Positions 1-64,000 of a stretch of 64,000 nt of DNA are shown here, piece by piece (position 1 is the stretch's first letter; every line of letters begins with the position of its first letter). The translations under genes were made by a program, and so were the position numbers. Source of the DNA: an uncultured Phycisphaerales bacterium. Its GTDB lineage: Bacteria > Planctomycetota > Phycisphaerae > Phycisphaerales > UBA1924. The notes beneath the pieces are model-generated. The model was not told the origin of the DNA and ran no database searches. It saw nothing but the letters and a program-made list of their open reading frames with translations. The stretch is taken from contig CBDVAM010000002.1 of the NCBI GenBank assembly GCA_965371965.1, positions 1,617 through 65,616 on the forward strand. Direction: 5' to 3'.

Positions 1-223
1 ATCACCCCTGACTCGCGCCGACCCACGATCGGCCTCGCGCTCCCGACCCCGGAGGGGTCAACGCCTGTAGCCACGGGTGAAGCGCAGCCGCGCAAGCGGC
101 GAAACGCAACCCGTGGTAACATGATGTCTGGATTCCGCCCCGGAGGGGCGGACGAACTATTCTATCGAAGGAAACTGCCACAATAGCTGTTGACAGCATA
201 TAGTGCCATTCTGGAGCAACCCA

Positions 224-1804
224 ATGATTGTCTACTCCGCAAGTCTTCAGCTCACTAACCATGATGTGCTAACCAAGGTTGCCGGTGCTGTCGAGACTTG
301 GTTGAGCGAGAAGAAGGGACTGCTGGATATTTCGCCGCTCATGGATCAGCCGGCTCGCCGAGAGTTCGGCGACGGAGTCTACCTAGAAACCGCCAGGTCT
401 GAAGACGATGACTCCCCCGCATTTGCCGTCCGCTTCGCCCATCCTGATCGGCACGTTCGCGGTCGTGAGTGGCTAACAGAAGTCGGAGTGCGGGTTGGCA
501 AGGGAGAGTCCAACTGTACTATTGTGCTCCACACGAGTGAATCGAGCGCGCAGGTCAGTGCTCAGGTCGAAACCACGCGACCCCTCGTAGTGCCCGAAAT
601 CCTCGGGCGGTGCAGTCTCAGCAGCGGCACGGCTGGCGGCAAGCTGCGATACCTTACTGAGGCAGACTGTGAGGCCTTTGACTGGACAGTTAGGGATCCC
701 GATCGACGGCATCCTCTGGTTCTGGTCAGCCCTCGTGAGCGCGGCGGCTATTGCGTCGATCCCAACCGCCTGAATGACCTGCTCGTCGGCATAGCTGATG
801 TCGTGCTGATACCCGAGAGCACGGACACCTTTGCGATTGCCGACGCTATTGGCTCTCAGCTTTGCGCCTATCACGGCGCGGTCAACATTCTCTGGCCAGT
901 TGTCAATCGTGTGACGGGTTCGTTCGTACCCTCAACACGCCTGTTGACCGCCGATTTGGAGAATGTCTCGGCACAAGGCAAGCGGCCCGAACCGGACATA
1001 CTCGCACTGATCGGTCATCGCACCAACGCAGCAAATGCCCGAGCCCATATCTCCCCCGAGCGAGTCCAGACTCTTTCGCTCAGGGCGGCACTGACCAAGG
1101 CGGGCGAAGCCAAAACCGTGGAGGATGCCGACCTCGCTAGTTTGTACAAGCAGGTCGATGAGGACCAACGCGCGGAGATCTGCGACCTGAAGTCAACTCT
1201 GGAGATCGAGGAACGCGAGCGCAACGCTGCTGACAGCCAGGTCAAGGAGTTGGACAATACTGTCAAGGCGCTACAGGGCCAGTTGCAACGAGCGGGAAGC
1301 ACGACGTCGTTGTCAACGTCAGAGCTCTCAGATGAAGATCGAAACGCGATCGTCCAGGCGATGGCGGACAATGCCGCACTGCACGATTGTCTTGAGGCGA
1401 TTGGTCGCCTGTACCGTGGACGCGTCGTCATTCTCGACAGTGCGCTCGCCTCGGCTCGCAAAGCCAACAAATTCAACGCCCCAAGAAAGGCATTCGACCT
1501 TTTGTCACGCCTTTGTAGTGAGTACTACAACGCCATGATCACCGGAAAAGGCACCAACGCCGCAAGGCAGATCTTTGGGAAGAACGCGTTCTCTCCGAAA
1601 GAGTCCGAGACAGTCGAGGGGAACAGGCGAGCCGTCAAGCTGCGGACCTTCACCTACAAAGACGAGGATACGCCGATGATGGCACACCTGAAAATCGGTG
1701 TAAAACCCAGCGTTGCCGAGACCTTCCGCTGCCACTTCCTCTGGGATTCTGACGATCGTGTCATTGTAATCGGGCATTGTGGCAAGCATCTCGATCACAA
1801 GTGA
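224..1804 (+). CDS. hypothetical protein (~526 aa) with central coiled-coil; family not recognised
   Basis: ORF 203..1804. The ATG at 224 is preceded by GGAG (212-215) at 7-nt spacing. Central E/L/Q-rich heptad-like stretch (EICDLKSTLEIEERERNAADSQVKELDNTVKALQGQLQ). Visibly lower G+C than the rest of the window. Confidence 0.6.
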   Translation: MIVYSASLQLTNHDVLTKVAGAVETWLSEKKGLLDISPLMDQPARREFGDGVYLETARSEDDDSPAFAVRFAHPDRHVRGREWLTEVGVRVGKGESNCTIVLHTSESSAQVSAQVETTRPLVVPEILGRCSLSSGTAGGKLRYLTEADCEAFDWTVRDPDRRHPLVLVSPRERGGYCVDPNRLNDLLVGIADVVLIPESTDTFAIADAIGSQLCAYHGAVNILWPVVNRVTGSFVPSTRLLTADLENVSAQGKRPEPDILALIGHRTNAANARAHISPERVQTLSLRAALTKAGEAKTVEDADLASLYKQVDEDQRAEICDLKSTLEIEERERNAADSQVKELDNTVKALQGQLQRAGSTTSLSTSELSDEDRNAIVQAMADNAALHDCLEAIGRLYRGRVVILDSALASARKANKFNAPRKAFDLLSRLCSEYYNAMITGKGTNAARQIFGKNAFSPKESETVEGNRRAVKLRTFTYKDEDTPMMAHLKIGVKPSVAETFRCHFLWDSDDRVIVIGHCGKHLDHK

Positions 1805-2708
1805 GGGCAGGTACCACAAACCCATGCCACTGACCCTTCCAAGGACCAGTGCTCCTCATCGCAACACCTACCCACCCAAGAAGCACTGACCATCCGAATG
1901 GTCAGCGGCACATCAATCCCCAACTCCCAAACGCAACTTTTCTCGCACGACACCCATCCCTCGTCCGCCACATCACGACCCTACACACCCTCCCCGTCGA
2001 CGCCGAGCACATCTGCGAAAACAATACCCCCATGATCGCAATCCAAACCCAACTCGAACCCGACCCGACCGAAACTCCAATCGACGCCCCTCCTCAAAAC
2101 CCCAGACCCGAATCCCCAGACCCCTCCCCCGACCCTCGACCCCCTACCCCCGACCCGTCGCCGTTCGGCGACCTCAACGAAGACGCCCTCCTCCGCGACT
2201 TCCTCACCGCCGACATCGACCTCCTCGACATCTGCGACAACCACGATCTGAAAATCACCCAGCTCGACGCCTGGCTCAACCAACCACGGATCCAACAAGC
2301 CCTCGAAACCCTCGAACGCATCAACGAAACACGCGAGCGCGCCATCCTCGCCCAGGCAAGACCCATCGCCGCCTACCGACTCCAGCAGGCCGCCGCCAGA
2401 GACCCTGCGCAAATCGACCCCAAACTCCGCACCACCCACGAATCCGCGCGCAAGGCCGCCGCCCAACTCCTCCGCACCCCCGACGTGCGCAGCAACGTCC
2501 CCACAAGAGGCCCTGGCGCAAGCCTGGGCTCCAATCCACCGAAACACACCATCAACCAACACCCAACCGATACGCCATCGTGTGCCCGAAAGCACAGCAC
2601 AGCACCACCGCGCCCATCGCCCGACACTATCGACGACCCTCAAGCCTCCTCGTTCGACCGCCCGTCACCCGCCCCACGGATCCATTCAACCAACTACACT
2701 CCATTCCA

Positions 2709-3176
2709 ATGCCCGACAAGCCCCCACAACCCTGGACATCCAACGCACCCTTCTCCACCCAGCGCATCCGCGCCGCAGCCGTCTACTGCTCCGACGGACG
2801 CTTCGGCGAGCAGTTCGATGACCTCTGCCACAACGCACTCGACCTCCCCCGCTACGACCGCCTCGCCGTCCCCGGCGGCGCGGCCTGCCTCGCCGGACAC
2901 TTCTCCGCCCACAGCGAAGAGCACTCCGTCGAACAACAACTCCGCTTCCTCATCGAGGTCCACGAGATCGAGCGGGTCGTGCTCATCGCCCACCAGGGCT
3001 GCGCGTACTACACCCACCGCCTCAACATCCACACGATCGACCTGCACGCCCGCCAGCTCGACGACCTCGCCCGCGCCACCACACATGTCCGGGGGCTCAA
3101 CGCCAACCTGCAAGTCGATGCCTTCTTCGCGGCCCTCGACGACGACCAAGTCACCTTCAACCAGATCGACGCCTAA
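2709..3176 (+). CDS. small protein (155 aa) with beta-carbonic-anhydrase-like CxDxR ... HxxC motifs
   Basis: ORF 2580..3176 with an internal ATG at 2709 (MPDKPPQPW...). Contains VYCSDGRF and LIAHQGCAYY, resembling the beta-CA zinc-ligand signature (C-x-D-x-R, H-x-x-C). It is shorter than typical beta-CAs, so the function is tentative. Confidence 0.45.
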   Translation: MPDKPPQPWTSNAPFSTQRIRAAAVYCSDGRFGEQFDDLCHNALDLPRYDRLAVPGGAACLAGHFSAHSEEHSVEQQLRFLIEVHEIERVVLIAHQGCAYYTHRLNIHTIDLHARQLDDLARATTHVRGLNANLQVDAFFAALDDDQVTFNQIDA

Positions 3177-3312
3177 CTCTCCACGCTCGAACGTCTCCCT
3201 ACGAGCCCGAAGCGCAAGCGAGCCTGCGACACTCCAAGCACTCGCCCGTCCCGCCATCTCCCCGCCACAAGACCTCTCCACTCCGTGCCACTCTGTGACA
3301 CTCCGTGGTAGT

Positions 3313-3660
3313 TCATATTTTTCGCTCTTCGTTCTTCGCTTTTCGCTCTCCCCCCCAGGGATCCTCCCGCCTCGGCCCGTACCACATGTCCAACCTCTCG
3401 CGTTTCTTCAACCGCCGCGTCCCGCCGACGAAGAGCTTGCCGATCTCGACGGACATCTCCCAGAACGAGTACGTCCGCAGCTTCCGCCCCGAGGTCACGA
3501 CCGCCGATGGAACCGACACATACCGCCCCTGCTTGCGCAGCCGGCGTGCCAGCAGGAGCTCCTCGTCGTGTGCTGGGATGACAAAGCTGACGAGCACATC
3601 GTCATGCCAAGCCCGGATCACCCAGAGGCTCATAGCGCAAGGCGACACCCCCGCCTTCAA
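3313..3660 (-). pseudogene. C-terminal fragment of a family-2 glycosyltransferase (TIGR04283-like); N-terminal catalytic part absent
   Basis: ...PAHDEELLLARRLRKQGRYVSVPSAVVTSGRKLRTYSFWEMS...LDMWY resembles the C-terminal 'EDxELsxRLrrxG...vTSxRr...' region of TIGR04283-type GT2 enzymes. No upstream GT-A domain exists; the ORF opens only at 3660. Confidence 0.45.
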
Positions 3661-3707
3661 GAAGGCGGGGGTGGGCCTGGTCAGAAAACACGACAGTCAA
3701 AAAGTGA

Positions 3708-4964
3708 TCAGCAGCCGATCACGAAAAGATCCAGGTACGCAAAGAAGTCGTTGGAATCGATGGTTCCGTTGCCATCAATGTCCGCCCTCGGATCATCGGC
3801 GGCAAAGAGATCCAGAAAGTCGAAGAAGTCGTCGGCATCGGCATCGCCGTCGCCGTCGATGTCGGCACCACAGTTCTTGGGCGGCGCGATCGCGTTGAAC
3901 AGCACGCTAGTCGTATTGCTGTCGCCATTCGGCACGGCCAGGTCGGCCATGGTGTCGCCGTTGAGGTCCGCGACGGCTATCTGCTGGGGAGCTGTGCCCG
4001 TGACGAACTGGACCGGCGCACCCAGCGTGCCGCCGAGGTTCTCCAGGCCGCTGACAAAGCTCAGATCCTCGTCGCCGACGACGACGTCGAGGTCGCCATC
4101 ACCGTCGAGGTCGACCGCGGCGATGTCGCCCGGGTTCTGCCCGCCGGTCGTGAAGAATGCCGGGCCGGTGAAGGTGCCCGCACCGGTGTTACTGAAGAGG
4201 TTGAGGAAATCGCCGGAGGCGAGTACGTCAACGTCGCCGTCGCCGTCCATGTCGCCGGTCTCGATCGAGCTCGGGCGCTGATTCGGTGTCGAGATGGACT
4301 GGGACATGCTGAACACGCCGGCGTTATTGGTGAAGAACGCCACGTCGCGGAGCTGGCGACGCCCTACGGCGAAGTCCAGATCGCCATCGCCGTCAAAGTC
4401 GCCGAAGTCTGCCCCGCCGGCCTCGTCACCGACCGAGACGTTGGTGGCGGTGAACACGCCGGCGTTGTTGACCAAGACCGAGACGCTGGCGCCGCTGCGA
4501 TTGGCGGTGAGCAGATCCATATCGCCATCGCCATCAACATCGCCCATTTTCATGGCGCGCGGCTCGCTACCGGTCGCGGCATCGCCCGCCGCACCGAACA
4601 CGCCGGCGGTGTTGGTATATACCCGCACGGTGTTCATGTTCTTGAGAACGACGGCGAAGTCTGTGTCGCCGTCGCCATCGAAGTCATGGGCCTGGAGCGT
4701 GTCGGCGCCGCTGTTCGCGCCGGTGAAGATCTCTGCGGTCTGGGTGAATACACCGGCGTTGTTGGTGAAGATGAGGACGCGGTCCGGTTGGGATACCGAG
4801 ACAGCGAGATCCATGTCACCGTCGCCATCCCAATCGCCCGCGGCGACACCGCCTGGGCGCTGCGCGGTCGCGAGGTTGGTTGCCGGGTCGAACGCCGGCA
4901 CTTCTGCGACCACCGAGGCCGCCAAGCCTGCCACGAGGATCGCACTGATTGTCTTTCTGGTCAT
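3708..4964 (-). CDS. secreted 7x FG-GAP (integrin-alpha-like propeller) protein with C-terminal Gly-Cys-terminated double-dockerin module (member A)
   Basis: ATG at 4964 (MTRKTISAILVAGLAASVVAEV signal peptide, AGGAG upstream). Seven repeats of type GDWDGDGDMDLAV / HDFDGDGDTDFAV. C-terminus NCGADIDGDGDADADDFFDFLDLFAADDPRADIDGNGTIDSNDFFAYLDLFVIGC*. Confidence 0.85.
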   Translation of the reverse strand: MTRKTISAILVAGLAASVVAEVPAFDPATNLATAQRPGGVAAGDWDGDGDMDLAVSVSQPDRVLIFTNNAGVFTQTAEIFTGANSGADTLQAHDFDGDGDTDFAVVLKNMNTVRVYTNTAGVFGAAGDAATGSEPRAMKMGDVDGDGDMDLLTANRSGASVSVLVNNAGVFTATNVSVGDEAGGADFGDFDGDGDLDFAVGRRQLRDVAFFTNNAGVFSMSQSISTPNQRPSSIETGDMDGDGDVDVLASGDFLNLFSNTGAGTFTGPAFFTTGGQNPGDIAAVDLDGDGDLDVVVGDEDLSFVSGLENLGGTLGAPVQFVTGTAPQQIAVADLNGDTMADLAVPNGDSNTTSVLFNAIAPPKNCGADIDGDGDADADDFFDFLDLFAADDPRADIDGNGTIDSNDFFAYLDLFVIGC

Positions 4965-5031
4965 GACTTCATCTCCTGTGTTTGAAGAGCTCGTTGATAC
5001 GCCGCACAGCGCGGCACCGATGAGTTGCATG

Positions 5032-5046
5032 GCAACTCGCGTGCCA
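5032..5046 (-). promoter_or_regulatory. sigma54 (RpoN) -24/-12 promoter, perfect core TGGCAC-N5-TTGC
   Basis: The minus strand reads TTTGGCACGCGAGTTGCC (reverse complement of 5031-5048). It is intergenic, ~68 nt upstream of the ATG at 4964 of member A. Confidence 0.7.
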
Positions 5047-5141
5047 AAGTCGCGTCACAGGGTGCGCCGGCGTCGCTCGCTGTCACGCAGCGCCGGGTGT
5101 CAAGTGACGATCGCCCCTGGCTTGCACTGGCCATGGCGATT

Positions 5142-5155
5142 GGCCAATAGTGTGG
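5142..5155. promoter_or_regulatory. candidate enhancer/UAS motif GGCCAATAGTGTGG (copy 1)
   Basis: About 100 bp upstream of the sigma54 element at 5032-5046. Near-identical motifs occur at 8830-8841 and, inverted, at 11530-11542. Overlaps the palindrome TTGGCCAA. Confidence 0.35.
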
Positions 5156-5239
5156 AAGCAAAGAGAAGACCGGAGCCCCATGGGCACCCGGCCTCCGGGT
5201 TTGAGTTTGCGCTGTCCGTTGCGACGGATCTACAACAAC

Positions 5240-6592
5240 TCAGCATCCGGTGACGAAGAGGTCGAGATACGCAAAGAAGTCGTCGGCGTCGATGTCGCCA
5301 TCGCCGTCGATATCTGCGGCGGGGTCGTCGGCGGCGAACAGATCGAGATAGGTGAAGAAGTCGTCGGCGTCGGCATCGCCGTCACCGTCGAGATCGGCAG
5401 CGCAGCCCAGAGCCGGATCGTCGTACCCGACGAGGTGGATGTCTCCACGCCCGGCGCCGAACGACCACGCCGTCCCGCCGACGACGATCTTGTCGGTGCC
5501 GACGGCCACGGACCATGCCCGGTCGTCGGATACACCCCCGTCAGTCTCGCTCCAGAGCTCGACGCCGTTGGCGTCTGTGCGGACGATGTACATGTCCGCG
5601 CCGCCCGCGCCGAACGAGCCGGTCATGCCTACGAAGATGAACCCGCCGTCGGGCATTACACGCACGCATTGGCCCTTGTCGTCGGCGCGCCCGTCTCCGA
5701 AGATCCGCGTCCAGATGGGCTCTCCCAGGTCATCGGTGCGAACGAGGGCCATATCGGAATCGCCCGACTGGTTCGCGAAACTCCCGGCGAGGACAAAGCC
5801 CCCGTCGGCGAGTTCGCGGATCGAACTCAGGGTGCTGGAGCCCCCGCCGTTGTTGTGCGTCTGGTCCCAGATCGCAACGCCGAGCTCATCTGTGCGGATC
5901 ACCCACCAATCCCAGATTGGGCCTTGCACGAACCCGCCGATGATGTACCCGCCGGTGGAGACCTCTTCAATCGCGAGCGCAACGTCCGAGCCTGCGTTGG
6001 GGCCATCGTCGTACTCGTAGGTTTGCGCCCATTGCTGGATGCCGTTTGCGTCGGTCTTGACCACATACATGTCGTAGCTGCCGAAGTCGCCGTCGAGGAA
6101 CCACGTCTGCCCGGCGATGATGAAGCCGCCGTCGGATGTGAGAGCCAGGGCGTGCGCTCTGCTGTCTCTGCCCGCGTCGTAGGTCCTCTCCCACAGCAGG
6201 CCGCCGTTGGCGTCTGTCCGGATGAGGAAGGCTCTGAATGAGCCGTTTCTCCCGGTCCTTCCGGCGATCGCGTACCCGCCACCGGGCAGCTCTTTGACAT
6301 CGGCCCCGTAGTTATGGAAGTCCGATAGGTTATCGAATGTCCGCGACCACTCCTGGTCGCCGTTGGCGTCGGTCTTCACGAGGTACACGGCTATGCCCGA
6401 GTTGGGTGAGAACGATCTGCTGAACCCGACGGCGATGTACCCGCCATCGCGCGTCGCCTCGATCGCGAATGCCCCGTCCTCGCTTTCGCCGCCATAATCG
6501 CGTGTGAAGAGAACGTCTTGGGCGCGTGCCCCCGGGGTGCCGCCCGCGACCAGCACCGCGGCGAAGACCATGAGTTTTCTCTGAGCGTGCAT
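5240..6592 (-). CDS. secreted beta-propeller repeat protein with Gly-Cys double-dockerin module (member B)
   Basis: ATG at 6592 with AAGGAG 7 nt upstream. Signal peptide MHAQRKLMVFAAVLVAGGTPGARAQ. Six to seven ~50-aa repeats (TDANGxxxW...DGGYIxxG). C-terminus GCAADLDGDGDADADDFFTYLDLFAADDPAADIDGDGDIDADDFFAYLDLFVTGC*. Confidence 0.85.
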   Translation of the reverse strand: MHAQRKLMVFAAVLVAGGTPGARAQDVLFTRDYGGESEDGAFAIEATRDGGYIAVGFSRSFSPNSGIAVYLVKTDANGDQEWSRTFDNLSDFHNYGADVKELPGGGYAIAGRTGRNGSFRAFLIRTDANGGLLWERTYDAGRDSRAHALALTSDGGFIIAGQTWFLDGDFGSYDMYVVKTDANGIQQWAQTYEYDDGPNAGSDVALAIEEVSTGGYIIGGFVQGPIWDWWVIRTDELGVAIWDQTHNNGGGSSTLSSIRELADGGFVLAGSFANQSGDSDMALVRTDDLGEPIWTRIFGDGRADDKGQCVRVMPDGGFIFVGMTGSFGAGGADMYIVRTDANGVELWSETDGGVSDDRAWSVAVGTDKIVVGGTAWSFGAGRGDIHLVGYDDPALGCAADLDGDGDADADDFFTYLDLFAADDPAADIDGDGDIDADDFFAYLDLFVTGC

Positions 6593-6641
6593 GATGATGC
6601 TCCTTGAGACTGTCGGGTGTGGACCCGGTGCCGGTCGCTTC

Positions 6642-8774
6642 TTAGCAGCCGGCCGCGAAGAGATCGAGATACGCAAAGAAATCGTCGGCATCGATGTCGC
6701 CATCGCCATCGATGTCGGCGGCGGAGTCGCCAGCGGCGAAGAGATCAAGGTAGGCGAAGAAGTCTTCTGCGTCGGCGTCGCCATCGCCATCAAGGTCGGC
6801 CGCACAACCGATGCTCGGCATCAGGACCGTTGCCACGCCCTCGCTGATCTGGCTGAGCCAGAGACGGCCGTTCGCGTCGAACTCGACGTCGCCGAGCTGA
6901 TGGTGGGTCATGGGCGAGTCCTGCCTCGTGAAGATCGTCCACGACTCGTGGTCGTTGATGTCTCCGGAGACAAAGCAGAGCCCGTGGGGGAAGGGGGCCT
7001 GGTTCTCGAAGGTGTGCGCGCTGAGGGCCATGAGTCCGTCATCACGGAAGTCGATGCCGCTGATCGAGATGCCGGGCAGTGGCGAGTTGGTTGTGTCGTA
7101 GAGGGTGAACTGCTTGCCGTCGAATCGGACGAGGCCGTCCACCATGCCGAGCCAGAGGGTGTCGTCGGGACCGATCTTCATCGATCTGATGCCTCCGCGT
7201 TCGAAGATGATATTGAACTCAGTGGCGTCCCAGTCAGTCCAGGTTGTGCCATCGAATCGATGGAAGCTCAGTCGCGATGCGACCCACATGTTTCCTTGGC
7301 TATCAGACTCGATGCCGATGACGATCCCATGGGGAGGCAGGTCGCCAAGCGAGTGGTGCTCCCAGTCATTGCCGGCTTGGCCCCAGAGGCCGCTGTAGTC
7401 TCCGCCGATCCACATGCGCCCGTTGGGATCCTCGCCGATGGCCTGGAAGATCTCGACTCCCAGGCTGCTGTTGCGCCAGTCCCAGATCTGGAAGTCGTTG
7501 CCATCCCATGCGCCGACGCCGTTGGAGCCCATCCAGGGGATCCCATCGCTATCCTCAAAGATGCCGTGTGCCTGCTCGGCGAGGAAGGGCCAAGGATTCT
7601 GTTGCCCGTTGTGCATCCCCCAGTTTTGCCAGCTCTGGTGATCAAACCTGCTCATGCCGGCCTCGCCGGTGGCAACCCACATGTTGCCGGTGGGGCCGCT
7701 ATAGAAGTTGTCGATGAAATAGTCCGGGATGCCGGTGTTATATGAGTTGAATGCCTCGAGCCAGGCGCCGGAGGCGTTGAGATGGCGCGAGGCACCCGGG
7801 GTCGTGACCCAGATGTCGCCGTTGTCGGCGAAGGCGAGCGAGGTGATCCGGATGCCCTGATTGGTGAACTCTTGCCAGGTGCTCCCTCCGTCACGCGAGC
7901 GAGCCACCTGGCCGAACCAGTTGGCAAGATAGACCGCGCCGTCGGGCCCGACCTCAACGGCGGTCGTGGTCGTATTCGCGAGCCCGGTGACGTCGCCGAA
8001 ATAGGCCTCATACTGCCCTGTCGAGCGATCGAAACGGTAAAACCCGTTGCCGCCGCCAACGTCTGCTCTCATCCATATGTCGCCATTGTGATCTTCGTGG
8101 AGGTCGGTAAATCGCGATGGGCCGTCGTGGAAGATCCAGTCGGTGCCGTCAAACTCCGCCAAGCCGGCGAGCACCTTATTGCCGACGAAGACGTGCCCGT
8201 CGCCGGCAACGACGATTGAACTGAGCGCGTCCCAGATCTCGTCCCAGGGCATTTCAATACCCGTCTCGTACTTGGTCCAGTTCACACCGTCGAACTCGAA
8301 GATCGCGTGATTGGTCCGCTGTACGCCGGTGTTGTTGATCCAGACGTGCCCGTCGGCGTCCAGGTCGATGTCCTTGATCCTGTTGTGGCGCAGCGGCGAG
8401 TTGCTCGTGTTGTACACCGTCCACTTGTCGCCATCCTTGTGGACCAGTCCGCCCTCGGTTGCGATCCAGATCGAGCCGTCTTGTGCGAACTCGATGTCGT
8501 CTATGAACTCGCTGGGAATCGGCGTCTCCCAGTTGGCCCATGTTTCCCACGTTTGTGTGGTGAAGTCATAGATCCCGAGGCCGCCTTCGCGCCAGAAGGG
8601 CCAGCGTGCCGCAACCCAGAGGCGCCCATCTGGCCCGAAGGTGTTGAAGCGAGCTTCCTCGCCGGGTACGCCGGTGTTGCTGGGCTTGAGGATCTTCCAG
8701 TCCTGGGCCATCGCTCCGCAGGCCAGCGCCCCAAGGGACGCCGCTACCAATGTCATACTCCACTTCCGTTTCAT
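6642..8774 (-). CDS. secreted two-component-regulator-propeller (Reg_prop-like) repeat protein with Gly-Cys double-dockerin module (member C)
   Basis: ATG at 8774. Signal peptide MKRKWSMTLVAASLGALACGAMAQ. Repeats of type DGxxWIATxxGLxxxDGxxWTxY typical of Reg_prop propellers. C-terminus GCAADLDGDGDADAEDFFAYLDLFAAGDSAADIDGDGDIDADDFFAYLDLFAAGC*. Confidence 0.85.
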   Translation of the reverse strand: MKRKWSMTLVAASLGALACGAMAQDWKILKPSNTGVPGEEARFNTFGPDGRLWVAARWPFWREGGLGIYDFTTQTWETWANWETPIPSEFIDDIEFAQDGSIWIATEGGLVHKDGDKWTVYNTSNSPLRHNRIKDIDLDADGHVWINNTGVQRTNHAIFEFDGVNWTKYETGIEMPWDEIWDALSSIVVAGDGHVFVGNKVLAGLAEFDGTDWIFHDGPSRFTDLHEDHNGDIWMRADVGGGNGFYRFDRSTGQYEAYFGDVTGLANTTTTAVEVGPDGAVYLANWFGQVARSRDGGSTWQEFTNQGIRITSLAFADNGDIWVTTPGASRHLNASGAWLEAFNSYNTGIPDYFIDNFYSGPTGNMWVATGEAGMSRFDHQSWQNWGMHNGQQNPWPFLAEQAHGIFEDSDGIPWMGSNGVGAWDGNDFQIWDWRNSSLGVEIFQAIGEDPNGRMWIGGDYSGLWGQAGNDWEHHSLGDLPPHGIVIGIESDSQGNMWVASRLSFHRFDGTTWTDWDATEFNIIFERGGIRSMKIGPDDTLWLGMVDGLVRFDGKQFTLYDTTNSPLPGISISGIDFRDDGLMALSAHTFENQAPFPHGLCFVSGDINDHESWTIFTRQDSPMTHHQLGDVEFDANGRLWLSQISEGVATVLMPSIGCAADLDGDGDADAEDFFAYLDLFAAGDSAADIDGDGDIDADDFFAYLDLFAAGC

Positions 8775-8829
8775 CAGATGTACCTCGTTCGTTTCTCTCT
8801 GTGGCGAGCGGCTCTGCCGACGCCAAGAA

Positions 8830-8841
8830 CCAATAGTGTGG
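8830..8841. promoter_or_regulatory. CCAATAGTGTGG motif (copy 2)
   Basis: Exact 12-mer shared with 5144-5155. Intergenic, ~56 nt upstream of the ATG at 8774. Confidence 0.25.
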
Positions 8842-8903
8842 GCGGACGAGTCACCTCGCCTCTCACGCCCGGGACCGGCTGCCACGGCCCCTCCCCTAGA
8901 AAA

Positions 8904-10994
8904 TCAGCAGCCCGCTGCAAACAGATCTAAATACCCAAAGAAATCGTCGGCGTCGATGTCGCCATCGCCATCGATGTCGGCGGCGGGATCGCGGGTGGCG
9001 AAGAGATCGAGATACGCGAAGAAGTCGTCGGCATCGATGTCGCCGTCGCCATCGAGGTCGGCGGGACACGGGGTCGCGGTGGAGATGATGCGGCCGCCCC
9101 ACCCGGCTGCCCAGAGGTCGCCCGAGGGCGAGGCGTCGAGCTGAGCCGGGTTGTAGGGGAACAGGGAGTCGCGGCTGCGGATCCAGGTCTGCCCGCCGTT
9201 GACGGTGTGGAGCGTGATCGGTTGGATCTGGCGATCGACCCCGACGACCCAGACCTCATTGGCGCTGATGACCGCGACACCCATGGCGACGCGGACCTCG
9301 TGGTTGTTGCCGAAGTCGAAGGTCTGCCATGTCCGCCCGCCGTCGAGTGTGCGTGCGGCGTAGTCCCACCATCCGACGGCCCAGCCGACGTTCTCGTCGA
9401 TGAACTGCATGTCCTGGATGGTGGGGTTGTCGCCGAAGTAGACGTCGGGCAGCGTGACGTCCTGCCATGTGTTGCCTCCGTCATCGGTGCGGTGCAGGAT
9501 GCCGCCGAGGCGCATGATCCAGCCCTTGTCCTCACCGATGAACTGGATGAGCTCGAAGGCTGCGCCGTCGAACGGGCGGAACCAGGTTTGCCCGCCGTTG
9601 AGCGTGCGGTAGATGGATTCTTGCGTTCTGAACATGTCTCGATTGGAACCGACGACCCAGATGTCGTCGGGGGTTCGTGCGGCGATATCCCTGATGTCGA
9701 GATCGACGGGCAGGCGTCCACCACTGCTGATGGGCATCCAGTTCTGCCCCGCGTCCACAGACTTGAACACCGTGCCGCCGGGACCGGCGATAAAGGCGTT
9801 CTGATCGTCGAGAATGTCAACAGCGTTGAGTGATTCGTCGAAGCCGAACTCCTGGCCCCGGATCTCCGGCTTCTGGACGGTCCAGTGGGTGCCCCCGTCG
9901 GTGGTCCGCATCACATAGGTATTGCGGGCGACGGCGATTCCATACCTGTCGGTGTGCATCTCGATGGCGGTGATATCCATGCCGATGCCGTTGGTGATGT
10001 ACTGCCAAGTCTGCCCCCCGTCGCTGGTGCGATAGATGATGCCGCGAGCGCCCGTGAGGATCCCGACCCCTGCGTCTGTGAAGTTGAGTTCCCAGGTGTA
10101 CGGCAGATCGCCGATGGCGTCGAGCGTCTTGGTCCAGGTGGTGCCGAGGTCGTGGGAGAGCCAGACATCGCCCTGGTGGGAGGCCCCGGCGATCGTAAAC
10201 TCGTCGACGAGCGCGAGATCGTTGAGTGGGCCGTCCTCCTCGAACTCCTGCGAGACCGCGGCCCAGGATTGCCCGCCATCGGTCGAGCGATAGACCTGCC
10301 CGGGCAGGACTCCCGTCGCCACCGCCGTGTTCTGATCGACGTACATGACGTCGTTGATGACCGCATCGAGGACGTGTGTCCAGGTTCGCCCACCATCGGT
10401 AGTCCTAAAAATCCCGTCCAGATCGTCGGGGATCTGATGGCCCGACACGAGACCGATCTCGGCGTCGATGAAGTCTGAGCCCCAGGCAATCGGGCAGTCG
10501 GGCCATCCCAAGCGCAGTTCCCAGGTCTGCCCGCCGTCGGTCGTGCCCGCGCAGGCGCCGTTGGCCATGAAGATGCCGTGGGTCGGGCTCTCGAAGTCGA
10601 TGAACCTCCACGAGCCCGCCATGCCAGGCATGGGCGTCCAGGTCTGGCCGCCATCGGTGGTGCGCAGGGCGTCGGAGTTGTTGCCGGTGACCCAGCCGTG
10701 GTTCTCGTCAATGAAGAAGACGTCGTAGTAGGGATTGGTGCTGTGAGCCTCGAGGTTGCGCTCGATCCAGGTCCGCCCGCCGTCGAATGTCTCGAAGAGC
10801 GCTCGGTTGCGGCCGACCATGAAGCCGTGCAGCGGTGTGGCGAACGCCACGCTGTTGAGGTCACGGTCTGTGGGAAGCACGCTCTGCCTGGTCCATTGTG
10901 GCTGTGCGTTTGCGAGGGAGGCAGCGCCAGCGATCGCAAGCAGCCAGGAGAACGCGAGAGTGTTCAGGGTTCGGCTTGTCCGTTGGGTCTTCAC
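8904..10994 (-). CDS. secreted BNR/Asp-box (sortilin/Ycf48-like) propeller protein with Gly-Cys double-dockerin module (member D)
   Basis: Many SxDxGxTW boxes (TDGGQTW, DGGRTW, TDGGTHW...). The GTG at 10994 has a strong SD (AGAGGAGGAG) and gives a clean signal peptide (KTQRTSRTLNTLAFSWLLAIAGAASLANA/Q). An alternative ATG lies at 11024. C-terminus PCPADLDGDGDIDADDFFAYLDLFATRDPAADIDGDGDIDADDFFGYLDLFAAGC*. Confidence 0.85.
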   Translation of the reverse strand: MKTQRTSRTLNTLAFSWLLAIAGAASLANAQPQWTRQSVLPTDRDLNSVAFATPLHGFMVGRNRALFETFDGGRTWIERNLEAHSTNPYYDVFFIDENHGWVTGNNSDALRTTDGGQTWTPMPGMAGSWRFIDFESPTHGIFMANGACAGTTDGGQTWELRLGWPDCPIAWGSDFIDAEIGLVSGHQIPDDLDGIFRTTDGGRTWTHVLDAVINDVMYVDQNTAVATGVLPGQVYRSTDGGQSWAAVSQEFEEDGPLNDLALVDEFTIAGASHQGDVWLSHDLGTTWTKTLDAIGDLPYTWELNFTDAGVGILTGARGIIYRTSDGGQTWQYITNGIGMDITAIEMHTDRYGIAVARNTYVMRTTDGGTHWTVQKPEIRGQEFGFDESLNAVDILDDQNAFIAGPGGTVFKSVDAGQNWMPISSGGRLPVDLDIRDIAARTPDDIWVVGSNRDMFRTQESIYRTLNGGQTWFRPFDGAAFELIQFIGEDKGWIMRLGGILHRTDDGGNTWQDVTLPDVYFGDNPTIQDMQFIDENVGWAVGWWDYAARTLDGGRTWQTFDFGNNHEVRVAMGVAVISANEVWVVGVDRQIQPITLHTVNGGQTWIRSRDSLFPYNPAQLDASPSGDLWAAGWGGRIISTATPCPADLDGDGDIDADDFFAYLDLFATRDPAADIDGDGDIDADDFFGYLDLFAAGC

Positions 10995-11228
10995 GGTCTC
11001 CTCCTCTTTCGCAGGCACCAGCATCAACCGACCTGCGTGCGGGCACCCCACGAGCGACGCCACCCTGCGGCCCGTTCGCAGGGAGCGTGATGCGTTGGCC
11101 CCGCCCTGCGGTCTCGTCGGATGATGCCCGGCGAATCGCGCTGGGGGCGAGTTCAAGGGCGAGTCGGGCGATTTCTCATCTCGCTCGCCGGGACAGGTCG
11201 CCGGGGCTGGGTCCCGGAAGAGGAGAGA

Positions 11229-11357
11229 TTAACCTCTATCTGCAAAGAGGTCGAGGTATGCGAAGAAATCGTCGGCGTCGGTGTCGCCATCGGCAAGGGC
11301 CATTGGATCTGCGCCGACGATGACTGCTGCCAGAGCCCAACTCTTCTTACAGATCAT
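11229..11357 (-). CDS. 42-aa mini-ORF: signal-peptide-like N-terminus plus one dockerin repeat
   Basis: Hand-translated because it is below the ORF-track cutoff: MICKKSWALAAVIVGADPMALADGDTDADDFFAYLDLFADRG*. GGAGA lies 3-4 nt upstream of the ATG. It sits ~50 nt downstream of the sigma54 element at 11419-11433. It could be a functional peptide or a decayed family member. Confidence 0.4.
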   Translation of the reverse strand: MICKKSWALAAVIVGADPMALADGDTDADDFFAYLDLFADRG

Positions 11358-11418
11358 TTCCGGTCTCCATGTCGCTTGAGGACGACGGCTCGCCGAAACC
11401 TCCGACGCTTAGTCATGT

Positions 11419-11433
11419 GCAATGCGTGTGCCA
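11419..11433 (-). promoter_or_regulatory. sigma54 (RpoN) -24/-12 promoter, perfect core TGGCAC-N5-TTGC
   Basis: The minus strand reads TTTGGCACACGCATTGCA (reverse complement of 11418-11435). It is intergenic, upstream of the mini-ORF and of members D-C-B. Confidence 0.7.
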
Positions 11434-11529
11434 AACGCTCGCACATGGTCATTCCGCGATGATCCGGCCCCAAGCGGTGGTGTTCGTCTGCGAGATTCGG
11501 CCGTCTTGTTCAACCCGCGACGGGCAGCG

Positions 11530-11542
11530 CACAATATTGGCC
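11530..11542. promoter_or_regulatory. candidate enhancer/UAS motif (copy 3, inverted): CACAATATTGGCC = reverse complement GGCCAATATTGTG
   Basis: About 100 bp upstream of the sigma54 element at 11419-11433, the same spacing as copy 1 relative to 5032-5046. Contains the palindrome CAATATTG. Confidence 0.35.
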
Positions 11543-11629
11543 GGATCCGTTGTCCGGCAGCGACGGGTGCCGTGCTCTAGAACTCGCAATCGGCGTGTTC
11601 AACCGAAAGCAGGTCGCGCCGAACTCACG

Positions 11630-13189
11630 CTACGGGCATCCCATCACGAACATGTCGAGGTAGTAGAAGAAGTCGTTGGAGTCGATAATGAGATCGGGCA
11701 GGCCGTACTCCGAGGAGTCCGGGTCGGAAGACCCCGTCATGTCGGCCTCGGCCAGGCTGTCGCTCGAGAACTGGTCGAGGTAATAAAAGAAATCGTCGCC
11801 ATCGACGTCGCCGTCGGGAACGCCATAGCTTCCATCGCCAGAGTTCGATGACCCGGTGAGATCGCCCCGGCAGAAGAGACCCCGGTCTTCGAACTCAATC
11901 ACGGAGTTGCCATCAAGATCAAACAGGCTGAAGTTTGGTCCGCATCCGGGCACGACCACCCGCCCGTCCACCCGCCCGTCGGCGTCGCACGAGGTCCCGT
12001 CGAGCGCGGCGAGCGCGTCCTCATACTCTCTCACGTCCTGGCCATTGACTCGCTCGTCGGCGTTGAGATCACACGGTCGCACGTCAAAGCCGACATCGGT
12101 CCAGACATACAGCCCGTCTTCCTGCTTCGCATACGACGTGCCAAACAGCGCGGTGACGTCCCATTCGCTCGGCTCCAGTGCATCCTCGGCCTTCTTGTGT
12201 TCCCATCGCTCGGTGAGCACCTCGACCTCGCCATTGAGGCCCCCGGCATGGTCGATCAGATCCTGGACCGCCTCGATGACGCTGTGATGGCTGAACGGGC
12301 CGATCTCGTAGTCGATTGGCTCCTCGGGCTCGCCGGTGAGCTGCGCGGCACCAGCCATCGTCAGCGCCTCGACCAGCGTGATGGTCGTCGTATCGGTCGC
12401 GATGTCGTGGCTGAATCGAATGTTTACTTTCGGATCATACAGTCCGAAGTCGGTGCCGCCGAAGACCTCGCTGGCGTCCTGATATCCCGCGGCCCGCTGA
12501 AAGTACCGGCTGCGAACGACCCAGGTCTCGCCGGCCTCGAAGGTGTCGTCCTGGTCGCCGCCGGCCTTGGATTCGATCGTCACCCTATGGCAGCCGCAGA
12601 GCACCAGCGAGAAGTCCTCGCCCGATCGCTCGAAGAAGGGCTCGGTCCAGAAATCAAGATCGTGGTCCCCACATCCGCCCGGCCCGGCGCCGCTGCGCGC
12701 TGCACGCTCGCCGATGTCATCGCCGGGAAGCCCGCCGAATCGCCCGACATTCGCCAGGAATCGGAGTTCGGCGGCTCCCCCGAGCTCTCCGCCGGTGTCC
12801 TCGTCATGATCGACGTCGAACTCGAGGAACCCGAGCACGGGGCTCGGTCCAAAGATGAATGCCTCAAACGGACCGCCCCCGATGCCGACTCTGCCCGAAG
12901 GATTCACAAGGCCAACGAAGGAAACGTCCAACCGAAAGAGTTCAGCGTCGTCGTCGTCCTCCACCTCGCCGGTGTACGGATCGATAAGAGCGTCGTCCGC
13001 TCGCCAGCCGCTGAGGGTCACCCGCAGCACGTCCGGCAGATTGCTCAATGGATTCAGCGCCGCGACGCACCCGGTATCGGTCCGCCGGACTGTTGCGTCG
13101 CCGAACCCATCGACGAACCTCGCGACGTCGTCGCTCGCCGTTGCGCCGAGGCACGCCACCGCCGGAACACACCACGCCCATCGCCTCAT
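11630..13189 (-). CDS. secreted protein of unknown N-terminal fold with divergent Gly-Cys-Pro double-dockerin module (member E)
   Basis: The ATG at 13189 overlaps the TGA of the upstream response-regulator gene (ATGA). Signal peptide [19 protein letters not shown]-terminus ...FCRGDLTGSSNSGDGSYGVPDGDVDGDDFFYYLDQFSSDSLAEADMTGSSDPDSSEYGLPDLIIDSNDFFYYLDMFVMGCP*. Confidence 0.8.
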   Translation of the reverse strand: MRRWAWCVPAVACLGATASDDVARFVDGFGDATVRRTDTGCVAALNPLSNLPDVLRVTLSGWRADDALIDPYTGEVEDDDDAELFRLDVSFVGLVNPSGRVGIGGGPFEAFIFGPSPVLGFLEFDVDHDEDTGGELGGAAELRFLANVGRFGGLPGDDIGERAARSGAGPGGCGDHDLDFWTEPFFERSGEDFSLVLCGCHRVTIESKAGGDQDDTFEAGETWVVRSRYFQRAAGYQDASEVFGGTDFGLYDPKVNIRFSHDIATDTTTITLVEALTMAGAAQLTGEPEEPIDYEIGPFSHHSVIEAVQDLIDHAGGLNGEVEVLTERWEHKKAEDALEPSEWDVTALFGTSYAKQEDGLYVWTDVGFDVRPCDLNADERVNGQDVREYEDALAALDGTSCDADGRVDGRVVVPGCGPNFSLFDLDGNSVIEFEDRGLFCRGDLTGSSNSGDGSYGVPDGDVDGDDFFYYLDQFSSDSLAEADMTGSSDPDSSEYGLPDLIIDSNDFFYYLDMFVMGCP

Positions 13190-14670
13190 GACGTTCTCTC
13201 CGCGATCTCTCGAACCTTGTCCTCGAGCCCGTACCGCTCGATGCGATACCGGAAGCTGCTCCGCTGCATGCCGATGAGCTTGGAGGCCTTGGAGACGTTG
13301 CCGCGGGTGTGCTCGAGCGCCTGGAGCATGAGGGCCTGCTCGACCTGGTCCACCTTGTGCATGCCTCGCTCGAAGTCGAATCTCGGCGTGCCGCCGATGG
13401 GCGTCGCCTTGCCGTTGCTGTGCTCTATGCCCGCCCGCGGATGGGCGATCCCGATATCCGCGGCCTCGACCATCTTGGTCTCGCTCAGCATCGCGGCCCG
13501 CTGGATCGCGTTGGCCAGCTCTCTGACGTTGCCCGCCCAGCGGTGCGAGAGGATCGCCGACTCGCACGCCGGCGACAAATCCAGTCCATCGCGCCCGTAG
13601 CGAGCGCCCATGTCTTCCAGGAGTTCGCGTGCAATCAGCAAGGCATCCTGCTCCCGCTCGCGTAAGGGCGGGATCTCGATCGGGAATGCTGCGAGGCGGA
13701 AGAACAGGTCTCGCCGAAACTTGCCGTCCTCGGCGAGCGACTCAAGCTCCTGGTTTGACGCTGCGATGACCCGCGCCCGCACCTTGCGCTCGCGCGATCC
13801 GCCGACGCGCCGGAACGTGCCCTGCTCGACAACGACGAGCAGCTTGGCCTGGAGCTCCAGCGGCATCTCGCTGATCTCGTCAAGAAAGATTGTGCCGCCA
13901 TCGGCCATCTCGAACAGCCCGGTGCGCGAGGTCCGTGCGTCGGTGAAGGCGCCCTTCTCGTGCCCGAACAGCTCGCCCTCGACGAGGCTTGCCGGCAGCG
14001 CCGAGCAGTTGACGTGGACGAACGGCGGCTCGTCCTTGGTCGATGATGGCTGGCGTTCGACCGCCATGTCGTGGATGTATCGAGCGAGCACACCCTTGCC
14101 AACGCCGGTCTCGCCGAGCAGCAGGATTGTGGGCAGGGCCCCGCCGGGATCGGCGCCCAAGGGCATCTGCGCGAGGCGTGCGGACAGATCGAGGCACTTG
14201 AGCCAGGCCGCGCTCTGTCCCAGGACCTTCCGCCCCTGCTCGCGCGTCCGTTCCAGACGCTCGTACAGCTCGACCTTCTGGCTCAGTCGGCGATGCTCCA
14301 GCCACCTGGGAAGCTGGATCAGCAGCTCCTCGATGACGATGGGCTTCTGGAGATAGTCGTTGGCCCCATCGCGCATCGCCTCGACGGCGTGCTCGACGCT
14401 GCCGTAGGCCGTCATCACGATGATGACCCCGTCGAAGCCGTCGGCACGCAGCTCGCGCACGAACTCCAGCCCGTCTTCTTCGCCCAGATGTACGTCGGTG
14501 AGAACGAGGTCCAGGCTCTCCCGTTGCGACACGCCCCGCGCCGATCCGATCGACTCGCCCTCAAACACCTCGTGCCCGGCCTTTGTCAGCGATCGAGAAA
14601 CAGAGAATCTCAGGTTCTCTTCGTCCTCAATAATGAGAATCCTGGCCACCGTCTGCTCCTGACTGGCCAT
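13186..14670 (-). CDS. sigma54-dependent response regulator (NtrC family: REC + AAA+ EBP + Fis-type HTH)
   Basis: REC domain ([11 protein letters not shown]...DLVLTDVHL). Walker [18 protein letters not shown]-loop variant [28 protein letters not shown]-terminal [29 protein letters not shown]. Start taken at ATG 14670, overlapping the HK gene end by 44 nt; the start is uncertain. Confidence 0.9.
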
Positions 14671-16219
14671 TATTGGCCAGGCTTCCTGTCTGCACCTGAT
14701 CGGGCAAGACCAGGGAGAACCTCGCTCCCGTGCCATGAGCCTCGCCCGAACCACCGTCACTGGACGTACCGAGGCTCTCGACCTCGATTCGCCCGCCGTG
14801 TCCTCTCACCGCATGGAGTGCAGATGCAAGTCCGATGCCAGTCCCCTGCTTCTTCGTCGTGAACGACGGACGGAAGAGGTTCGGGAGCACTTCGTCGGAT
14901 ATTCCCGCCCCCTCGTCGGTTATCGACACTGTCCATGAGCCATCGGTCGCTGATGGGGCTATACGGACAACTCCGCCCTTTGGGGTGGCCTCGATGGCAT
15001 TGGCCAAAATAGCCGCCAAGGCGTGCCCCATGTGGTCCGGGTCGAACACGCGGGTGCTCATGGCCCGCGCGCCGCCAAGATCGCACTCGATCGCCACCCC
15101 CCTTGAGGCCGCCATCGGCTCGTGGGCCTGGATCACGCCCCGAAGCCACGATTCCACAGACACCTCACGACAATCCAAGTCGGCGGGGGAGGTCGCCCGC
15201 AGCAGGCGGTTGAGCCACTCCTCGAATCGGTCCACCGCATCGATGATCCGACGCTGGCTGTCCTTGAGATCCTGGTCCTCGACCTCCTGATGGGTCATCT
15301 CGGCGAGCCCGCGAATACCTGAAAGGGGATTGCGGATGTTGTGGACCAGGCGGCGCATCATCTGCCCGACGGCGACGAGGCGCTCTCGCTCGATGCGCTC
15401 TTCCTGGCTCCGCTCGACCAGCCCGGCCATCAGATTCACCTCGCGAGCCAGGGTCGAGAGCTCGTCCTTGCCCCGCGGATGCAGGCGATAGGAGAACTCG
15501 CCGGCACCGATGCGTTCGGCGGCGACGCGGAGCTCCTCGATCGGTCTCACGACCCAGCGACCGACCAGCGAGAGGCTGAGCAGCCCGACCAGCCCGGCGA
15601 GCACCGCGACCAGACCCAGCACCGCGATGAGGCGTACGCGGAGCTGGGACTCGAACGCCTCGGCAAAATTGGTGTCTTCGAGGACGCGCCCCTCGATCTT
15701 CTCGATCAACTCGTGGATCTCAAAGAGCGCAAGCCCGGCTCGGCGGCGAGCGACATCATCCTGGGACTCTCCCCATTTCATGGCGTCGGTGTGGGTATCC
15801 TCGATTCGCCTTCGCAGGTTCCGCTGACGCAGGATCACCGACTCGCCCTCTCTTGCACGAATGCGCCAGCGCTCTGCATGCTGGAGAACATCCAGTTGGG
15901 ACTTCATCTGGTTGGTGCGTGCACCAAACGCGTCGGCATCGAACTCCGGTGGCTCGCCAGAACGCTCGCCCCGCACGCCATGCCCCTCGGATTCTGGAGC
16001 TGTGTCGCCCCAGCTTGGCTCTCCGAGCAGCATCGTCGCCTGTGCCTCGGCACCGCGCTTTATTGTTCGCAGTGACGTCAGCACGCTCGCCATGTTCTGG
16101 GCGGGACGCGAGACCTCTCGTTCAATGATCGCGAACGACGACCACGCCGAGGCGAGGCTGACAAGCACCGCGAGGCCGAACATTGCGAGGAGGATCACGA
16201 ATCGCCGACGGATGGTCAT
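14627..16219 (-). CDS. sensor histidine kinase (2 TM, ~170-aa periplasmic region, HAMP, HisKA, HATPase)
   Basis: TM1 FVILLAMFGLAVLVSLASAW, TM2 LIAVLGLVAVLAGLVGLLSLSLVG, then a HAMP domain. H-box VHNIRNPLSGIRGLAEM. G-boxes DEGAGI / GTGIGL. Confidence 0.9.
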   Translation of the reverse strand: MTIRRRFVILLAMFGLAVLVSLASAWSSFAIIEREVSRPAQNMASVLTSLRTIKRGAEAQATMLLGEPSWGDTAPESEGHGVRGERSGEPPEFDADAFGARTNQMKSQLDVLQHAERWRIRAREGESVILRQRNLRRRIEDTHTDAMKWGESQDDVARRRAGLALFEIHELIEKIEGRVLEDTNFAEAFESQLRVRLIAVLGLVAVLAGLVGLLSLSLVGRWVVRPIEELRVAAERIGAGEFSYRLHPRGKDELSTLAREVNLMAGLVERSQEERIERERLVAVGQMMRRLVHNIRNPLSGIRGLAEMTHQEVEDQDLKDSQRRIIDAVDRFEEWLNRLLRATSPADLDCREVSVESWLRGVIQAHEPMAASRGVAIECDLGGARAMSTRVFDPDHMGHALAAILANAIEATPKGGVVRIAPSATDGSWTVSITDEGAGISDEVLPNLFRPSFTTKKQGTGIGLASALHAVRGHGGRIEVESLGTSSDGGSGEAHGTGARFSLVLPDQVQTGSLANNGQSGADGGQDSHY

Positions 16220-16246
16220 GGGCGAGGTCTGCCGAGCGGGGCGCGA

Positions 16247-17002
16247 TTATCGCAGGGGCGGCTGATAGCCCCAATCGAGCGAATCTTCGAGCGGGTGGCG
16301 GGTCGAGCGAACGCTCCCGTCGATAAACGTCAGGTTCATCGAGCCGGCGTGGCGCATGCCCGGGAACCAGTAGCGGTCTCGCGCGAACGGCCCCTGACTA
16401 TCCAACGATGGGCCGGAAAACACCGGTGACACTTCGTTCTCTTCCGCAACCGCGCCATCGACATCCCACATCAGCGGCACGAGGGAGTGTAACAGAATCT
16501 CGGAGGTCAGTTCGACGGGGCGAACCCCGACGCGTCCGTCGCGAACCTGCTCGCCCCAGTGCATCCGCACATTGAATCCGTAGGAGATGTTCTCTGGGGG
16601 CGCGACGCCGCCGCGCGAGCACGGCGCCTGACGTCGGAGCTCGACCGGGCCTTCGACTTCGGGGCAGCGCATCGGATCGCTGCCCTCGTAGGGGAGTTCC
16701 ACTAGTTGCTTCGCTCCCCAACTCCAGAACTCATCGATCCCGTATTGAGTTTCCTGGAACGTCTCAAGGCGAAAGCGGTCTCGTGAGAGTTGATCCTCGT
16801 CGTCGCCTCGGTTGCCGTGGAGTGCGTCGTCGGCGAAGATCGAGAAATCAAACGCGACGGCTCGCTGCGCCATCTGGCATCGGAACGAGCGTGCCGAGGT
16901 CCTCGCCCCACCGAGCGCAGGCAGCATGAGCGACATCAACACCGCGATGATGGCGATGGTGATGAGCAACTCGATCAGCGTGAATCCGCCGTGCCTTCTC
17001 AA
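16247..17002 (-). CDS. prepilin-type N-terminal cleavage/methylation protein with H-X9-DG motif (DUF1559-like)
   Basis: N-terminus GGFTLIELLITIAIIAVLMSLMLPAL. C-terminal HAGSMNLTFIDG (H-X9-DG). Only 27 nt upstream of the HK gene on the same strand. Confidence 0.85.
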   Translation of the reverse strand: MRRHGGFTLIELLITIAIIAVLMSLMLPALGGARTSARSFRCQMAQRAVAFDFSIFADDALHGNRGDDEDQLSRDRFRLETFQETQYGIDEFWSWGAKQLVELPYEGSDPMRCPEVEGPVELRRQAPCSRGGVAPPENISYGFNVRMHWGEQVRDGRVGVRPVELTSEILLHSLVPLMWDVDGAVAEENEVSPVFSGPSLDSQGPFARDRYWFPGMRHAGSMNLTFIDGSVRSTRHPLEDSLDWGYQPPLR

Positions 17003-17160
17003 GCGGTCTCCTGACGCAATGCCCCCCTGGACGATTCACAGAGGATACGGGGCATGGACCACGATCGCAACCGCATTATTCGTCCGAAAAGCCACAACTC
17101 GGTCATTATCTCGTTTGGCGGTAGTTCTGGCCAGTCCGAGAAAGTTCTGAGCGTCGTCGC

Positions 17161-18003
17161 TTACCCCCCTAGACGGGTGATCGAGATCGATCCGTTGCTG
17201 CTGCGGATCCGCGACTCGCCGCCCTCACCGGGCGTTCCGAGGGCGGACTGGGCGTGCAGCGTGCAGCTCCGGCGGCTCTTCTCGGTGATCTCGCCCGGCT
17301 CGAAACCAACGAGGCTGACAGACCCATTGGAGGTCCTTGCGGCCAGCTCGCCCGCGAACGCGCCGCCGACGGTCACATGGACCGAGCCGTTGGATGTGTC
17401 AATATGGACCGGCCCGCTCGAGGCGTCGGCGAGATCCACCCGAACGGCCCCGTTGCTGGTGTCCACGTTCACCGAGCCGATGATCTGGGCCAGCACGACC
17501 CGCCCGTTGCTGGTGTCGGCGACCACGTTGCCGTCGTGGTTTTCGACATGGATCCGTCCGTTGCTTGTTCTCATGGTTGCCTCGCCTGCGGCTCCAATGA
17601 GCGTCAGCGAGCCGTTGGAAGAGACGAGTGTCACGCCGTACGCGCTGGGCAGGCGGATGTCGAAGCTGCAGCCCTCGCTGCTCTTGCGCCCGCCCTCGGG
17701 CCACACGACCCGCAGGTACAGGGTCCCGTCGTCGAGGCGAGAGGCGACGACCTCGGTCAGGTCGAGGCGTTCCTGGGTCATCGCCTTGAGGTGGGCGTCG
17801 ATCTCGACGCTGTCGACCTCGACGACCTGCACGTCGATGGCACCGTTCTTGGTCTGGATATCCAGGGCGGTGCCGGGCTGGTGATCGACCATGAGCTGGC
17901 GGGTTTCCTTGAACCTCGCCTGCTGCCACGCGAAGTTGCACCCATTGAGTGCTGTGAGCGAGCAGACGAGCACGGCGTACACGCAACGGCGGGTCATGGA
18001 CAT
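17161..18003 (-). CDS. lipoprotein with DUF4097-like beta-strand repeats (putative adhesin fold)
   Basis: Lipobox LTALNGC. Repeated TSNGxV/I...V motifs (TSNGRIHVE, TSNGRVVLA, TSNGAVRVD, TSNGSVHVT, TSNGSVSLV, SSNGSISIT). Confidence 0.75.
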   Translation of the reverse strand: MSMTRRCVYAVLVCSLTALNGCNFAWQQARFKETRQLMVDHQPGTALDIQTKNGAIDVQVVEVDSVEIDAHLKAMTQERLDLTEVVASRLDDGTLYLRVVWPEGGRKSSEGCSFDIRLPSAYGVTLVSSNGSLTLIGAAGEATMRTSNGRIHVENHDGNVVADTSNGRVVLAQIIGSVNVDTSNGAVRVDLADASSGPVHIDTSNGSVHVTVGGAFAGELAARTSNGSVSLVGFEPGEITEKSRRSCTLHAQSALGTPGEGGESRIRSSNGSISITRLGG

Positions 18004-18124
18004 GGCAATCTCCTGAGGCTGATCAAGACCGGATGGCGCAGGCCATGAGCCCCACCGACAGGCGTGTTGGGATCGTCACCGGTTGGATTTCATTATCCCG
18101 GCGAGGGTCGCCGAGGTGGTGGGA

Positions 18125-18592
18125 TCAGAGAATTTCCATGATCTCGAACCTCTTGGTTCCTTTGGGGGCCTTGACGGCGACAACTTCGCCCATGCGGGAC
18201 TTCATGAGCGCGTCGCCCATGGGGCTGGAGACGGTGACCTCGACGTAGTCCAGATCGAGGTTGCCGGTCGCCTCGCCGACGAGCATGTACTCGTCCTCGT
18301 CGCCGGTATCGACCTCCTTGAGGCGGACCCGCGAGCCCAGGAACACGACGCCCGAATCTTTGGTCGCCGAGGCGTCTACGACATGGGCCGTCTCCAGGCG
18401 ATGGTTCAGGCGACGGATCTCGGCCTCTTCTAGCCCCTGCTGCTCGCGGGCGGTGTGATACTCGGCGTTCTCCTTGAGGTCACCGAGTTCCTTGGCCTCC
18501 TTGATGCGCAGGGTGATCACCGGGCGATTGGCGATGAGCTCGTTGAGGCGTTTCTTGAGCATGTCGCGTTCGTCGGGAGTAATGACGTCCAT
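18125..18592 (-). CDS. greA: transcription elongation factor GreA
   Basis: 155 aa. LKENAEYHTAREQQGLEEAEIRRL coiled-coil followed by the C-terminal FKBP-like domain (VVFLGSRVRLKEVDTGDEDEYMLVG...SSPMGDALM). Confidence 0.95.
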   Translation of the reverse strand: MDVITPDERDMLKKRLNELIANRPVITLRIKEAKELGDLKENAEYHTAREQQGLEEAEIRRLNHRLETAHVVDASATKDSGVVFLGSRVRLKEVDTGDEDEYMLVGEATGNLDLDYVEVTVSSPMGDALMKSRMGEVVAVKAPKGTKRFEIMEIL

Positions 18593-18608
18593 GAGTAATC
18601 CTCCCGCA

Positions 18609-19442
18609 TCAGACGGGCTGTTCGCGCCGGATACGCCGGGAGCGTACCGCGTTGACGATGAAGGCCATCAGCCAGACCGTTGCGCCGATCAGACCGACCG
18701 CCGAGACCCAGAGCCAGTGTATGCGACCGACGGCCGCCCCTGAGCCCAGCCAGGCGCGATCGCGGGTGACCTCGAACACCGAGAGATACGGGCTTGCCAT
18801 CCACCCCGGCTGGGCCTGGAGCCAGCCGGCTTGGTCGAGCGAGAAGATCGCCGGAACGAACAGGCCGGCGAACCCAACGACCAGGCAGGCGATCAACGAC
18901 CATGAGCGGGTTCGCCGACCGATCTCTTGCCCTTCCAGTTGCAGCGCGTGGAGGGTGCTGGGGATCTCTGCGGGGCCGAGCCCGATCGCGATGATGCCGC
19001 CGATCAGCAGGACCCAGACAAAGAAGACCGCGCCCAGCATCATCACAATTCCCAGGGGCCAGTCCGCGAGCCAGGTCTGCGGCCAGATCAGGGCCTGGGC
19101 CGGGACGAGGATCACGACGAGGTCGCGGACGGTCGAAGCGGTCCCGCCGGCTCGCGGCTTGGCCTGGCTCAGGCGGACGAGCGGCCAGAGGACGAGCCCG
19201 CCGACCATCAGCAGCACCATCGTCACGCGGGCCGTCGGGCGGAACGACTCCGCTGAGAATGTAGAGAGCGCCCCACCCTGGGCGAACATCAGAGCGACTA
19301 TGGCCATGAGATAGAGCGTCCAGCCGAACGCAAAGACGCGAGGCTCGCCCCGGCGGTGCGACCAATCTCGCGTCCTGGTCGGCGCACGCCCGAAGATGTC
19401 CCGATCGGGACCGGATTGTTTCTCGCTCTGGCTCAGGACCAT
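18609..19442 (-). CDS. multi-pass membrane protein, function unknown
   Basis: Several hydrophobic helices. The ATG at 19442 overlaps the stop of the upstream ftsQ-like gene by 1 nt (TGATG); a GTG at 19445 is also possible. Confidence 0.6.
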   Translation of the reverse strand: MVLSQSEKQSGPDRDIFGRAPTRTRDWSHRRGEPRVFAFGWTLYLMAIVALMFAQGGALSTFSAESFRPTARVTMVLLMVGGLVLWPLVRLSQAKPRAGGTASTVRDLVVILVPAQALIWPQTWLADWPLGIVMMLGAVFFVWVLLIGGIIAIGLGPAEIPSTLHALQLEGQEIGRRTRSWSLIACLVVGFAGLFVPAIFSLDQAGWLQAQPGWMASPYLSVFEVTRDRAWLGSGAAVGRIHWLWVSAVGLIGATVWLMAFIVNAVRSRRIRREQPV

Positions 19443-20395
19443 CACCCGTCGTCGGCACGGGTCATCGCGCGATCCAGCACGATGAACCCCGAGCGAAGAT
19501 CGTATCCGCCCATGCCCGCGTCGATGTGCTGGCCGAACTCCTGCTCGCCATGGAATCGCGTGAGGTGGAAGAGCTTCTCTCTGGTGGGGCGCTCGCCGGG
19601 ATGGAACCCGTTGGGGCCGGCACCCCAGATGATCCGGGTCTGGCGATCGGTGATGATGGTGAGAGAGGCGTCGGGGCCCCGCCCGCCGGCGTCGATCGCG
19701 CCGACCTGGCTAAAGAACGGCTGGGCCCGCAACAGATCGAGCAGTTCGATCGCAGACCACACCGTTGCACTGGCCCATACGCGACCGTAATCCGCCTGGC
19801 CCTCGCCCGTTTGCGGCGGTCGCATGCCGGGATTCACCACGGGGATCCGGCGCGGCAGCGGATGATCTGCCGAGAACATCAACGGCATCAGGCGTCCCTG
19901 CCCATCGATCAGGTAATCGACACCCTCGGAGCGGATCCACGCGCGCGGCACGCGCCAGTTTCCGTCGATCTCGATCGTGCCGTCGGGCAGACGCCGGAGG
20001 GTTGGCGAATCCTCGAACCAGCCCGATCGCTCGAGCGCGAGCCCGGCATCTTTCAGCCCATCGATCGAGAGTGGATCGGCGGCGGCCTCGAGGTGGGCGC
20101 GGACAAGGTCCATGAGTTCGCCCTGCTGGGTCCTTGGAACCCAGGTCTCTATCGAGTCGAGCGTCGAGCCGGTGTCGGCGGGCCAGTGGACGATGATCTC
20201 GATCGGCTCAGCGGATCGGCGGGCCCGGGCTCGATTCGCGAGCTCGCCTCGGAGCATCGCGGCCCCGCCCAGGATGATCAGGGCCACCATCCCGGCGAGC
20301 ACCGCCGGCAGGTACGGGCCGACGTGCTGGAGCCTGGAGGTCTTCTTGGCCTTGCGCGAGCGGCGCTTGGTCGGGGTCTTTTTCTTTCTCGCCAT
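19442..20395 (-). CDS. FtsQ/DivIB-like cell-division protein (basic N-tail, 1 TM, POTRA-like periplasmic part)
   Basis: Immediately follows ddl (TAATG overlap), the canonical ftsQ position in dcw clusters. MARKKKTPTKRRSRKAKK tail, TM helix AVLAGMVALIILGGAAML. The call is mainly positional. Confidence 0.55.
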   Translation of the reverse strand: MARKKKTPTKRRSRKAKKTSRLQHVGPYLPAVLAGMVALIILGGAAMLRGELANRARARRSAEPIEIIVHWPADTGSTLDSIETWVPRTQQGELMDLVRAHLEAAADPLSIDGLKDAGLALERSGWFEDSPTLRRLPDGTIEIDGNWRVPRAWIRSEGVDYLIDGQGRLMPLMFSADHPLPRRIPVVNPGMRPPQTGEGQADYGRVWASATVWSAIELLDLLRAQPFFSQVGAIDAGGRGPDASLTIITDRQTRIIWGAGPNGFHPGERPTREKLFHLTRFHGEQEFGQHIDAGMGGYDLRSGFIVLDRAMTRADDG

Positions 20396-21321
20396 TAGCG
20401 GCAGACCATCGGCTGTTTGGCGTCCCGCAACGCAAGATCGACCAATCGCGAGCACAGATCGCCAAGGTCCAGCCCCGAGGCCCTGGCGGCCATGGGCAGC
20501 AGCGAGTGGCTGGTGAACCCGGGCATGGTGTTGATCTCCAGGAATCGTCCGACGCCATCATCCCCGAGCACGAAGTCGGCCCGCGCCAGATGGCGAAGCC
20601 CGAGGTCTTGATAGATCGCCTCGGCGTGGGAAACCACGGCGCTGGCGGCCACATCGTTCAGCGGCGGAGCGACGACATACCGGGTCTTGTCGCTCTGGTA
20701 CTTGGCGTCGTAGTCGTAGAACCCTTCGCTGGGCACGATCTCGATGATCGGCAGGGGCTCGCCATCCACTAGTGACACCGTCAACTCGCGCCCCGACGCG
20801 AAGCGCTCGATGATCCACGGGGCGCTGGCGTCCCCATCGCGCGAGAGACTCTCTCGGGACTGCTTCCAGTCAGCATCAGATCGGCACACACGCACGCCGA
20901 CGCTCGATCCGTCGGCGACGGGTTTGATCACGACGGGGAACTCCAGGGGGGACTCGCTGGGGATCGTCTGAGCGATCTGATGGCCGCAGATGGGGATGCC
21001 CAGCGCGAGGGCACGCTCCAGTGTGCGTCCCTTGTCCATGGCCAATCGAGCACCGAGTGATCCGGCCCCGACAAAGGCCCTGGCGTGTTGCTCGAGGAGT
21101 TGTTGTATCTCGCCGCCCTCGCCCCAGGGGCCGTGGAGGACGGGGAAGATGACGCCCGGGGCGAGCGCCTCAATATCGTCGGCGTCGAGCAGACCGATCT
21201 CGTGAAACGACACGTCGAACTTCGGGTTTGATGCGAGCGCATCGGCGACCGCCCGCGAGCCGGCCAGCGAGACCTCGCGCTCCCCCCCCACGCCGCCGCC
21301 GAGGACGATCACGCGGGTCAT
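20395..21321 (-). CDS. ddl: D-alanine--D-alanine ligase
   Basis: MTRVIVLGGGVGGEREVSL..., HGPWGEDG-like VLHGPWGEGGEIQ, ATP-grasp motifs, C-terminal EINTMPGFTSHSL. The ATG at 21321 overlaps the murB stop (ATGA). Confidence 0.9.
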   Translation of the reverse strand: MTRVIVLGGGVGGEREVSLAGSRAVADALASNPKFDVSFHEIGLLDADDIEALAPGVIFPVLHGPWGEGGEIQQLLEQHARAFVGAGSLGARLAMDKGRTLERALALGIPICGHQIAQTIPSESPLEFPVVIKPVADGSSVGVRVCRSDADWKQSRESLSRDGDASAPWIIERFASGRELTVSLVDGEPLPIIEIVPSEGFYDYDAKYQSDKTRYVVAPPLNDVAASAVVSHAEAIYQDLGLRHLARADFVLGDDGVGRFLEINTMPGFTSHSLLPMAARASGLDLGDLCSRLVDLALRDAKQPMVCR

Positions 21322-22310
21322 TGGTGCCCTCCCCAGACGACGACCTCGGTCTCCAGGTCGATCGCGAACGCGTCGCACACGCGGGATCGGACCTGATCCA
21401 TGAGCTCGATCACGTCGCTCGCTCGCGCATCTCTCTTTGTGGTGATGAAGTTGGCGTGGCGATGGCTGACCTCCGCGCCGCCATGAGCGAGCCCCTTGCA
21501 GCCCGCGCGGTCGATGACAAGCCCGGCACCGACGCGCTCGCCCGCGACGCCGATATCGGAGATGTCTCGAGCGAGCGACGGGTTCTTGAAGCAGCAGCCG
21601 GCGCAGTTGGCGCCCATCGGCTGGCTGTGCTTCTTGTCACGCATGATGGCCAGCAGTCGTTCGCGGATCGCCGGCGCGTCATCCGGCGTGAGCGAGAACT
21701 CGACCTCGGTGATGATTAGCCCTTCAAGCCCGCTGGCTCGATAGGCAAAGGTGATCTCGTCGCGAGGGGTTTCTTGCATGGTCCCGCTGCGATCCAGTGC
21801 GCGGACGCTTGTCACATAGTCACCGATCTCGGCGTAGCGTCCCCCGGCGTTCATGCGCAGGGCGCCCCCGACGCTCGCGGGCACGCCGCCAAGATTCTCC
21901 AGACCCGCCAATCCGGCTCGCTGGCAATCCAGGATGAGGCGAGCAAGATCGGCCCCCGCCCCGGCCCGCACCCGACCGCTGTCGGCGTCGATGCGGACTT
22001 GCTGCCATGTCGGCGAATCCAGCGAGACGACCAGTTCGCTCACGCCACGGTCATCGACGAGCAGGTTTGCGCCGCTGCCGAGGATGCGGAGGCTTGGATC
22101 GATATCGAGGCACTGGCGGAGTTGCTGCTCATCGTGGGGTCTGGCCAGACGCCTTGCACCGCCGCCGACCCGAAACGAAGTCGGGATCGGTACGTCATGC
22201 TCGATGAGCGGTTCTGTGATCGCGGCGGGCACGTCGGCTCTCCCAGTCTGGGCGAGTCTACCCGCTCGCGGCGTCGGCCTCTTGCGACCAGCCGGCACGG
22301 AGATATCCAT
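21318..22310 (-). CDS. murB: UDP-N-acetylenolpyruvoylglucosamine reductase
   Basis: FAD-binding N-domain (FRVGGGARRLARP...ILGSGANLLV). C-terminal GCCFKNP / AGLVIDRAGCKG / HANFI motifs. Start uncertain: ATG 22310 or 22337 overlap the murC end, and a GTG at 22232 is possible. Confidence 0.85.
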   Translation of the reverse strand: MDISVPAGRKRPTPRAGRLAQTGRADVPAAITEPLIEHDVPIPTSFRVGGGARRLARPHDEQQLRQCLDIDPSLRILGSGANLLVDDRGVSELVVSLDSPTWQQVRIDADSGRVRAGAGADLARLILDCQRAGLAGLENLGGVPASVGGALRMNAGGRYAEIGDYVTSVRALDRSGTMQETPRDEITFAYRASGLEGLIITEVEFSLTPDDAPAIRERLLAIMRDKKHSQPMGANCAGCCFKNPSLARDISDIGVAGERVGAGLVIDRAGCKGLAHGGAEVSHRHANFITTKRDARASDVIELMDQVRSRVCDAFAIDLETEVVVWGGHQ

Positions 22311-23853
22311 GCCCGACCTGCCAGACCGGCCCGGCACCCATCACCACGAGCAGGTCGCCGCCCTGGCAGACATTTTCGAGCTGCTCGACGATCGCCTCGA
22401 AGGGGTACAGGTGCATCGCCCGCACGCCGCGCTCTCGCAGGCGATCGACCAGATCCCCCGCGGTGACCCTGTGCTGTTCCATGATGCTGTCGCGGACGAA
22501 GTAGATGTGGGGCACGATAACGACGTCGGCCTGCCCGAAGGCGCTGGCGAACTCCTCCAAGAGGAATCGCGTGCGCGAGTGCTGGTGGGGCTGGAACACG
22601 CACACGAGCTTGCCGCCATGATCCTGGGGACGCTCGAACTCTCGCAAGGCCCGCAGGGTCGCCTCTACGGCGGTCGGGTGATGCCCGTAGTCGTCGTAGA
22701 CGCGGATGGAGCCGCCTGTGGGGTCTGGGCGTTCGCCGAGCAACTGCACCCTTCGATCGAGGCCGCGAAAGGCGGTCAGGGATCGCCCGATGCGCTCGGG
22801 GTCGGCACCGAGCATCATGGCGATTGCACAACAGAACGCCGCGTTCATGGCGTTGTGTTGCCCGGGCATCCGCATGGCCCAGCTCGCGACCTGGAGGCCG
22901 TGGCGGCTCAGACGGGTGACCTGGGTGTGGGGATCGAAGACGATGACCCAGTCGGCCTCGGGGCTGAAGCCGATGGTCTCGACCTTGCATCGGATTCCGC
23001 CACACACCTCGCGCCGATGGGCACCCTCATGGGCGATCAGCAGCGTGCCGCCCTCGCGGGCGTCGGGGACGAGCTTTGCGAACTCGTGGAAGGCCTCGAC
23101 GACCTGCTCCATCGAGCCGTAGACGTCCAGGTGGTCGGCCTCGACCGATGTGATCGCCGCGACCCTTGGGCGAAGATTGTGGAACGAGCGATTGAACTCA
23201 CACGCCTCTGCGAGCAGCAGCCCGGGCTCACCCTCGAACACGCCGCTGGGCACGCTGGTCGCGCCGACGCGGTGGCCCGCGGGCGAGGCGAACACCGGCG
23301 AGCCCAAGGAGCCGTGCACGAGTTGCGGGCAGGTCGCGCCGACGATGACCGAGGGGTCCAGCCCGCAATCCACCAGCGTCGCGCCGAGCATCGCTGTGGC
23401 CGTGCTCTTGCCGTGCGTGCCCGCGATAGCCACGGCGGTCGAGCATCTGGTCAACTCGCCGAGAGCCTCGGCGTATGACAGTGTCGGGATGCCCCGATTG
23501 GTCGCCTCGATGAGCAGAGGATGCTCCGGGCGGATCGCGGCAGAACTGATGACCAGATCGACCTCGTCGTCGAGTTCCATCTCGGGCAAATCGGGGATGA
23601 CCTGGATGCCGTCGCTCTCGAGGGCGTCGGTGATGTCCCCGGTGAGCGAATCGACGCCCCGGACGCTTGCGCCCATGCGGGCGAGCATGCGGGCGAGGCC
23701 CGACATGCCGCAACCGCCGACACCGAGCATCAACAGGCGCTTGCCGCAAAACTCGACTCTCTGATCCGATTTGTTCGGCGAGCGCGCGTGAACCTCGATG
23801 GGCTCTCGCTTCACACCGTTCGTCAGCCCTCGCGTCCCTGCGGCTTGGCTCAT
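22258..23853 (-). CDS. murC: UDP-N-acetylmuramate--L-alanine ligase
   Basis: LMLGVGGCGMSGLARML, Mur ligase P-loop AIAGTHGKSTATAML, C-terminal DDYGHHP. Start taken at ATG 23853. Confidence 0.9.
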   Translation of the reverse strand: MSQAAGTRGLTNGVKREPIEVHARSPNKSDQRVEFCGKRLLMLGVGGCGMSGLARMLARMGASVRGVDSLTGDITDALESDGIQVIPDLPEMELDDEVDLVISSAAIRPEHPLLIEATNRGIPTLSYAEALGELTRCSTAVAIAGTHGKSTATAMLGATLVDCGLDPSVIVGATCPQLVHGSLGSPVFASPAGHRVGATSVPSGVFEGEPGLLLAEACEFNRSFHNLRPRVAAITSVEADHLDVYGSMEQVVEAFHEFAKLVPDAREGGTLLIAHEGAHRREVCGGIRCKVETIGFSPEADWVIVFDPHTQVTRLSRHGLQVASWAMRMPGQHNAMNAAFCCAIAMMLGADPERIGRSLTAFRGLDRRVQLLGERPDPTGGSIRVYDDYGHHPTAVEATLRALREFERPQDHGGKLVCVFQPHQHSRTRFLLEEFASAFGQADVVIVPHIYFVRDSIMEQHRVTAGDLVDRLRERGVRAMHLYPFEAIVEQLENVCQGGDLLVVMGAGPVWQVGHGYLRAGWSQEADAASG

Positions 23854-23888
23854 AGTCCCCAGGGTATCGGGTCCGAGGCCATCGGGCC

Positions 23889-24488
23889 GTGATTCCTGGA
23901 CCCTTGATGCCCGTGGGGGTCGTGGGTTCATGCGTGACTCCTGGCGGCGGCTATCCTCGACCTGTGAGCCAGAACCTGCCCCATCGCCTTGCCGTGCTCG
24001 TCGACTTGCGCGATGCGCACGGTCGGATCCTGCTTCTCACGCGATCCCAGTCGCCCAACAAAGGGCTCTGCTCGCCGATCGGGGGCAAGGTCCACGTCGA
24101 TGAGGGGGAATCTCCTGCCCAGTGTGCCCGGCGGGAGACTATGGAAGAGGCCGGGATCGATATCGAGCCCGAGCGGTTCCACCTCGCGGGTCTGATCGCC
24201 GAGCGTGGATACGAATCTCAGGGCCATTGGTTGCTTTTCTACTACCGGGTTCTCGGGACGGTCGATATCGAGCCATTCGAGATGCGTGAGGGGCGGCTGG
24301 ACTGGTTCGAGCCCGATGAGATCGACGGTCTGGCCCTGCCCGAGACGGATCGGAGGATTATCTGGCCGCTCGTGCGAAAGCTGAGCGGGCGAACCCCGAA
24401 CGATCTACCAGGGTTCTTTTCGGTGCATATCGACTGCCTGGGAGATGAGCTGACGTGGACGATCGAACAAGAGACTCCGGCGGGGTGA
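23889..24488 (+). CDS. NUDIX hydrolase
   Basis: Nudix box GGKVHVDEGESPAQCARRETMEEAGI. Start uncertain; a GTG near 23964 is also possible. Confidence 0.8.
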   Translation: MIPGPLMPVGVVGSCVTPGGGYPRPVSQNLPHRLAVLVDLRDAHGRILLLTRSQSPNKGLCSPIGGKVHVDEGESPAQCARRETMEEAGIDIEPERFHLAGLIAERGYESQGHWLLFYYRVLGTVDIEPFEMREGRLDWFEPDEIDGLALPETDRRIIWPLVRKLSGRTPNDLPGFFSVHIDCLGDELTWTIEQETPAG

Positions 24489-24580
24489 ATCTGACAGACG
24501 GGGATCGTTCGTATAATCAGAACGTGACTGGTCGCCTCGCAGCCCGAGTTGGTTTGGATTGGTCCTGGCTCTTGCAGTCC

Positions 24581-26350
24581 ATGGGGCGATTGTCGTTGCG
24601 CGGCGCGGGCGGCTTCGTCGGGCTGATCCTGCTCGCCTCGCTCGCCTGGGCCCAGGATGGGGCGTCTACGAGCAGCGTTCCACCGAGCCGCCAGGCCGAC
24701 AATGTGGCGATTATCACCATCGACACGGGCGACGGCATGATCGACTCGGTCACCGCCAAGAGTTTTATTCGCAGGCTGGAGATCGCAGAACAATCCGGGG
24801 CCGACGCGTTCGTTGTTGAACTCAACACGCCCGGCGGGCAGGTCGGCGCGGTGCTGGAGATCTGCAACGCCATCAAGTCCAGCTCGATCGAGAACTCGGC
24901 GGCGTGGATCAACACCCAGGCGTATTCCGGCGGGGCGATCATCGCCCTGGCCTGCAAGGACATCATCACGTCGGACCCGGCAACGATGGGCGACGCGCTG
25001 CCGATCTACGTGGACCCGCTCAAGGGCCTGCAGGCGCTGCCTCCTCTCGAACGCGGCAAGCTGACGATCCCGCTGATCAGCGAGGTGATCGACTCGGCTC
25101 GCCGCCAGAATAAGACCGAGTACATCTACGACGAGTACCTGGTCCAGGGCATCATCACCGGCGTCGAGCTGTGGTGGGTGCAGGACAACCGGACCGGGCT
25201 GCGCATCGCGATCAATCGCGAGGAGTATGGCGTGATCTTCGGGACCGAGCCCGTCGGGTCTCCGCCGCGGCTGGGTTCGGCGTCGCCGGGCCAGGCGCCC
25301 TCGATCGACCACACGCCGATCCCGGTGCCTCCGGGGATGCAGGGCGTGCCGGGCATCGCGACCGAGATCGAGGCGGCATCGCCCGCGCTCGGCGAGATCG
25401 CGGGTTCTGCGGCGTCGCAGCAGGAGTTCGCATCCCGGCGTCCGACGATCACGGCGGGCGATCGCGGGCAGTGGACGCTCATCGAGAAGATCTCTGACGG
25501 CTCTGCGCCGCTGCTGTTTCGCGAGGGTGATCTGCGCCACTATCGGTTCTCGGTCAATGACACCCCGATCAAAGCTGTCGAGGACGTGCAGGCGTGGTAC
25601 GGCGCGTCGAAGGTGCGCACGATGGATCCGCTGTGGTCCGAGGGGCTCGTGCGGTTCATGACCACGATCTATGTCCGTGGGATCTTGGTCGTCCTGCTGC
25701 TGCTGGCGATCTTCATCGCGATGGTGCACCCGGGCATGGTCGTGCCCGAGTCGGTGGCCGTGCTGGCGCTGTGTGCGCTGCTCATCCCCCCGTTTCTGAT
25801 CGGCATGGCCAACTGGTGGGAGATCGTGGCGATCCTGGCGGGGATCATGCTGATCGCCGGCGAGATATTCGTGTTTCCGGGCTTCGGGGTGTCTGGGATC
25901 GCGGGCCTGGTGCTGCTGTTCGGCGGGCTCGTGGGGACCTTCGTGCCCGACCAGGGCTCGGGGCTGTTTCCCGATAGCCCGAGCCAGCAGCGCGATCTGC
26001 TCTTCGGCATGCTCACGGTGCTGCTGGCGACGACGACAGCGATCGCCGGGATGTGGTTTATCTCGCGCCGGTTCGGGACGCTGCCGCTGTTCAAGCACAT
26101 GGTCCTGAAGGACCCGGAGACCTCCGGAGACTTGCTGCTGGCCATGGGCGAATCCGATGCCTTGGCGGCGAGGGTAGGTGAGGAGGGTGTGACCCTGACT
26201 GTTCTTCGCCCTGTCGGGCGGGTGGAGCTGGACGGTCGGATCATCGACGCGACCGCCGAGGGCGGCTACATTGACGCGGATCGCCCGGTGCGCGTCGTGG
26301 AGGTCACGGCGTTCGGCATTCTCGTGGCCCAACAAGAAGAGACAGCCTGA
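24581..26350 (+). CDS. membrane-bound ClpP-class serine protease, NfeD family (long form)
   Basis: Signal/TM region, ClpP-like domain (VVELNTPGGQVGAVLEICNAI...SGGAIIALAC), several TM helices and a C-terminal NfeD OB domain (VLRPVGRVELDGRIIDATAEGGYIDADRPVRVVEV). Confidence 0.8.
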   Translation: MGRLSLRGAGGFVGLILLASLAWAQDGASTSSVPPSRQADNVAIITIDTGDGMIDSVTAKSFIRRLEIAEQSGADAFVVELNTPGGQVGAVLEICNAIKSSSIENSAAWINTQAYSGGAIIALACKDIITSDPATMGDALPIYVDPLKGLQALPPLERGKLTIPLISEVIDSARRQNKTEYIYDEYLVQGIITGVELWWVQDNRTGLRIAINREEYGVIFGTEPVGSPPRLGSASPGQAPSIDHTPIPVPPGMQGVPGIATEIEAASPALGEIAGSAASQQEFASRRPTITAGDRGQWTLIEKISDGSAPLLFREGDLRHYRFSVNDTPIKAVEDVQAWYGASKVRTMDPLWSEGLVRFMTTIYVRGILVVLLLLAIFIAMVHPGMVVPESVAVLALCALLIPPFLIGMANWWEIVAILAGIMLIAGEIFVFPGFGVSGIAGLVLLFGGLVGTFVPDQGSGLFPDSPSQQRDLLFGMLTVLLATTTAIAGMWFISRRFGTLPLFKHMVLKDPETSGDLLLAMGESDALAARVGEEGVTLTVLRPVGRVELDGRIIDATAEGGYIDADRPVRVVEVTAFGILVAQQEETA

Positions 26351-26850
26351 TGGAGAGCCAGTACCTCGCGTGGGGGTTCATTCTGATCGGCGTCGCGATC
26401 CTGCTCGTGGTCGTCGAGTTGTTCGTTCCCAGCGGCGGCGTGATCGCCGTCGTCGCGGCGATCGCGGCGCTTGCCGGCGTGGTCTCGCTGTTCATGGAGG
26501 GCACGACCTGGGGGTTCATCGGCCTGAGCGGAGTCGTGATCGCGACCCCGATTGTCATCATCGGTGGGTTCAAGATCTGGTCGAGCACCAAGATCGGACG
26601 GGTGATGCTGGGCGAGGACGCGCAGGCGGAGATCCGGCGGCGCAAGGCCGAGGAACAGAGGCAACTCGATGAGATCCGCAGCCTGGTCGGTCTGGAGGGC
26701 GAGGCCTTGACGGATCTGCGCCCGATCGGAACCGTCCGCATCGACGGAAAACGCTACGACGCCCAGGCCGAGCTCAAGTTCGTGGACGCCGGATCGCGCA
26801 TCGTGGTCACCCATGCCGACGCGTTTGCGATCAAGGTCCGACCGGCTTGA
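26350..26850 (+). CDS. NfeD family protein (short form)
   Basis: Two to three TM helices, then an OB domain (LRPIGTVRIDGKRYDAQAELKFVDAGSRIVVTH). TGATG overlap with the previous gene. Confidence 0.8.
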   Translation: MESQYLAWGFILIGVAILLVVVELFVPSGGVIAVVAAIAALAGVVSLFMEGTTWGFIGLSGVVIATPIVIIGGFKIWSSTKIGRVMLGEDAQAEIRRRKAEEQRQLDEIRSLVGLEGEALTDLRPIGTVRIDGKRYDAQAELKFVDAGSRIVVTHADAFAIKVRPA

Positions 26851-26930
26851 GCCCTTGAGTTTGCTTGATGCCCACATCGGGACGCTGTTCGGGCTACACT
26901 CGGATCAGATAAAGCAAAGGGAGCTAACTC

Positions 26931-27944
26931 ATGCCGCAAACCGAAACGCTGCTCATCATCGGTGCCGTGGTCTTCGGGCTGATTCTGCTGGTGCTGATCT
27001 TCGTCTTAGGCCAGTTTTTCAAGCTCTGGCTGCAGGCGCTGCTCTCCAAGGCCGCCGTCGGCTTGCCCGAGATGATCGCGATGCGCCTTCGAAACGTCGA
27101 CGTGCGGACGATCGTGCTCAGCCGCATCCGTGCGGTCAAGGCGGGCATTGACATCGACACGAACCAGCTCGAGACGCACTATCTCGCCGGCGGGCGGGTG
27201 CCCAACGTCGTCAGCGCCCTGATCAATGCCCAGAAGGCCCGGATCGACCTGGTCTTTGATACGGCGTGCGCAATTGACCTGGCCGGGCGCGATATTCTCG
27301 ACGCCGTGCAGACCTCGGTGATCCCCAAAGTCATCGATTGCCCGAACCCGACCGGCGGGCGCGCGACGATCGACGCGGTCGCCAAGGACGGCATCCAGCT
27401 CCGGGCGAGGGCCCGGGTGACCGTGCGGACCAACCTGCCCCGCCTGGTCGGCGGCGCGGGAGAGGAGACGATCATCGCGCGTGTCGGCGAGGGCATCGTC
27501 TCGGCGATCGGCTCTGCGGACAGCCACAAGCATGTGCTCGAGAATCCAGATCGCATCTCCAAGGCGGTGATGGCCCGCGGGCTCGACGCCGGAACGGCCT
27601 TTGAGATCCTCTCGATAGATATTGCCGATATTGACGTGGGCGAGAATATCGGTGCCAAGCTCCAGGCCGATCAGGCCGAGGCCGACAAGCACCGCTTCCA
27701 GGCCGAGGCCGAGAAGCGCCGCGCGATGGCCGTCGCCCAGGAGCAGGAGTTCCACGCCGAGGTGGAGAAGAACCGGGCGCTGGTGGTGCTCGCCGAAGCC
27801 GAGGTTCCCAAGGCCATGGCCGAGGCGTTCCGCAGCGGCAACATGGGCATCATGGACTATTACAAGATGAAGAACGTCGTCGCCGACACGTCGATGCGCA
27901 ACGCGATCGGCGGCGAGAGCGATTCCGGCAACAAGCCCTCGTGA
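26931..27944 (+). CDS. floA: flotillin-like protein FloA (SPFH/UPF0365 family)
   Basis: N-terminal hairpin, then [27 protein letters not shown]...[22 protein letters not shown]-rich C-terminal helix. Classic NfeD-FloA operon context. Confidence 0.9.
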
Positions 27945-27948
27945 CCTA

Positions 27949-28587
27949 TCAGCCTGCGTCGCCGGCCTTTGCGAGCAGCGTCGCCAGGCGTGCGCGCCGG
28001 TAGCTCTCGCTCGAGAACAGCGTCGCCGGCGGACGCTCTGGTTCTCGCCGGTTCTGCACGGTTGACTCGTCTCTTCGACCATCGATCCGGGTGGCACTTA
28101 CTCGGCGCTCGAGGCGAAGATCAATGCCGTTGGAACTCTGAGGGCTCCCGTCGAGTTGCTGCGCGAGGCCGCTGGGATCATCTGCCCCGATGTGAAAGAT
28201 CGTTCCGGCGGGAATCTCGGGGATCAGCCCGTCGGCGCCAACCTGGTACACCGAACGCGGGAAGATCGCACGGATCCCGCCGTCCTGGCGCATGAGCGAT
28301 CCGTCCGGCGTTCGGTAGACCTGCTCGAATCCCACCGGCGAGCGCGGATCGATCTGCACGCTGCGGAGGCTCGCGCCGGCGGGGCCGATGTCCTCGAATC
28401 CCTGGTCGAGCGGCCTCGGCGAGGTCCACGCCTGATCGAAGGATGGGCTCCAGATTATCGGGGGTTGCCAGGGTTGCCACTGCGCCAACCGCCAGTCCTG
28501 GGTCGTCTGTGCCGAGGTCGAGGCGCAGAGCAGGCCAAGGGCACAAAGCTGCCCGGCGGGTCTCGCCATCGATCGCGAACGTCCCAT
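27949..28587 (-). CDS. secreted hypothetical protein
   Basis: The upstream part of the 381-aa ORF overlaps the TonB-like gene. An internal ATG at 28587 gives signal peptide MGRSRSMARPAGQLCALGLLCASTSAQ. Confidence 0.55.
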   Translation of the reverse strand: MGRSRSMARPAGQLCALGLLCASTSAQTTQDWRLAQWQPWQPPIIWSPSFDQAWTSPRPLDQGFEDIGPAGASLRSVQIDPRSPVGFEQVYRTPDGSLMRQDGGIRAIFPRSVYQVGADGLIPEIPAGTIFHIGADDPSGLAQQLDGSPQSSNGIDLRLERRVSATRIDGRRDESTVQNRREPERPPATLFSSESYRRARLATLLAKAGDAG

Positions 28588-28627
28588 CAACTCTCCATCG
28601 GCCTTCCGCCAGCCCGGGTTCGCCCCA

Positions 28628-29587
28628 CTACCGGGGTGGGATGAGTTCAATATACACCGTGATGACCCGATCGCCATCGAGGTTCTCAAGTGGCTTGCCC
28701 GATGCGGTCCAGCGGTACATGGCGTTGAGCCCGGCCTGATCGAGTTCGACGTTGCCGCTGGTGCGGGAGATATGCGCGTTCTTGACCGTGCCCTCCTTCG
28801 AGAACGAGACCTTGTAGACCGTCCGCCGATTGCCCGCAAGCAGGCGGGTCGGGATCGTGAGTTCCGGGGGGACTCGGGTCTGGATCTCCAGGCCCTGGGC
28901 GGCGGCGGGCTTGCCGGGCTGAACCCGCAGTGGCCTGGTCGGCGAGGTCGCCGGCGACTCCTTCTCGCTGGGGGCTCCTTCGCGCCGGGCCTCGCTCGCC
29001 GCTGCCTGCTCGGCGCTGGTCTGGCCCTTGGTGCCCTGGTCGTCAGCAGGCTGGGCGTCGTCCGAGGGCGTGGGCTTGCCCTCGGGTGTTTCAAACTCCA
29101 GTCGTTCGACCATCGCCGGCGGATCGATCGGGCCGATCTCTGCCTCGAAGGCCGGCGCTTTGGATTCGGCGTCGGCGACCGCCCTGGGCGACCTCGCCTG
29201 GGACGAGAGCGATTGCGACGAGGTGCTCGGTTCGATCAGTCCCATCGGGGTAGGGCCGGGAGACTGGGATAGGACCGCAGCCTGGATCGAGAACGACGCA
29301 AGGGCGAACGCCGCCTGCTCGACCTCGCTCTGTATCGCCTCGTGCGGCGTGGGGGCCTGGAACCCCAGCCAGGTCAGGGTCTCCACCGTCGATTCGGAGA
29401 TTCCCAGGCGGATCGTGCTGGCCTGGGGCTTGGGGATGGGCGGACGAGGGCTGCCAGAATCTCGATCCAGCGCTCCCGCGCCGATGGCCAGCACGGTGAC
29501 ATGCACCAAGAGGCTCACCAGCAGCGCAAGGGCGAGACGGATGGAGCCGCGCGTTGGGGAATCGGAGTATTCGGCTGGCCTGGGCAA
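28628..29587 (-). CDS. TonB-like energy-transducer C-terminal domain protein
   Basis: N-terminal TM helix (LALALLVSLLVHVTVLAI), Pro/Ala-rich linker and a TonB_C-like end (RTVYKVSFSKEGTVKNAHISRTSGNVELDQAGLNAMYRWTASG). Confidence 0.7.
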   Translation of the reverse strand: MPRPAEYSDSPTRGSIRLALALLVSLLVHVTVLAIGAGALDRDSGSPRPPIPKPQASTIRLGISESTVETLTWLGFQAPTPHEAIQSEVEQAAFALASFSIQAAVLSQSPGPTPMGLIEPSTSSQSLSSQARSPRAVADAESKAPAFEAEIGPIDPPAMVERLEFETPEGKPTPSDDAQPADDQGTKGQTSAEQAAASEARREGAPSEKESPATSPTRPLRVQPGKPAAAQGLEIQTRVPPELTIPTRLLAGNRRTVYKVSFSKEGTVKNAHISRTSGNVELDQAGLNAMYRWTASGKPLENLDGDRVITVYIELIPPR

Positions 29588-29750
29588 TCTCGCTCCCCGA
29601 GGCTTCGTTGATCAAACCAAGGAACACTTCGGCCCGTCGGGACGTTTAGCTGTCTGAAAAACCGAACGCCCCCATCAGAATAGATTGTTCGCGGGCAAGC
29701 GGCGGATTGCACCTCGACGGATAGAATCTCGAACTTACGGAGTAATACGC

Positions 29751-30884
29751 ATGTTTCAGCAACTCGGTCGATGCCTCGTGTACGGCACGGTCTGCGTCGC
29801 CGCGGCCGCTCATGGCCAGACACTCAAACTCGGTGACACAGCTCCGTCGATTGCAGTCGACGAGTGGATCAAGGGCGGGGATATCACGTCACTGGAACGG
29901 GGAAAGGTCTATGTCATCGAGTTCTGGGCAACCTGGTGCGCCCCGTGCATCACGAGTATCCCGCACCTGTCGGAGTTGCAGAAGAAGTACGCCGACCAGG
30001 ATGTCCACATCATCGGCACGACCAAGTTCGATCCGAACAATACCAAGCAGGGCGTCATTTCCTTTGTCGAAGACCAAGGGGACAAGATGGCCTACAACGT
30101 CGCCTGGGATGGCGACGGATCGATCTATCGGAGCTACATGGAGAACGCCCAGCAGGCCGGCATCCCGACCGCGTTCGTCGTTGACCGCGATGGCAAACTC
30201 GCGTGGCTCGGCCATCCGATGGCGATGGACCGCCCGCTGGCGATGATCGCCGGCGGGAAATGGGACATTGAGAAATACCAGAAGGGCTCGGCGATCCACG
30301 ATCGCGCCCAGCAGAGCTTCCAGAACGGCGACTTCGACGCCACCATAGACGCGGCCGACGAGCTCCTTGCAGACTACCCCAAGCTGTTCGGCGGCGACGC
30401 GCAGTATCTCAAGGTCATGATCGACCGGTACAAGGGCGAGGGCGAGCGTGTGATCGACGGGCTCGACGTGCTCATCAACGACTACCCGGATTATCTGGGC
30501 GACAACGGGCCGTTCTTCAAGTTCTCCTCGATGATCGAGTACGGCATGAGCGAGCGGGCGATGAAGCTCGGGCGCGAGCTGGTCGATGGGCGGTTCAAGG
30601 ACGATCCGGATCGGTTGGCGCAGATGGCCTGGGCCATCGCGACGACCGAGGTCGATGGGCTGGATCTGAACCTTGCGTTGCGGGCGGGCACGCGTGCCAA
30701 CGAGCTGCGCAAGGGCGAGCACGCCGACACGCTGGACACCCTCGCACGCGTTCACTTCCAGCGGGGCGATGTGGACAAGGCGATCGAGTTGCAGGCCCGG
30801 GCGGTTGAGTTGGAGACCGATCCGCAGCGCCTGCCGCACTTCAAGCGCACGCTGGGCGAGTACCGGTCGGCCAAGGACGACTGA
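29751..30884 (+). CDS. TlpA/redoxin-family thioredoxin-like protein with C-terminal TPR-like helical domain
   Basis: Signal peptide. VYVIEFWATWCAPCITSIPHL contains a WCxxC active site. GGAG lies 8 nt upstream of the ATG at 29751. Confidence 0.8.
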   Translation: MFQQLGRCLVYGTVCVAAAAHGQTLKLGDTAPSIAVDEWIKGGDITSLERGKVYVIEFWATWCAPCITSIPHLSELQKKYADQDVHIIGTTKFDPNNTKQGVISFVEDQGDKMAYNVAWDGDGSIYRSYMENAQQAGIPTAFVVDRDGKLAWLGHPMAMDRPLAMIAGGKWDIEKYQKGSAIHDRAQQSFQNGDFDATIDAADELLADYPKLFGGDAQYLKVMIDRYKGEGERVIDGLDVLINDYPDYLGDNGPFFKFSSMIEYGMSERAMKLGRELVDGRFKDDPDRLAQMAWAIATTEVDGLDLNLALRAGTRANELRKGEHADTLDTLARVHFQRGDVDKAIELQARAVELETDPQRLPHFKRTLGEYRSAKDD

Positions 30885-30913
30885 CCCTCCCATCGAGTTG
30901 GTTCGATCAGAAG

Positions 30914-30948
30914 ACGCCCCGTCGATGCTCCTTCGGCGGGGCGTTTTT
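30914..30948 (+). terminator. Rho-independent terminator
   Basis: ACGCCCCG (30914-30921) pairs with CGGGGCGT (30937-30944), followed by a TTTTT(G)TT run. Lies 30 nt after the stop at 30884. Confidence 0.75.
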
Positions 30949-30971
30949 GTTGCCTGGATCTTGCCGGCGAA

Positions 30972-31982
30972 TCAGCCCCCGGCGTCGTTGCTCGGAGCGT
31001 CGCTAACGGCGTCGCCTTCGCCCTTGCTGAGAGGACCGGGTCCGGTGCCGAAGGGCGGCGCATCGACGAGGCGTGCCTGCTTGATCGCCGGCGGATCGAA
31101 CGGACGATCGCCCTTGGCCTTGTCGACCGGGACCGACTGGATCGCGCGGATGGCCTCGGCCCCGCGCACGGCCTCGGCGAACGCCGTGTAGTTGCCGTCG
31201 AGGAAGCTGGTGCCCTGCCTGCTGAGGCAGACAAACACCTGTGAGCCGTTGCTGTTTGGGTCGCCGCTGCGGGCCATGGAGAGCACGCCGAAGTCGTGCT
31301 CCAAGGCTGTCTGTTCGAGGTCGATGAAGTAGCCCGGCCCGCCGGAGCCCGTGCCCGTGGGATCCCCGACCTGGATGACGAAGGGAGCTCCGTTGGCCTT
31401 GGCCACGACGCGATGGAAGATGACATCGGTGTAGAAGCCGCCGCCGGCCAGGTCCATGAAGTTCCGCACGGTGTTGGGCGCGTGGTCCGGTCTCATGCGA
31501 AACTCGATCTCGCCCTTTGTGGTTTCCAGGACGACGTGCTGATCGACCCACGCACGCGTGCCCGAGTAGGTGTTGCCCGTGGCGCGAGGGACGGGACCGC
31601 GGATGCCCGGCTCCATGACAAAGTTGACCGGCGAGACCATCGGCTGGAGCACCACGGGCGCTCCCAAACCCTCGCCATCAACCGTGAGCTGGGCGTAGTG
31701 GACATGGCGGTGTTCCCTGCCTGATATCTGCGGAAACAACGCCCCGAGATCGACCCGTCCAGAGGCGACGTCGACGCTGGCCAGCGCTTCACCGTCGGGG
31801 TGGAACAGCGTGATGCTCACGCCCTCGGCGTCAGCAGGAACCTCGACCGAGAATGGGATCGGGCGATCCACGCCGTAGTAGGTTCGCTCGGGAGTGAGCT
31901 GCGCATCGGCGACGCCGACGACGAGGACACAGGCTGCGAGGGCTCCGAGGCGATGCCCCACGGTGTATTGGTGGATTCTCAT
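30972..31982 (-). CDS. secreted cyclophilin-type peptidyl-prolyl cis-trans isomerase with N-terminal extra domain
   Basis: FHRVV...FVIQVGDPTGTGSGGPGY...GVLSMARSGDPNSNGSQVFV cyclophilin core. N-terminal signal peptide. Confidence 0.9.
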   Translation of the reverse strand: MRIHQYTVGHRLGALAACVLVVGVADAQLTPERTYYGVDRPIPFSVEVPADAEGVSITLFHPDGEALASVDVASGRVDLGALFPQISGREHRHVHYAQLTVDGEGLGAPVVLQPMVSPVNFVMEPGIRGPVPRATGNTYSGTRAWVDQHVVLETTKGEIEFRMRPDHAPNTVRNFMDLAGGGFYTDVIFHRVVAKANGAPFVIQVGDPTGTGSGGPGYFIDLEQTALEHDFGVLSMARSGDPNSNGSQVFVCLSRQGTSFLDGNYTAFAEAVRGAEAIRAIQSVPVDKAKGDRPFDPPAIKQARLVDAPPFGTGPGPLSKGEGDAVSDAPSNDAGG

Positions 31983-32118
31983 GGGGCCACTGTATCATCG
32001 AAATCGGCGGTTGGGTCTACGCCGGGGGCTGGAGCGTAACGAGTCGACTCCCTGATTCAGCGCAGAGCACACCCACCGCGCCCCCGAGATGGTCCCGAGT
32101 CCCGGCGTGTGTCAGGAA

Positions 32119-32937
32119 TCAGTAGTCGATCTGGCCGCTGCCACCATCATCGAGGATGTTCCAGGGGTCGGCCTCGCCGAAGTCTGTCGTCCCGTCCTCA
32201 ATCTGTGATAGCGCCGCAAGCAACTCTCCGGACCGATCGAGATACCACGTGACGCCGTAGTCCGCCCGCAGGAGGTTCGTGCCCTTGGTGTGATTGAAGT
32301 CGGTCTTTGACTCGAGGCCATCGGCGATCAACGCCGCACTGCTGGGACGAATCGCCGTGAGATGGCGTGCGCCATTGGGTCCTTGCCCGCGATAGTGGTA
32401 GTTGCCGATGACCCGCGGAGCCGGGGCCCGGCGAGGCTCGATCTGGAACTCGCCGGCGTAACGCTCGTAGGGGTTCTCTCCACGGTGTGACGGGCAGTAG
32501 AAGATCTTGGGAGCGTTGAGGTAGTCGAGTCCGACGAGGACGCCGAGCCCATCCCAATCGCCCGCAACGAGCACGCGGTTTCGGTCGGGGTTGCCGCGTT
32601 GGCCCTGACCCAGGCCACCCTCTTTCTCGACAGGGCTCAGTCGCAACGTCGTCATCTTTGCCGGGTCTGCGAACTCGCCGCGAAGGAACACGCTGCCCGG
32701 CATCGCGTCCTGACGATCTGTCGCGTAGAACGTGATGCCCATGCCGTGGTTTCTGATGTTCGAGGCGCAGTTGACCCGGCGTGCGGTCTCCTGCATCTGC
32801 GAGAGCGTCGGCAGCATGATGGACATCAGCAACGCAATCACCGCCATCGACACCAGAATATCCAGGAGCGAGAACCCCCTGCCCGCGGCCCTCAGGCAAC
32901 GACCTGACGGCAAGCTGTGACTGGCGTCAGCGACCAT
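32119..32937 (-). CDS. prepilin-type N-terminal domain protein, DUF1559-like (Asp instead of Glu at +5)
   Basis: GRGFSLLDILVSMAVIALLMSIMLPTL followed by RRVNCASNIRNHGMG. C-terminal HTKGTNLLRADYG, a near H-X9-D(G) motif. Start taken at ATG 32937. Confidence 0.7.
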   Translation of the reverse strand: MVADASHSLPSGRCLRAAGRGFSLLDILVSMAVIALLMSIMLPTLSQMQETARRVNCASNIRNHGMGITFYATDRQDAMPGSVFLRGEFADPAKMTTLRLSPVEKEGGLGQGQRGNPDRNRVLVAGDWDGLGVLVGLDYLNAPKIFYCPSHRGENPYERYAGEFQIEPRRAPAPRVIGNYHYRGQGPNGARHLTAIRPSSAALIADGLESKTDFNHTKGTNLLRADYGVTWYLDRSGELLAALSQIEDGTTDFGEADPWNILDDGGSGQIDY

Positions 32938-33214
32938 GAATCCTGTCTCCGGCTCGGGCACAATCTTCCGAGGCGTGCCCGAAGCGTCAATCCAGGGTAC
33001 ATAAATCGGACCTCGAACGCAAGTGGGATATTCCGCGATTCCAAGAATGGTATTATCGGACGATAACGTTCGGTCAGTTCGTGTGTTGAAATCTGAACTT
33101 GTCCGAATCCCGGGGCAGGGTCTCTGCGTATCAGGTTCTTGTACAGGGTGCTCGCACCGGGGAGAAAGGAACTTTGACACGGGCCACTCGGCCCAGCCCA
33201 AGTCGAGGCGATAC

Positions 33215-33787
33215 ATGGCTGTTGACAAGCCCACTCAGGGACGGATAGACCTCGATCTCATGACCCGCATCGCGTCGGGAGAGGAGAAGGCTGTAGAGGA
33301 TTTATACGACCGCTTTGGATCCCTGGTGTATCGACTTGCGTATCAGTCGATGCCGACGAGGGCAGAGGCGGAGGATGCTGTTCAGGAAGTGTTCGTGCGT
33401 TTGTGGAAGACCGCGGATCGGTTTGATCCCAAGAGGGCGGCACTGGTAACCTGGGTCATGCTGATCACCAGACGACACCTTGTGGACAAGCTTCGGCGGA
33501 CCCGGGCGCGGGTGAAGGCATCGACACTGGATGAGGCGCCACAGCCCGGAGTTGGTGCCGACGAGAGCGAACGATACGAGCAGGACGAGCGGTTCGAGGC
33601 GCTCATGGAGCGGGTGAACACGCTTCCAGAACTGCAACGGACGGTGATAGTGCGGGCCTATCTCGGTGGGCAGACACTTCGGCAGATTGGTGAGGAGTTG
33701 GACACCCCATTGGGTACGATCAAATCCGCGTTGAGCCGGGCACTGGTCCGCCTTCGCGAGCGAGTGGGTGAGGAGTTTGTGGTATGA
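33215..33787 (+). CDS. ECF-type RNA polymerase sigma factor
   Basis: Region 2 (AEDAVQEVFVRLWKTADRFDPKRAALVTWVMLITRRHLVDKLRR). Region 4 (LPELQRTVIVRAYLGGQTLRQIGEELDTPLGTIKSALSRAL). Confidence 0.9.
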   Translation: MAVDKPTQGRIDLDLMTRIASGEEKAVEDLYDRFGSLVYRLAYQSMPTRAEAEDAVQEVFVRLWKTADRFDPKRAALVTWVMLITRRHLVDKLRRTRARVKASTLDEAPQPGVGADESERYEQDERFEALMERVNTLPELQRTVIVRAYLGGQTLRQIGEELDTPLGTIKSALSRALVRLRERVGEEFVV

Positions 33788-34599
33788 CGATTCAAGAGAT
33801 GATTGAGAACGCGGTCTTGGACGCCGTCGGCTTGCTCGACGACGACGAGCAGGTGGAGTTTGAGCGAGCGTTCGACTCGGCGTCGCCGAAGATCCAGGCG
33901 ATGGTGCGCGCAGAACAGACGCGATTGTCGAATATCAGCGGGCTGCTTCCGTGCGTCGAGCCGCCGGTCTCGCTGAAGGCCGAGGTCATCGGTCGCGTGC
34001 GTGAGGCGATCGCGGCGGCGTATCTGGCCCAGGAGACCACGCTCGCCAAGCGTCCCCTGCTGGAACTGATTCCGAGCAGGAAGGTCTCGCCGATCTGGCG
34101 TGCGGCTGCGATCGGGTCGCTGGCGGCGGCGGTCGTGTTCGGCGTCAGCGTCACCCGAATGACCGACGAGTACGACAGGCTGCGCGACGCGATCGGCAAG
34201 GACCAGCTCCTCGAGCAGATCACCCAGCAGTTCGGGTCGCGCTATGTCGAAGACATGATCTACGATCCCGACGTGGTGCGGGTGGTGTTTGGGTCCGCTT
34301 CTACGGACTTTGTCGGCAAGGCCGCGGTGTTCTTCAGCGATTCATGGGACGAACAGTCCCGGTTCTTTTCGACGAAGCTCTCGTCGAAGGACGGCCAGCG
34401 TTTTCGCCTTGTGGTCGTCGACCAGAACGACTCTGTGGTCAAGGAGTTGGCCTCTTTCGAGGCTTCGGGCGGGCTCGTGGACGCGGAGATGATCGACTTT
34501 GATCCTCGCGACCTCTCTCGCGATAATGTGCGCCTGGCGGTCTTTGCTGAGGGCGGCGAAGACGGTGAGGACAAGCTGCTGCTCCGCTCGATCGTCTGA
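33784..34599 (+). CDS. putative anti-sigma factor
   Basis: ATGA overlap with the sigma gene. N-terminal anti-sigma-like helix region, one TM helix (AAAIGSLAAAVVFGVSV) and an extracytoplasmic domain. Confidence 0.6.
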   Translation: MTIQEMIENAVLDAVGLLDDDEQVEFERAFDSASPKIQAMVRAEQTRLSNISGLLPCVEPPVSLKAEVIGRVREAIAAAYLAQETTLAKRPLLELIPSRKVSPIWRAAAIGSLAAAVVFGVSVTRMTDEYDRLRDAIGKDQLLEQITQQFGSRYVEDMIYDPDVVRVVFGSASTDFVGKAAVFFSDSWDEQSRFFSTKLSSKDGQRFRLVVVDQNDSVVKELASFEASGGLVDAEMIDFDPRDLSRDNVRLAVFAEGGEDGEDKLLLRSIV

Positions 34600-34685
34600 G
34601 CAGCGGGACATATCGACTTTCGCCGACCGGCTCGTTGCATAGAGACGCATGTGTGTGTCCCGCGTGGTTGGTGACGGCGTTGTGG

Positions 34686-37049
34686 TCAACTCGCCTGCGA
34701 GGGGGCGATCCACCGCGTGTCGTCGAGCACGAGGTCGAGCCCCGCCGCCTGCTCGAAGTCAGACTTCACCTTCGCGAGCTTTCGGTAGAGCACGAGCATC
34801 AGCAGGACGCAGAACAGTGCGCCGAGTGCGACGCCGACAGCGGCGTAATACAGATGCTGTGACTCGATGGGCTCGCCGACTTCGACCGGCCCGGCGAGTT
34901 GGGCCGCGGCACTCGAGATTTGTGTGCCCCCGCTGCGATTCGCGGCGCTGACGACCGCTCTTGAATAGGTGTCCAGTACGCGTTCGGTCTCTCGCTTGCC
35001 GTCGCCTCGCAGCTCGAGCGTGATCTGATCGGCGCTGGTATCAAGAACCGCCAGGTCCTTCTCCAGTCGCAACGCGAGCGAGATCGGGTCGGACAGATCC
35101 TCGATGCCGCGATCGCCCATGCGGTTGGCGGCGCTGCTGATCACGCCCGGATCCAGGAGGATCTGCTGCGTGGCTTCTTTCCATACCCGCATCTGCTCAT
35201 CGGTCAGCGTTCGCCCGCTGACATGCGGCTCGATGCCGACGACCGCCGCGAACCGGGCGGGCGCGATCGAGCCGGCGCTGATCCACGCGAAGGACCCGAC
35301 GATCGCCAGGCTCAAGACCATGCAGATGAGGCCGATGCCGGCCTTTGCGCCGGCCTGGCGCTGGTGGAGCCTCTTGTCCATCGCCCGCAGCCGATGGGTG
35401 GCCTGGACGACCTCGCCGCGCTGCTTGATGAGCGCCTCGGCTTCTTCCATGCGCCGAATGAGTGCGCCGCTTGCGGTCTTGAACTTCCTGGCCCGATCCT
35501 TGAGCATCCGCTTGGCGATGCGCAGGCGGTCTCGGCGCGTCTCGGTAAAGTCATCGGAGCGGGCGATCGTGACGATCTCGGGCTCTGGCGAGGCGTTCGA
35601 ATCTTCGCGGGCCTGCTCCAACTCGCGGCGAGTCTGTTCGAGTTCCGACCGCAGGTCCTCGACCTCCGGCGGCCCTTGCTCAGACTCAAGGCGCAGGCGC
35701 TGGTTTTCCTTGGCGAAGTTCTCCAGGTCGGCCTGGGTCCGATCGCGCTGTTCGACGAGTTCCTTGATCCGCTCGGCGACCTCTTCGTCGATGCCGCCCT
35801 CGCCCTGAGCCGCGTCCAGACGCTGCTCGAAGTCGTTCGCCTTGGCCTCGGCGACCCGCTCGCGAGCCACGGACTGCGCGAGGGCCTCTTCGAGCATGCC
35901 GCACTGGCTCTGCTGGCGAGTGATCTGCTCGCGCGACTCGCCCAGCTCTCTCTCCATACTCTCGGTGGCGGACTGGGCCTCGCCCAGGCCATCGCGAGCG
36001 ACCTTGTATTCACCGGCCACGGTCCGCAGCTCTTCGGTGCGGGTCTGGAGTTCGATCATCGCGTCATCGAGCTTGGCCTTTGCGGTGTCGATCTCGGCGC
36101 GGAGCGACTGACGCTCCTTTTCGATCAACTCTTGAGCCTCTGACGCGGCTCCATCCAGGCGCTGGCGGGCCTCCTGGATTTCGACCTTCAGGGCCTCGAT
36201 CTGATCGGATCCCTCGCGGTTGGCCGTGACCAGCGCCTCGCGGGTGCCGTCCAGCTCGACTCGCAGCTGATCGGCCTGCTCGCCGGCGGCGGCCTCGGCC
36301 TGTTCCAGGCGAGACTGCAACTGGGAGAGCGTGTTCTGGAGATCGGCCTGAGAGGCTTGGGCCTGTTTGAGCTCGCCCTGACGCGCGCCTAGAGCCTCCT
36401 CGCGAGAGTGGATGTCGGACTCAAGAGTCTGGATCCGGTGTTCGAGCTTCTGAATCCTGCTCTGGGCGTCGTCGCGAGCGCCGTCGCGGTCGTTGCGTGC
36501 GGACTTGGATTCCCGCTTGAGATTCTCGCGTTCCTTGTGGAGCACGTCGATCTGGTCGCGCAGCGACTGGCCCTCGGCACGCCAGGATTCCTCGCGCGCC
36601 TCGCGGTCTTGCTGGCGCTGGGCCGCGAGGTCGTGGGCGGTCCGCAGGTCCTCGCGAGCCCCGGCGTGCTCCTCGGTGAGGCGCTGGAACTTGGAGCGGG
36701 CGTCCTTGAGGTCGTGCTCGAGGTCGGCGGCGCGGGTCTGGGCCGCGGAGTGCTCGCGCTCGCGGTTGGAAGCATCGCGTTCCAGTTGGGCGACCTTCTG
36801 GCGGGCCTCATCGAGTTCGTGCTGGCGGTCCTTGAGCGTGGCGGCACGCGACTCGAACTCGCGTTCCTTCTCGCTGATCGAGTCCGCGAGTTCCTTGAGG
36901 CGGGCCGACTCACGCCGACGGGCCTCGTGGGCCTCCTTGAGCGTCTTGAGCTGGCTCTCGACGTCGGCGAGGAGCGCGACGACATCTTCGCGGGACTTGG
37001 GTGCCGCGGACGAGCCAACGCTTCCTTGGGGCGGGTTGCCTGATCCCAT
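34686..37049 (-). CDS. large coiled-coil protein (~560 aa of heptads) with C-terminal TM / Wzz-like loop / TM
   Basis: E/R/A/Q/L-rich heptad sequence throughout the N-terminal two thirds. TM helix GIGLICMVLSLAIVGSFAWI, a ~190-aa loop, then TM helix YYAAVGVALGALFCVLLMLVLY. Start taken at ATG 37049. Confidence 0.7.
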   Translation of the reverse strand: MGSGNPPQGSVGSSAAPKSREDVVALLADVESQLKTLKEAHEARRRESARLKELADSISEKEREFESRAATLKDRQHELDEARQKVAQLERDASNREREHSAAQTRAADLEHDLKDARSKFQRLTEEHAGAREDLRTAHDLAAQRQQDREAREESWRAEGQSLRDQIDVLHKERENLKRESKSARNDRDGARDDAQSRIQKLEHRIQTLESDIHSREEALGARQGELKQAQASQADLQNTLSQLQSRLEQAEAAAGEQADQLRVELDGTREALVTANREGSDQIEALKVEIQEARQRLDGAASEAQELIEKERQSLRAEIDTAKAKLDDAMIELQTRTEELRTVAGEYKVARDGLGEAQSATESMERELGESREQITRQQSQCGMLEEALAQSVARERVAEAKANDFEQRLDAAQGEGGIDEEVAERIKELVEQRDRTQADLENFAKENQRLRLESEQGPPEVEDLRSELEQTRRELEQAREDSNASPEPEIVTIARSDDFTETRRDRLRIAKRMLKDRARKFKTASGALIRRMEEAEALIKQRGEVVQATHRLRAMDKRLHQRQAGAKAGIGLICMVLSLAIVGSFAWISAGSIAPARFAAVVGIEPHVSGRTLTDEQMRVWKEATQQILLDPGVISSAANRMGDRGIEDLSDPISLALRLEKDLAVLDTSADQITLELRGDGKRETERVLDTYSRAVVSAANRSGGTQISSAAAQLAGPVEVGEPIESQHLYYAAVGVALGALFCVLLMLVLYRKLAKVKSDFEQAAGLDLVLDDTRWIAPSQAS

Positions 37050-37280
37050 CTGCGAGGCCACTCCGATCGCCCGGGGCAAATGGCCCGGTCCCGCGGATAT
37101 CGGCAGGACCCCAGGGCGTCTGAACCGATGCGGACGCTTGCCCTGCTTTGCTCGCCCGCACATCCGGTCGCCGGCAACCTTCTGGGACCCTTAGGGGAAT
37201 ACTGGTACGCGTGGGCGGGTTGCTGTACGCTGACAGACAACCAGACGCGGGGCTCAGAGCCCCATATTCAGGAGTCTTCC

Positions 37281-37739
37281 ATGTTGAAGCGTCACGGATT
37301 TGGTGTGAGTGGGGCAATCGGCGCGGTTATCGCGCTTGGCGTCACCGGGGTCGTCGGCTACTCGATGGTCTCGGGTCAGTGCCTCCTGGGCGGATGCGAC
37401 GCCGGCAAGGCGAGCTCGGCGGCGGCATTGGCGACGGCGACGGTCGTCAGCGCCGACGAGAGCTCCACCTGCTCCACGGGCGGGGGCGAACTGGCAGACA
37501 GCGGGTTGATCCTCGCCAGTGATGCCACCACAGACGAGGGCTTCGTGGCCTGCGAGGGCGGCCCGGAGAACGCCATTGCGTGCGAGTCGTCTTGCCAGAG
37601 CGACGTGCCGGCCACCATCGACGGCGGGGAATCGAATCTCACCGTGGTCCACGCGGAGACCGAGGGCGAGTGCTCGGCGGCGGGCGCGTGCTCCGAGGCA
37701 TCCAAGAGTGCGTGCCAGAACGAGAAGCCCCTCGAATAG
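37281..37739 (+). CDS. small membrane-anchored Cys-rich protein (152 aa, 11 Cys)
   Basis: AGGAG lies 6 nt upstream of the ATG at 37281. TM helix GAIGAVIALGVTGVVGYSMV. Cys-rich, acidic ectodomain. Confidence 0.55.
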   Translation: MLKRHGFGVSGAIGAVIALGVTGVVGYSMVSGQCLLGGCDAGKASSAAALATATVVSADESSTCSTGGGELADSGLILASDATTDEGFVACEGGPENAIACESSCQSDVPATIDGGESNLTVVHAETEGECSAAGACSEASKSACQNEKPLE

Positions 37740-37848
37740 GGCTGGTTGACCGACGGACAAGTTCGAGCAGCAAGAGCCCCCCACTTCGGGGGGTTCTTCT
37801 ATAGGACAAGCGGTGAGGCTCAATGCACCGGCGACTTACACTGGCGTG

Positions 37849-38277
37849 ATGGCAACATTTCTCTTCAAGACAGAGCCGGGCGATTACTCCTGGGACGACC
37901 TCGTGCGCGACAAACGCACCGAATGGGACGGAATCACCAACCCCGCGGCGCTGAAGCACCTGCGGGCGGCGCGCAAGGGCGATGAGGCGTTCATCTATCA
38001 CACCGGCGATGAGCGACGCATCGTGGGCCTGGCGAGCATCGTCAAGGGCCCCTACCCAGACCCCGCACGCCCGGAGAACACCAAGGCCGGGGACACCAAG
38101 TTTCCGCTCGTGGATATAAAGGCGTTGCGGGCGGTGCAGACGCCGGTGACGTTGGGCGAGATCAAGGCTGATGCGCGGTTCGAGGGGTTTGTGTTGTTGC
38201 GGGAGTCGAGGCTGAGTGTGGTGCCGGTGCCTGCGGAGATGGATAAGGCGATACGGAAGATGGCGGGGCTTTCCTAA
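37849..38277 (+). CDS. EVE (PUA-like, DUF55) domain protein
   Basis: MATFLFKTEPGDYSWDDL...WDGITNPAALKHLRAARKGDEAFIYHTG...IVGLASIVK is a typical EVE domain. Confidence 0.85.
   Translation: MATFLFKTEPGDYSWDDLVRDKRTEWDGITNPAALKHLRAARKGDEAFIYHTGDERRIVGLASIVKGPYPDPARPENTKAGDTKFPLVDIKALRAVQTPVTLGEIKADARFEGFVLLRESRLSVVPVPAEMDKAIRKMAGLS
38081..38277 (+). repeat. direct repeat, left copy (3' ~200 bp of the EVE gene)
   Basis: Roughly 90% identical by eye to 42585..42784, e.g. GACACCAAGTTTCCGCT.GTGGATAT.AAGGCGTTGCGGGC.GTGCAGACGCCGGTGACG. Confidence 0.85.
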
Positions 38278-38297
38278 GCTGGCCCGCACGGCAGGGG

Positions 38298-38326
38298 TTG
38301 CACCCAGTCGGCAAAGTGTGTATATT
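38298..38326 (+). promoter_or_regulatory. sigma70-like promoter TTGCAC-N17-TATATT
   Basis: -35 TTGCAC (38298-38303) and -10 TATATT (38321-38326) with a 17-nt spacer. About 35 nt upstream of the SD/ATG at 38348/38361. Confidence 0.5.
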
Positions 38327-38399
38327 CGGACTTGGCCACAACGGCCAAAGGAGATCTCCGATGGAACGGATTGAACGATTGAACGATGGAGCAGTTCGA

Positions 38400-38415
38400 G
38401 GGGGGGGGGGGGGGG
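38400..38415 (+). repeat. G16 homopolymer inside the 5' end of a coding region
   Basis: 16 consecutive G counted (38400-38415). Lies between the SD-preceded ATG 38361 and the long ORF beginning at 38432. Confidence 0.9.
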
Positions 38416-38431
38416 TAAAACCCTGGTTCTC

Positions 38432-39742
38432 GTGAGCCTTGCCCTGCTGACGGCGACGCTTGCCACAGGCGCGGCGAGCGCGCAGGAAATCGTCCCAACC
38501 TTCCAAGATCCTGTGGTCTTTGACACGGGTAGCTACCCCTACGGGCTGGCGGCGGCGGACCTGATCGGCGACGACGGGCTGCCGGAGATCGTGGTCGCAA
38601 ACGGCGCTTACAACGCGTTCGATTGTATCGAAGACGGGACGACCGGCACGATCTCGGTCTTTCGCAACACCGGAAACTGGGATCCCGGCCCCGGTGCCGG
38701 ACTCGTGCTCGAACAAACGATCGACATCTGCGACGACTGTGTGCCGGCGGAGATCGTCGTCGCCGACATCGACATGATGGATGGACCCGATCTGGTCATC
38801 AGCGCCGCGGGCGTGAACGACCCGGGCATTTATGTCTGCTACAACGATGGCACGGGGAACTTCGCTCGGATCGAGTACTTCGAGACGCCGCTGCCCGTGC
38901 GCGGGCTTGTCGCTCGCGACGTTGATAACGACGGCTGGATCGATGTCGCAGCGGGCGTCGACTACTGCGACCGGGTTCTCGACACCGACAAGGTGTACTT
39001 CCTGTTCAACGATGCCACCGGCTCCGGCTTATTCGAGCCTGAGATTCTCGAGGTGGACCTCGGCACGGATGAGCGCCTGCCGGGGTGCGACATCGTGGCG
39101 GCGGACTTCTTCCGGCTCGCGCTGGGCCCGCCGATCGTAGACGTCGTCAGCGCCAACATGTGGGACGACTCGTTCACAGAGATCCGCAATCTCGGTAATC
39201 GCCAGTTGAATCCGCACACGACCGAGAGCGGCGGCTGTGGAGACGTGAGTTGGGAGTTCGAGACGATCACTGCAGGGCGGTTCGACAGCAACTCCTTCGA
39301 CGATTTCGCCGTCACCGAGTTTAGGGCCGACTTCGTGGACATCTTCCTCGGCAACGGGGCGGGCGGCTACACGTCCTACTGCGACAACCCCGACCTGCGG
39401 ATGGCGACAGGCGGGACCTTCTGCTGGGGCGTGGAAAACGGACACCTCAACGGACCGGCGAACAAGACCGACCTCGCCGCGGCGCTCGTTCTCAGCAACC
39501 AGGTCTCGGTCATGCTGGGCAGGGGCGACGGCACGTTTCAGACGTTCGAGGACGACGACAGCCAACTGGTGAGCGTCGAGCCCCCGGGCGGCCCTCTCTT
39601 TGAAGCCGATGGCACCATCATGGTCATCGTGGCAGACATGGACCAGGACGGCTTCGGCGACATCGTGACGACCAATCACTTCTCCGACAACATCAGTGTC
39701 CTGATCAACGAGCTCAAGATCGTGCCGGGCCAGGGATCCTGA
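38432..39742 (+). CDS. secreted FG-GAP/VCBS-type propeller protein (no dockerin module); 5' end apparently frameshifted at the G16 tract
   Basis: FG-GAP-like blades (AAADLIGDDGLPEIVVANG, VVADIDMMDGPDLVISAAG, VARDVDNDGWIDVAAG, IVADMDQDGFGDIVTTN). The ORF as sequenced opens at a GTG with no SD. ATG 38361 has a perfect AAGGAG 7 nt upstream but is in another frame (see findings). Confidence 0.75.
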   Translation: MSLALLTATLATGAASAQEIVPTFQDPVVFDTGSYPYGLAAADLIGDDGLPEIVVANGAYNAFDCIEDGTTGTISVFRNTGNWDPGPGAGLVLEQTIDICDDCVPAEIVVADIDMMDGPDLVISAAGVNDPGIYVCYNDGTGNFARIEYFETPLPVRGLVARDVDNDGWIDVAAGVDYCDRVLDTDKVYFLFNDATGSGLFEPEILEVDLGTDERLPGCDIVAADFFRLALGPPIVDVVSANMWDDSFTEIRNLGNRQLNPHTTESGGCGDVSWEFETITAGRFDSNSFDDFAVTEFRADFVDIFLGNGAGGYTSYCDNPDLRMATGGTFCWGVENGHLNGPANKTDLAAALVLSNQVSVMLGRGDGTFQTFEDDDSQLVSVEPPGGPLFEADGTIMVIVADMDQDGFGDIVTTNHFSDNISVLINELKIVPGQGS

Positions 39743-39759
39743 CCGATGGGAGTGCAGCG

Positions 39760-41034
39760 ATGATCCGGCGATGCGGAAACAGATGCAGGGGCACGCTGCG
39801 CATCAGGTTGCTTGTGCTGGCGGTGGGCGTTCTCGCGATCGCGGGATCGCCCGCCCCGGCGCAGGACGATGAGCCCCACTTCATCAGGCTCGGGCATTTC
39901 CCCGACGGGCTCTCTGCCAGTGGCGCGAACGATATCTCGCCGGAGGGCTCGGTCGTCGTCGGCTCCGCCCCGCATGCCGGCTTTGGCGACTTCGAGGCCT
40001 TCCGGTGGACCGAGCAAACGGGATTGGTCGGCCTGGGCAGGCTGGTTGCATGGGGCATCTCAAAGGCGCGGGCGACATCGTCGGACGGCGAGGTCGTCGT
40101 CGGGTGGTCGCACTCCGCGCAGGGTCCCGAGGCATTCCGCTGGACCGAGCAGACGGGCATGGTCGGGCTCGGGGACCTGCCCGGCGGGAAGTTCAACTCC
40201 ATGGCGTTCGGCGTCTCGTGGGACGGACGGGTCATCGTCGGGCACGGACGTTCGCCAGACCTCGAGGCCTACAGGTGGACGCCCGAGGAAGGCATGGTTG
40301 GACTTGGGGACCTGCCCGGCGGGAGCGTTTGGAGCGCGGCGATCGCCGTTTCTGCCGACGGCTCGGTCATCGCCGGGCACAGCAGTTCCGCCAACGGCCG
40401 CGAAGCGTTCCGCTGGACGCCCGAGGAAGGCATGGTTGCCCTGGACCAATCCGATGACTGGTCAAGTACGGCCGTATACGGCATTTCAGCGGATGGTCGA
40501 ACCGTGGTCGGGTTTGGGTTTTTTCGCGGCGAACGTTCAGAGGCGTTCCGCTGGACGCGGGCAACGGGCTTTGAGGGGCTCGGCGACCTGCCCGGCGGGC
40601 GGTTCCAGAGCACCGCAAGGGCCACCAACGCCAACGGCTCGATCGTCGTCGGCGAGAGCATCACCGAGACCGGCAACCAGCCGTTCATTTGGACCAAACG
40701 CCACGGCCTGCGCAACCTACGCGACCTGATCGTCGACGGACTCGGTCTGGATGTCGAAGACATGGAACTCAAGTACGCCAGCGCCGTCTCCGCCGACGGG
40801 CGATGGATCACCGGCGGCGCCTGGACCGACGACGGCTCGGAGGGATGGGTGGTGTATCTGGGCCCGGGCTGCCCCGCCGACTTCGACGGAGACGCCGACA
40901 CCGACGCGGAGGACTTCTTCCTCTACCTCGATCTCTTCGCCGCGGGCGACATGCGCGCCGACATCGACGACGACGGCGACATCGACCAGGACGACTTCTT
41001 CGGGTACCTGGATCTGTTCAGCGCGGGCTGTTAG
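39760..41034 (+). CDS. secreted HAF-family extracellular repeat protein with Gly-Cys double-dockerin module (member F)
   Basis: Six to seven ~45-aa repeats (EAFRWTxxxGMVGLGDLPGGxxxSxAxxVSADGSVIxG), matching the HAF repeat pattern as I recall it. C-terminus GCPADFDGDADTDAEDFFLYLDLFAAGDMRADIDDDGDIDQDDFFGYLDLFSAGC*. Confidence 0.8.
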   Translation: MIRRCGNRCRGTLRIRLLVLAVGVLAIAGSPAPAQDDEPHFIRLGHFPDGLSASGANDISPEGSVVVGSAPHAGFGDFEAFRWTEQTGLVGLGRLVAWGISKARATSSDGEVVVGWSHSAQGPEAFRWTEQTGMVGLGDLPGGKFNSMAFGVSWDGRVIVGHGRSPDLEAYRWTPEEGMVGLGDLPGGSVWSAAIAVSADGSVIAGHSSSANGREAFRWTPEEGMVALDQSDDWSSTAVYGISADGRTVVGFGFFRGERSEAFRWTRATGFEGLGDLPGGRFQSTARATNANGSIVVGESITETGNQPFIWTKRHGLRNLRDLIVDGLGLDVEDMELKYASAVSADGRWITGGAWTDDGSEGWVVYLGPGCPADFDGDADTDAEDFFLYLDLFAAGDMRADIDDDGDIDQDDFFGYLDLFSAGC

Positions 41035-41083
41035 CGAAGCGGTGGGCGGGCGGAGACGGCCCTGACCAAAAGGAGGCGGCGAC

Positions 41084-42556
41084 ATGTTTCAGCGTGGAAG
41101 CCAGCGAAGAACGAGGCGAAGAATCTCGCGGAGCGGGATCGGAGCGCCGTGCATGGGTCCGACGCGGAGCATCTGCGTGTCCGTTGCGGTGGCCGCCCTC
41201 GTGGCGGCGGGCGCGCAGGCACAGCAGCTCGCAAAGTTCACACCGGAGGACGGCGTGAGATGGGGAGACTTTGGCAGCAGCGTCTCGATCAGCGGGTTCA
41301 CGGTGGTCGTTGGGTCTCGGAACGGGCGTGCAGCGGGGCTTGCCAGCGGTTTCGCGTCCGTGTACCGAGCATTGGGCGGAGACTGGCGGCAGATCGCCCT
41401 GATCACCGCTGACGACGCCGCACGCGGCGATGAGTTCGGCTTCAGCGTCTCGATCAGCGGGGACACCATGATCGCCGGGTCGATTCATGACAACGAGCAA
41501 GGAGACGGGAACCGCCACACAGGCCGTGGAGCGGCGTACATCTTCCGCGAGATCGATGGGCTGTGGCGGCAGGTCGCCAAGCTCAGCGCCGATGACGGCG
41601 AGGCCCGCGACAGTTTCGGCACCAGCGTCTCGATCAGTGGTGATACGGCCGTCGTTGGAGCCCCTTTCGACAGCGATGCGGGCAGGTTGAGCGGCTCAGC
41701 GTACGTCTTTCGGGAGGAGGATGGGCTGTGGCGGCAGGTCGCCAAACTCACCGCCGACGACGCCGAGGCCGGCGATTGGTTCGGTACCAGCGTCTCGATC
41801 AGCGGGGACACGGTGGTCGTCGGGGCTCACAGAGACAACGGCGCGGGCGGGAACAGCGGCTCGGCGTATGTCTTCCGCGAGGTAGATGGACTGTGGGGGC
41901 AGATCGCCAAACTCACCGCCGACGACGCCGAGGCATCGGACCATTTCGGCATCAGCGTCTCGATCGGCGGTGATACGGCGGTGGTCGGGATTCGCAGAGA
42001 TCAGCAGGGGGATCCCGACAGCGGATCGGCGTATGTCTTCCGCGAGGTTGACGGGGTGTGGCGACAAATCGACCAGCTTCGGCCCGACGATGGGATGCCT
42101 CACGACCACTTTGGCACCAGCGTGTCGATCGATAGAAACGCCATTGTCGTCGGTGCCTCGGGAAGCGATGGCGCGGGCCTGAACAGCGGCTCGGCGTATT
42201 TGTTCCGCGAGTTCGATGGCGTGTGGGAGCAGGTTGAGAGAGTCTTCCCGCAGGACGGCCAGTCCTCCGATTTGTTCGGCGAGAGTATCGCGATCAGCGG
42301 TGATGTGGCTGCGATCGGAGCTAGTGGTGACGACGATGAGGGTCCGCTCACGGGTTCGGCATACGTCTTCTGGGTCGGGTCGAGCTGCCCGGCCGATTTG
42401 GATGGAGACGCCGACGCCGATGCCGACGACTTTTTCGCCTACCTCGACGCCTTCGTCGCCGGCAACCTCGACGTCTGCGACATCGACAATGACGGCGACT
42501 GCGACGCCGAGGACTTCTTGGGCTTTCTGAACCTGTTTGCTTCGGGGTGTCCGTGA
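41084..42556 (+). CDS. secreted FG-GAP repeat protein (8 blades) with Gly-Cys-Pro double-dockerin module (member G)
   Basis: AAAGGAGG lies 7 nt upstream of the ATG at 41084. Repeats DxFGxSVSISGDTxVVGA...GSAYVFRExDGxWxQ. C-terminus SCPADLDGDADADADDFFAYLDAFVAGNLDVCDIDNDGDCDAEDFLGFLNLFASGCP*. Confidence 0.85.
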   Translation: MFQRGSQRRTRRRISRSGIGAPCMGPTRSICVSVAVAALVAAGAQAQQLAKFTPEDGVRWGDFGSSVSISGFTVVVGSRNGRAAGLASGFASVYRALGGDWRQIALITADDAARGDEFGFSVSISGDTMIAGSIHDNEQGDGNRHTGRGAAYIFREIDGLWRQVAKLSADDGEARDSFGTSVSISGDTAVVGAPFDSDAGRLSGSAYVFREEDGLWRQVAKLTADDAEAGDWFGTSVSISGDTVVVGAHRDNGAGGNSGSAYVFREVDGLWGQIAKLTADDAEASDHFGISVSIGGDTAVVGIRRDQQGDPDSGSAYVFREVDGVWRQIDQLRPDDGMPHDHFGTSVSIDRNAIVVGASGSDGAGLNSGSAYLFREFDGVWEQVERVFPQDGQSSDLFGESIAISGDVAAIGASGDDDEGPLTGSAYVFWVGSSCPADLDGDADADADDFFAYLDAFVAGNLDVCDIDNDGDCDAEDFLGFLNLFASGCP

Positions 42557-42580
42557 ACTTATCCGCCCCTGCGCCCCGAG

Positions 42581-42784
42581 TTGCCCAAGGCGGGCGACAC
42601 CAAGTTTCCGCTGGTGGATATCAAGGCGTTGCGGGCCGTGCAGACGCCGGTGACGCTAGCGGAGATCAAGGCAGATGCGCGGTTCGAGGGGTTTGTGTTG
42701 TTGCGGGAGGCGAGGCTGAGCGTGGTGCCGGTGGCGGGGGAGATGGATCGGGTGCTGCGGCGGAGGCGGGGTTGTAGCGGCTAG
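42581..42784 (+). pseudogene. displaced 3' fragment of an EVE-domain gene (right direct repeat 42585..42784)
   Basis: Encodes ...KAGDTKFPLVDIKALRAVQTPVTLAEIKADARFEGFVLLREARLSVVPVAGEMD..., which is near-identical to residues ~80-140 of the intact EVE protein at 37849..38277. It has no N-terminal half. Confidence 0.8.
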
Positions 42785-42791
42785 CCCGGGA

Positions 42792-43541
42792 CTACTCATC
42801 CTCTGATGGCTCTGCAATGGCATCGCCTACACGGACGAACTGGCCCCCCTCTTCGCTCTCCCAGAGCCGATCGTCGTCGGCGTATCGCCCGAAGAACTGG
42901 ATGAGCCGGTCGATCGAGCTGGTATATGAAAAACCGAGACTGTCTGATCCCTTGGCTTGCTCATACAGCTCCAGCAACTCGTCGAGATCGATCGGGTTCG
43001 GGTCAACCTCGCGCGGGGCATCAAGCGATCGGAGCTGCGGCATCCAGAAGATCGGCACTGCGGGTTGTGTGAGCGTGACGCGGTCGGCGTCACGCTCGAG
43101 CTTCACGACCATGTGAACGGGCAGCGCGAGTCCGGCCTTGGCGAGTTGCGAGAGCGTGGGCTGAAGAGACAGGAATCGGGCCCCCCCGGCCTTGAAGACG
43201 TAGGCGTTGAAAATGATCGGGCCGCGGAACTCCTCGTCATCGATGGGAATGGCGACGGTGTAGACATCGACAAGCTCGTCGTCGGAGGGTTTGGTGGCGA
43301 AAAAGCCCTTCCCCTCGACGTCCCGGATTGGATCGACTCGATCGCCCTCGAAGGCCATCTTCCGCCTGGAAACAACGATTCCCGCTTGTTTCGCCTGATC
43401 CACCTCGCGCCACTCGCCGAGCAATCCTTCGTCCCAGACGAGCGAGGCTGTGGGATAGGCCGGATCGAGCGTCGTCTCGGTGCATGCCGAGAGACCACAT
43501 CCGACGGCGACCGCCACGAGTGCGAGTATGAGCCTGGTCAT
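42792..43541 (-). CDS. lipoprotein, function unknown
   Basis: MTRLILALVAVAVGCGLSAC lipobox. 249-aa ORF with no recognised domain. Confidence 0.65.
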   Translation of the reverse strand: MTRLILALVAVAVGCGLSACTETTLDPAYPTASLVWDEGLLGEWREVDQAKQAGIVVSRRKMAFEGDRVDPIRDVEGKGFFATKPSDDELVDVYTVAIPIDDEEFRGPIIFNAYVFKAGGARFLSLQPTLSQLAKAGLALPVHMVVKLERDADRVTLTQPAVPIFWMPQLRSLDAPREVDPNPIDLDELLELYEQAKGSDSLGFSYTSSIDRLIQFFGRYADDDRLWESEEGGQFVRVGDAIAEPSEDE

Positions 43542-43600
43542 CCGGTGCTCCTTGAGATTGCACGCCGATCAGGTCTTTAGGGTCTTCGGCCCCGTTTCGT

Positions 43601-44152
43601 TCAACCCGCCCTCTCGATCGCCGCGGATCGGAGATAGTCTGACAGGCCCCGGAAGCCGTCGCGTCTGGCGGCTTCTTCGAGTCGGAGCTTCTCCTCGGCG
43701 GTGAGGCGGATGTTGACCTGCTGGTCGCGCTTGCCCTCGCGCGCGGCACTCGGTGGCGTATCGCCCATTTCAAGGATTGTGGCGACCGCGGCGGTTGTTG
43801 CTTCGAGCACGTTCTTTGCGCAGGCACTGATCGTCTTGCCGCCACCCATGACCAGCGGAAGCTCGACGGTGCTGCCGAAGTAGCCTTCGTCCTGGTCTTC
43901 TTCTATGACGAGGCGGTATGCCTTGGCGATCCTCTCAGCTCGCCGCAGGATGTCTTTATCGAACGGGCGGCTGAGGTGTTTGCGCTCGGCGGCGGTCAGG
44001 CCGTCAGCGGAGCGGGATGGCGAGGCGCTTTTCGAGGCGGCGGATGTACCCCGGCCCGACCCGCCCTTTGTGGACCGGGACCGAGATGTGGTCTTCGCCT
44101 TCTTTGACGAAGATGTGGTGCGATCCCGAGATTCTGTCGAGCGTCCAGCCAT
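43601..44152 (-). CDS. hicB: HicB-family antitoxin with C-terminal RHH (CopG-like) domain; true start uncertain
   Basis: YRLVIEEDQDEGYFGSTVELPLVMGGGKTISACAKNVLEATTAAVATILEMGDTPP (HicB fold) plus QVNIRLTAEEKLRLEEAARRDGFRGLSDYLR (RHH). The only ATG (44152) overlaps hicA by 149 nt, and the overlapping part is low-complexity S/T/R/K. The real start is probably near 43999. Confidence 0.7.
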   Translation of the reverse strand: MAGRSTESRDRTTSSSKKAKTTSRSRSTKGGSGRGTSAASKSASPSRSADGLTAAERKHLSRPFDKDILRRAERIAKAYRLVIEEDQDEGYFGSTVELPLVMGGGKTISACAKNVLEATTAAVATILEMGDTPPSAAREGKRDQQVNIRLTAEEKLRLEEAARRDGFRGLSDYLRSAAIERAG

Positions 44153-44201
44153 GTTCCTCTAGTCGGCGCTTTAGCGCGGCAAATCGAACCTCTGACGGCA
44201 T
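44004..44201 (-). CDS. hicA: HicA-family mRNA interferase toxin
   Basis: MPSEVRFAALKRRLEEHGWTLDRISGSHHIFVKEGEDHISVPVHKGRVGPGYIRRLEKRL (65 aa). GGAG lies 7 nt upstream of the ATG at 44201. Confidence 0.8.
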   Translation of the reverse strand: MPSEVRFAALKRRLEEHGWTLDRISGSHHIFVKEGEDHISVPVHKGRVGPGYIRRLEKRLAIPLR

Positions 44202-44469
44202 TGTGCAGCTCCAGAAGTGAAACTGGATTCCAGCGATGGCGTCTGCGCGGCACGACCGCGACATCGCCATATCTGGCAAACCGAATCACCTCAGGAGCGT
44301 GCTGCCCGGCGCGAATGGCTTATGGATCGCCAGCAAGCCCTGAGAACATATGTGCCTAACACTCGTGCGCTACCGATGACCAGCCGGGTCGACCGTATCG
44401 GTGGAAACTACTGTTACTGTCTCGGAGCCAGTATAGCAAAGCGTATACGAAAAATCAAGTCCAATTCGA

Positions 44470-45603
44470 CTAACGAATCAAAGAGATGATCGAAGCCACG
44501 CTCGCCTTCGCCCGCTCGCCTTCGATCCCCGTCAGCGCATTCGCCTGCACGTCCGCGTGGTAGCTGGACCGCACCAGCGGCCCGGATTCGACGACCTTGA
44601 ACCCTCGATTCAACCCCTCCTCGCGGTACATCTCGAAGGTGTCGGGGTGGACCCAGCGGTGGATGGGCAGGTGGTTGCGGGTGGGCTGGAGGTATTGGCC
44701 GATGGTGAGAATGTCGCAGGCGTCTGGGGTCGGGGTGAGGGTCTGGGGTCTGGGGTCTGGGGTCTGGGGTTGGGAGGGGGAGCGCTTCGTTGCCTCGATC
44801 ACCTCGTCTAACAATCTCAACACCTCGGAATCCTTTTCGCCGATGCCGACCATGATGCCGGTCTTGGCGACGCAGCCCTGCTCCTTGACCCGGCGGAGCA
44901 GTTCCAGGCTTCGGTCGAACTTGGCGCTGGGACGCACGGCGGGGTACATCCGGCGGACGGTCTCGAGGTTGTGATTGATAATGTGCGGCTGGGCGTCGAT
45001 CACCATCTGCAAGGCACCCCAATCGCCCTTGAAGTCGGGAATCAGGACTTCGATCGACATCTCCGGGCAGGCTTCGCGGGTGCGGATGATGGTCTCGGCC
45101 CAGATGCCGGCCCCGCCGTCGCTGAGGTCGTCGCGGTCGACACTGGTGATGACGACGTGCTTGAGGCCCATGAGGGCGAGGGTGCCGGCGACGCGCCGGG
45201 GCTCGTCGCGGTCGGGAGGCGCGGGCCTGCCGGTCTTGATGTTGCAGAACCCGCACGAGCGGGTGCAGGTGTCACCCAGGATCATGATGGTGGCGATGCC
45301 GCGAGCCCAGCACTCGCCCATGTTGGGGCAGCCCGCCTCTCGACAGACTGTGTGGAGCCCGTGGTCGGCGAGTCGATTGCGTAGTTTTTCGTATTCCGGG
45401 CCCCCAGGGAGCTTTGCCTTGAGCCACTTTGGCTTGCGCTTGAAAAGGGCGTGCTCGGGGCCGCGGTGGTTATTGAGGACCATGCCCGAGAGGCTGTGGA
45501 GGCTGCCCAGGTCTCTGCGGAGGGGATCGCCTCCCAGAGGGCGCGGATGGCGCACGTTAGGAGGATTTTTCAGGCTACTTGCTGGGCGGACGGGCGGGCT
45601 CAT
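44470..45603 (-). CDS. lipA: lipoyl synthase, with ~20-aa Pro/Thr/Asp/Gln-rich insertion
   Basis: Radical-SAM CTRSCGFC and auxiliary-cluster CREAGCPNMGEC motifs, plus ITSVDRDD, NHNLETV, TIGQYLQPT and RSSYHAD. The start is uncertain: ATG 45603 or 45483, and the ORF extends to 45888. Confidence 0.9.
   Translation of the reverse strand: MSPPVRPASSLKNPPNVRHPRPLGGDPLRRDLGSLHSLSGMVLNNHRGPEHALFKRKPKWLKAKLPGGPEYEKLRNRLADHGLHTVCREAGCPNMGECWARGIATIMILGDTCTRSCGFCNIKTGRPAPPDRDEPRRVAGTLALMGLKHVVITSVDRDDLSDGGAGIWAETIIRTREACPEMSIEVLIPDFKGDWGALQMVIDAQPHIINHNLETVRRMYPAVRPSAKFDRSLELLRRVKEQGCVAKTGIMVGIGEKDSEVLRLLDEVIEATKRSPSQPQTPDPRPQTLTPTPDACDILTIGQYLQPTRNHLPIHRWVHPDTFEMYREEGLNRGFKVVESGPLVRSSYHADVQANALTGIEGERAKASVASIISLIR
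44742..44769. repeat. heptanucleotide tandem repeat (TCTGGGG)x4 = (CCCCAGA)x4 on the coding strand, inside lipA
   Basis: Four perfect copies read directly at 44742-44769, with degenerate copies flanking (44722-44741 and 44770-44776). Encodes PQTPDPRPQT. Confidence 0.9.
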
Positions 45604-45902
45604 GGCAGACTGTAGTCGGTTGGACGGAGCGTCTAAGTTCTCTGAGATGGAATCGCCGCTGTTCATTGGCGTGCGATCCTGCCGATTGAGTCCGAGAAGG
45701 TTCTGGGCGCGAACCCGCGTGGGTTTCGGCTCGTCTGATGGTCTCGATTGACTGTCGCGATGGACGCGATAGGTTTGGTCTGACGGACCGATATTTGGTG
45801 CGTTCGCGGGTTGGGATGGATGGGGGCGGGGTGAGAGCCGAAGACCGTTTTCGGGCGTGTATCGTGCGGCGAGCAGCCCCATGAGCAAAAGAGGAGCTCG
45901 GC

Positions 45903-47423
45903 ATGAGAGCCGATCGGCATAGATTTGCGATTCGTCTGGCCTGCGGTGCGGCTCTCTCGGCGAGTGCGCTGATGATGGGCGGCTGCAACTGGGACTCGTA
46001 TCTCAATCCCAGCACGGTCGGGCGTTGGGAGATGACGCCGACGACGGTGCCGATTCTGACCAGCCTGGCGGTGATCGAGGACCAGCCCACGACGCAGGTC
46101 GAGTACACGGATGTGACGCCGGATGATCTGATCCCCGAGATCCGGGAGTATCGGATCAGTACCGGTGAACAGCTCGAGGTCACGATCTTTGGCCTCTTCG
46201 TTCCCGGCAACCCCGAGAGGTTCCTCCGCATCATCGATGCGCGAGGGTTCGTGGATCTGCCGCAGATCGGGCCGGTCTATGTGGTGGGGCTGACGCGTGA
46301 CGAGTCGGAGACTGCGATCCAGCAGGCGGCCCAGCCGATCGTGGCGGATGCGGTGGTGTCGGTGGTGTTGCTGTCGCGGCGCCAGGAGACCTACAGCCTG
46401 ATCGGTTCGGTGTCCGGACCGGGGTCGTTTGTGATCCCCGAGCCTGATTTTCGCCTGCTCGAGGCCCTGAGCCTGAGCGGTGCGTTCAACGAGGACGCGC
46501 AGTGGCTCTTCGTCATTCGCCAGGTGCCCCTGACGGGTGCGGCGGCGGGCGAGACCCAGCCGCCCACGCCACCGGGTGAGCGGACGCTGCCGGGGGCGGA
46601 TCCGGCGGGCGAGGATGAGCAGGTGCCGGGCGAGGCCGGCGAAGATCTGCTGAAGATCATTGACGACCTTTCGAATCCTCCAGGCGGCGGTGGAGGGTCT
46701 CCGGGAGCGTTTGCGAGCACGGAAGATGCGGGCGGGAGACGGTCGGGCTTCCAGCCGGGGCGGGAGCCTGCGGTGGCGCTAGTTGATGACAATCGCCAGG
46801 AGGCGGAGCGCGTCCAGCCTACGCGTCCGGCGTCGGAGCGTGGCGCGACCTGGATGTACCTGGATGGCAAGTGGGTGATGGTTCGGCGGGATGGCGTCGA
46901 GAGTCAGGGCGGGGGCGAGGGCGAGGCGATCGTGACCCAGCGGGTCATCCGCGTGCCGGTCCAGCCGCTGATCGAGGGCGATGCGCGGTACAACATCGTG
47001 ATCCGCCCTGGCGACGTCGTGCGGGTGCCGAGGGCACCGTTCGGCAACGTGTTCTTGCGTGGCGAGGTCGCCAGGCCCGGGGTCTACAACCTCGCCAAGC
47101 AGTTCACGCTGACGCGGGCGATCGACTCTGCGGGAGGGCTGGGCGGGCTGGCGATCCCCGAGCGGGTCGATATTGTGCGGATGCTGCCCGGCGATCGCCA
47201 GGCGTGGGTTCGGGTGAACCTGCGAGCGATCGAGGAGGGCACCCAGCCGGATATCTACCTGAAGGCGAACGACCGCGTGATCGTGGGGACGAGCTTCTGG
47301 GCGTTGCCGCTGGCGGTCCTGCGGGGTGGATTCCGGACGAGCTACGGGTTTGGGTTTCTTTTGGACCGGAACTTCGGTAACGACGTGTTCGGGGCGCCGC
47401 CGTCGAACAATAGGAACTTCTAG
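45903..47423 (+). CDS. polysaccharide export outer-membrane lipoprotein (Wza/EpsE-like: Poly_export + SLBB)
   Basis: Lipobox MMGGC. YRISTGEQLEVTIFG...IDARGFVDLPQIGPVYVVGLTRDESETAI. SLBB-like IRPGDVVRVP...VFLRGEVARPGVYNL. AGAGGAG SD. Confidence 0.8.
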   Translation: MRADRHRFAIRLACGAALSASALMMGGCNWDSYLNPSTVGRWEMTPTTVPILTSLAVIEDQPTTQVEYTDVTPDDLIPEIREYRISTGEQLEVTIFGLFVPGNPERFLRIIDARGFVDLPQIGPVYVVGLTRDESETAIQQAAQPIVADAVVSVVLLSRRQETYSLIGSVSGPGSFVIPEPDFRLLEALSLSGAFNEDAQWLFVIRQVPLTGAAAGETQPPTPPGERTLPGADPAGEDEQVPGEAGEDLLKIIDDLSNPPGGGGGSPGAFASTEDAGGRRSGFQPGREPAVALVDDNRQEAERVQPTRPASERGATWMYLDGKWVMVRRDGVESQGGGEGEAIVTQRVIRVPVQPLIEGDARYNIVIRPGDVVRVPRAPFGNVFLRGEVARPGVYNLAKQFTLTRAIDSAGGLGGLAIPERVDIVRMLPGDRQAWVRVNLRAIEEGTQPDIYLKANDRVIVGTSFWALPLAVLRGGFRTSYGFGFLLDRNFGNDVFGAPPSNNRNF

Positions 47424-47766
47424 GCCTGGGCGCTGGGCGGCGTGTGGCTTGCCATTCTGGCTGTGACGGGGTGATTGCGCGCTGCATCCACCTAACATGG
47501 GGCGGTGGGAGTGTGGATCGGCATGGGCGTTGGCCTCTGTCCCGACAGTGAACCTGTGGAACTCGCTTGAAGTCGGGACTTGTGAGGCCCGACAGAGGGT
47601 GCGAAGGGCGAACCTGCGCCCGGGCGGGCGACGTAGGAGTCGTTCCAGGTCTGAGGGCGATTCAGTTCGCCAGGCGGGGCGGCATTTTCAGGGGAGTTCG
47701 TTGACCAGGGTCCAGACACCAGCACAGGCGACCGAGGCGCGCGTTTCGAGCGTGGAGCGGTCGGTG

Positions 47767-48642
47767 ATGGGCCTGTTCACGCCGGGCGGGGCGATGATGG
47801 GCGGCGTCATCGCGTTGGCGCTGGTGGCGCTGTTCTATCGTTGGATCGCTCAACAGAACGCGTTCAGCTCGACCAAGATCGAGGACTGGGGGCACGCGTA
47901 TGTGATCCCGTTCATCAGCGGCTACATGGTGTGGCTTCGCAAGGATGAGCTTGCGAGGATTTGCCCGGCGGTGTTCTGGCCCGGGTTGATTCCGATCTTC
48001 CTCGGGCTTGTCTGCTACGCGTTCTTCACGCTGCTGCTGCCGAATCACATGCTCGGGGGCGCAGCGTTCGTGCTGACGGTCTTCGGCGTGGCGCTGACGC
48101 TGTTGGGTACGGCGACGATGCGGATCTTGTTCCTGCCGATCGCGTATCTGGTCTTTGCGATCACGCTGTCTGAGCAGATCATGAACGATCTGACATTCCG
48201 GCTGCAGCTGATCGCGTCGGAGGGCGCGTACGTCATCTTGAGCCTGGGCAGCGCGGTGTTTCCCTACGGGGTCAACATCCAGGGAAATCAACTGGAGATC
48301 CTGTTCGCGGGCGAGAGCCGGATGATGAACGTCGCCGAGGCGTGCAGCGGCATGCGGATGGTGGTGGCGTTTGTGGCTCTCGCGGGCGCGGTGGCGTTGC
48401 TGGGGGCTCGGGAGTGGTGGCAGCGGCTTGCGCTCTTGCTGCTTGCGGTGCCCATCGCGGTCTTCATGAATATTGTGCGCGTGGGGGTGCTGGGCTTCGT
48501 GACCCTGTATGACCCGGACATGGCGACGGGCGACTCGCACACGCTGATCGGCACGCTGCTCTTGCTGCCGGCGCTGGGGCTGTACATGCTCATTGCGTGG
48601 GTGCTCAATCGGATCATCGCGACCGACGGGGCCAAGGCATGA
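47767..48642 (+). CDS. exosortase (EpsH/Xrt family)
   Basis: Multi-TM protein. Conserved NVAEACSGMRM (catalytic Cys region), PIAVFMNIVRVGVL (Arg) and HTLIGTLL. Start taken at ATG 47767; TTG 47701 is possible. Confidence 0.8.
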   Translation: MGLFTPGGAMMGGVIALALVALFYRWIAQQNAFSSTKIEDWGHAYVIPFISGYMVWLRKDELARICPAVFWPGLIPIFLGLVCYAFFTLLLPNHMLGGAAFVLTVFGVALTLLGTATMRILFLPIAYLVFAITLSEQIMNDLTFRLQLIASEGAYVILSLGSAVFPYGVNIQGNQLEILFAGESRMMNVAEACSGMRMVVAFVALAGAVALLGAREWWQRLALLLLAVPIAVFMNIVRVGVLGFVTLYDPDMATGDSHTLIGTLLLLPALGLYMLIAWVLNRIIATDGAKA

Positions 48643-49514
48643 TCGGGCGTACCAGACACACCATCGCGTACGGCGTCGTGCTCGGCCTGCTTGTGAGTTC
48701 GGCGTTGGCGCTGACGGTGGGAATCGGTGCGGCGCGGGTGTACCTGAAGAAGGAGCGTGTCGAGGCGCCCCGGGTGCTGCCACTGATCTTCCCGGAGACC
48801 GAGTCGTTTATCCAGGTTGGCCAGGACCAGATCATCACGCCGGAGGTCGAGGAGGTCCTTGGCACGGACAACCATGTGACTCGCTCGTTCAGGCATAAGG
48901 ACAGCACGAATCCGTCGTACTTCACGTTCCACGCGGCATACTACACGGGGATGATCGACACGGTGCCGCACGTTCCTGATCGCTGTTTCATCGGCGCGGG
49001 GATGCAGAAGGCGTCGAACTCGGTGATCGTGCCGATTGTGCTCGACACGGACTTGCGATCGCGGCTGAGGCTGGAGGAGAACGGCATCCCGCGGGCAACG
49101 CCAGAGGAATATCGCCCGATCGAGAACGAGGACGGCAGCCGCGACATTTACTGGTACCGGGCGTCGAACACCTACTCTGCGCGCAAGGGTGCGTTCGTCC
49201 GTGTTCCGTTCGATCCTCGGACACTGCGGATGCAGGTCTCGGAGTTTCTCAACGCGGATGGGACGCTGTTCTCGGGGTATTTCTTCCTTGCCAACGGTGG
49301 GATCACACCGACCGCCGAGGGCGTCCGCCAGTTGGCGTTCAAGCTCAAGGACAAGCACGCATACTACCTCAAGGTGCAGTTCACCAGCTCGCAGGTGGGC
49401 AGTGCGGAGGAGTTGGCGTTATTGGCGGGTGAGTATCTCGATGAGGCGCTGGGCGAGTTGCTGTTGTGCGCACCGGACTGGGTCGAGATTCAGATGGACG
49501 AGGATGGTCTATGA
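48639..49514 (+). CDS. EpsI-family exosortase-associated protein
   Basis: ATGA overlap with the exosortase gene. N-terminal TM helix. FTFHAAYYTG...VPHVPDRCFIGAGM matches the EpsI 'Y..Q....HSPE.CLPG.GW' region. Confidence 0.7.
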   Translation: MIGRTRHTIAYGVVLGLLVSSALALTVGIGAARVYLKKERVEAPRVLPLIFPETESFIQVGQDQIITPEVEEVLGTDNHVTRSFRHKDSTNPSYFTFHAAYYTGMIDTVPHVPDRCFIGAGMQKASNSVIVPIVLDTDLRSRLRLEENGIPRATPEEYRPIENEDGSRDIYWYRASNTYSARKGAFVRVPFDPRTLRMQVSEFLNADGTLFSGYFFLANGGITPTAEGVRQLAFKLKDKHAYYLKVQFTSSQVGSAEELALLAGEYLDEALGELLLCAPDWVEIQMDEDGL

Positions 49515-49547
49515 GCCGGGCGAGGGTCTCGGAATGATGAGGTAGGC

Positions 49548-52500
49548 ATGGGCTCGAAGGTAAATATCAAGTTCGTCGCGATCCTCAGCGCGGTGGTCGT
49601 GGGTGTGGTCGGGTTGCTCGCGGTGCCGGCGTACTTGGTGTTGACCAAGTCCGCCAAGGACCATGTGCGCGCCGGTGACAAGGCGATCGAGAGCGGCGAT
49701 ATCAAGAAGGCCATCTCCGAGTATGGCAAGGCGGTGAGCGACGAGCGATCGAACGTCGGGTATGTCACGAAGTGGCGCAACGCGATCGAGAGCTTCACGC
49801 CCGAGGATCAGACCGAGTACCGCAAGTACTTCTTCCAGCTGTACGGAGCGATCTACGAGATTGCGTTCGCGGCGCGGACGGATCTGGAGGCCTGGGAAGA
49901 GTATTTCGAGCTCGCGAGCACCCTGGATACTGCGGCGCGGATCGAGGAACGAGCGAGGGCGGCGGCGGATGTGATGGGGCGGACCGACCCCCGGTCCGCC
50001 GCGATCATCCGGCGATATGTCGCCCTGCCCAAGGTCGCAGCATGGGCGAGAGGCAGTCGCCAGATGGAGCCCGATGAGATAGACCTCATGGCGAGCAACC
50101 TGCGATCGGCTCTGGAGTCTCGCAGCGATGACCACGAGGTTGTGCGCGGCCTGGTCACGTTGCACAGAGTGCTCGCGGCTCAGGCACTCGACAGCTTTGA
50201 CGAGGACGCCGCTCGCACGCACGCCCGATCTGCGGCGGGCGTGGTCGAGGCGGCGCTGGGCAAGCACCCGAATCACCCGGTGCTGCGGATGATCGATCTT
50301 GAGATGAAGTCGAACGCGGCGATGCGTCGGCTTCTGGATATCGAGATTCCTGAGGGCACGCATCCGGTCGGTTCGGCAGCCGTCGACGAGGTGGCTTCGT
50401 TGCTTTCTGAATGGCCCGCCGAGCAGATCACGCTGGACAGTGTGCTAATGCTGCGGGCGCTGGAGATTCTGTCTGGATCCGGGAAGATTGCCCACACGCT
50501 GGCATTGACCGAGCGGTTGGTCGGCGAGGCGCCGGAAGACATGATGGTGCGGTGGGGGCGGGCGTACGCGCTTCGAATGGGCGGGAGGCCCGACGACGCG
50601 TATGACGAACTCCAGCACCTGCTGGACAGGCCGATCCAGACGGTGTCGTGGGACGGGTACCGGCTCTTCAGTCTCAAGAATCAGGCGCTGGCTACCCAGT
50701 CGAGCCTGGCGTACAGCCAATGGGAGCAGAGCGCGGGCGACGAGGCGGCTCAGGGGGTCGCGGTCGCGCGCCTTCGGTCGCGGATCGAAGAGATGACCCG
50801 CCGGCTGCCGACGGATTCTCCGATGTTGCTGATCGCCCGAGCGCGGATCGCGTATGCGGATGGTGAGCTCGGAGAGGCGAGTCGGCTGCTTCGCGAGTAC
50901 GAGGGTCGTATCGGGGTGGCGGACGCGGACGCGAACTGGATGCTGACCCAGCTCGCGTTGCGGGCGGGCAACCTTACCGAGGCGGCCAGGCGCATGGACG
51001 CGTATCAGGAGCAGAGTCCGGGCGAGCTTCGCGCTCTGCTGATTCGCGCGGATATCCATGTTCGCCTCAACGAGTTCGAGGAGGCAATCGAGATATTGAC
51101 CGCACTCGCGAGGGCGCTGCCGGATAACCAGCAGATCAAGGTCATCATCAATGGGATCAGGGAGCAGAGCGGCGAGATCGTGTCCAGTGATCCGGTATTG
51201 GCGGCAATCAACGCGTCGATGAGTGCAGAACAGGGCACCGGCGACGAGCCCGGAGATTCCGAGGCCGCGGCGGCGATCATCGAGGGCGCGATTAGCGAGG
51301 GGCTGACTTCCCCACAGCTGTACCGGCGGCTTGCCCAGATTCGGATGAATCAAGGAGATGTCCCTGGCGCCCGGGACGCGATCGAGCGGGGGCTCTCGGC
51401 CAACGCCGGCGACGCGGATCTTCGCAGGTTTGCTGACGCGCTCGTCTCGGGCGAGACGATCTTGGAAATCTCGATTTGGTTTATCGATACGGGCGACGGG
51501 ACCGAAGTTGAGAAGCTGACTCGCAAGGCCGCGGTGTGCTGGCAGGCCCAGGCGTTTGAGCGAGCACAGGGGTTTGTTGATCAGGCCGGCGAGATCGAGC
51601 CGGAGAATCCGGCGGTTGTGGAGTGGGACTTCCGGTTGGCGGTCAGACGCGGGGATGCGGTGCGGGCGGGCGAACTCGCGCAAACCGCTCAACGGTTGGA
51701 TATCGACGGTGTGGGCGGGCGGACGTTTCTGGCGGACGTTTTGGAGATGAGCGACGATCGGACCGGGGCGATTGCGCTGCTGAAGGAGGCGGTCGATCTG
51801 CGCCCCGAGCGGGTCATTCTGCTCCGACGGCTCGGACAGCAGCAGCTGGCGGCCGGCCAGATTACCGAGGGGCTCTCGACCTTCGACGACGCGATTCGGC
51901 TTCGCGGCAACGATCAATCCCTGATCCTCGACTATGCGACCCAGCTTCGTAGCATCGGGCGATCCGAGCAAGCCCTGCGCCTTATCCTGGACAAGCAGGA
52001 CGCGGCGCGCGGCAACGGCGCAATCTTCGACCTCAGGATCGATCTCGAGGCGGAGGTTGGGAATCGCCAATGGGCGCTCGAAACGAGACAGACGCTCGCC
52101 CAGCGCGATCCAACGGATAGCGCGAACATGACGAAGCTGGCTCGTCTGTACATGGACCTCTCGGCGTGGGACGAGGCCAAGCCGCTCCTGGACGCGTTGC
52201 GTGCGGAGGGAGATTCATTGGAGCTCGCGACGCTCGCGGCGCAATGGCACGGCGACCAGGGTGACATCGACAGCGCTCATCAGGAGTTTAGCCAGTACAT
52301 CGCGGCGCTGTTCGCGAGTGAGGGTGACTTGAGTGACCCGACGCCGTATCTGCAACTCGGGCATTTGCTCATCCGGTACGGGGATATTGAAGGTGGCCTG
52401 CTGGCGATGGGCCAGGCCCGGAGGTGGGAGGATCCACAGACTCTCCGGGTGGAGAAGTTCCTGGCAGATCGGCTTGCGGGGCTGAACCGGTGGGATGATG

Positions 52501-54098
52501 CGATCGAGTCCTTCCGGAAGATCGTGGACGCGGGGATGGACACCTCCGACGCCACCTACGCGCTTCGGCTTGCCGAGGGTCTCAGTCGGATGGGACGCCC
52601 ACAGGAGGCCGCGGAGGTTCTTGCATCGCTGGACCACCTGGCCGATCGCAACGTGACGATCCTGCTCTTGGGTTCGCAAAATGCGATGACGATGGGCGAG
52701 GACGAGAGGGCTCGGGAGTTGGTCGAGCGCGCGATCGAGCTCTTCCCGGACTCCGCGCGGGCGTATCTCCAACGGGCGCGCCTGGCGCGCGTCCAGGCGC
52801 TCGAAACGGGCATCCAGCGATTGCTGCTGGACGCTCGCGAGGATCTGAACACGGCGACGGCCCTGGATCCGACGTTTGTTGAAGCGTTCCGTCTGCGTTC
52901 GCAGGTGAACGGGAATCTGGGCGAGTTAGACGCGATGCTCAGTGACCTGCGGTTGTCGGTCTTCGCCCGCCCGCCGACCAACGCAACGGTGGCGCAGGTC
53001 ATCGGGGTATTTATTCGCGCCGATCGAAGCGGGGGCGCCGTCGAGGTTGCTGACTACGCGATCTCCACCAGGCCAAATGACATAGGCCTGAAGCGGGATA
53101 TTGGCGGTGCATTTGGACGCGGCGGGGACTGGGGGCGAGCGTCCATCTACTACGAGCAGGCCTGGGAGCGCACGAAGGACGTCGTGACCTCGTCGCAGTA
53201 TGTGCAGAGCCTGCTCTTGACCGATCCGCCGCGACATCGTGTGGCGCTCAACGTACTGAGCGGCCTGGGCGAGGAGGTCCGAGACATTCCCGGGCTGCTG
53301 ATCTGGCGGGCCGAGGCCTTGAAACTGGGCGGGCAGAATGACCTCGCGATCGAGGACGTTCGCAGGGCGTTCACGCTGCTGGTCGATAATCCGCAGGGCA
53401 TGGAGCTCTGGTTTAGGGAGATCAGTCGGATCTTTGAGAGCACGAGCGATCTCATGGCGGTGATCGATGCGGCCAAACGCGGCGGTCAGCGCAGATTGCA
53501 GTTGGATCTATTCGCCGCGCGTGGGCTTGCGATGAACTCGCAGACGATCGCGCAGAGCCTGCAGGTATTCGATCGGCTCATCGTACAAACGGCGGATCCT
53601 GCCATGCAGCGGAGCGCGTACCTGTTCAAGGGTGCCGCGCTGATGGAGCACGAACGATTCGAGGAGGCGGTGAGTGTCTGGACCGAGGGCTTGTCGCACT
53701 GGGCGAACGAATGGCAGTTTCACAACAACATCGCCTATGTGCTTGGCGAGCGTCTGAAGAGACCTCAGGAAGCTCTGCCCTATGCGAGATCGGCGTTCGA
53801 GTTGGCTCCGAGGGTTCCGGCGGTGCTCGACACGCTGGGCTGGATACAGCATCTTGTCGGCGAGGATGCGGCGGCCGAGCAGTCGCTGGATCAGGCCATG
53901 CTGCTTATCGGATTGCCCGAGAACGACCCGACGATCGCGCTGCATCTGGCGATCGTGCGGGCTGCGATGGGCAAAAAAGAGCAGGCACAGAATCTGGTAC
54001 GGACGATTCGTGTCCGGAACCGGAATGGCGCGAACCTTAGTGTGACGGATCGAGAACTTCTGGCCGAGGCGAGCGAGCGGATCGACTCACTACCCTGA
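49548..54098 (+). CDS. giant (1516 aa) membrane-anchored TPR-repeat protein (PrsT-like position in an exosortase locus)
   Basis: N-terminal TM helix IKFVAILSAVVVGVVGLLAVPAYLVL. TPR-like A/L/R-rich helical repeats throughout. Confidence 0.75.
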   Translation: MGSKVNIKFVAILSAVVVGVVGLLAVPAYLVLTKSAKDHVRAGDKAIESGDIKKAISEYGKAVSDERSNVGYVTKWRNAIESFTPEDQTEYRKYFFQLYGAIYEIAFAARTDLEAWEEYFELASTLDTAARIEERARAAADVMGRTDPRSAAIIRRYVALPKVAAWARGSRQMEPDEIDLMASNLRSALESRSDDHEVVRGLVTLHRVLAAQALDSFDEDAARTHARSAAGVVEAALGKHPNHPVLRMIDLEMKSNAAMRRLLDIEIPEGTHPVGSAAVDEVASLLSEWPAEQITLDSVLMLRALEILSGSGKIAHTLALTERLVGEAPEDMMVRWGRAYALRMGGRPDDAYDELQHLLDRPIQTVSWDGYRLFSLKNQALATQSSLAYSQWEQSAGDEAAQGVAVARLRSRIEEMTRRLPTDSPMLLIARARIAYADGELGEASRLLREYEGRIGVADADANWMLTQLALRAGNLTEAARRMDAYQEQSPGELRALLIRADIHVRLNEFEEAIEILTALARALPDNQQIKVIINGIREQSGEIVSSDPVLAAINASMSAEQGTGDEPGDSEAAAAIIEGAISEGLTSPQLYRRLAQIRMNQGDVPGARDAIERGLSANAGDADLRRFADALVSGETILEISIWFIDTGDGTEVEKLTRKAAVCWQAQAFERAQGFVDQAGEIEPENPAVVEWDFRLAVRRGDAVRAGELAQTAQRLDIDGVGGRTFLADVLEMSDDRTGAIALLKEAVDLRPERVILLRRLGQQQLAAGQITEGLSTFDDAIRLRGNDQSLILDYATQLRSIGRSEQALRLILDKQDAARGNGAIFDLRIDLEAEVGNRQWALETRQTLAQRDPTDSANMTKLARLYMDLSAWDEAKPLLDALRAEGDSLELATLAAQWHGDQGDIDSAHQEFSQYIAALFASEGDLSDPTPYLQLGHLLIRYGDIEGGLLAMGQARRWEDPQTLRVEKFLADRLAGLNRWDDAIESFRKIVDAGMDTSDATYALRLAEGLSRMGRPQEAAEVLASLDHLADRNVTILLLGSQNAMTMGEDERARELVERAIELFPDSARAYLQRARLARVQALETGIQRLLLDAREDLNTATALDPTFVEAFRLRSQVNGNLGELDAMLSDLRLSVFARPPTNATVAQVIGVFIRADRSGGAVEVADYAISTRPNDIGLKRDIGGAFGRGGDWGRASIYYEQAWERTKDVVTSSQYVQSLLLTDPPRHRVALNVLSGLGEEVRDIPGLLIWRAEALKLGGQNDLAIEDVRRAFTLLVDNPQGMELWFREISRIFESTSDLMAVIDAAKRGGQRRLQLDLFAARGLAMNSQTIAQSLQVFDRLIVQTADPAMQRSAYLFKGAALMEHERFEEAVSVWTEGLSHWANEWQFHNNIAYVLGERLKRPQEALPYARSAFELAPRVPAVLDTLGWIQHLVGEDAAAEQSLDQAMLLIGLPENDPTIALHLAIVRAAMGKKEQAQNLVRTIRVRNRNGANLSVTDRELLAEASERIDSLP

Positions 54099-54166
54099 CG
54101 GATCGGGCCGATTATGGGCCTACGGAATCGAACCGGGTGAATGGACCCGTGAAAAGAGGATCAGAG

Positions 54167-56419
54167 ATGCCAACCGCACCCGCCGCCCGAATCATGCCCC
54201 CTAGCAGCGTTCGACCTCGCAGCGCCGCCCAGGCGAGTCAGGCCTCGAGCGTTGGGACCGTCACGATTGACCCGGTCCGATTGCTCAAGAAGTATCGCTG
54301 GGTGTTCGCCGGTGCGATCGCGGTCGGGGCCGTGATCGGAGTGGTCGCACATTACGCGTTCTTGAACTTCTACCCGATCTACAAGTCGTCGGCGATCTTT
54401 GAGCTTGAGGGACCAAAGTCCGAAGCGGCGGAGGCGTTCGAGAACGTTGACTCTGAAGAGCTCGAGAGATTCATGAAGACCCAGGCGGTCGCGATGACCT
54501 CCCAGCGCGTCCTGGTGTCGTTCCTTGAGCTGACCGACCCGCGCAGGCTCGCGGAGGAGGCCCGTAGCTGGGCGAGCAACTTCAACGATGGCGGGGGCAA
54601 CTTCGATCGCGTCGCGGCCTTCGAGGACCTCGAAAACATCTCCAGGGCCAGCGTCATCCCCGAGACCCAGTACATCGAGCTGAGCGTGAAGACGCAGGAT
54701 GGCGGCGACGCCGCGTATCTCTGCGGGAAGATCCGCGAGTTCTACATGGCCGACCTCGGGGAACATGAGAAGGTCGGTAACGACAAGCAGCTGGCCAGTA
54801 TCAAGAAGCAGATCTCGGATCTGAACACCGAAATCACGACGCTCCAGGCGGAGCGCGAAGAGATCATGCGCGACAAGGGCATCCAGTCGGTACAGGAGAA
54901 CGCGAACCAGAAGTACCAGGAGATCCAGCTGGTCAACTTCAATCTGGCCGAGATCATGGTCGAGCGGGACGCGATTCTCCAGGAACTCTCTCGCTATCAG
55001 CAGATGCTCGAAGCCCCGGGCGGCGTGCAGTACCCCGATGACATCCGCATGGCGATCGATGGTCTCCCAACGATCCAGATGTTTATCCAGAACATCGCGC
55101 AGGTCGAGGCCCAGATTCGCACACTCAAGCTTGCGGTCGGCGCAGAGCACATGATGCTCAAACAACTTGAGGACACCCTCGCGGGCCAGAAGGCCCAGCT
55201 CGAGGCCACCCGTGAGGAGGAGATGCCCCGCTTCTTCGGCGCCCAGATCGAGCAGATGCGTGCGGGAGTCGCGATCGCGGACCGTCAGGTCGGCGAGCTC
55301 GACGTCCGCAAGGAGCAACTCGGCAAGGATCTCAACGAGCTCACCAGGATCCTCCGCGACATCAACGACATGACCAAGTCGATCGAAGACAAGCAGTCTC
55401 GACTCAACGAGTTGGAAGCAAAGAAGGCAAACCTGGACGCGCTGGAACACATCGCATTATTGATCGATAGCGACCAGCGCCGGCTCTACATCTCGCGGGT
55501 TCGCGTCGTGCAGTACGAGAGCATCCCCGACCTGCCGAGCTTCCCACAGCTCAAGCTCATGGTCCCCGCCGGCGTGTTTCTCTTCGGCGGCATCGTCGGC
55601 GTCGTCGTCATCCTCCGTGAGCTGCTCGACCAGCGGGTCAAGGGAGCGGCGGATATCGCGCTGATCCCCAAGACCCGCGTCGTGGGCGTCATTACCCAAG
55701 CCGCGAATGACCCGAGCAAGCCCAAGGCGATCGAGACGGCGTTCCGCGATCATCCGACCGGCGTGATCGCCGAGCAGTTCCGCCAGGTCCGCACGCACCT
55801 CCAGAAGAGGATGCAGCAATCCGGACACCGGACCCTGCTCATCGCCGCGGGCATGCCCGAGTCGGGCGCGACCACGACCGCGATCAACCTCGCGATGACA
55901 TTCGCGGCGGCGGACAAGAAGGTCTTGCTAATCGACGCGAACCTGAGGCGTCCGGCCATTCACCGCGTGCTGGCTCGCAGTGAGCAGCCGGGGCTCTGCG
56001 ACGTGCTCGCCGGCGCCGAGACGCTCTCTTCGGCTATCCAGCGGACCGATCGCGAGAACCTCGATGTGCTCTCGGTCGGGTCTCGCCAGAATCGTCTGGC
56101 CGAGTATCTCGCGGCAGAGGTGATGGGGCGATTGCTCGCCGAGGCATCCACCGAGTACGACCTGGTGCTCATCGACACGAGCCCGGCGATCGTCTCTGGC
56201 GACGCGATGGCACTGGCCAACCGCTGCGACGCGAGCATGCTCGTCGTGCGAGCGCTCAGCGAGAAGCGAGGCCTGGTCGCCCGCCTCCGCAACGAGCTCG
56301 ATGAGAGCCGGGGCGAGTTCATGGGTGTGCTGATCAACGGCGTGCGCCACGCCGCGGGCGGATACCTCAAGAAGAACATCCAGGTGACCCACGCCTACCA
56401 GCAGAACGCGGAGGGTTGA
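54167..56419 (+). CDS. polysaccharide co-polymerase (Wzz/GNVR) fused to a BY-kinase-like P-loop domain with degenerate Walker A
   Basis: Wzz N-terminal region (YRWVFAGAIAVGAVIGVVAHY...YKSSAIFEL), long coiled-coil, second TM helix. C-terminal domain TLLIAAGMPESGATTTAINLA...VLLIDANLRRP...LVLIDTSP. The ATG at 54167 has AGAGGA upstream; a GTG at 54137 is also possible. Confidence 0.8.
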   Translation: MPTAPAARIMPPSSVRPRSAAQASQASSVGTVTIDPVRLLKKYRWVFAGAIAVGAVIGVVAHYAFLNFYPIYKSSAIFELEGPKSEAAEAFENVDSEELERFMKTQAVAMTSQRVLVSFLELTDPRRLAEEARSWASNFNDGGGNFDRVAAFEDLENISRASVIPETQYIELSVKTQDGGDAAYLCGKIREFYMADLGEHEKVGNDKQLASIKKQISDLNTEITTLQAEREEIMRDKGIQSVQENANQKYQEIQLVNFNLAEIMVERDAILQELSRYQQMLEAPGGVQYPDDIRMAIDGLPTIQMFIQNIAQVEAQIRTLKLAVGAEHMMLKQLEDTLAGQKAQLEATREEEMPRFFGAQIEQMRAGVAIADRQVGELDVRKEQLGKDLNELTRILRDINDMTKSIEDKQSRLNELEAKKANLDALEHIALLIDSDQRRLYISRVRVVQYESIPDLPSFPQLKLMVPAGVFLFGGIVGVVVILRELLDQRVKGAADIALIPKTRVVGVITQAANDPSKPKAIETAFRDHPTGVIAEQFRQVRTHLQKRMQQSGHRTLLIAAGMPESGATTTAINLAMTFAAADKKVLLIDANLRRPAIHRVLARSEQPGLCDVLAGAETLSSAIQRTDRENLDVLSVGSRQNRLAEYLAAEVMGRLLAEASTEYDLVLIDTSPAIVSGDAMALANRCDASMLVVRALSEKRGLVARLRNELDESRGEFMGVLINGVRHAAGGYLKKNIQVTHAYQQNAEG

Positions 56420-56425
56420 TCCCAG

Positions 56426-57445
56426 GTGCCCACGCACGGCACAGACTCCATCGAGCCCAAGCCCCGGCGTGTCCTCGTGACCGGCGGGGCTGGTTTCATC
56501 GGCTCGCACCTGGTCGAGCACCTGCTCGGCGAGGGCGCATCGGTCACCGTCGTCGACGACCTCTCGACCGGGCGACGCGACAACCTCCCGGGGCGCCACG
56601 AGGGCCTGCGATTCATCGAGGCCGATCTCGCCCACGAGCTGGACGCGTTCGGTCCCGGTGAGACGTTCGAGGAGGTCTACCACCTCGCCGCGGCCGTTGG
56701 GGTGCAGCTTGTGATCGACGATCCGATCCGGGCGATCGAGATCAACGTCGAGCAGACGGCGGCGCTGCTGCGATTCGCCGCGACCCATGGGGGCGGATCG
56801 GGCGGCGCGCCCACGCTGATCGCCTCCAGCAGCGAGGTCTACGGCAAGGGCACCCGCTGCCCGTTTCGCGAGGACGACGACGTGGTCTACGGGCCGTCGA
56901 CCGTCGCCCGCTGGTCCTACGCGCAGGCGAAGGCGGTCGATGAGCACCTTGCTCTGGCCCACGCGCACGCGGGATCGGTCCCGACGGTCGTCGCGAGGTT
57001 CTTCAACACGATCGGACCGCGCCAGGTCGGGTCCTACGGCATGGTGGTGCCGCGATTTGTGGCTGCGGCGCTCTGCGGTGAGTCGCTGGTCGTCCATGGC
57101 GACGGCACACAGTCTCGGTGCTTCGCGGACGTCCGCGATGTCGCGCCGACGCTGCCCAGATTGCTGCGGTCGCGCGAGTGTCGCGCACGGGTGTTCAACG
57201 TCGGCTCGGATCGCGAGGTCTCGATCCGTGAACTCGCAGACATCGTCATCAGGACCCTTGGATCGGGATCGGGCGTGACGACAATTCCCTACAGCGAGGC
57301 GTTCGCCAGCGGGTTTGAGGATCTTCAGCGGCGGGTGCCGGATCTGACGAGGGTTCGCGAGGCGATCGGCTTCGATGCATCTATCTCGCTGGAGCAGTCC
57401 ATTCTTGATGTCGCGGCATGTATCAACGACCGGGTTGGGCCATGA
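56426..57445 (+). CDS. NAD-dependent epimerase/dehydratase (extended SDR)
   Basis: VLVTGGAGFIGSHLVEHL Rossmann motif, SSSEVYG, YAQAK (YxxxK). Confidence 0.85.
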   Translation: MPTHGTDSIEPKPRRVLVTGGAGFIGSHLVEHLLGEGASVTVVDDLSTGRRDNLPGRHEGLRFIEADLAHELDAFGPGETFEEVYHLAAAVGVQLVIDDPIRAIEINVEQTAALLRFAATHGGGSGGAPTLIASSSEVYGKGTRCPFREDDDVVYGPSTVARWSYAQAKAVDEHLALAHAHAGSVPTVVARFFNTIGPRQVGSYGMVVPRFVAAALCGESLVVHGDGTQSRCFADVRDVAPTLPRLLRSRECRARVFNVGSDREVSIRELADIVIRTLGSGSGVTTIPYSEAFASGFEDLQRRVPDLTRVREAIGFDASISLEQSILDVAACINDRVGP

Positions 57446-58878
57446 GCGCCGTCCAGAGTTCCATCACGGATCCGTCACCCGGCGTGGGCGATATGTCGGG
57501 CCTGATTCCCCCGGTCGATCCGTCGTTTGGTTTGCCTGCCAATGACCCCATGCAGGTAGTGACCGGTCCGCTCGATATCTTTCACGGGTACTTTGGTGTT
57601 TTCATCATCGCATTCCTCGTGGCGCTGCTCACGACACCGGTCATGCGGTGGATCGCCATCCGTCAGGGGATCGTGGACTATCCAGACGATCTGCGCAAGG
57701 GCCATAAGCGGCCGGTGGCGTATCTCGGCGGCGTCGCGGTGTTCCTGGGCATCGCCTCGGGCATCGTGTTCACGTATCTCGCGCCCGCGCTACCGGCACC
57801 GCTGGACAATCTGCTTCAGTTCCACGAGGCCCAGTACGGAGGGGGAGAAGGGGTCTTTCCCCAACCGGTCCCGCTCTCGGTTCTTCTCGGCATGATGATC
57901 GTGTTCGTCCTCGGTCTCATCGACGATACCGTCGGAACAATTCCGCGCCTGAAGATCGCCGGCATGTTGGTCGCCGCCGCCGCCCTGGCATGGGAGAATG
58001 TGGGCGTCGAGTTGGCCAGGGGTTTGCTTGGGCCGACCCTCGGCATGCTGCTCGGCAACGAAGATCTGCTGTTCAATGTCCCCCTGCCGTTCTCGCTCGG
58101 CGGGGCCGATGCCATGCAGATCAACCTCATCTATTGGGCGGGCGCGGCGATCATCGCGATCTTCGTCATCGGCGGGTGCAATGCGGCGAATCTCGTGGAT
58201 GGGCTCGATGGGCTGCTCAGCGGCGTGACCGCGATCGCCACCGCCGGCCTGCTGGTCATCGCATTAACTCTCACGGTGATCGACGAGGGATCGCATACCG
58301 CCCAGGGCCAGGGGATCATCCTTAGCATGGCGCTGCTGGGCGCGTGTTTGGGGTTCTTGCCCCACAACTTCAGACCGGCATCGATCTTCCTGGGTGACGC
58401 CGGGTCCTTGCTGATGGGCTTCACCATCATCGTGATTATCCTGACCCTGGGAGACACGGGGCGGACACAACTCGTCGTCGCCGGGCTGGTGATCTACGCG
58501 ATCCCGATCATCGACACGGTGCTTGCGATCGTGCGTCGGAAGCTGGCGGGAAAGAGCATCTCCGGTGCCGACGACCAGCACCTGCACCACATGCTCAAGC
58601 GCCATCTAGGCGTCCAGGGCGCCGTGTTTACGCTCTACGCCATCGGCACTGGATTCGCAGTTCTCGGTGTCCTGATGACGCTGTGGCGAGCGCGGGTGAT
58701 CTACGCCCTGGCACTGATCTTCGCGTCCTACATCGTCGTGGTCGCGATCAAGGTCGCCCGCAGGCAGCACATCGAACAAGCCCCCGTCAAGGCACGCAAG
58801 CTCCACAAGGCCAAGCCCGGCGATGAGCCAGCCGGGGCGCGCGACGACAAGCCTGTCGGTGGCGGCACGGGCAAGTAG
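57442..58878 (+). CDS. MraY/WecA-family polyprenyl-phosphate N-acetylhexosamine-1-phosphate transferase (GT4 family)
   Basis: ATGA overlap with the epimerase gene. About 10 TM helices. LIDD, NAANLVDGLDGL and FLGDAGSLLMGF motifs. Confidence 0.85.
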   Translation: MSAVQSSITDPSPGVGDMSGLIPPVDPSFGLPANDPMQVVTGPLDIFHGYFGVFIIAFLVALLTTPVMRWIAIRQGIVDYPDDLRKGHKRPVAYLGGVAVFLGIASGIVFTYLAPALPAPLDNLLQFHEAQYGGGEGVFPQPVPLSVLLGMMIVFVLGLIDDTVGTIPRLKIAGMLVAAAALAWENVGVELARGLLGPTLGMLLGNEDLLFNVPLPFSLGGADAMQINLIYWAGAAIIAIFVIGGCNAANLVDGLDGLLSGVTAIATAGLLVIALTLTVIDEGSHTAQGQGIILSMALLGACLGFLPHNFRPASIFLGDAGSLLMGFTIIVIILTLGDTGRTQLVVAGLVIYAIPIIDTVLAIVRRKLAGKSISGADDQHLHHMLKRHLGVQGAVFTLYAIGTGFAVLGVLMTLWRARVIYALALIFASYIVVVAIKVARRQHIEQAPVKARKLHKAKPGDEPAGARDDKPVGGGTGK

Positions 58879-58900
58879 GCGAATCCGCTATACTCCGGGC

Positions 58901-60102
<1,202 letters not shown>

Positions 60103-60106
<4 letters not shown>

Positions 60107-60495
60107 GGCACGCCCGCCATTGGCGTTTGTTGTTCGCGGCGTACGTGGTGCTGATCGGCGTGCTGACCCATTGGCCGGGCATGAAGATCGAGAGTCCGGT
60201 GCCTCGCCCGGATCTGATCGCCCACGCGGGGGTCTTCGCACTCTGGACGGTCCTGTGCGCTCGCTCGCAGCTCGTTGGACGATGGGGGTCGTGGAAGACT
60301 GTCGGCGTCGCCGCGCTAGTCTCGGCAGCGTACGCCGGGCTGGACGAGTGGACCCAGAGATTCGTCCATCGGTACTCGGCGTGGGACGACTATCTCGCCA
60401 ATCTGCTGGGGATCGCTCTGGGCACCGCGGCGGTTGCGATCTGGACCAGGCTGGGGCGTGTGCGTTCAGACTCCGATAACACGGGGCCATCTTGA
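60103..60495 (+). CDS. VanZ-family membrane protein
   Basis: 130 aa with 4 TM helices. ...YAGLDEWTQRFVHRYSAWDDYLANLLG is a typical VanZ motif. The TTG start overlaps the parA-like stop. Confidence 0.7.
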
Positions 60496-60595
60496 GCAAT
60501 CGAGCCTACAACCGCGCGGTTTGGGCGTGGGAAGGTGGGTTGAGGCGTGTGACGGGCCGATACCAATGTCGTACCCTCAATCGAGAGCATGAGAC

Positions 60596-62275
60596 ATGAG
60601 TAACGCGAGCCATCAGCTTGGTCGGCGGGGGATTCAAGGCCCCTGGATGTGGGCCGCGAGTCTGGCTTTGGGGGCCTTGCTGGGATGGGGACTGGTGCTG
60701 ATGGCACCGCCGGAATATGCCTCTCACGACGCGCCCGGTGGAACCGACTCGCACGCGGATGGAGCGCCTTCACACGCCATCGAGATCGCGACGGCGGGCG
60801 ACGAGATGGACACGACGATCGGTGCGATTCCCGTCCAAAGGCACGCCGAGGATGCGGGCGACCAGGGCGATGGGCACGCGGCTGATTCTGAGACGGGCGA
60901 GGATGAGCACGCCGGTTCGGAGCACGGGCCTTCGCCGTCGATCCCGCTGTGGCTCCTGGTGCCGTTTGCGGTGTTGCTGGGCTCGATCGCTCTGATGCCG
61001 TTTGTCAACGAGGCGTTCTGGCACCACCATTTCCCGGACTTTGCGTTCTTCCTGGGCGGGATCACGCTTGCGTACTACCTCTTTGGGTTCAACGCCCCGG
61101 ACTTCTCCCACGGCATGACCTACGGGCAGTACCAGATGAAGCACGTCGCGCTGGAGTATTTCCAGTTCATCGCGCTCATCGGCGGGCTCTACGTCGCCTC
61201 TGGGGGCATCCTCATCAACGTCTCGGGTCGAGGCACGCCGGCGGTCAACACCGGCATGCTGGCGGTCGGCGCGATCATCGCGAATATCGTCGGCACCACC
61301 GGCGCCAGCGTCCTGCTGATCCGCCCGTTCATGCGGGTGAACAAGGGACGCCTCAAGCCGATCCACGTCGTGATGTTCATCTTCATCGTGAGCAACTGCG
61401 GCGGGGCGCTCACGCCGATTGGCGATCCTCCGCTGTATCTGGGCTTCCTCAAGGGCGTGCCGTTCTTCTGGACGCTGACCCACCTGTGGCCCATGTGGGC
61501 TGTGGGCGTGGGCTTGCTGCTGGCGATCTTCTTCGTGATCGATTTGAAGATCGGACCCGCTCGCAGCCCACCCGGCGACACGGACGGCGACGCGACCCCA
61601 CGCGAGCGGTTCGGGGTCTCGATCAAGGGCATGAGCGGCATCATCGCGCTGGCGCTGATCATCGGCGGGGTGTTCATCGACCCCCTCTTGAGGCCGATCG
61701 CGCCGGCCTTGTCGGGCATACCCGTCGGGGCGGCATTCCAGATCGTCGTCGCGATCGGCGCGTACAAGATTGCCAACCCCGCGTACCACGAGGCCAACGA
61801 GTTCTCGTTCTTCCCGGTCAAGGAGGTCGGGCTGTTGTTCATCGGGATCTTCGCGACCATGGCCCCGGCGCTGGGCTATCTCGCGTCGCACGGGGCCGAG
61901 CTTGGCCTGGATTCACCCACGAAGTTCTACTTCGCGACCGGGGCTCTCTCGGGCGTGCTCGACAACGCCCCGACGTACCTGAACTTCCTGCAGGTGGCGC
62001 TGTCGGCGGCGGGCGAGGAGCTCAACGCTGAGGGTATCCACGCCTTCATCGACCACGAGCCGGGGGTCCACGAGCTCATGGCGATCAGCCTGGGGGCGGT
62101 GTTCTTCGGCGCGATGACCTACATCGGCAACGGCCCGAACTTCATGGTCCGGGCGATCGCCGAGGCCCAGGGCCTGAAGATGCCGTCGTTCTTCGGATAC
62201 ATGGCCCGGGCGATCGTGGTGCTGCTTCCGGTGCTGATTGTCGTCTGGGTGCTGTTCTTCGTTGTGCTCAAATAG
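60596..62275 (+). CDS. ArsB/NhaD-superfamily ion transporter (sodium:proton antiporter-like) with His/Asp-rich N-terminal loop
   Basis: More than 10 TM helices. LLIRPFMRVNKGR...FIVSNCGGALTPIGDPPLYLGF. N-terminal HDAPGGTDSHADGAPSH...HAEDAGDQGDGHAADSETGEDEH. Confidence 0.6.
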   Translation: MSNASHQLGRRGIQGPWMWAASLALGALLGWGLVLMAPPEYASHDAPGGTDSHADGAPSHAIEIATAGDEMDTTIGAIPVQRHAEDAGDQGDGHAADSETGEDEHAGSEHGPSPSIPLWLLVPFAVLLGSIALMPFVNEAFWHHHFPDFAFFLGGITLAYYLFGFNAPDFSHGMTYGQYQMKHVALEYFQFIALIGGLYVASGGILINVSGRGTPAVNTGMLAVGAIIANIVGTTGASVLLIRPFMRVNKGRLKPIHVVMFIFIVSNCGGALTPIGDPPLYLGFLKGVPFFWTLTHLWPMWAVGVGLLLAIFFVIDLKIGPARSPPGDTDGDATPRERFGVSIKGMSGIIALALIIGGVFIDPLLRPIAPALSGIPVGAAFQIVVAIGAYKIANPAYHEANEFSFFPVKEVGLLFIGIFATMAPALGYLASHGAELGLDSPTKFYFATGALSGVLDNAPTYLNFLQVALSAAGEELNAEGIHAFIDHEPGVHELMAISLGAVFFGAMTYIGNGPNFMVRAIAEAQGLKMPSFFGYMARAIVVLLPVLIVVWVLFFVVLK

Positions 62276-62297
62276 TTGACAGTCTCGCGGAGCCCGC

Positions 62298-63923
62298 TTG
62301 CCTTGGGGGGCTGTGGGTGCGGACAATCTGCACAACGTGGCACGAACGGACTCGACGCCAGAAACCTCGGACACCTCGCTCGGCGGTGCCGTGCGCACTC
62401 TCTCGGGGCTGACGCTGATCTCAAGAGTCTGCGGGCTTGTCCGCGATCTGATCACGGCCCGGGTGTTCCAGGACACGCTGGTGGGCTCGGCGTTCGCCGC
62501 CGCCTTCGCCATCCCGAACCTGTTCCGGCGTCTGCTGGGTGAAGGGGCGCTAGCGGCGGCGTTCTTGCCCGAATACGCCCGGGAGGTCGAGGAAGATCCG
62601 GCTCGGGCGGGTTCGCTGATCGCCGTCACGCTCTACGCCCTGCTCGCGCTGACCAGCCTGCTCACGCTCGTCGGCGAGATCGCGCTGCTGGCGATCTTGA
62701 TGCTCTTCGAGCACGACGCGGACCGATTGCTCTCGCTCCGCCTGGTCATGGTGATGCTGCCGTTCATGCCGATGGTCTGCCTCGCGGCGATCATGGCTTC
62801 GGCGCTGCAGGTGCACGGCAGGTTTGGGCCGGGCGCGGCGAGCCCGATCATTCTCAACGCGCTGATCATCGCCGCCGCCGCGTTGCACTTCGTCGGCCCG
62901 GGTTGGGATCGGGTTTCGTCGGCGTACGCGATCGGGGTGGGCGCGTTGATCGCCGGGGTTGTTCAGGTGGCATGGTGTGCGGCGGCGCTGCGCGGGCGGG
63001 TGCGATGGCGCGGGGCGCTGCACGAGGCCCACGAGCCGCTGCGACGGGTGCTGGGCAGGTTTCTTCCCGTTGCCATCGGACTTGGCGCGATCCAGCTCAA
63101 CGCCCTGCTGGACACGATCATCGCGATGTGGCCGACATGGGTGGGGCCGACGATGTTCGGGATGGAGACGCCGCTGGACGCGAGTTCCAACGCGGTCCTT
63201 TCGTATACCCAGCGTCTCTATCAGTTCCCGCTGGGGGTCTTCGGCATCGCGGTCGCAACCGCGGCGTTCCCGGCGCTCGCCCGCCTTGCCGGCAACCGCG
63301 AGGCGTTCAGCCGGGCGCTCCACGAGGCGATCAGGCTCAGCGTCTTTATCGCGGTGCCCGCGTCGGTCGGCCTCGTGCTGGTGCGTGAGGATCTGACGCG
63401 CGTGCTGTTCGGCGGGGCATCGGGATTCAGTGACGCCGGGCTCGAGCGTTCGAGCGCCGTGCTGCTTGGCTACTCGGTGGGTGTGTGGGCGTATTCGCTG
63501 AACCATGTGCTGGTTCGGGCGTTCTATGCCCAGGGCGACACGCGGACGCCGATGTGGGTGGCGCTGCTGGCCGTTGCGCTCAACCTGGTGCTGAATCTTG
63601 CGCTGATCTGGCCGTTGGGCGAGGCGGGGCTGGCGTGGTCGACGGCGGCGGCGCAGATCATGCAGGTCGGGATTCTCGCGGTGCTGCTGCGGCGTCGGGG
63701 CGAGACGCTGCGACCATCGAAGCGCCTGGCGTTCCTGCTTGGAGCGTCGGCGGCGATGGGGCTGGCGGTGCTCGGCGTGGGGTGGCTCTTGCCGACATCG
63801 ACGACCTGGTCGGGGTCGCTTGTCCGCTTGGCGGCGATGACCACGACCGGCATCGCGGCCTACCTGATCATCTCGATCGCAGGACGCTCGCCGGAACTGC
63901 GGGCCTTGCTGAGACGCCACTGA
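62298..63923 (+). CDS. murJ: lipid II flippase MurJ (MviN)
   Basis: LISRVCGLVRDLITARVFQDTLVGSAFAAAFAIPNLFRRLLGEGALAAAFLPEY is a canonical MurJ N-terminus; 14 TM helices. Start TTG 62298 or GTG 62337. Confidence 0.9.
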   Translation: MPWGAVGADNLHNVARTDSTPETSDTSLGGAVRTLSGLTLISRVCGLVRDLITARVFQDTLVGSAFAAAFAIPNLFRRLLGEGALAAAFLPEYAREVEEDPARAGSLIAVTLYALLALTSLLTLVGEIALLAILMLFEHDADRLLSLRLVMVMLPFMPMVCLAAIMASALQVHGRFGPGAASPIILNALIIAAAALHFVGPGWDRVSSAYAIGVGALIAGVVQVAWCAAALRGRVRWRGALHEAHEPLRRVLGRFLPVAIGLGAIQLNALLDTIIAMWPTWVGPTMFGMETPLDASSNAVLSYTQRLYQFPLGVFGIAVATAAFPALARLAGNREAFSRALHEAIRLSVFIAVPASVGLVLVREDLTRVLFGGASGFSDAGLERSSAVLLGYSVGVWAYSLNHVLVRAFYAQGDTRTPMWVALLAVALNLVLNLALIWPLGEAGLAWSTAAAQIMQVGILAVLLRRRGETLRPSKRLAFLLGASAAMGLAVLGVGWLLPTSTTWSGSLVRLAAMTTTGIAAYLIISIAGRSPELRALLRRH

Positions 63924-64000
63924 GCGGCGATCCTCGCTATCATCGCGGAGATTCCTGGGCGGTGGAGCCCGGGGGGTACACCCGCTAGCCAAGGAGACTG

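Follow-up and report, generated by a model that had tools for sequence, protein, structure and literature searches.

A 42-codon open reading frame in a sigma-54-driven array of GC-type dockerin genes is probably a young rearrangement relic

The window analyzed here is a 64-kb stretch of DNA from the metagenome bin (233 contigs, 3.7 Mb) of an uncultured Phycisphaerales bacterium, and its minus strand carries, in order, a histidine kinase gene, an NtrC-type sigma-54 activator gene (13186-14760), gene E, a sigma-54 promoter followed by a small open reading frame (the mini-ORF), a 234-nt spacer, a BNR/Ycf48-like propeller gene (the BNR gene), and a Reg_prop propeller gene. The mini-ORF (11357..11229, minus strand; ATG at 11357..11355, TAA at 11231..11229) is predicted by the gene caller on the source contig and has 42 codons translating to MICKKSWALAAVIVGADPMALADGDTDADDFFAYLDLFADRG*, exactly as given in the preliminary description of this locus. 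Gene E (11630..13189, minus strand) is conserved, directly follows the activator gene, and encodes 519 amino acids with a GC-type dockerin. The BNR gene (8904..10994, minus strand) has a GTG start at 10994, a Shine-Dalgarno sequence (GAGGAGGAGA) at 11006..10997, and a complete GC-type dockerin, and the Reg_prop gene that comes next has a GC-type dockerin tail as well. The mini-ORF thus sits within an array of GC-type dockerin genes, under what is predicted to be the same sigma-54 control, in a genome with at least 150 domains of this family (NF041540).

The promoter ahead of the mini-ORF is a perfect match (TGGCACacgcaTTGCA, 11433..11418, minus strand) to the sigma-54 consensus that we used, TGGCAC-N5-TTGCW, and it is the only such core in the window, where 0.04 would be expected by chance. 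It predicts a transcription start near 11407, about 50 nt ahead of the ATG, in agreement with the distance proposed in the preliminary description. A further motif (GGCCAATATTGTG, 11530..11542, minus strand) lies about 125 nt upstream of the predicted start and is probably an activator site, to which the activator would bind. Equivalent cores occur at the syntenic site of two congeners (TGGCACagaagTTGCA in genome G002 and TGGCACgggtaTTGCA in genome G003), so that the predicted promoter is conserved at the orthologous site in both. The upstream motif recurs in G003 (locus L028) as GGCCAATATTGTC beside the core TGGCACgggtaTTGCA, with the shared element GGCCAATATTGT, and is degenerate in G002.

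The first half of the mini-ORF resembles the beginning of a genuine gene in three respects. A Shine-Dalgarno-like GGAGA (11364..11368, minus strand) precedes the ATG by 6 nt; the preliminary description had noted this element correctly but had placed it only 3 to 4 nt away. A GGAG or GAGG at positions -14 to -5 is found at 6.7% of all ATGs in the genome. Codons 1 to 22 (11292..11357, minus strand; MICKKSWALAAVIVGADPMALA) encode a signal-peptide-like N terminus with no DNA paralog in the genome by blastn. We judged signal peptides by a crude rule of our own making rather than a trained predictor, based on n, h, and c regions plus an AxA site (a positive n region, an uncharged hydrophobic h region of about 10 residues, and small residues at -3 and -1); the mini-ORF and five neighboring genes pass this rule, as do 2.6% of ATG-started open stretches genome-wide, and the Sec signal with an AxA-type site suggested previously is therefore plausible, with export a prediction. 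Finally, the ATG lies 60 nt past the sigma-54 core, within the 34 to 71 nt that separate core and start codon, by our own reading of the sequences, in full-length genes behind equivalent promoters. Because the start signals, the signal-like N terminus, and the promoter spacing all agree with a true gene start, the N-terminal half looks like the former start of a gene. Its GC3 is 0.59, compared to 0.82 +/- 0.11 in genes, and the last three codons of the mini-ORF (GAT AGA GGT) have a GC3 of 0, which is atypical among the genes of this genome; these values are suggestive of relaxed constraint at both ends but not decisive.

Family resemblance begins only behind this N terminus and is confined to about 54 nt, as a blastn comparison of positions 10995-11640 to the whole genome demonstrated. 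This core (11295..11242, minus strand) encodes an alanine followed by the 17 residues DGDTDADDFFAYLDLFA, a near-consensus single GC-type dockerin repeat, and is the sole part of the mini-ORF with paralogs according to blastn, nhmmer, and in-register identity. Its DNA is up to 93 to 94% identical to paralogous repeats; the best blastn paralog (C8:2504-2553) has 94% identity over 50 nt. A DNA profile built from 87 two-repeat domains of the same genome recovered the region 11295..11234 (nhmmer E = 9e-16, profile positions 12 to 73), and when a 42-nt core was compared in register to all 220 repeat units of the genome, the mean identity was 0.77 and the best 0.93. The 30 nt flanking the core on either side show 0.29 to 0.38 identity, which is the background level, to first and second repeats alike, and neither the own-genome DNA profile nor a three-frame protein profile, both run with filters off, found a second repeat in 10995-11640. 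The dockerin piece, as judged from these alignments, is a solitary core with sharp edges. We could not assign it to repeat 1 or repeat 2, since the DNA profile prefers repeat 1 while the identities of core and flanks are equal for the two and the best paralogs are of both kinds. We also considered whether the signal peptide could itself be a decayed first repeat and linker (SWALAAVIVGADP derived from FFAYLDLFAAGDP), and rejected this: the profiles stop at 11295 even with filters off, the upstream flank is at background, and a codon-by-codon count gives about 35%.

The mini-ORF is not a member of the GC-type dockerin family, as it fails every defining feature tested. The family model NF041540 matches its C-terminal half over profile positions 12 to 31 of 67 with 22.9 bits (E = 8.2e-5), below the curated cutoff of 29 bits, and a Pfam search of the mini-ORF returned no match, including to dockerin or EF-hand families. 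All seven GC-dockerin domains neighboring it in the window have two tandem loop-helix repeats, while the mini-ORF has one; G53 and C54 are invariant across these seven domains, while the mini-ORF ends in LFADRG*, so that the absence of the terminal Gly-Cys reported previously holds, also when one or two further residues are allowed after it. The family domain sits at the C terminus of a large secreted passenger protein, while the mini-ORF, 42 amino acids in total, has no passenger domain and its repeat comes directly after the signal peptide. The calcium loop is also incomplete. Using EF-hand numbering transferred to the mini-ORF from an alignment of the full GC-dockerin domain to calcineurin B, the family loop reads D1-L2-D3-G4-D5-G6-D7-I8-D9-A10-D11-D12-FF, and the corresponding stretch of the mini-ORF reads M-A-L-A-D5-G6-D7-T8-D9-A10-D11-D12-FF. 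In a calcium loop of 12 residues, positions 1, 3, 5, and 12 supply acidic or oxygen ligands and position 6 is a glycine; here positions 5, 6, 7, 9, and 12 are present and positions 1 to 4, which include the acidic ligands 1 and 3, are missing. The predicted signal-peptidase cut (ALA|DG) would leave a peptide that begins at loop position 5. The view in the preliminary description that the mature peptide is exactly one calcium-loop/helix half-dockerin consequently has to be abandoned.

Structural predictions give a similar picture. The 54-amino-acid GC-dockerin of the BNR gene (8907-9068, minus strand) was modeled with a pLDDT of 94.7 from only seven sequences as a compact two-helix domain in which the two repeats pack on each other, each with a calcium loop ahead of its helix. 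Its best PDB matches by Foldseek are cohesin-bound dockerins (2y3n_B, 2ozn_B, 5k39_B, and 2vn5_D; TM scores of 0.55 to 0.61, rmsd of 2.4 to 2.8 Å), albeit with weak E values (0.2 to 2) due to the small size of the domain. The full domain therefore resembles cellulosomal dockerins of types I and II (2y3n_B, 2vn5_D, 2ozn_B) and EF-hand pairs in having two helices, each after a calcium loop, with loops that align to EF-hand loops, whereas the mini-ORF is half of such a module with an incomplete loop. The mini-ORF model reached a pLDDT of only 60.7, with a helix for each of its two parts, the signal-like region and the repeat, and we would not expect half a module whose loop is incomplete to show the folding or calcium binding of the full domain. 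To our knowledge no cohesin partner of the GC-type dockerin has been described, and a literature search for the term "GC-type dockerin" found no paper that mentions it.

Proteins with the architecture of the mini-ORF could not be found elsewhere. Among 5.8e9 (5.8 billion) protein clusters, the only short protein (23 to 73 amino acids) sharing words with the mini-ORF was the mini-ORF itself, the sole member of its cluster, and in an exhaustive phmmer search of 1.84e9 (1.84 billion) representatives it was likewise the only full-length match. The other 11 phmmer matches are proteins of 70 to 410 amino acids that align via the repeat and have at least two matched stretches, and all seven that we read are complete two-repeat domains. 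In three congeners no match to the mini-ORF reaches residues 1 to 4. Matches to the repeat in short frames of these relatives (G002:C25, G001:C51, and G003:C251) were examined as possible relics and proved to be merely contig ends.

The gene cassette upstream of the mini-ORF, by contrast, is kept across several Phycisphaerales (loci L014, L028, and L032). It comprises an N-methyl pseudopilin-like gene, a HAMP histidine kinase, the sigma-54 activator, gene E, and then the sigma-54 promoter (11418-16219, minus strand), and while gene E retains 58 to 74% identity, each species examined has different genes behind the promoter. In G002, the gene E ortholog (74% identity) and the sigma-54 core are followed by a full-length 528-amino-acid propeller GC-dockerin gene, then a beta-helix gene, and then the ortholog of the Reg_prop gene of the window. 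In G003, as well as on a 58-kb contig of the same species, gene E and the core are followed by a 419-amino-acid FG-GAP GC-dockerin gene and then the end of the array; this FG-GAP gene is the counterpart of a gene in the window (3708-5030) that has a second sigma-54 promoter of its own. One contig of G003 (C23, locus L015) carries a Nextera transposase adapter (AGATGTGTATAAGAGACAG) at positions 5 to 23 of its end, a contamination that truncates the dockerin of the FG-GAP gene. The preliminary description had looked to conservation in related genomes as a check on the mini-ORF, and the outcome was negative: it is absent from the promoter-bearing syntenic site of two congeners, where full-length GC-dockerin genes stand instead. 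Here the intergenic gap behind gene E measures 635 nt, compared to the 173 to 337 nt that separate gene E from the next called gene in relatives. Taken together, the syntenic sites and this difference in gap length show that the promoter is conserved while the payload behind it turns over, and that the site in this genome carries extra, unique DNA that includes the mini-ORF. The closest gene E homologs have about 73 to 74%, 69%, 64%, and 58% identity, and with gene E as the query, neither two scans of metagenomes nor one of genomes turned up anything new in the way of closer relatives.

We identified no parent gene for the mini-ORF, a result that is limited by the lack of power of DNA comparisons at this divergence. 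When the leader and N terminus were globally aligned to the first gene of either G002 or G003, or to the second promoter of the window and the FG-GAP gene behind it, the scores remained at the level of shuffled sequences, and so did that of a true orthologous pair (the second promoter and its gene, P2/A, compared to G003).

Downstream of the mini-ORF, the spacer of 234 nt (10995..11228, minus strand) is open in the mini-ORF frame; searches for paralogs, orthologs, and Rfam families found none, and a 58-nt stretch that the spacer shares with genome G018 is a spurious match inside an ABC-ATPase gene. No Rfam families, terminators, or extra promoters were found in 10800-11800, nor was a predicted terminator or a second sigma-54 core found between the mini-ORF and the BNR gene, and the mini-ORF would now lie within a leader of about 410 nt of a sigma-54 transcript of the BNR gene if, as we infer, the two are cotranscribed. 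The BNR gene itself has no ortholog in the three congeners; its best relative (49% identity) belongs to another genus and has no sigma-54 core within about 1.5 kb on either side. The mini-ORF and the BNR gene share a reading frame (10992-11357, minus strand), and the TAA at 11231..11229 is the sole stop from the ATG at 11357 to the end of the BNR gene at 8904. A read-through fusion of the two was considered and rejected, as the 78 codons in between (beginning SLLFRDPAPATCPGERDEK) look noncoding and the BNR gene has its own signal peptide; the shared frame is probably a coincidence. Directly after the mini-ORF stop comes a polypyrimidine tract of 13 nt (UCUCUCCUCUUCC, 11216..11228, minus strand), for which folding predicts pairing with the ribosome-binding site of the BNR gene.

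Orphan dockerin fragments are also present at other places in this genome, and one congener has one as well. Contigs C54 (minus strand, reverse-complement coordinates 2693-2786) and C89 (minus strand, 341-437) carry solitary second repeats that retain the GC* end in frames of 30 to 31 codons without a start codon. On contig C54 the repeat comes about 170 nt after an alpha/beta-hydrolase-like gene and has the look of a severed dockerin tail. In the congener G001 (locus L037, G001:C113:2500-3300), a 68-codon stop-to-stop frame without a start (positions 333-539, minus strand) encodes a complete orphan two-repeat dockerin (...CDGDADSDDFFAFLDAF...CDADDFFAYLDLFHLDC*) directly behind a full GC-dockerin gene, and to judge from its sequence this frame is clearly what is left of a gene whose body was lost. 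Evidently, such debris arises when tandem family members undergo deletion or recombine with each other.

In our view the mini-ORF is likely to be no dedicated gene but a relic of recent rearrangement, in an array of sigma-54-driven genes that changes rapidly. The closing sigma-54 promoter of the conserved cassette would drive a variable payload of secreted GC-type dockerin proteins, and in this genome the original first payload gene would have been lost or replaced such that the BNR gene now follows. Of the old gene, the ribosome-binding site, the start, and the codons for the signal peptide would have survived and been fused, in the same frame, to a single repeat core of about 54 nt that is truncated within the calcium loop; three unrelated codons and then a stop come after the core. 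How these events took place, and in which order, is our reconstruction. The fragment would now form part of the leader of the BNR gene, where it may well be translated as an upstream ORF, and any product, a 42-amino-acid prepeptide without two calcium ligands, a partner repeat, or the terminal Gly-Cys, would be a by-product. We prefer this reading because homology is restricted to one core, the arrangement is unique, it is absent from the syntenic site in congeners, and sibling relics exist; fragmentary homology, absence at orthologous sites, and siblings of this kind are features of gene relics, and the at least 150 domains in the genome offer an ample source for recombination. Decay is hinted at by a loop that is cut short, by the loss of the GC end, and by the low GC3 at both the N terminus and the tail. 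The core itself has no damaging substitution, and the start codon, Shine-Dalgarno sequence, and signal-like region are all intact, indicating that the relic is either recent or maintained by selection or gene conversion. This intactness counts against a relic, as do the failure to find a parent gene, the in-frame fusion, which has only a 1-in-3 chance of arising, and the need to explain two junctions, one on each side of the core (at about 11296 and 11241). Of the two explanations offered in the preliminary description, a deletion remnant joining the signal peptide of a family member to its last repeat is the better supported, but the origin from a last repeat and the idea of a single clean deletion are unsupported, since the flanks of the core match first repeats as poorly as second repeats and the Gly-Cys is gone.

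The other explanation, a secreted free half-dockerin that competes with full-length modules, received no positive support: the ORF lacks conservation, part of the calcium loop, and the Gly-Cys end, and in the full domain the two repeats are predicted to pack together. In its general form, a functional secreted mini-protein would be exported by Sec and cut after ALA to release an acidic peptide of 20 amino acids (DGDTDADDFFAYLDLFADRG) that pairs with a second copy of itself or with one repeat of a complete dockerin, or else competes for a dockerin receptor. Isolated EF-hand peptides can dimerize into a paired domain, and the intact start codon, Shine-Dalgarno sequence, and signal-like region, together with an intact repeat helix that scores well against the family profile, are what such a peptide would need; sigma-54 would moreover induce it at the same time as the dockerin proteins. 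Nevertheless, no homolog of this architecture was recovered anywhere we searched and the same site in two congeners lacks it, calcium ligands 1 and 3 and the Gly-Cys end are lost, the score is below the family cutoff and Pfam gives no match, the model is poor (pLDDT of 60.7) where the full domain forms a compact two-helix structure (pLDDT of 94.7), and the tail codons GAT AGA GGT have a GC3 of 0, all of which make a functional secreted peptide quite improbable. An assembly artifact, in which unrelated loci were joined through the repeated dockerin core, would be conceivable in a metagenome bin of 233 contigs with at least 150 repeat copies, but we regard it as very unlikely, as the longest exact match of 11200-11370 elsewhere in the assembly is 27 nt, below the final k-mers of the usual assemblers, a chimera would leave family context on each side of the core where both flanks are in fact nonfamily sequence, and the 65.8-kb contig is syntenic with relatives on both sides.

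The predicted pairing downstream raises the question of whether the mini-ORF acts as an upstream ORF whose peptide is irrelevant, such that a ribosome terminating at the UAA would melt a long-range helix and couple translation of the BNR gene to that of the mini-ORF. The good Shine-Dalgarno sequence, the position in the predicted leader, and the lack of a predicted terminator or second sigma-54 core are compatible with this. In both minimum free energy and partition-function folds, 11228..11216 pairs with 11012..10997 with probabilities of 0.5 to 0.97 and the GTG start pairs with 11260..11263, within the ORF; among segments of the leader, the one at the mini-ORF stop codon forms the best duplex with the BNR Shine-Dalgarno sequence, and polypyrimidine tracts of at least 13 nt are rare (0.045 per kb per strand). 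However, the BNR Shine-Dalgarno region pairs just as well with 3% of 25-nt stretches drawn at random from the genome, so that about 12 would be expected among the overlapping stretches of the leader, and the z-score of the leader fold is only -2.1. Pairing of the tract with the Shine-Dalgarno sequence is thus not above chance in the duplex-energy control and is not statistically compelling. The arrangement is found in no relative, which leaves nothing conserved and no covariation, and the leader transcript is itself predicted, and we consider coupling through this helix unlikely. A relic since put to use, either as an upstream ORF that unmasks the ribosome-binding site of the BNR gene or as a newborn Sec-exported acidic half-dockerin peptide of 20 residues, appears unlikely to a similar degree.

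Viewed against known systems, the mini-ORF is most like the recombination relics of tandem paralog arrays, which it resembles in its fragmentary, sharp-edged homology, its restriction to one lineage, and the gene content that varies between congeners. It differs from the relics on contigs C54, C89, and G001:C113 in having a start codon, a Shine-Dalgarno sequence, a signal-like N terminus, and an active-looking promoter directly ahead of it, features from which we predict that it is probably still translated. In the RNA phage MS2, translation of the coat and replicase genes is coupled through long-range RNA pairing between an upstream ORF and the downstream gene; the mini-ORF is alike in being a short leader ORF whose stop is immediately followed by a tract predicted to mask the ribosome-binding site of the gene downstream, but here the coupling is a prediction with weak statistics and no conservation over a distance of 220 nt.

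As a probable relic, the mini-ORF would be one more recombination scar in a very large paralog family and would carry little weight by itself. Its value would lie in marking a payload exchange behind a conserved sigma-54 promoter, and thereby the turnover of the GC-dockerin array between species of one genus. It also provides a caution for annotation, since the corresponding 42-amino-acid "protein" in databases probably does not represent a family. If, on the other hand, the mini-ORF is translated and controls the BNR gene, or if its product is exported, it would be a tidy case of small-gene birth from gene debris, a new small gene built from the start of one gene and the repeat of another, and an exported peptide could give a first handle on the recognition of GC-type dockerins. 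The array of G002 (L014, G002:C121:10000-29999) carries four perfect TGGCAC-N5-TTGC cores within 20 kb, at positions 1124, 2365, 8715, and 14715 on the minus strand, which suggests that several of its payload genes each have a sigma-54 promoter of their own.

Follow-up and report, generated by a model that had tools for sequence, protein, structure and literature searches.

A predicted sigma-54 promoter with a candidate activator-binding site ahead of GC-type dockerin genes in an uncultured Phycisphaerales bacterium

A short intergenic sequence in DNA from an uncultured Phycisphaerales bacterium is very likely a real sigma-54 promoter (P1) with a predicted activator-binding site upstream of it, both being part of a conserved two-component circuit. 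The 64-kb stretch that was analyzed is called the window throughout. We put the probability at roughly three in four that P1 is a genuine sigma-54 promoter on which the neighbouring kinase and regulator pair acts through TGGCCA-type sites. Sequence analysis and comparison with related genomes established the motifs, their excess over chance and degree of conservation, and the domains that the proteins contain. The features are shown in Table 1.

Table 1. Coordinates of the promoters, candidate regulatory sites and genes in the window
Feature	Position	Strand	Description
Gene A	3708..4964	-	FG-GAP repeats and GC-type dockerin; NF041540, 45.6 bits
P2	5031..5046	-	Putative sigma-54 promoter TGGCACGCGAGTTGCC; exact consensus, matrix match
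P2 upstream region	5119..5154		TGGCCA hexamers, degenerate dyad, copy of the 13-mer
Gene B	5240..6592	-	Beta-propeller-like, C-terminal GC-type dockerin; NF041540, 50.9 bits
Gene C	6642..8774	-	Reg_prop-repeat propeller, C-terminal GC-type dockerin; NF041540, 53.9 bits
Gene D	8904..10994	-	Ycf48/BNR-type propeller, C-terminal GC-type dockerin; NF041540, 55.9 bits
Mini-ORF	11229..11357	-	42 aa; signal-peptide-like N-terminus and one dockerin repeat, without terminal Gly-Cys
P1	11418..11433	-	Putative sigma-54 promoter TGGCACACGCATTGCA; exact consensus, top matrix score
P1 upstream site	11529..11542	-	Candidate site GGCCAATATTGTGC; dyad with two mismatches, contains the 13-mer
Gene E	11630..13189	-	Exported protein, fold not recognised, GC-type dockerin; NF041540, 73.5 bits
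Sigma-54 activator	13186..14670	-	NtrC-family response regulator; receiver, AAA+ Sigma54_activat, HTH_8
Junction dyad	14665..14678		Perfect dyad GGCCAATAATGGCC; overlaps the activator start codon
P3	14825..14840	-	Putative sigma-54 site TGGCATCGGACTTGCA; inside kinase G2-box codons T-G-I-G-L-A
Sensor histidine kinase	14627..16219	-	HAMP, HisKA and HATPase_c domains
Pseudopilin-like gene	16247..17002	-	N-terminal methylation motif; first gene of the conserved module
Sigma-70-like match	17105..17133	-	TGGCCA-17-GATAAT, upstream of the module; the -35-like hexamer is TGGCCA

Core elements of P1 and P2 and the genes that follow

The first-pass annotation had described positions 11418-11435 as a full sigma-54 core, present twice in the window where chance would hardly give one copy, with both copies intergenic, correctly oriented and ahead of dockerin-family genes. 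Our results agreed with this description in each respect. The minus strand from 11435 to 11418 reads TTTGGCACACGCATTGCA, which contains an exact TGGCAC-N5-TTGC. The window contains TGGCACNNNNNTTGC at just two places, 11419-11433 (P1) and 5032-5046 (P2), each time on the minus strand. In dinucleotide shuffles, the mean number of matches to TGGCAC-N5-TTGC was 0.06, and two matches were reached in none of 100 shuffles. Both sites are outside coding regions and are oriented toward GC-type dockerin genes. A scan with a sigma-54 weight matrix, which the annotation had proposed as a check, placed P1 at the top, and the weaker matches of the scan were inside coding regions. The matrix is an approximation to the published consensus and the scan is rough, so the exact-pattern results weigh more.

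A chance resemblance to the sigma-54 consensus in GC-rich DNA, without function, is a highly improbable account of these matches. GC-rich genomes do yield many GG-N10-GC pairs, and the weaker matches of the scan do lie in coding regions, but two exact 10-base matches against 0.06 expected, both intergenic and correctly oriented, speak against it, as does a strong positional conservation across genomes despite spacers that cannot be aligned.

In P1, the GG is at -25/-24 and the GC at -13/-12, and the predicted transcription start is at about 11407, 50 nt before the next ATG. For P2, the start is predicted at about 5020, which leaves 56 nt to the gene A ATG. The P1 and P2 regions had no similarity beyond the shared motifs and are thus not the product of a recent duplication. 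An apparent promoter near 38270-38305, before another FG-GAP gene, was rejected because its -24/-12 spacing is wrong. No RpoN-box peptide is encoded within the 64-kb window.

Genes A, B, C, D and E all scored above the cut-off of the GC-type dockerin family (NF041540, 29 bits), and each begins with a segment that by eye resembles a signal peptide. Gene A is followed by a terminator-like hairpin and T-run (3722-3704). Gene C has an ortholog with 74% identity in a related genome (locus L001). The mini-ORF directly behind P1 reached 22.9 bits, under the family cut-off, and the similarity of its DNA to other dockerin repeats extends for no more than about 50 nt. An analogous ORF of 39 aa, which ends in Gly-Cys, lies behind the P1 of another related locus (L161). 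Judged by its sequence, the mini-ORF may be a remnant, or else encode a small peptide that is regulated. No significant structure was detected in the P1 leader RNA (z = -1.57), and no Rfam families were found in the window.

It is unlikely that P1 is a leftover that drives only a decayed mini-ORF, with genes D, C and B being transcribed from another, unrecognised promoter. This reading would fit the single dockerin repeat without terminal Gly-Cys and its score under the cut-off. It would also fit the 234-nt gap between the mini-ORF and gene D, which has a strong ribosome-binding site of its own, and the arrangement in L161, where the equivalent promoter precedes only the 39-aa ORF and then a convergent gene. 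The gap itself argues the other way: it contained no terminator-like site, no significant RNA structure, and no match of sigma-54 or sigma-70 type. Moreover, a decaying element would not be expected to retain a perfect consensus and its upstream motif, as P1 does, and in L001 the equivalent promoter stands directly before three dockerin genes.

The upstream motif and the adjoining regulator

The minus strand from 11542 to 11530 reads GGCCAATATTGTG, a 13-mer that the annotation had taken for an enhancer-type site about 100 bp upstream of the promoter, with the same motif at the same distance from the second sigma-54 element. The distance was borne out. The 13-mer is separated from TGGCAC by 96 bp at P1 and by 95 bp at P2, and the centre of its CAAT/ATTG core lies 128.5 bp from the predicted start at both promoters, so that the P1 upstream site is centred at about -128.5. 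The identity of the two copies was not exact: the second, GGCCAATAGTGTG at 5142-5154, differs at one position and runs on the plus strand, inverted relative to P2. The same distance in opposite orientation is what would be expected of a protein-binding site with two-fold symmetry.

The full 13-mer was not retained as the definition of the site. Equivalents were present in the same position and orientation as at P1 in the two closest relatives, as GGCCACAACTGTGC in L001 (three mismatches, at -108) and GGCCAATATTTTC in L161 (two mismatches, at -99), and beyond these relatives the 13-mer was weakly conserved (combined p = 0.04 over six independent regions). An unbiased k-mer count over the -170 to -40 regions of eight promoters gave TGGCCA as the most enriched hexamer. 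It had nine occurrences in six regions, against 0.42 expected (p = 4e-7, or about 1e-3 once corrected for some 2,000 hexamers), and all of the other top k-mers overlap it, such as GGCCAAT and CTGGCCA. TGGCCA is about 2.6 times commoner in the intergenic than in the coding DNA of the window, and the excess was not removed by this difference.

The dyad GGCCA-N4-TGGCC was defined from the junction of the kinase and regulator genes and was then tested on the promoters, from -180 to -40. Eight of the 10 promoters have it with at most two mismatches (null 0.11, p = 8e-7), and four of the 10 with at most one (null 0.018, p = 2e-5). It was absent at a control sigma-54 site before a DnaK-like gene. The second promoter of L001 and P1 of L161 fitted the dyad poorly, yet TGGCCA hexamers were present in both. 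The copies at P1 and P2 are degenerate, with two to three mismatches over the 10 arm positions, and the mismatches are in one arm. The P1 site GGCCAATATTGTGC has 11 of 14 bases in common with the junction site. At P2, there are two TGGCCA hexamers (5128-5133 and 5141-5146) and a dyad with two mismatches, GGCCAGTGCAAGCC, on the minus strand (5132-5119). The spacing and number of TGGCCA elements vary between loci. The hexamer and dyad description appears to fit the data better than the full 13-mer does. Of the proposed enhancer-type site, the enrichment thus supports TGGCCA as the part that seems to be conserved, probably best described as the dyad GGCCA-N4-TGGCC, and the 13-mer as a whole did not stand.

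The neighbouring response regulator had been named as the candidate activator, and its predicted protein carries the complete domain set of a sigma-54 activator: Response_reg (PF00072), Sigma54_activat (PF00158, E = 4e-57), AAA_lid_14 (PF25601), and HTH_8 (PF02954). Its loop is GAFTDA, one substitution from the canonical GAFTGA. In this loop, G, A, F, D, and A are invariant in all eight aligned orthologs, and L005 has N in place of T. The DNA-binding helix region is nearly invariant among the orthologs. Over 120 database clusters contain relatives of the activator, with 51-80% identity; the named clusters belong to Phycisphaerales or Phycisphaeraceae, with one exception, and the closest relatives are uncultured Phycisphaerales.

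The kinase and activator genes overlap by 44 nt, and the ATG of gene E overlaps the stop codon of the activator gene (ATGA). Gene E was present in every orthologous module whose contig runs past the activator gene. A sequence search revealed no relatives of protein E in the PDB. Most orthologous loci have a TGGCCA element 120-250 bp upstream of the module, that is, of the pseudopilin-like gene.

Orthologous loci, the internal site P3 and the junction dyad

Regulator orthologs with 53-80% identity were collected with their flanks; they come from 18 genomes or contigs other than the window. Wherever the contig was long enough, the module of four genes (pseudopilin-like gene, kinase, regulator, and gene E) was present. 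A metagenome scan with the ortholog alignment and generic peptide patterns returned no orthologous loci, only paralogs with at most 41% identity; these paralogous activator loci served solely as a control set.

In L001, L005/L006, L008, L161/L162, and L167, the gene E ortholog is immediately followed by a strong sigma-54 site. Of these post-E sites in five other genomes, four are TGGCAC-N5-TTGC and one is TGGCAC-N5-CTGC. L001 has a second sigma-54 site, placed as P2 is in the window. The intergenic regions are saturated and gave no informative MAFFT alignment, so we compared them by anchoring on the promoters. Amid intergenic DNA that cannot be aligned, the promoter forms an island of conservation. 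In the 382 kb of orthologous loci, 28 sites had a matrix score of at least 15.5; 26 of them were P3 or intergenic sites beside the module, and the other two were a DnaK-type promoter and a coding coincidence.

As found with tblastn, the post-E promoter of L005, L008, and L167 is followed by the gene A ortholog. This indicates an ancestral layout of module, sigma-54 promoter, and gene A. In the window and in L001, extra dockerin genes are inserted, together with a second promoter. The full arrangement of P1, mini-ORF, and genes D, C, and B occurs only in the window; without the mini-ORF, it is also found in the closest relative. As an out-of-sample check, three further loci were fetched, L173 among them. 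In L173, the gene A ortholog is upstream of the module and is still preceded by a sigma-54 site, TGGCACCCACGTTGCA, with two one-mismatch dyads 65-75 bp upstream of this promoter. A strong sigma-54 site stands ahead of the gene A ortholog in all four of L005, L008, L167, and L173. Judged from these loci, P2 before gene A is the predicted target that evolution has conserved.

We consider it quite unlikely that P1 and P2 are real promoters activated by an enhancer-binding protein encoded elsewhere, with TGGCCA serving another factor or autoregulation only. The family of sigma-54 activators is large, with hundreds of paralogs across bacteria, and such a genome may hold several of them. The sites at P1 and P2 are degenerate, the perfect dyads being within the module itself, and several orthologous modules have no adjoining sigma-54 promoter. 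Against an activator from elsewhere, six genomes keep the promoter beside the module, and where gene A has moved, the promoter has gone with it. In addition, the motif class found at the regulator's own gene is enriched upstream of the promoters and is absent at the control sigma-54 site. The adjoining regulator is the proposed activator of P1, P2 and P3.

A third sigma-54 site, P3, lies about 145 nt upstream of the activator ATG, within the codons of the kinase G2 box. Its codon choice is unusual for these genes. The Leu codon of P3 is CTT in 20 of 20 modules and the Ala codon is GCA in 17 of 20, each against a usage of about 10% in these kinase and regulator genes. Among the first 16 loci, 10 of 11 Thr codons at the site are ACT, against about 6%. 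The wobble bases in the P3 spacer vary freely (ATC/ATA/ATT and GGA/GGG/GGT/GGC). In the paralog control, 84 of 140 activator loci have a G2 box within 400 nt upstream; a strong sigma-54 score in that stretch was found in three of the 140 loci, and none of these three had the G2 box in it. On the codon usage and the paralog control, we rejected the idea that P3 arises merely from encoding the G2 box. The simplest reading is that P3 would be an internal sigma-54 promoter for the regulator gene and gene E, selected at the DNA level. A further element, TGGCCAAT, in the N-box codons of the kinase (15001), about 160 bp upstream of P3, was dropped as it is not conserved in the orthologs.

The overlap of the kinase and regulator genes reads TGGCCAATAATGGCCAG-N15-TGGCCA from 14679 to 14643. 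Its first two hexamers form a perfect 14-bp palindrome, GGCCA-N4-TGGCC, over the regulator ATG, and the third TGGCCA is at 14643-14648. Thirteen perfect dyads occurred in the first 16 loci (323 kb), and 12 of them were within the module: eight at the junction and four at the pseudopilin-like gene, which leaves one elsewhere. The pseudopilin-associated dyads lie upstream of the gene or, on the truncated contig L004, within its 5' end. Two of four newly fetched modules had a perfect junction dyad.

The junction hexamer is kept in L008, L164, and L167, where the start codon has changed to CTG or TTG, which argues for a constraint at the DNA level. The dyad sits in DNA that codes in two frames, and a constraint at the protein level may also be a cause of its conservation. 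Relative to P3, the dyad is downstream, at about +143, an unusual position for an enhancer. Eight orthologous modules keep P3 without a perfect or one-mismatch junction dyad, so that other sites, or a different activator, may serve P3.

Proposed circuit and its relation to known systems

In the circuit that we propose, the binding of the regulator to TGGCCA, the transcription starts, the extent of the operon, and the sign of autoregulation are inferred. RNA polymerase with sigma-54 would bind the -24/-12 element of P1 as a closed complex. On sensing a signal, the kinase (16219-14627) would phosphorylate the NtrC-family regulator (14670-13186), which is encoded 1.7 kb upstream of P1. The phosphorylated regulator would then oligomerise on TGGCCA-type sites (GGCCA-N4-TGGCC), at P1 on the degenerate copy GGCCAATATTGTGC near -128, loop to the promoter, and open the polymerase complex using ATP. 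The P1 transcript would start near 11407 and include the mini-ORF of 42 codons, and it would probably extend into the genes of the exported proteins D, C, and B. The same mode of control would apply to P2 (5046-5031), which would drive gene A, the conserved target.

The regulator probably controls itself as well, through P3 within the kinase gene and the perfect site over its own start codon. P3 would give positive feedback on the regulator and gene E. Negative feedback, of the kind that NtrC exerts on its own operon, could come from the site over the start codon and from the one over the -35-like hexamer ahead of the module. The junction site could instead serve P3 as a downstream enhancer.

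The regulation predicted here is of a standard, known kind. In the NtrB/NtrC-glnAp2 system of enteric bacteria, a dyad site, TGCACC-N5-GGTGCA, lies about 100-140 bp from a TGGCAC-N5-TTGC promoter. NtrC consists of a receiver, an AAA+ domain, and a Fis-type HTH, and it has further sites at its own operon promoter for autoregulation. The geometry of the candidate upstream site, the domains of the regulator, and the predicted sites at its own gene are common to both systems. They differ in the site itself, which is GGCCA-N4-TGGCC here, and in the targets, which are surface proteins here and nitrogen assimilation genes there; in addition, no IHF-like sites were found between the upstream site and the promoter in our case. 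The regulator is under the NCBIfam equivalog cut-offs of NtrC (327 against 558.6 bits), AtoC (339.5 against 714), and ZraR (237 against 760), and it belongs to an unnamed subfamily.

Enhancers of a sigma-54 activator can also lie downstream of the promoter, as with FlbD and the ftr sites in the flagellar genes of Caulobacter. This geometry resembles the one suggested here for P3 and the dyad over the start codon. The regulator differs from FlbD in its score (268 bits against a cut-off of 750).

The closest parallel is PrsK/PrsR, where sigma-54 motifs precede PEP-CTERM proteins and the regulator is of NtrC type (Haft et al., 2006; PMC1569441). In both systems, a histidine kinase and an NtrC-type sigma-54 activator are encoded together, and a family of exported proteins with a C-terminal tag is found behind a -24/-12 motif and a second conserved upstream motif. 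The two are nonetheless distinct. The regulator scored 291.3 bits against a cut-off of 502.6 for PrsR (TIGR02915), and the kinase 76 against 300 for PrsK (TIGR02916). The targets here carry the GC-type dockerin (NF041540) and not PEP-CTERM, the companions are the pseudopilin-like gene and E where the other system has the TPR protein PrsT, and the lineage is Phycisphaerales where that of PrsK/PrsR is Proteobacteria. With these cut-offs failed and another target tag, the predicted circuit would work alike and yet be outside that family.

In the literature searched, we found no mention of the GC-type dockerin or of its regulation. As read from the sequence, the predicted regulon and its candidate operator would be order-wide and undescribed. 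This would be the first regulatory handle on the GC-type dockerin family. The sensor kinase, the activator, the candidate site GGCCA-N4-TGGCC, and the core target A are named here and are open to in vitro tests that need no cultured host. The candidate site also permits prediction of the regulon on whole genomes, of which many are available for Phycisphaerales. A wider reading is more tentative, and we regard it as possible, if doubtful: a dedicated sigma-54 circuit of the whole order, composed of the pseudopilin-like gene, the kinase, the activator and gene E, would govern a GC-type dockerin regulon and be the functional counterpart of PrsK/PrsR. It would have two unusual design features, P3 kept in the G2-box codons by rare synonymous codons and the operator over the activator start codon, and the two would give coupled positive and negative feedback. 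On this reading, the short ORFs behind P1 in the window and in L161, with one dockerin repeat each, could be regulated free-dockerin peptides and not debris. P3 would be a clean example of a transcription signal that constrains synonymous codons inside a conserved catalytic motif.

The 'Planctosome' hypothesis proposes cohesin-dockerin assemblies in freshwater Phycisphaerae (Andrei et al., 2019; PMC6461901). It has in common with our case exported dockerin proteins of Phycisphaerae, for which it proposes an assembly at the cell surface. It differs in that its subject is peptidases with canonical cohesin and dockerin modules, and it is silent on regulation. It has also been proposed that sigma-54 mainly governs the cell exterior (PMC3162934), and the control of exported surface proteins predicted here fits that proposal.

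Sigma-54 site and TGGCCA elements within the module

The minus-strand module that comprises a pseudopilin-like gene, a histidine kinase, a regulator (a sigma-54 activator) and gene E contains a sigma-54 consensus embedded in kinase coding sequence (see table). The codons CTT, GCA, ACT (rare) preserve this site in all 20 orthologous modules examined. The site probably serves as a promoter inside the module, from which the regulator gene and gene E are transcribed.

Three TGGCCA hexamers, candidate sites for the regulator, are found where the kinase and regulator genes overlap. The first and second form a perfect palindrome, GGCCAATAATGGCC, that spans the regulator ATG. This junction palindrome is perfect in 10 of the 20 modules, and one further module has it with 1 mismatch. 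The same element supplies the -35-like hexamer of a sigma-70-like match ahead of the module, and TGGCCA is also present upstream of the pseudopilin-like gene in most orthologous loci. Within this match, it is a possible autoregulation site.

Positions of the sequence features in the window and in loci of relatives (L161, L162, L171, L172)
Feature	Position	Strand	Context
Sigma-54 consensus TGGCATCGGACTTGCA	window 14825-14840	minus	histidine kinase G2-box codons
TGGCCA hexamers (n = 3)	window 14643-14679		kinase/regulator overlap
Sigma-70-like match TGGCCA-17-GATAAT	window 17105-17133	minus	upstream of pseudopilin-like gene, first in module
Perfect sigma-54 site TGGCACGGCCTTTGCA	L161 16743-16758		precedes HSP70/DnaK-like gene
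Strong sigma-54 site TGGCACGAGTCTTGCA	L172 7384-7399	minus	faces away from module, toward mfd-like gene end
39-aa ORF, C-terminal end ...DSNDFFAYLDAFVVGC	L161 13236-13355; L162 7086-7205		one GC-type dockerin repeat
Duplicated module	L171 7479-18581		one Phycisphaeraceae genome
16-G run	window 38400-38415		barely inside 5' end of FG-GAP gene (38375-39739, plus)
GC-rich hairpin ACCCGGCCTCCGGGT	window 5186-5200		40 nt past gene B stop

Sigma-54 sites and a short dockerin ORF in relatives

The L161 site before the HSP70/DnaK-like gene was taken as a negative control; no GGCCA element was found in the 200 bp upstream of it, and it presumably relies on another activator. The outward-facing L172 site has one GGCCA about 125 bp upstream and no obvious ORF behind it.

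The promoter that follows E in L161 is succeeded by the 39-aa ORF alone and then by a convergent gene. This single-repeat ORF resembles the 42-aa mini-ORF of the window.

L171 has two tandem copies of the entire four-gene module, from the pseudopilin-like gene through to E, and the embedded sigma-54 site is present in both.

Other features of the window

Two more genes for GC-type dockerin proteins, 39604-41034 and 41066-42556, lie downstream of the 16-G run. The run may be a site of slipped-strand phase variation, or it may be an artefact of assembly. The hairpin past gene B, whose T-run is found on the plus strand only, may separate the gene B transcript from the region of P2, the predicted sigma-54 promoter before gene A.

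Follow-up and report, generated by a model that had tools for sequence, protein, structure and literature searches.

A possible general-recombination scar at the EVE–lipA locus of an uncultured Phycisphaerales bacterium

The 3' end of an EVE-domain gene occurs twice in the 64,000-nucleotide stretch of Phycisphaerales DNA that we analysed (the window), as direct repeats 4.5 kb apart that enclose a block of three genes for surface proteins of the FG-GAP, HAF-repeat and dockerin kinds. The explanation to which we give roughly even credence is that this repeat is the ordinary scar of general recombination joining two alternative configurations of the EVE–lipA locus. The initial annotation had proposed site-specific integration of a mobile dockerin cassette, which our analysis does not support: the block looks resident, as relatives show, and the window encodes no recombinase.

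The EVE gene (37849–38277, forward strand; 142 amino acids) is intact, with an ATG at 37849, a stop codon at 38275–38277 and a match to the Pfam profile PF01878 (E 3e-35). Its orthologues show conserved synteny in about 80 Phycisphaerales loci. Repeat search, MAFFT and BLASTN agreed on a single direct repeat of 201 nt with one 1-nt gap and 86% identity (BLASTN E about 1e-63) between positions 38068–38268 and 42572–42771, both on the forward strand. Homology extends weakly, with a 3-nt gap, back to 38060 and 42560. The repeat has only these two copies in the window and is the sole one that BLASTN found in the 64 kb other than protein-repeat or dockerin modules. This confirms the diverged direct repeats of about 200 bp described in the initial annotation, with other boundaries and a lower identity than first given (38081–38277 and 42585–42784, about 90%).

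The left copy comprises the last ~70 codons of the intact EVE gene, completes its open reading frame as a replacement 3' end and runs directly on into the intergenic leader and the block. The right copy begins 3–15 nt past the stop codon of the third block gene and matches positions 89–137 only of the EVE profile (E 3.6e-8). It lacks a 5' half, as first annotated, and carries two indels. Its frame is kept through '...EMD' and then shifts at a 1-nt deletion near 42766, bypassing the ancestral TAG (42775–42777); the stop codon credited to this copy is the frameshifted TAG at 42782–42784. The duplication could conceivably stem from a two-strain chimeric assembly joined through EVE, given that the sequence is evidently metagenome-derived and related assemblies break in this region, or the right copy could belong to a longer second EVE gene. 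We consider both very improbable. Copies set apart by two indels and by mismatches at 14% of positions do not reflect a collapsed or duplicated assembly path, and no k-mer that could create a false join is common to the intact gene and the junction of the block-gene stop with EVE codon 70. Furthermore, no EVE-like sequence lies upstream of 42560, where the dockerin end of the third block gene is found.

Downstream of the right copy and convergent with it is a gene for a lipoprotein-like protein of 249 amino acids without a family match (lipo249; 42792–43541, reverse strand). This gene intervenes between the repeat and the hicAB pair, which the initial annotation had placed just beyond the repeat. 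The pair consists of a hicB-like antitoxin ORF of uncertain start, with a ribbon-helix-helix (NikA-like) match only (43601–44152, reverse strand), and a hicA toxin gene (44004–44279, reverse strand; HicA_toxin PF07927, 47 bits), and it also adjoins lipA in the related loci L004, L007, L026 and L067. The lipoyl synthase gene lipA (44470–45888, reverse strand; Radical_SAM and LIAS_N matches) is the right-hand anchor of the EVE to lipA synteny seen in relatives. The lipo249 region is matched at about 87–88% nucleotide identity by the relatives L167 and L168, the latter being 87.8% identical to window positions 42751–43912. In L168, lipo249 is followed by an EVE tail (...ALRKMAGL*) and the same spacer as in the window, without the 1-nt deletion; fragment plus spacer in the window and tail plus spacer in L168 are near-identical base by base. 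EVE is likewise convergent with a lipo249 homologue in L169, L020, L057 and L087, and it ends 0–30 nt from the orthologous lipoprotein-like gene in L168, L169, L020 and L057. Because EVE in relatives ends convergently beside this gene, the comparison identifies the right copy as the displaced original EVE 3' end in its native context, and the lipoprotein-like gene as the ancestral downstream neighbour of EVE. The initial proposal that incoming DNA supplied a replacement 3' end is thus supported as a structural reading, with the native right copy seen in relatives.

Related Phycisphaerales conserve EVE as the left anchor of the locus and lipA as the right one, with a highly variable interval between them. 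One configuration (type B) has EVE convergent with the lipoprotein-like gene, then hicBA and lipA; this widespread form is probably the older one. The other (type A) has EVE, a promoter/poly-G leader, an FG-GAP gene, a HAF-dockerin gene and lipA. In four type A loci that reach lipA (L161–L164), the same flanking synteny encloses EVE, the leader, the FG-GAP gene (62–63% amino acid identity) and the HAF-dockerin gene (61%), and these complete loci have no second EVE fragment, lipo249, hicAB or third block gene. L165 has the same gene order (FG-GAP 70–71%, HAF 65%) on a contig that ends inside the HAF gene, and L166 has EVE, the leader and the FG-GAP gene (65%). The third block gene appears in no type A relative; in the closest relatives, all evidence for either type stems from contigs that are short or truncated. 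The left copy is collinear with the type A loci, and the window as a whole is best read as combining the type A and type B configurations.

In the recombination event that we favour, an incoming DNA carrying an EVE 3' end, the leader and the FG-GAP, HAF-dockerin and FG-GAP-dockerin genes would have been joined into a type B chromosome in one step by the host's general recombination and repair machinery, not by a dedicated site-specific recombinase. Homologous exchange within EVE or further upstream, combined with a single illegitimate join that links the last block gene, directly past its stop codon, to about EVE codon 70, could have achieved this, as could an equivalent single Campbell-type crossover of a circular intermediate. 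The incoming 3' end would have kept EVE intact, and the resident one would now lie 4.5 kb downstream, an orphan without promoter or start codon whose two indels mark the beginning of decay. We infer the direction and timing of the event and its exact recombination pathway. A stretch of 36 nt is identical in the two copies; homologous recombination of one copy with the other could therefore remove the block and return the locus to type B.

All three genes that the initial annotation placed between the copies were confirmed by profile matches, each on the forward strand. The first (38432–39742, counted from the first canonical start) encodes an FG-GAP_3/VCBS-like secreted protein without a dockerin (Pfam PF13517), and its true start may lie upstream across a run of G residues in the leader. 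The second (39760–41034) encodes a HAF-repeat protein (TIGR02913, E 1e-36) whose C terminus is a GC-type dockerin (NF041540, 46 bits; cut-off, 29). The third (41084–42556) is an uninterrupted ORF of 490 amino acids with seven FG-GAP_2 repeats (PF14312, E 8e-118) and a C-terminal GC-type dockerin (NF041540, 41.5 bits); its stop codon (42554–42556) lies 3 nt before the first EVE-like bases. GC content and codon usage of the putative cassette are typical of the genome, with the block genes ranking 40th, 23rd and 15th of 45 from least to most typical. Block orthologues in relatives (61–71% amino acid identity) are as diverged as those of the flanking housekeeping genes (56–77%). The arrangement without the repeat, which the initial annotation had named as evidence against a cassette, is largely what relatives show (block genes in L161–L166, no fragment in L161–L164). 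By these comparisons, the block looks resident rather than mobile.

Integrase-driven genomic islands and prophages insert into the 3' ends of tRNA, tmRNA or protein genes and bring a substitute for the end that they displace. By analogy, a tyrosine or serine recombinase, encoded elsewhere or since lost, could have integrated an island or cassette near EVE codon 70 with a mimic of the EVE 3' end as attP, leaving the repeats as attL and attR. The architecture is as expected, with direct repeats at the ends, a gene with a surrogate 3' end, cargo and the displaced native 3' end in its native context, and the cargo ends 3 nt past a stop codon. The contigs of the two closest genomes (OFTM8 and OFTM188) end at the same EVE position, inside the repeat (window-equivalent 38161–38166). 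In L167 (a relative at ~87% nucleotide identity), lipA codons ~385–404 lie on the same strand less than 40 nt beyond the lipo249 stop, possibly a second case, at this very locus, of a 3' gene fragment lying at the edge of a block. The OFTM contig ends and the L167 fragment also count in favour of the general-recombination scar. The FG-GAP/HAF-dockerin pair also occurs as a unit at the topA–miaA locus of a more distant relative, and must therefore have moved at least once, which agrees in part with the earlier suggestion that the dockerin family moves as cassettes; however, no flanking repeat or recombinase was found at topA–miaA. We nonetheless regard site-specific integration at EVE as improbable. 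As first annotated, the 64 kb contain no integrase, transposase or excisionase, nor a tRNA gene, and inspection by eye of the EVE–lipA interval in 16 relatives revealed no integrase-like ORF. A compositional signature is also missing, IMG/VR contained no viral-contig relatives of EVE or of the FG-GAP and HAF proteins, and the cargo occupies the same place in repeat-free relatives. Unlike attachment sites with a short exact core in unrelated sequence, the EVE repeat has a 138-nt tract of 93% identity within ~215 nt of graded homology.

The identity of the repeat copies forms a mosaic, with 128 of 138 positions identical (93%) in the centre (window 38092–38229) versus 20 of 30 and 30 of 44 (67–68%) at the ends (Fisher p 6e-6), a contrast that orthologue pairs do not have (p about 1). 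The recombination event proposed above could explain the centre as duplicated recipient sequence up to the crossover point, or as a tract in which one copy later converted the other. When a gene and a partial pseudogene close to it undergo gene conversion, direct repeats evolve in concert, and a conserved central tract in copies only 4.5 kb apart resembles that outcome. Gene conversion accounts for the identity profile only, not for the origin of the partial EVE copy, and the synonymous bias of the remaining differences in the centre (8 synonymous, 2 non-synonymous; dS 0.26, dN 0.02) is not its simple expectation. Conversion would also be needed in an older, vertical history, to which we assign a minor but real likelihood. 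The block would have entered EVE once in the ancestor of the whole type A clade, and repeated conversion by the intact gene would have kept the orphan tail recognisable ever since; a single deletion would have removed the third block gene, the fragment, lipo249 and hicBA from L161-type genomes, and type B relatives such as L169 would derive from repeat-mediated excision. Indeed, one 3.4-kb deletion (window 41035–44470) turns the window layout into that of L161 and L163, in which 21 nt separate the stop codons of the HAF gene and lipA. The repeat ends are as diverged as window orthologues in L165 or L161, which around the 93% centre has the classic look of a conversion tract, and the OFTM8 and OFTM188 contig ends suggest a repeat or polymorphism, perhaps near-identical copies, there too. 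Yet the copies are each other's closest relatives even outside the centre, and are equidistant from EVE of L169 (81% and 80%; type B) and of L165 (74% and 74%; type A). An untranslated fragment should show far more decay since the split of the window from L161, whose EVE genes are only 57–62% identical in nucleotides in the repeat region. The synonymous excess in the centre is also unlike neutral drift after conversion, and the surrogate 3' end at the first insertion would still need a source.

Several observations count against the scar of general recombination as well, among them the lack of the third block gene in type A relatives and the short or truncated contigs noted above. The join in the window lies 3 nt past a stop codon, and that in L167 right at one; such neat gene-end boundaries are what a cassette-type mechanism would give, although they could also result from selection in a genome whose convergent spacers measure 20 nt. 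The break within EVE seems to fall at one position in two or three genomes (that of the window, and possibly OFTM8 and OFTM188), which a recurrent process with a preferred site would explain. The synonymous pattern of the centre is not the outcome expected of an orphan in neutral decay (rough binomial estimate, p about 0.01), which argues for a history more complicated than a single event.

The proposed scar resembles the C-terminal displacements of Rhs and type VI secretion (T6SS) loci, where 3'-end displacement with orphan fragments has been ascribed to homology-facilitated illegitimate recombination (Kirchberger et al. 2017, PMC5361080). In its treatment of this process, that paper cites Jackson et al. 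2009 (PMC2935791) and de Vries and Wackernagel 2002 (PMC122324), and there and in references therein the process is described as rare in experiments, which counts against the scar reading. Like Rhs/CdiA and T6SS loci, the EVE locus has an intact gene whose 3' end and downstream neighbours are new, a start-less orphan of the old 3' end with its old neighbours attached, a conserved 5' part as homologous anchor, no integrase, and alternative alleles in related genomes. However, EVE does not belong to the polymorphic toxins, no variable toxin domain forms its 3' end, and the swapping of that end shows no evidence of selection; the cargo is three secreted FG-GAP/HAF/dockerin proteins without an immunity gene, and there is one orphan rather than an array. 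The block is also reminiscent of integron gene cassettes in looking promoterless, being tightly bounded at gene ends and lying beside a fixed chromosomal site. Unlike these, it lacks IntI, attI and imperfect inverted repeats of the attC kind (all inverted repeats found were short and weak), and it has a conserved promoter-like leader of its own.

This leader, between EVE and the FG-GAP gene, contains the promoter-like element noted in the initial annotation (TTGCAC-N17-TATATT, 38297–38325, forward strand). Its columns are conserved with L165, L161 and L166, but a strict consensus scan did not call it; we consider it a putative promoter. Alignment with relatives also highlighted, on the same strand (38349–38415), an AAGGAG-N7-ATG motif (ATG at 38361) followed by a homopolymer of 16 G residues (38400–38415). 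The ATG is out of frame with the FG-GAP ORF in every assembly. Including the G-run, the leader spans 150–180 nt in L161–L164. The position of the run is conserved in relatives and its length varies (G8, G9, G11, and G11 then AGG), which makes this 5' part of the FG-GAP gene a candidate for slippage or phase variation.

A repeat search of the window recovered a 200-nt direct repeat in two copies (38068–38267 and 42572–42771). The copies align (MAFFT, BLASTN) over 201 positions with one 1-nt gap and 86% identity (E about 1e-63), so that the pair reported in the initial annotation at roughly 90% identity by eye is real. A self-BLAST of the whole window identified this pair of EVE tails as the sole repeat outside protein repeats and dockerin modules. 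The left copy forms the last ~70 codons of the EVE-domain gene (ATG at 37849 to stop at 38277), which codes for a 142-aa EVE/PUA-like protein (PF01878, E 3e-35). The right copy matches positions 89–137 only of the Pfam EVE profile and lacks the 5′ half of the gene. EVE-like sequence starts at 42560–42572, 3–15 nt past the TGA (42554–42556) of the preceding gene, and keeps its frame up to and including ‘...EMD’, after which a 1-nt deletion carries it past the ancestral TAG. We rejected an independent paralogue as the right copy because of its missing 5′ half, and consider this explanation and that of a chimeric assembly very unlikely.

Three genes lie between the copies, as originally described. 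The first (38432–39742) encodes an FG-GAP_3 protein and has no match to the dockerin_GC family (NCBIfam NF041540). The proteins of the second (39760–41034, HAF repeats) and the third (41084–42556, seven FG-GAP_2 repeats) carry a C-terminal GC-type dockerin scoring above the curated cut-off of that family (46 and 41.5 bits, respectively; cut-off 29). Tandem units of 165 nt with 64–86% DNA identity fill the third gene from 41270 to 42358 (FG-GAP_2, 7 Pfam stretches) and are ordinary repeat-protein architecture. Furthermore, the ~160-nt coding ends of the GC-type dockerins of six genes (3708–3873, 5239–5407, 6641–6809, 8901–9068, 40866–41041, and 42381–42549) share 73–85% mutual DNA identity, with an extra short match at 11242–11295. 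These dispersed patches of homology could serve as recombination substrates.

The initial annotation placed a hicAB pair just beyond the right repeat. A gene for a 249-aa lipoprotein-like protein (lipo249; 42792–43541, minus strand) intervenes, followed by hicBA (43601–44279, minus strand) and lipA. The HicA_toxin domain (PF07927) scores 47 bits (cut-off 27). The hicB-like ORF has a ribbon-helix-helix (NikA-like) match alone (33 bits) and no HicB family match; the putative label was given from gene order and from conservation in three loci of relatives (L004, L007, and L026). At its maximal length this ORF has 183 aa, an uncertain start, a Ser/Lys/Arg-rich N-terminus and a ~150-nt overlap with the hicA ORF. 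Both the overlap and the N-terminal extension are kept in L004 (12066–12678) at 73–77% aa identity, whereas EVE and lipA are just 64–66% identical in that locus. Within lipA (~44735–44790, minus strand), an in-frame run of CCCCAGA-like heptamers encodes ...SPSQPQTPDPRPQTLTPTPD... and is followed directly by the conserved CDILTIGQYLQP motif. The corresponding loop differs in length among relatives, with a still longer, unrelated insert in L040.

The origin of the right copy is revealed by homologues of lipo249, the search for which returned four short contigs. One of them (L168), 87.8% identical in nucleotides to window positions 42751–43912, has hicB, lipo249, the same 14-nt spacer and an EVE tail reading ...ALRKMAGL-TAG. 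This tail is the orthologue of the window fragment without the 1-nt deletion. In a second contig (L169), lipo249 (65% aa identity) is convergent with an intact EVE C-terminus (residues 80–141, 82% aa identity to the window EVE). The native junction between EVE and lipo249 is thus seen in L168 and L169, as it is in L020 and L057, and the L168 and L169 junctions place the window fragment at the original position of the EVE 3′ end. The window therefore has the anatomy of 3′-end displacement, with an intact gene and, downstream, a 5′-less orphan that retains the original downstream neighbors. The structural idea of a displaced native 3′ end put forward in the initial annotation is supported by these junctions. 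All sequence between about 38060 and 42556 is new.

Exact-protein look-ups gave no record for the window EVE and lipo249 proteins, and the 74-aa fragment, used as a query, returned 16 distant EVE proteins among 21 candidates scored. A short ‘EVE fragment’ (P0013) was discarded as an orphan candidate, as the gene is complete and merely interrupted by a scaffold gap (Ns). A metagenome scan with EVE recovered no empty site in a near relative, as the closest relative was 65% identical. None of 80 genome loci had a second EVE fragment within ±10 kb of EVE (E ≤ 0.1).

A genome scan with EVE recovered about 80 loci, nearly all from Phycisphaerales MAGs. TBLASTN of the window proteins against these loci identified a conserved left frame (PPIase, two unknown genes, a long coiled-coil protein, then EVE) and a conserved right frame (hicBA in some, then lipA, a Wza-like gene and an exosortase gene). 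The interval between EVE and lipA varies from 68 bp (L006) to about 5 kb and holds genes for HD-domain, PPK2-like and membrane proteins in relatives; we noticed no integrase in these variable intervals. EVE sites that are empty or have other content also exist (L006 and L020). In a widespread layout, which we designated type B, EVE is convergent with a lipo249 homologue and hicBA adjoins lipA. EVE is directly convergent with lipo249 in L020, L057, and L087, and hicBA adjoins lipA also in L004, L007, L026, and L067. L020, L057, L087, and L169 have the type B layout, as probably does L168.

Homologues of the first block gene led to a different layout, type A, in which EVE is followed by a conserved leader, the FG-GAP gene, the HAF-dockerin gene and lipA. 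It is represented by four assemblies of one species (L161–L164, including WFPB01000036), with EVE, a 165-nt leader, the FG-GAP gene (62–63% aa identity), the HAF-dockerin gene (61%) and lipA immediately after. All four loci reach lipA and have no third block gene, EVE fragment, lipo249 or hicAB. The same order is found in L165 (EVE 74%, FG-GAP gene 70–71%, HAF gene 65% identical), the contig of which stops inside the HAF gene, and L166 has EVE and then the FG-GAP gene. Comparison with related genomes had been proposed as a way to find an empty EVE locus. Instead, the first two cargo genes follow an uninterrupted EVE in L161–L165, and the first one does so in L166; in L161–L164 the cargo occupies the same site without a second EVE fragment. 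The genes flanking the L161 locus are 56–77% identical to those of the window, so that the block is as diverged as its surroundings. This suggests that the block is resident in relatives at the same locus. Both parental configurations are therefore present among related genomes, in the closest relatives on short contigs that may not show them in full. The window is a hybrid: its left half is of type A and its right half of type B, and the two meet at about EVE codon 70.

The block genes also occur elsewhere. In a more distant relative (L171–L175, the same MAG as L004), an FG-GAP/HAF pair (45% and 40% aa identity) lies between topA and miaA (e.g., L171:8001–10739), with no flanking repeats. A few kb downstream of the pair are another dockerin protein and an FG-GAP_2 protein (L172:14090–14662), and the three protein types therefore travel together at another locus without flanking repeats. 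Flanking repeats of at least 40 nt were absent from the block occurrences in L171, L163, and L165, which had internal protein-repeat units only. The presence of the pair at topA-miaA in another relative indicates that FG-GAP/HAF is a conserved two-gene unit that has relocated at least once.

The initial annotation interpreted the block as a mobile cassette inserted site-specifically at the EVE 3′ end, while reporting no integrase, transposase or excisionase. Pfam and NCBIfam scans of the sizeable ORFs in the 64 kb confirmed the latter, with no recombinase, transposase or excisionase detected. The proposed check of GC content and codon usage against the flanks gave no host-deviating signature. 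The GC content of the block is 0.62–0.69 (window mean 0.64), and its genes rank 40th, 23rd and 15th of 45 from the least typical in codon usage; lipo249 and hicA are slightly less typical (8th and 5th of 45). ARAGORN predicted no tRNA or tmRNA gene in the window and Rfam had no match at 37000–45000, which excludes a tRNA- or RNA-gene att site. IMG/VR contained no relatives of the EVE, FG-GAP or HAF proteins. Thus, the absence of a recombinase from the 64 kb, the residence of the cargo in relatives without repeats and the typical composition of the block all argue against a site-specifically integrated mobile cassette.

Other kinds of element were considered and rejected. A duplication of about 200 bp that is 86% identical is too long and too diverged for the target-site duplication of a transposon or IS, and there is no transposase in the window and no terminal inverted repeat at 38270–38430 or 42500–42570. 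An integron cassette is inconsistent with the lack of an IntI integrase, of attC, of a structured inverted repeat after any block gene and of an Rfam match. A polymorphic toxin locus was dismissed because the gene is a 142-aa EVE/PUA-like gene and the downstream genes are of the FG-GAP, HAF and dockerin types. The very neat block boundaries and the contig break points shared by relatives favor a recombinase acting in trans on an att site in the EVE tail, an explanation that we nonetheless regard as improbable. The longest exact run between the copies (36 nt, 38170–38205) does not look like a discrete att core, being embedded in a 138-nt tract of 93% identity and in about 215 nt of graded homology. 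Direct repeats of a gene’s 3′ end around cargo are not enough to call a mobile element, a caution warranted here by cargo that is resident in relatives and by the lack of a recombinase.

The identity between the two copies is mosaic. The center (38092–38229) has 128 of 138 positions identical (93%), versus 20 of 30 (67%, 3-nt gap included) at 38060–38091 and 30 of 44 (68%, 1-nt deletion included) at 38230–38274 (center versus ends, Fisher p = 6e-6). Center and ends do not differ in this way between orthologues (p about 1), so that protein constraint does not explain the pattern. The differences in the center are mostly synonymous (8 versus 2 non-synonymous; dS 0.26, dN 0.02), and dN/dS is 0.30 across the 60 codons of the whole repeat, which have too few sites to separate models. 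For scale, dS between the window and its closest genome (MAG OFTM8) is 0.73 in EVE, and the flanks are about 75% identical in nucleotides. The nearest relative of each copy is the other copy. L169 is equally distant from both (81% and 80%), as is L165 (74% and 74%), and phylogeny does not tell which copy would belong to type A and which to type B, because both are equidistant from all orthologues. The mosaic pattern implies that the center of the repeat has a much more recent shared ancestry than its ends. A homologous crossover near 38230 could have produced it, leaving recipient sequence to the left of the crossover in both copies, or gene conversion could have done so at a later time. The mosaic would also be expected from an old insertion with an orphan maintained by gene conversion, from which a single deletion would derive the L161 layout. 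We consider this history unlikely.

General recombination between type A and type B chromosomes of related lineages best fits the available sequences. It would require an exchange where the two share sequence, either within EVE or upstream of it, together with an illegitimate join directly past the last block gene. Alternatively, a single crossover of a circular intermediate carrying an EVE tail would give the same product. The product junction is observed in the window at 42554–42572; we infer the direction of the event (which half was the recipient), its date and its pathway. The scar predicts a reversible state, in which the copies should permit repeat-mediated loss of the three-gene surface-protein block. 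A perfect match of 36 nt suffices for RecA-type recombination to occur now and then; if it did so between the copies, the block would be lost and the locus would revert to type B.

Among described systems, Rhs and T6SS effector loci offer the nearest parallel: C-terminal displacement there leaves orphan 3′ ends, and homology-facilitated illegitimate recombination without an integrase has been invoked to account for it (PMC5361080). Rhs, CdiA and T6SS loci pair a toxin of variable C-terminal domain with an immunity gene, whereas the window has EVE with FG-GAP, HAF and dockerin genes. The window adds a further case to a known kind of scar and is not a new kind of element; the gene affected is unusual, and the phylum has been little studied. 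The scar documents how an uncultured lineage of planctomycetes remodels a variable site in its chromosome: a replacement 3′ end keeps a housekeeping-type gene intact and the old tail is left behind as a datable scar.

There are also signs of repeated rearrangement at the locus. In both of the closest genomes, OFTM8 (JAJDDM01; EVE 92% aa identity; L002:10001–10320) and OFTM188 (JAJDDL01; 83%; L005:4975–5289), the contig stops inside EVE, at the equivalents of window positions 38166 and 38161. The ends are within 5 nt of each other and inside the 93% tract. Because assemblers break at such places, this suggests a repeat or strain polymorphism at the same position in these genomes. L167, a sister of L168 from the same study (Logan ERR10503232) and about 87% identical in nucleotides to the window, follows it up to the stop codon of lipo249 and diverges precisely there. 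Some 40 nt further on it has, instead of the EVE tail, lipA codons ~385–404 on the same strand (L167:940–1039, compared with window 42792–43736 and 44677–44727), and an ATG-initiated ORF runs into this stretch. Codons ~385–404 correspond to a naturally variable loop of LipA. On the basis of 88 nt of one short contig, a block boundary in L167 may hold another 3′ gene fragment that has been displaced. In L164, of the same species as L161, most of the HAF gene is missing.

In a bolder and decidedly improbable model, whole gene blocks would shuttle into and out of this hot spot among related Phycisphaerales with no dedicated recombinase, each using the 3′ segment of an anchor gene as a reusable homology ‘handle’: EVE beyond about codon 70 for the FG-GAP/HAF/dockerin block, and lipA beyond about codon 385 for the hicAB-lipoprotein block. 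Once circularized together with such a tail, a block would enter the chromosome through one homologous crossover and exit by recombination between the direct repeats thus formed. If true, this would be a recurrent, site-preferring and integrase-free cassette system, and the window, the L167 lipA-fragment junction and the OFTM8 and OFTM188 breaks would be separate instances of one process.

The HAF gene differs among assemblies of the same species that have an identical FG-GAP protein (L161, L163, and L164). It is full length in L163 (9465–10772, 422 aa) and split or frameshifted in L161 (11299–12606), and its last ~80 codons remain in L164 (11299–11795). The 135-nt HAF repeats may drive these deletions.

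The leader between EVE and the FG-GAP gene is alignable across all four lineages that carry it, with a conserved promoter-like TTGCA-N17-TAxxxT, an AGGAG-ATG and a G-run. The G tract is at the 5′ end of the first block gene (window 38349–38435), and its position is kept in lineages 62–71% identical in protein (L165 ~590–700, L161 ~9900–10000, L163 ~8070–8170, and L166 ~450–560). The length of the run varies: G16 in the window (38400–38415), G11 in L165, G9 in L161 and L164, G8 in L163, and G11 then AGG in L166. Thus, G8 in L163 and G9 in L161 and L164 occur in the same species with an identical protein. The upstream AGGAG-N7-ATG is out of frame with the FG-GAP ORF in every assembly, and the window would need a G17 or G14 run to bring this ATG in frame. 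The FG-GAP ORF reads across the G-run without a stop and has a good signal peptide in this frame. We consider the tract a candidate switch for the FG-GAP/HAF/dockerin operon that would act by phase variation or transcriptional slippage. The tract, as a putative switch for dockerin-associated surface proteins, may be the more interesting biological lead.

Follow-up and report, generated by a model that had tools for sequence, protein, structure and literature searches.

Is the run of 16 G residues that stands between a Shine-Dalgarno-preceded ATG and the long frame of an FG-GAP protein a slipped-strand ON/OFF switch, or is it an assembly error, a recoding site or part of a dead gene? A sequence-only reading of this DNA had proposed a possible switch, with assembly error as the alternative. 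We discuss the question here for the window, by which we mean the whole stretch of 64,000 nt that was analysed (64.3% GC), and for the orthologous loci in other assemblies. MAGs labelled Phycisphaerales or Phycisphaeraceae supply the closest database relatives.

The tract and the reading frames around it

The Shine-Dalgarno sequence (SD), the spacer and the ATG lie exactly where the sequence-only reading had put them, and the features of the locus are collected in Table 1. On re-reading, the frame of ATG 38361 does run for 24 codons through the tract to a TGA, as had been claimed. It translates to MERIERLNDGAVRGGGGGVKPWFS*, the part after the G run being TAAAACCCTGG, and the TGA overlaps GTG 38432 (GTGA). 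That this GTG is the first start codon open to the 436-aa frame also holds: the main frame has a TGA at 38372-38374, and between it and 38432 there is no ATG, GTG or TTG in that frame.

Table 1. Positions of the tract, the gene that contains it and the genes that follow, in window coordinates
Feature	Position	Strand	Basis or remark
Putative promoter, TTGCAC, 17-nt spacer, TATATT	38298..38326	+	Alignment in orthologues; function presumed
Shine-Dalgarno AAGGAG, 7 nt 5' of ATG 38361	38348..38353	+	Sequence; AAGGAGG or AGGAGG in all orthologous loci
Likely true start and signal-peptide n-region, MERIERLNDGAVR (13 codons)	38361..38399	+	Sole open frame from SD to tract
G16 homopolymer, frame-setting tract	38400..38415	+	ON with SD-ATG at 14, 17 and 20 G
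Early stops in both OFF frames	38416..38435	+	TAA 38416-38418 (ATG 38386 frame); TGA 38433-38435 (ATG 38361 frame)
Putative signal-peptide h- and c-regions, KTLVLVSLALLTATLATGAASA then QE, main frame	38417..38482	+	Begin right after the tract, 5' of the annotated GTG
FG-GAP/VCBS seven-bladed beta-propeller body, 436 aa	38432..39742	+	Pfam, AlphaFold2, Foldseek; purifying selection
HAF-repeat protein with GC-type dockerin domain	39760..41034	+	NCBIfam TIGR02913, NF041540; 18 nt after propeller stop
FG-GAP_2 repeats and GC-type dockerin domain, third gene	41084..42556	+	Pfam FG-GAP_2 E 7.7e-118; NCBIfam NF041540

Simulation of other tract lengths bore out the proposal that G17 or G14 fuses ATG 38361 in frame with the 436-aa ORF, the product being MERIERLNDGAVRGGGGG(G)KTLVLVSLALLTATLATGAASAQ. 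At 15 or 18 G only ATG 38386, which has no SD, is in frame, and at 13, 16 or 19 G there is no upstream start at all. The stops of the two OFF frames fall 0-6 codons past the tract. ATG 38361 is likely to be the true start codon, given its SD and the conservation of that SD, and if so a change in the length of this 5' repeat shifts the frame and truncates the product. For a reporter design the interrupted tract sequence would be GGAGGTGGC...

A G run of 16 nt is indeed unusual, as had been remarked. Runs of 4, 5 and 6 G occur 204, 51 and 5 times in the window, about a four-fold drop per base, so that 6 is the next longest length; there are none of 7-15 in the 64 kb, and the single run of 16 lies beyond. 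This is more than chance would give. The longest C run is of 8, and the other C runs seen are all short (C7 at 3350, C8 at 21282 and C7 at 43181); the C8 was read, by the N-terminal motif, as in frame within a Ddl-like (D-Ala-D-Ala ligase) gene. No second switch candidate was found in the 64-kb window.

With regard to the promoter, the proposed TTGCAC-N17-TATATT pair is present, but it has only 8 of 12 matches to the sigma-70 consensus and was missed by a consensus scan, which called no promoter at the locus. What argues for it as a putative promoter is its conserved position in the orthologues, discussed below.

Orthologous loci

Besides one identical entry, a protein search gave close orthologues in three clusters, at 71% (P0002), 65% (P0003) and 62% (P0004) identity. 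A genome scan yielded one useful locus, L006, together with L007, and a metagenome scan contributed no more than L009, an orthologue truncated at its 5' end, and L010, a distant relative. The comparison covers nine assemblies in four lineages, the window included. In all nine, which are independent, the order EVE-domain gene then FG-GAP gene is kept across the tract, and in the three other Phycisphaerales lineages there is a G run at the homologous codon position. The sequence-only reading had asked for tract length to be compared among relatives, and the lengths do differ: against G16 in the window there is G11 in L001, G11AGG in L002, G9 in L003, L004, L006, L011 and L012, and G8 in L005.

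The layout around the run is shared as well. In intergenic DNA that has otherwise diverged, a TTGyry-N17-TAnnyT element aligns, the promoter-like pairs being TTGCAT-N17-TATGTT in L001 and TTGTGC-N17-TAATCT in L002, L003 and L005. Then come AAGGAGG or AGGAGG, 4-7 nt and an ATG, followed by an arginine-rich leader of 12-16 codons, and after this the G run, TAA(T/A)nCCTG and a main-frame hydrophobic stretch that ends AxA-Q in all lineages. The more distant orthologues L007, L013 and L014 (45-47% identity) lack a G run and their leaders are ordinary, and it would appear that the tract dates from the ancestor of the tract-bearing clade.

The putative signal peptide and the annotated starts

The fused N-terminus of the window reads MERIERLNDGAVR-G6-K / TLVLVSLALLTATLATGA / ASA-QE, an n/h/c layout as judged by inspection, and by the same means the fused N-termini of the orthologues are analogous. 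Their arginine-rich leaders, MRQRRIGSVGGSRNLR and MHTTERTSRLGTR/W, stand in the same frame relation, and the h-region is conserved in the main frame, 5' of the annotated start, in L001, L002 and L003. To the eye, the fused N-terminus of every lineage has the look of a proper signal peptide. In the orthologues, to go by the sequence, what the annotated starts leave is too short for one: the annotated N-termini are MLAAAVGAGSAGAQ, MLALSSAQAQ and MLVLGSAQAQ, which are implausible in their shortness. In the AlphaFold2 model of the annotated window protein, residues 1-16 have pLDDT below 50.

It follows for annotation that gene callers truncate these genes. All the database entries begin at an internal GTG, TTG or ATG and the signal peptides are therefore missed. 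MAG pipelines may also flag such genes as frameshifts or pseudogenes.

The propeller gene and its neighbours

The protein matches Pfam FG-GAP_3 (PF13517) with E 1.3e-11 and 45.3 bits against a cut-off of 26.9. AlphaFold2, run with a 17-sequence alignment, gives an all-beta model with pLDDT 88.6 and pTM 0.89, in which disorder is confined to residues 1-16 and the last four. Foldseek matches to it, at E 1e-8 to 4e-11, are beta-propellers of the FG-GAP type and of other types: an ITFG2-like KICSTOR chain, the Psathyrella PVL lectin, CRTAC1 and integrin alpha headpieces. The repeats (by Pfam) and the fold (by the model) are both those of an FG-GAP/VCBS seven-bladed propeller.

The EVE-domain gene lies upstream on the same strand. 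Downstream, the tight spacing of propeller and HAF genes (Table 1) is found in L001 and L005 also, and 50 nt separate the HAF gene from the FG-GAP_2 dockerin gene. The HAF gene is probably co-transcribed with the propeller gene, and for this reason polarity from a switch onto it is possible; the FG-GAP_2 dockerin gene may well belong to the same operon.

Selection on the gene and on the tract

Among the three deep lineages (the window; L001; and L002 with the G9 species) dS is 0.84-0.95, and identity at four-fold sites is 0.49-0.55 where about 0.37 is expected from composition. The ORF has dN/dS of 0.24-0.33 across lineages and is thus under purifying selection. In the window genes GGG makes up 25% of glycine codons and GGC 54%. 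With dS so high and GGG at only 25%, the uninterrupted G runs must be kept at the nucleotide level and not for the coding of glycine, and codon usage, dS and the persistence of a pure run all indicate that selection rather than coding need maintains the tract. A poly-glycine coding constraint was rejected on the same codon figure, and a decaying pseudogene on the dN/dS values and the confident propeller model. Taken together, the synteny, divergence and selection data make a chimeric join, chance, a poly-glycine constraint and pseudogene decay very unlikely.

Variation in tract length

A 16-nt homopolymer is expected, from the general mutability of homopolymers, to be very unstable. The lengths seen here, G16 in the window and G8-G11 in the orthologues, all exceed the PhasomeIt cut-off of at least 7 G/C, for which its authors relied on experiments that showed switching in C. 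jejuni and other bacteria (PMC6321876).

Variation within a species is seen once. A single substitution and a single indel separate L003 from L005 in 4299 nt, and the indel is G9 against G8 in the tract. Across the six assemblies of the G9 species, over 4.3 kb of gene and flank, there are 1-50 substitutions and the sole non-triplet indel is again this one, so that length differs among close strains by one variant in six assemblies, which may there be a sequencing error. The other five, up to about 1.2% apart, are all G9. This agreement suggests either that the consensus length is not changing fast or that OFF is favoured, and it also means that random assembly error does not account for an out-of-frame state. 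A G8 in the gene next to the propeller gene (5359-5366 of L003) is invariant.

Frame states across the lineages

The lengths that would be ON with the SD-ATG can be read off for each lineage. In L001 they are G10 and G13 with no start in the other frames, and the observed G11 falls in the null class. In L002 the ON form is G10AGG, with an SD-less ATG in the other frames. In the G9/G8 species it is G7 and G10, and the other frames have an SD-less ATG or GTG (the GTG only in strains of the L003/L005 type). OFF may thus be leaky in L002 and in the G9/G8 species. Some of the SD-less starts in the latter are inside or just past the putative promoter.

Relative to the SD-ATG, none of the nine assemblies in the four lineages has an ON length, as judged on consensus sequences only. 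ON and OFF lengths have thus not both been seen in nature among these nine, nor are there longer N-terminal variants in the 90% protein clusters. The nine amount to some 4-5 independent observations. Chance would give such a result with a probability of about 0.13-0.2, which falls short of significance but is still noteworthy.

The tract as a probable phase-variable switch

We think it probable that G16 is a genuine hypermutable homopolymer which gives translational phase variation of a secreted propeller by slipped-strand mispairing, the switching itself and its rate being what we infer from the frames and lengths. That related lineages keep a G run of other length at the same spot makes a real on/off switch the most likely explanation. 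Of the two possibilities raised by the sequence-only reading, the slipped-strand tract is supported over the assembly error by the conservation of the tract, the dS values, the within-species indel, the G9 agreement and the look of the fused N-termini beside the short annotated ones.

Translation would start at the SD-preceded ATG 38361, and the tract would be translated as glycines (GGG codons) that follow the charged n-region and precede the hydrophobic h-region. Slipped-strand mispairing in replication would add or remove G residues and so flip a lineage heritably and reversibly. At the ON lengths the full pre-protein would be made and presumably exported, while at OFF lengths translation would terminate at TAA 38416 or TGA 38433, and GTG 38432 could then give no more than a product that has no signal or is poorly exported. 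The two dockerin-type surface-protein genes that follow would probably also be expressed less when termination is premature. As sequenced, with G16, the gene would be OFF. A selective benefit might lie, for example, in escape from phage, from grazers or from costly adhesion.

Other explanations

The first alternative is programmed recoding, in which the DNA is kept out of frame and RNA-polymerase slippage or a ribosomal frameshift yields the pre-protein; slippage on the G run, a -1 shift in G GGG GGG or a +1 shift at GGG TAA would then give constitutive low or tunable expression. This would suit an SD-ATG that is out of frame in 9/9 assemblies, an ORF that is under purifying selection though 'OFF' everywhere, and a G9 that is stable over strains up to about 1.2% apart. 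It would also suit L001, L002 and L005, where the SD-ATG frame ends GGG TAA immediately behind the run and the main frame would be reached by a +1 shift at that point. However those three loci call for a shift of +1, and the pure G runs of the window and the G9 strains for one of -1. The out-of-frame members thus have no one conserved direction and site, and a direction that is inconsistent even within one species (G9 and G8) argues against a tuned recoding site, as does a tract length varying from 8 to 16. The search for a stimulatory RNA structure was negative (fold z-score 0.43 against shuffles; no Rfam match at E <= 1 in 37500-39000), and the 0/9 ON count is statistically weak evidence. 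It also counts against recoding that bacterial transcriptional slippage is documented mainly on A/T runs (background in PMC3711429). We consider recoding unlikely, and it is in any case not exclusive of DNA-level switching.

A stronger form of the same idea has the whole clade in a non-productive frame, with the pre-protein obligatorily dependent on slippage by RNA polymerase or ribosome, and to this we give no better a chance. The tract, if this were true, would be a conserved length-tunable 'attenuator' of a surface-protein operon and not a heritable ON/OFF switch. To our knowledge poly-G-based recoding of such an obligatory kind has not been described in bacteria.

The second alternative is a miscall, with the real tract in frame (for example G17), the gene ON and the length of 16 due to sequencing or assembly. 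Long G runs are hard on all platforms and an error of one base is enough. The shorter G8, G9 and G11, which are easily sequenced, are however also out of frame, and for G9 five assemblies agree. The other ORFs of the window are intact, 32 of them of at least 250 aa, which argues against an assembly prone to homopolymer error. A miscall is thus rather improbable, and since a G run of 16-17 nt is still a hypermutable frame-setter it would alter the called state and not the nature of the feature.

Less probable again is a leader ORF with re-initiation, in which the 24-codon peptide is made from ATG 38361, the propeller is coupled to it from GTG 38432 and the tract is incidental. The start/stop overlap in the window is of the right kind for this, and MSLALLTATLATGAASAQ might still serve as a weak signal peptide. 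The orthologues do not share the overlap, however, their leader stops being 21-37 nt 5' of the first internal start. The orthologue internal starts leave the annotated N-termini given above, too short for an h-region, and in all lineages a main-frame h-region comes right after the tract, 5' of the internal starts. It is very hard to see the tract as incidental on these data.

Finally, a dead gene or artefact, either a frameshifted pseudogene or a chimeric or poly-G artefact junction, has next to no likelihood: the gene is out of frame as sequenced and two-colour Illumina chemistry is known to produce poly-G artefacts, but against this stand the synteny over the tract in nine independent assemblies, dN/dS of 0.24-0.33, the confident structure model and a sequence divergence that excludes one mis-assembly as the source of the orthologous contigs.

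Three other candidates were tried and rejected: a chimeric junction, excluded by the conserved EVE to FG-GAP synteny; a riboswitch or structured leader, on the fold score and Rfam search already given; and a G-quadruplex as a general explanation, as the orthologues have only 8-11 G.

Comparison with known systems

If G16 is a phase-variable tract, as we think probable, the nearest parallels are the poly-G/C contingency genes of Neisseria (lgtA/C/D, pgtA) and Campylobacter jejuni, which undergo translational phase variation by slipped strands (PMC2192423, PMC2193922, PMC6321876). As in those genes a G/C run of at least 7-8 nt lies towards the 5' end of the reading frame, its length sets the frame, both OFF frames have early stops, tract length differs among strains or species, and the product is of the cell surface or secretome. 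The usual range of tract length in Neisseria and C. jejuni is 8-13, and the G16 of the window is at the long end. Unlike them, the host is an uncultured and apparently free-living 64% GC Phycisphaerales-like planctomycete and not a host-adapted pathogen, the protein is an FG-GAP propeller, and switching is predicted from a set of loci with 0/9 ON alleles.

Repeats inside the region coding for the signal peptide are found in Neisseria opa, with (CTCTT)n, and Helicobacter pylori oipA, sabA and hopZ, with (CT)n. There too the repeat is in the leader coding sequence and a change of frame abolishes export or translation of an intact surface protein. Those repeats have penta- or dinucleotide units, whereas that of the window is a mononucleotide run which would be read as glycines between n- and h-region.

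Orsi, Bowen and Wiedmann (2010) treated 5' homopolymeric tracts as general devices for gene inactivation, including the poly-A of Listeria inlA (PMC2831843). The window resembles inlA in having a 5' homopolymer at which frameshifts truncate a surface protein within a few codons and, in inlA, revert at high frequency. It differs in being poly-G, the enrichment in that survey being for poly-A/T with tracts of about 7 nt.

Slippage-dependent expression is known from IS elements, Thermus dnaX and the poly-A rescue of endosymbiont genes (PMC1088944), and prfB has a +1 frameshift at a stop. The likeness is in a homopolymer or shift-prone site from which an in-frame product can come, with GGG TAA at three of our loci. 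The known cases have A/T runs, or a tuned CUU UGA with internal SD, and a fixed direction, whereas here both direction and length vary.

Homopolymer phase variation is textbook for host-adapted pathogens and barely documented in free-living environmental phyla. A full-text literature search found, among the papers listed, no planctomycete precedent for SSR phase variation. Neisseria, Campylobacter, Helicobacter and Listeria have made the mechanism familiar (PMC2192423, PMC6321876, PMC2831843), and what is unusual is to find such a tract in an uncultured high-GC planctomycete and to find it so deeply conserved, a contingency tract held at one codon position while dS reached about 0.9. It precedes clustered genes for surface proteins of the FG-GAP, HAF and GC-type dockerin kinds, and this suggests that stochastic switching of surface proteins, whether against phages or grazers or for attachment and detachment, takes place in marine or sediment Phycisphaerales also.

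Upstream and leader regions

An EVE-domain gene lies directly upstream of the FG-GAP gene and on the same strand, both in the window and in all of the orthologous loci, and a terminator-like site, looked for in the interval between the two genes, was not found. In the G9 species (the related loci with a tract of nine G, or eight in L005) read-through transcription from the EVE-domain gene side could bring the upstream SD-less ATGs into play. The 39-nt leader that precedes the poly-G tract in the window has a third-position GC content of ~31%, as against about 0.8 for the genes of the window, and may be an AT-rich translation-initiation region.

In L013, a more distant orthologue, the leader reads MRTRQHIS and is then interrupted by an in-frame TAA, where the relatives P0008 and P0009 have Lys. 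Beyond the TAA the same frame runs on into the signal peptide, and it is because of this stop that the database protein P0006 begins at an internal GTG. The TAA is either another N-terminal knock-out in the family or a read error.

Locations of the features discussed
Feature	Location	Remarks
EVE-domain gene	window 37849-38277	same strand as FG-GAP gene, immediately upstream
Imperfect direct repeat GATTGAACGATTGAACGAT	window 38369-38387	within leader codons
Leader of L013	178-230	Logan ERR10503244; 47% orthologue P0006
G8 in HAF/dockerin gene	L003 5359-5366; L005 5359-5366; L006 5329-5336; L004 4548-4555	in frame, 3' part
C8 on plus strand (G8 on minus)	window 21282-21289	minus-strand gene, codons 11-14, in frame
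Diverged segment of HAF-repeat/GC-dockerin gene	about 4380-5350	L003/L005/L006 vs L011; window homologue of the whole gene 39760-41034
Repeat regions of L007	2764-2831 and 2964-3001	Phycisphaeraceae MAG CAYMZJ010000013.1; 45% orthologue

Other G/C homopolymers

The G8 of the HAF/dockerin gene, which is the gene directly downstream, forms part of the codons GCG GGG GGG GCA and is constant in length in all assemblies, and this invariant run can be used as an internal control on homopolymer calling. The C8/G8 run is the second-longest among the G/C runs of the 64-kb window. The gene that carries it starts at ATG 21321, begins MTRVIVLGGGVGGEREVSLAGS... and is read by its motif as a putative Ddl-like (D-Ala-D-Ala ligase) gene.

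Allelic and repeat variation

Compared with L003, L005 and L006, strains of the G9 species that share flanks >99% identical with its own, L011 carries a strongly diverged allele for ~1 kb in the middle of the HAF-repeat/GC-dockerin gene. Both the signal peptide and the dockerin portion at the C-terminus are nearly identical, and L004 has a scaffold gap (N) at the diverged segment. From the sequences this looks as though one allele of a surface protein had been replaced by another in the manner of a cassette.

The orthologue in L007 lacks the poly-G. It has a perfect tandem repeat of a 14-nt unit, GGCCGGTCTTCACA x 4.9, placed between the promoter-like pair TTGACA...TAGATT and the start codon, and (GGGGGT) x 3.3 within the signal-peptide coding region. 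These repeats may represent a different repeat-based control for the same gene family.
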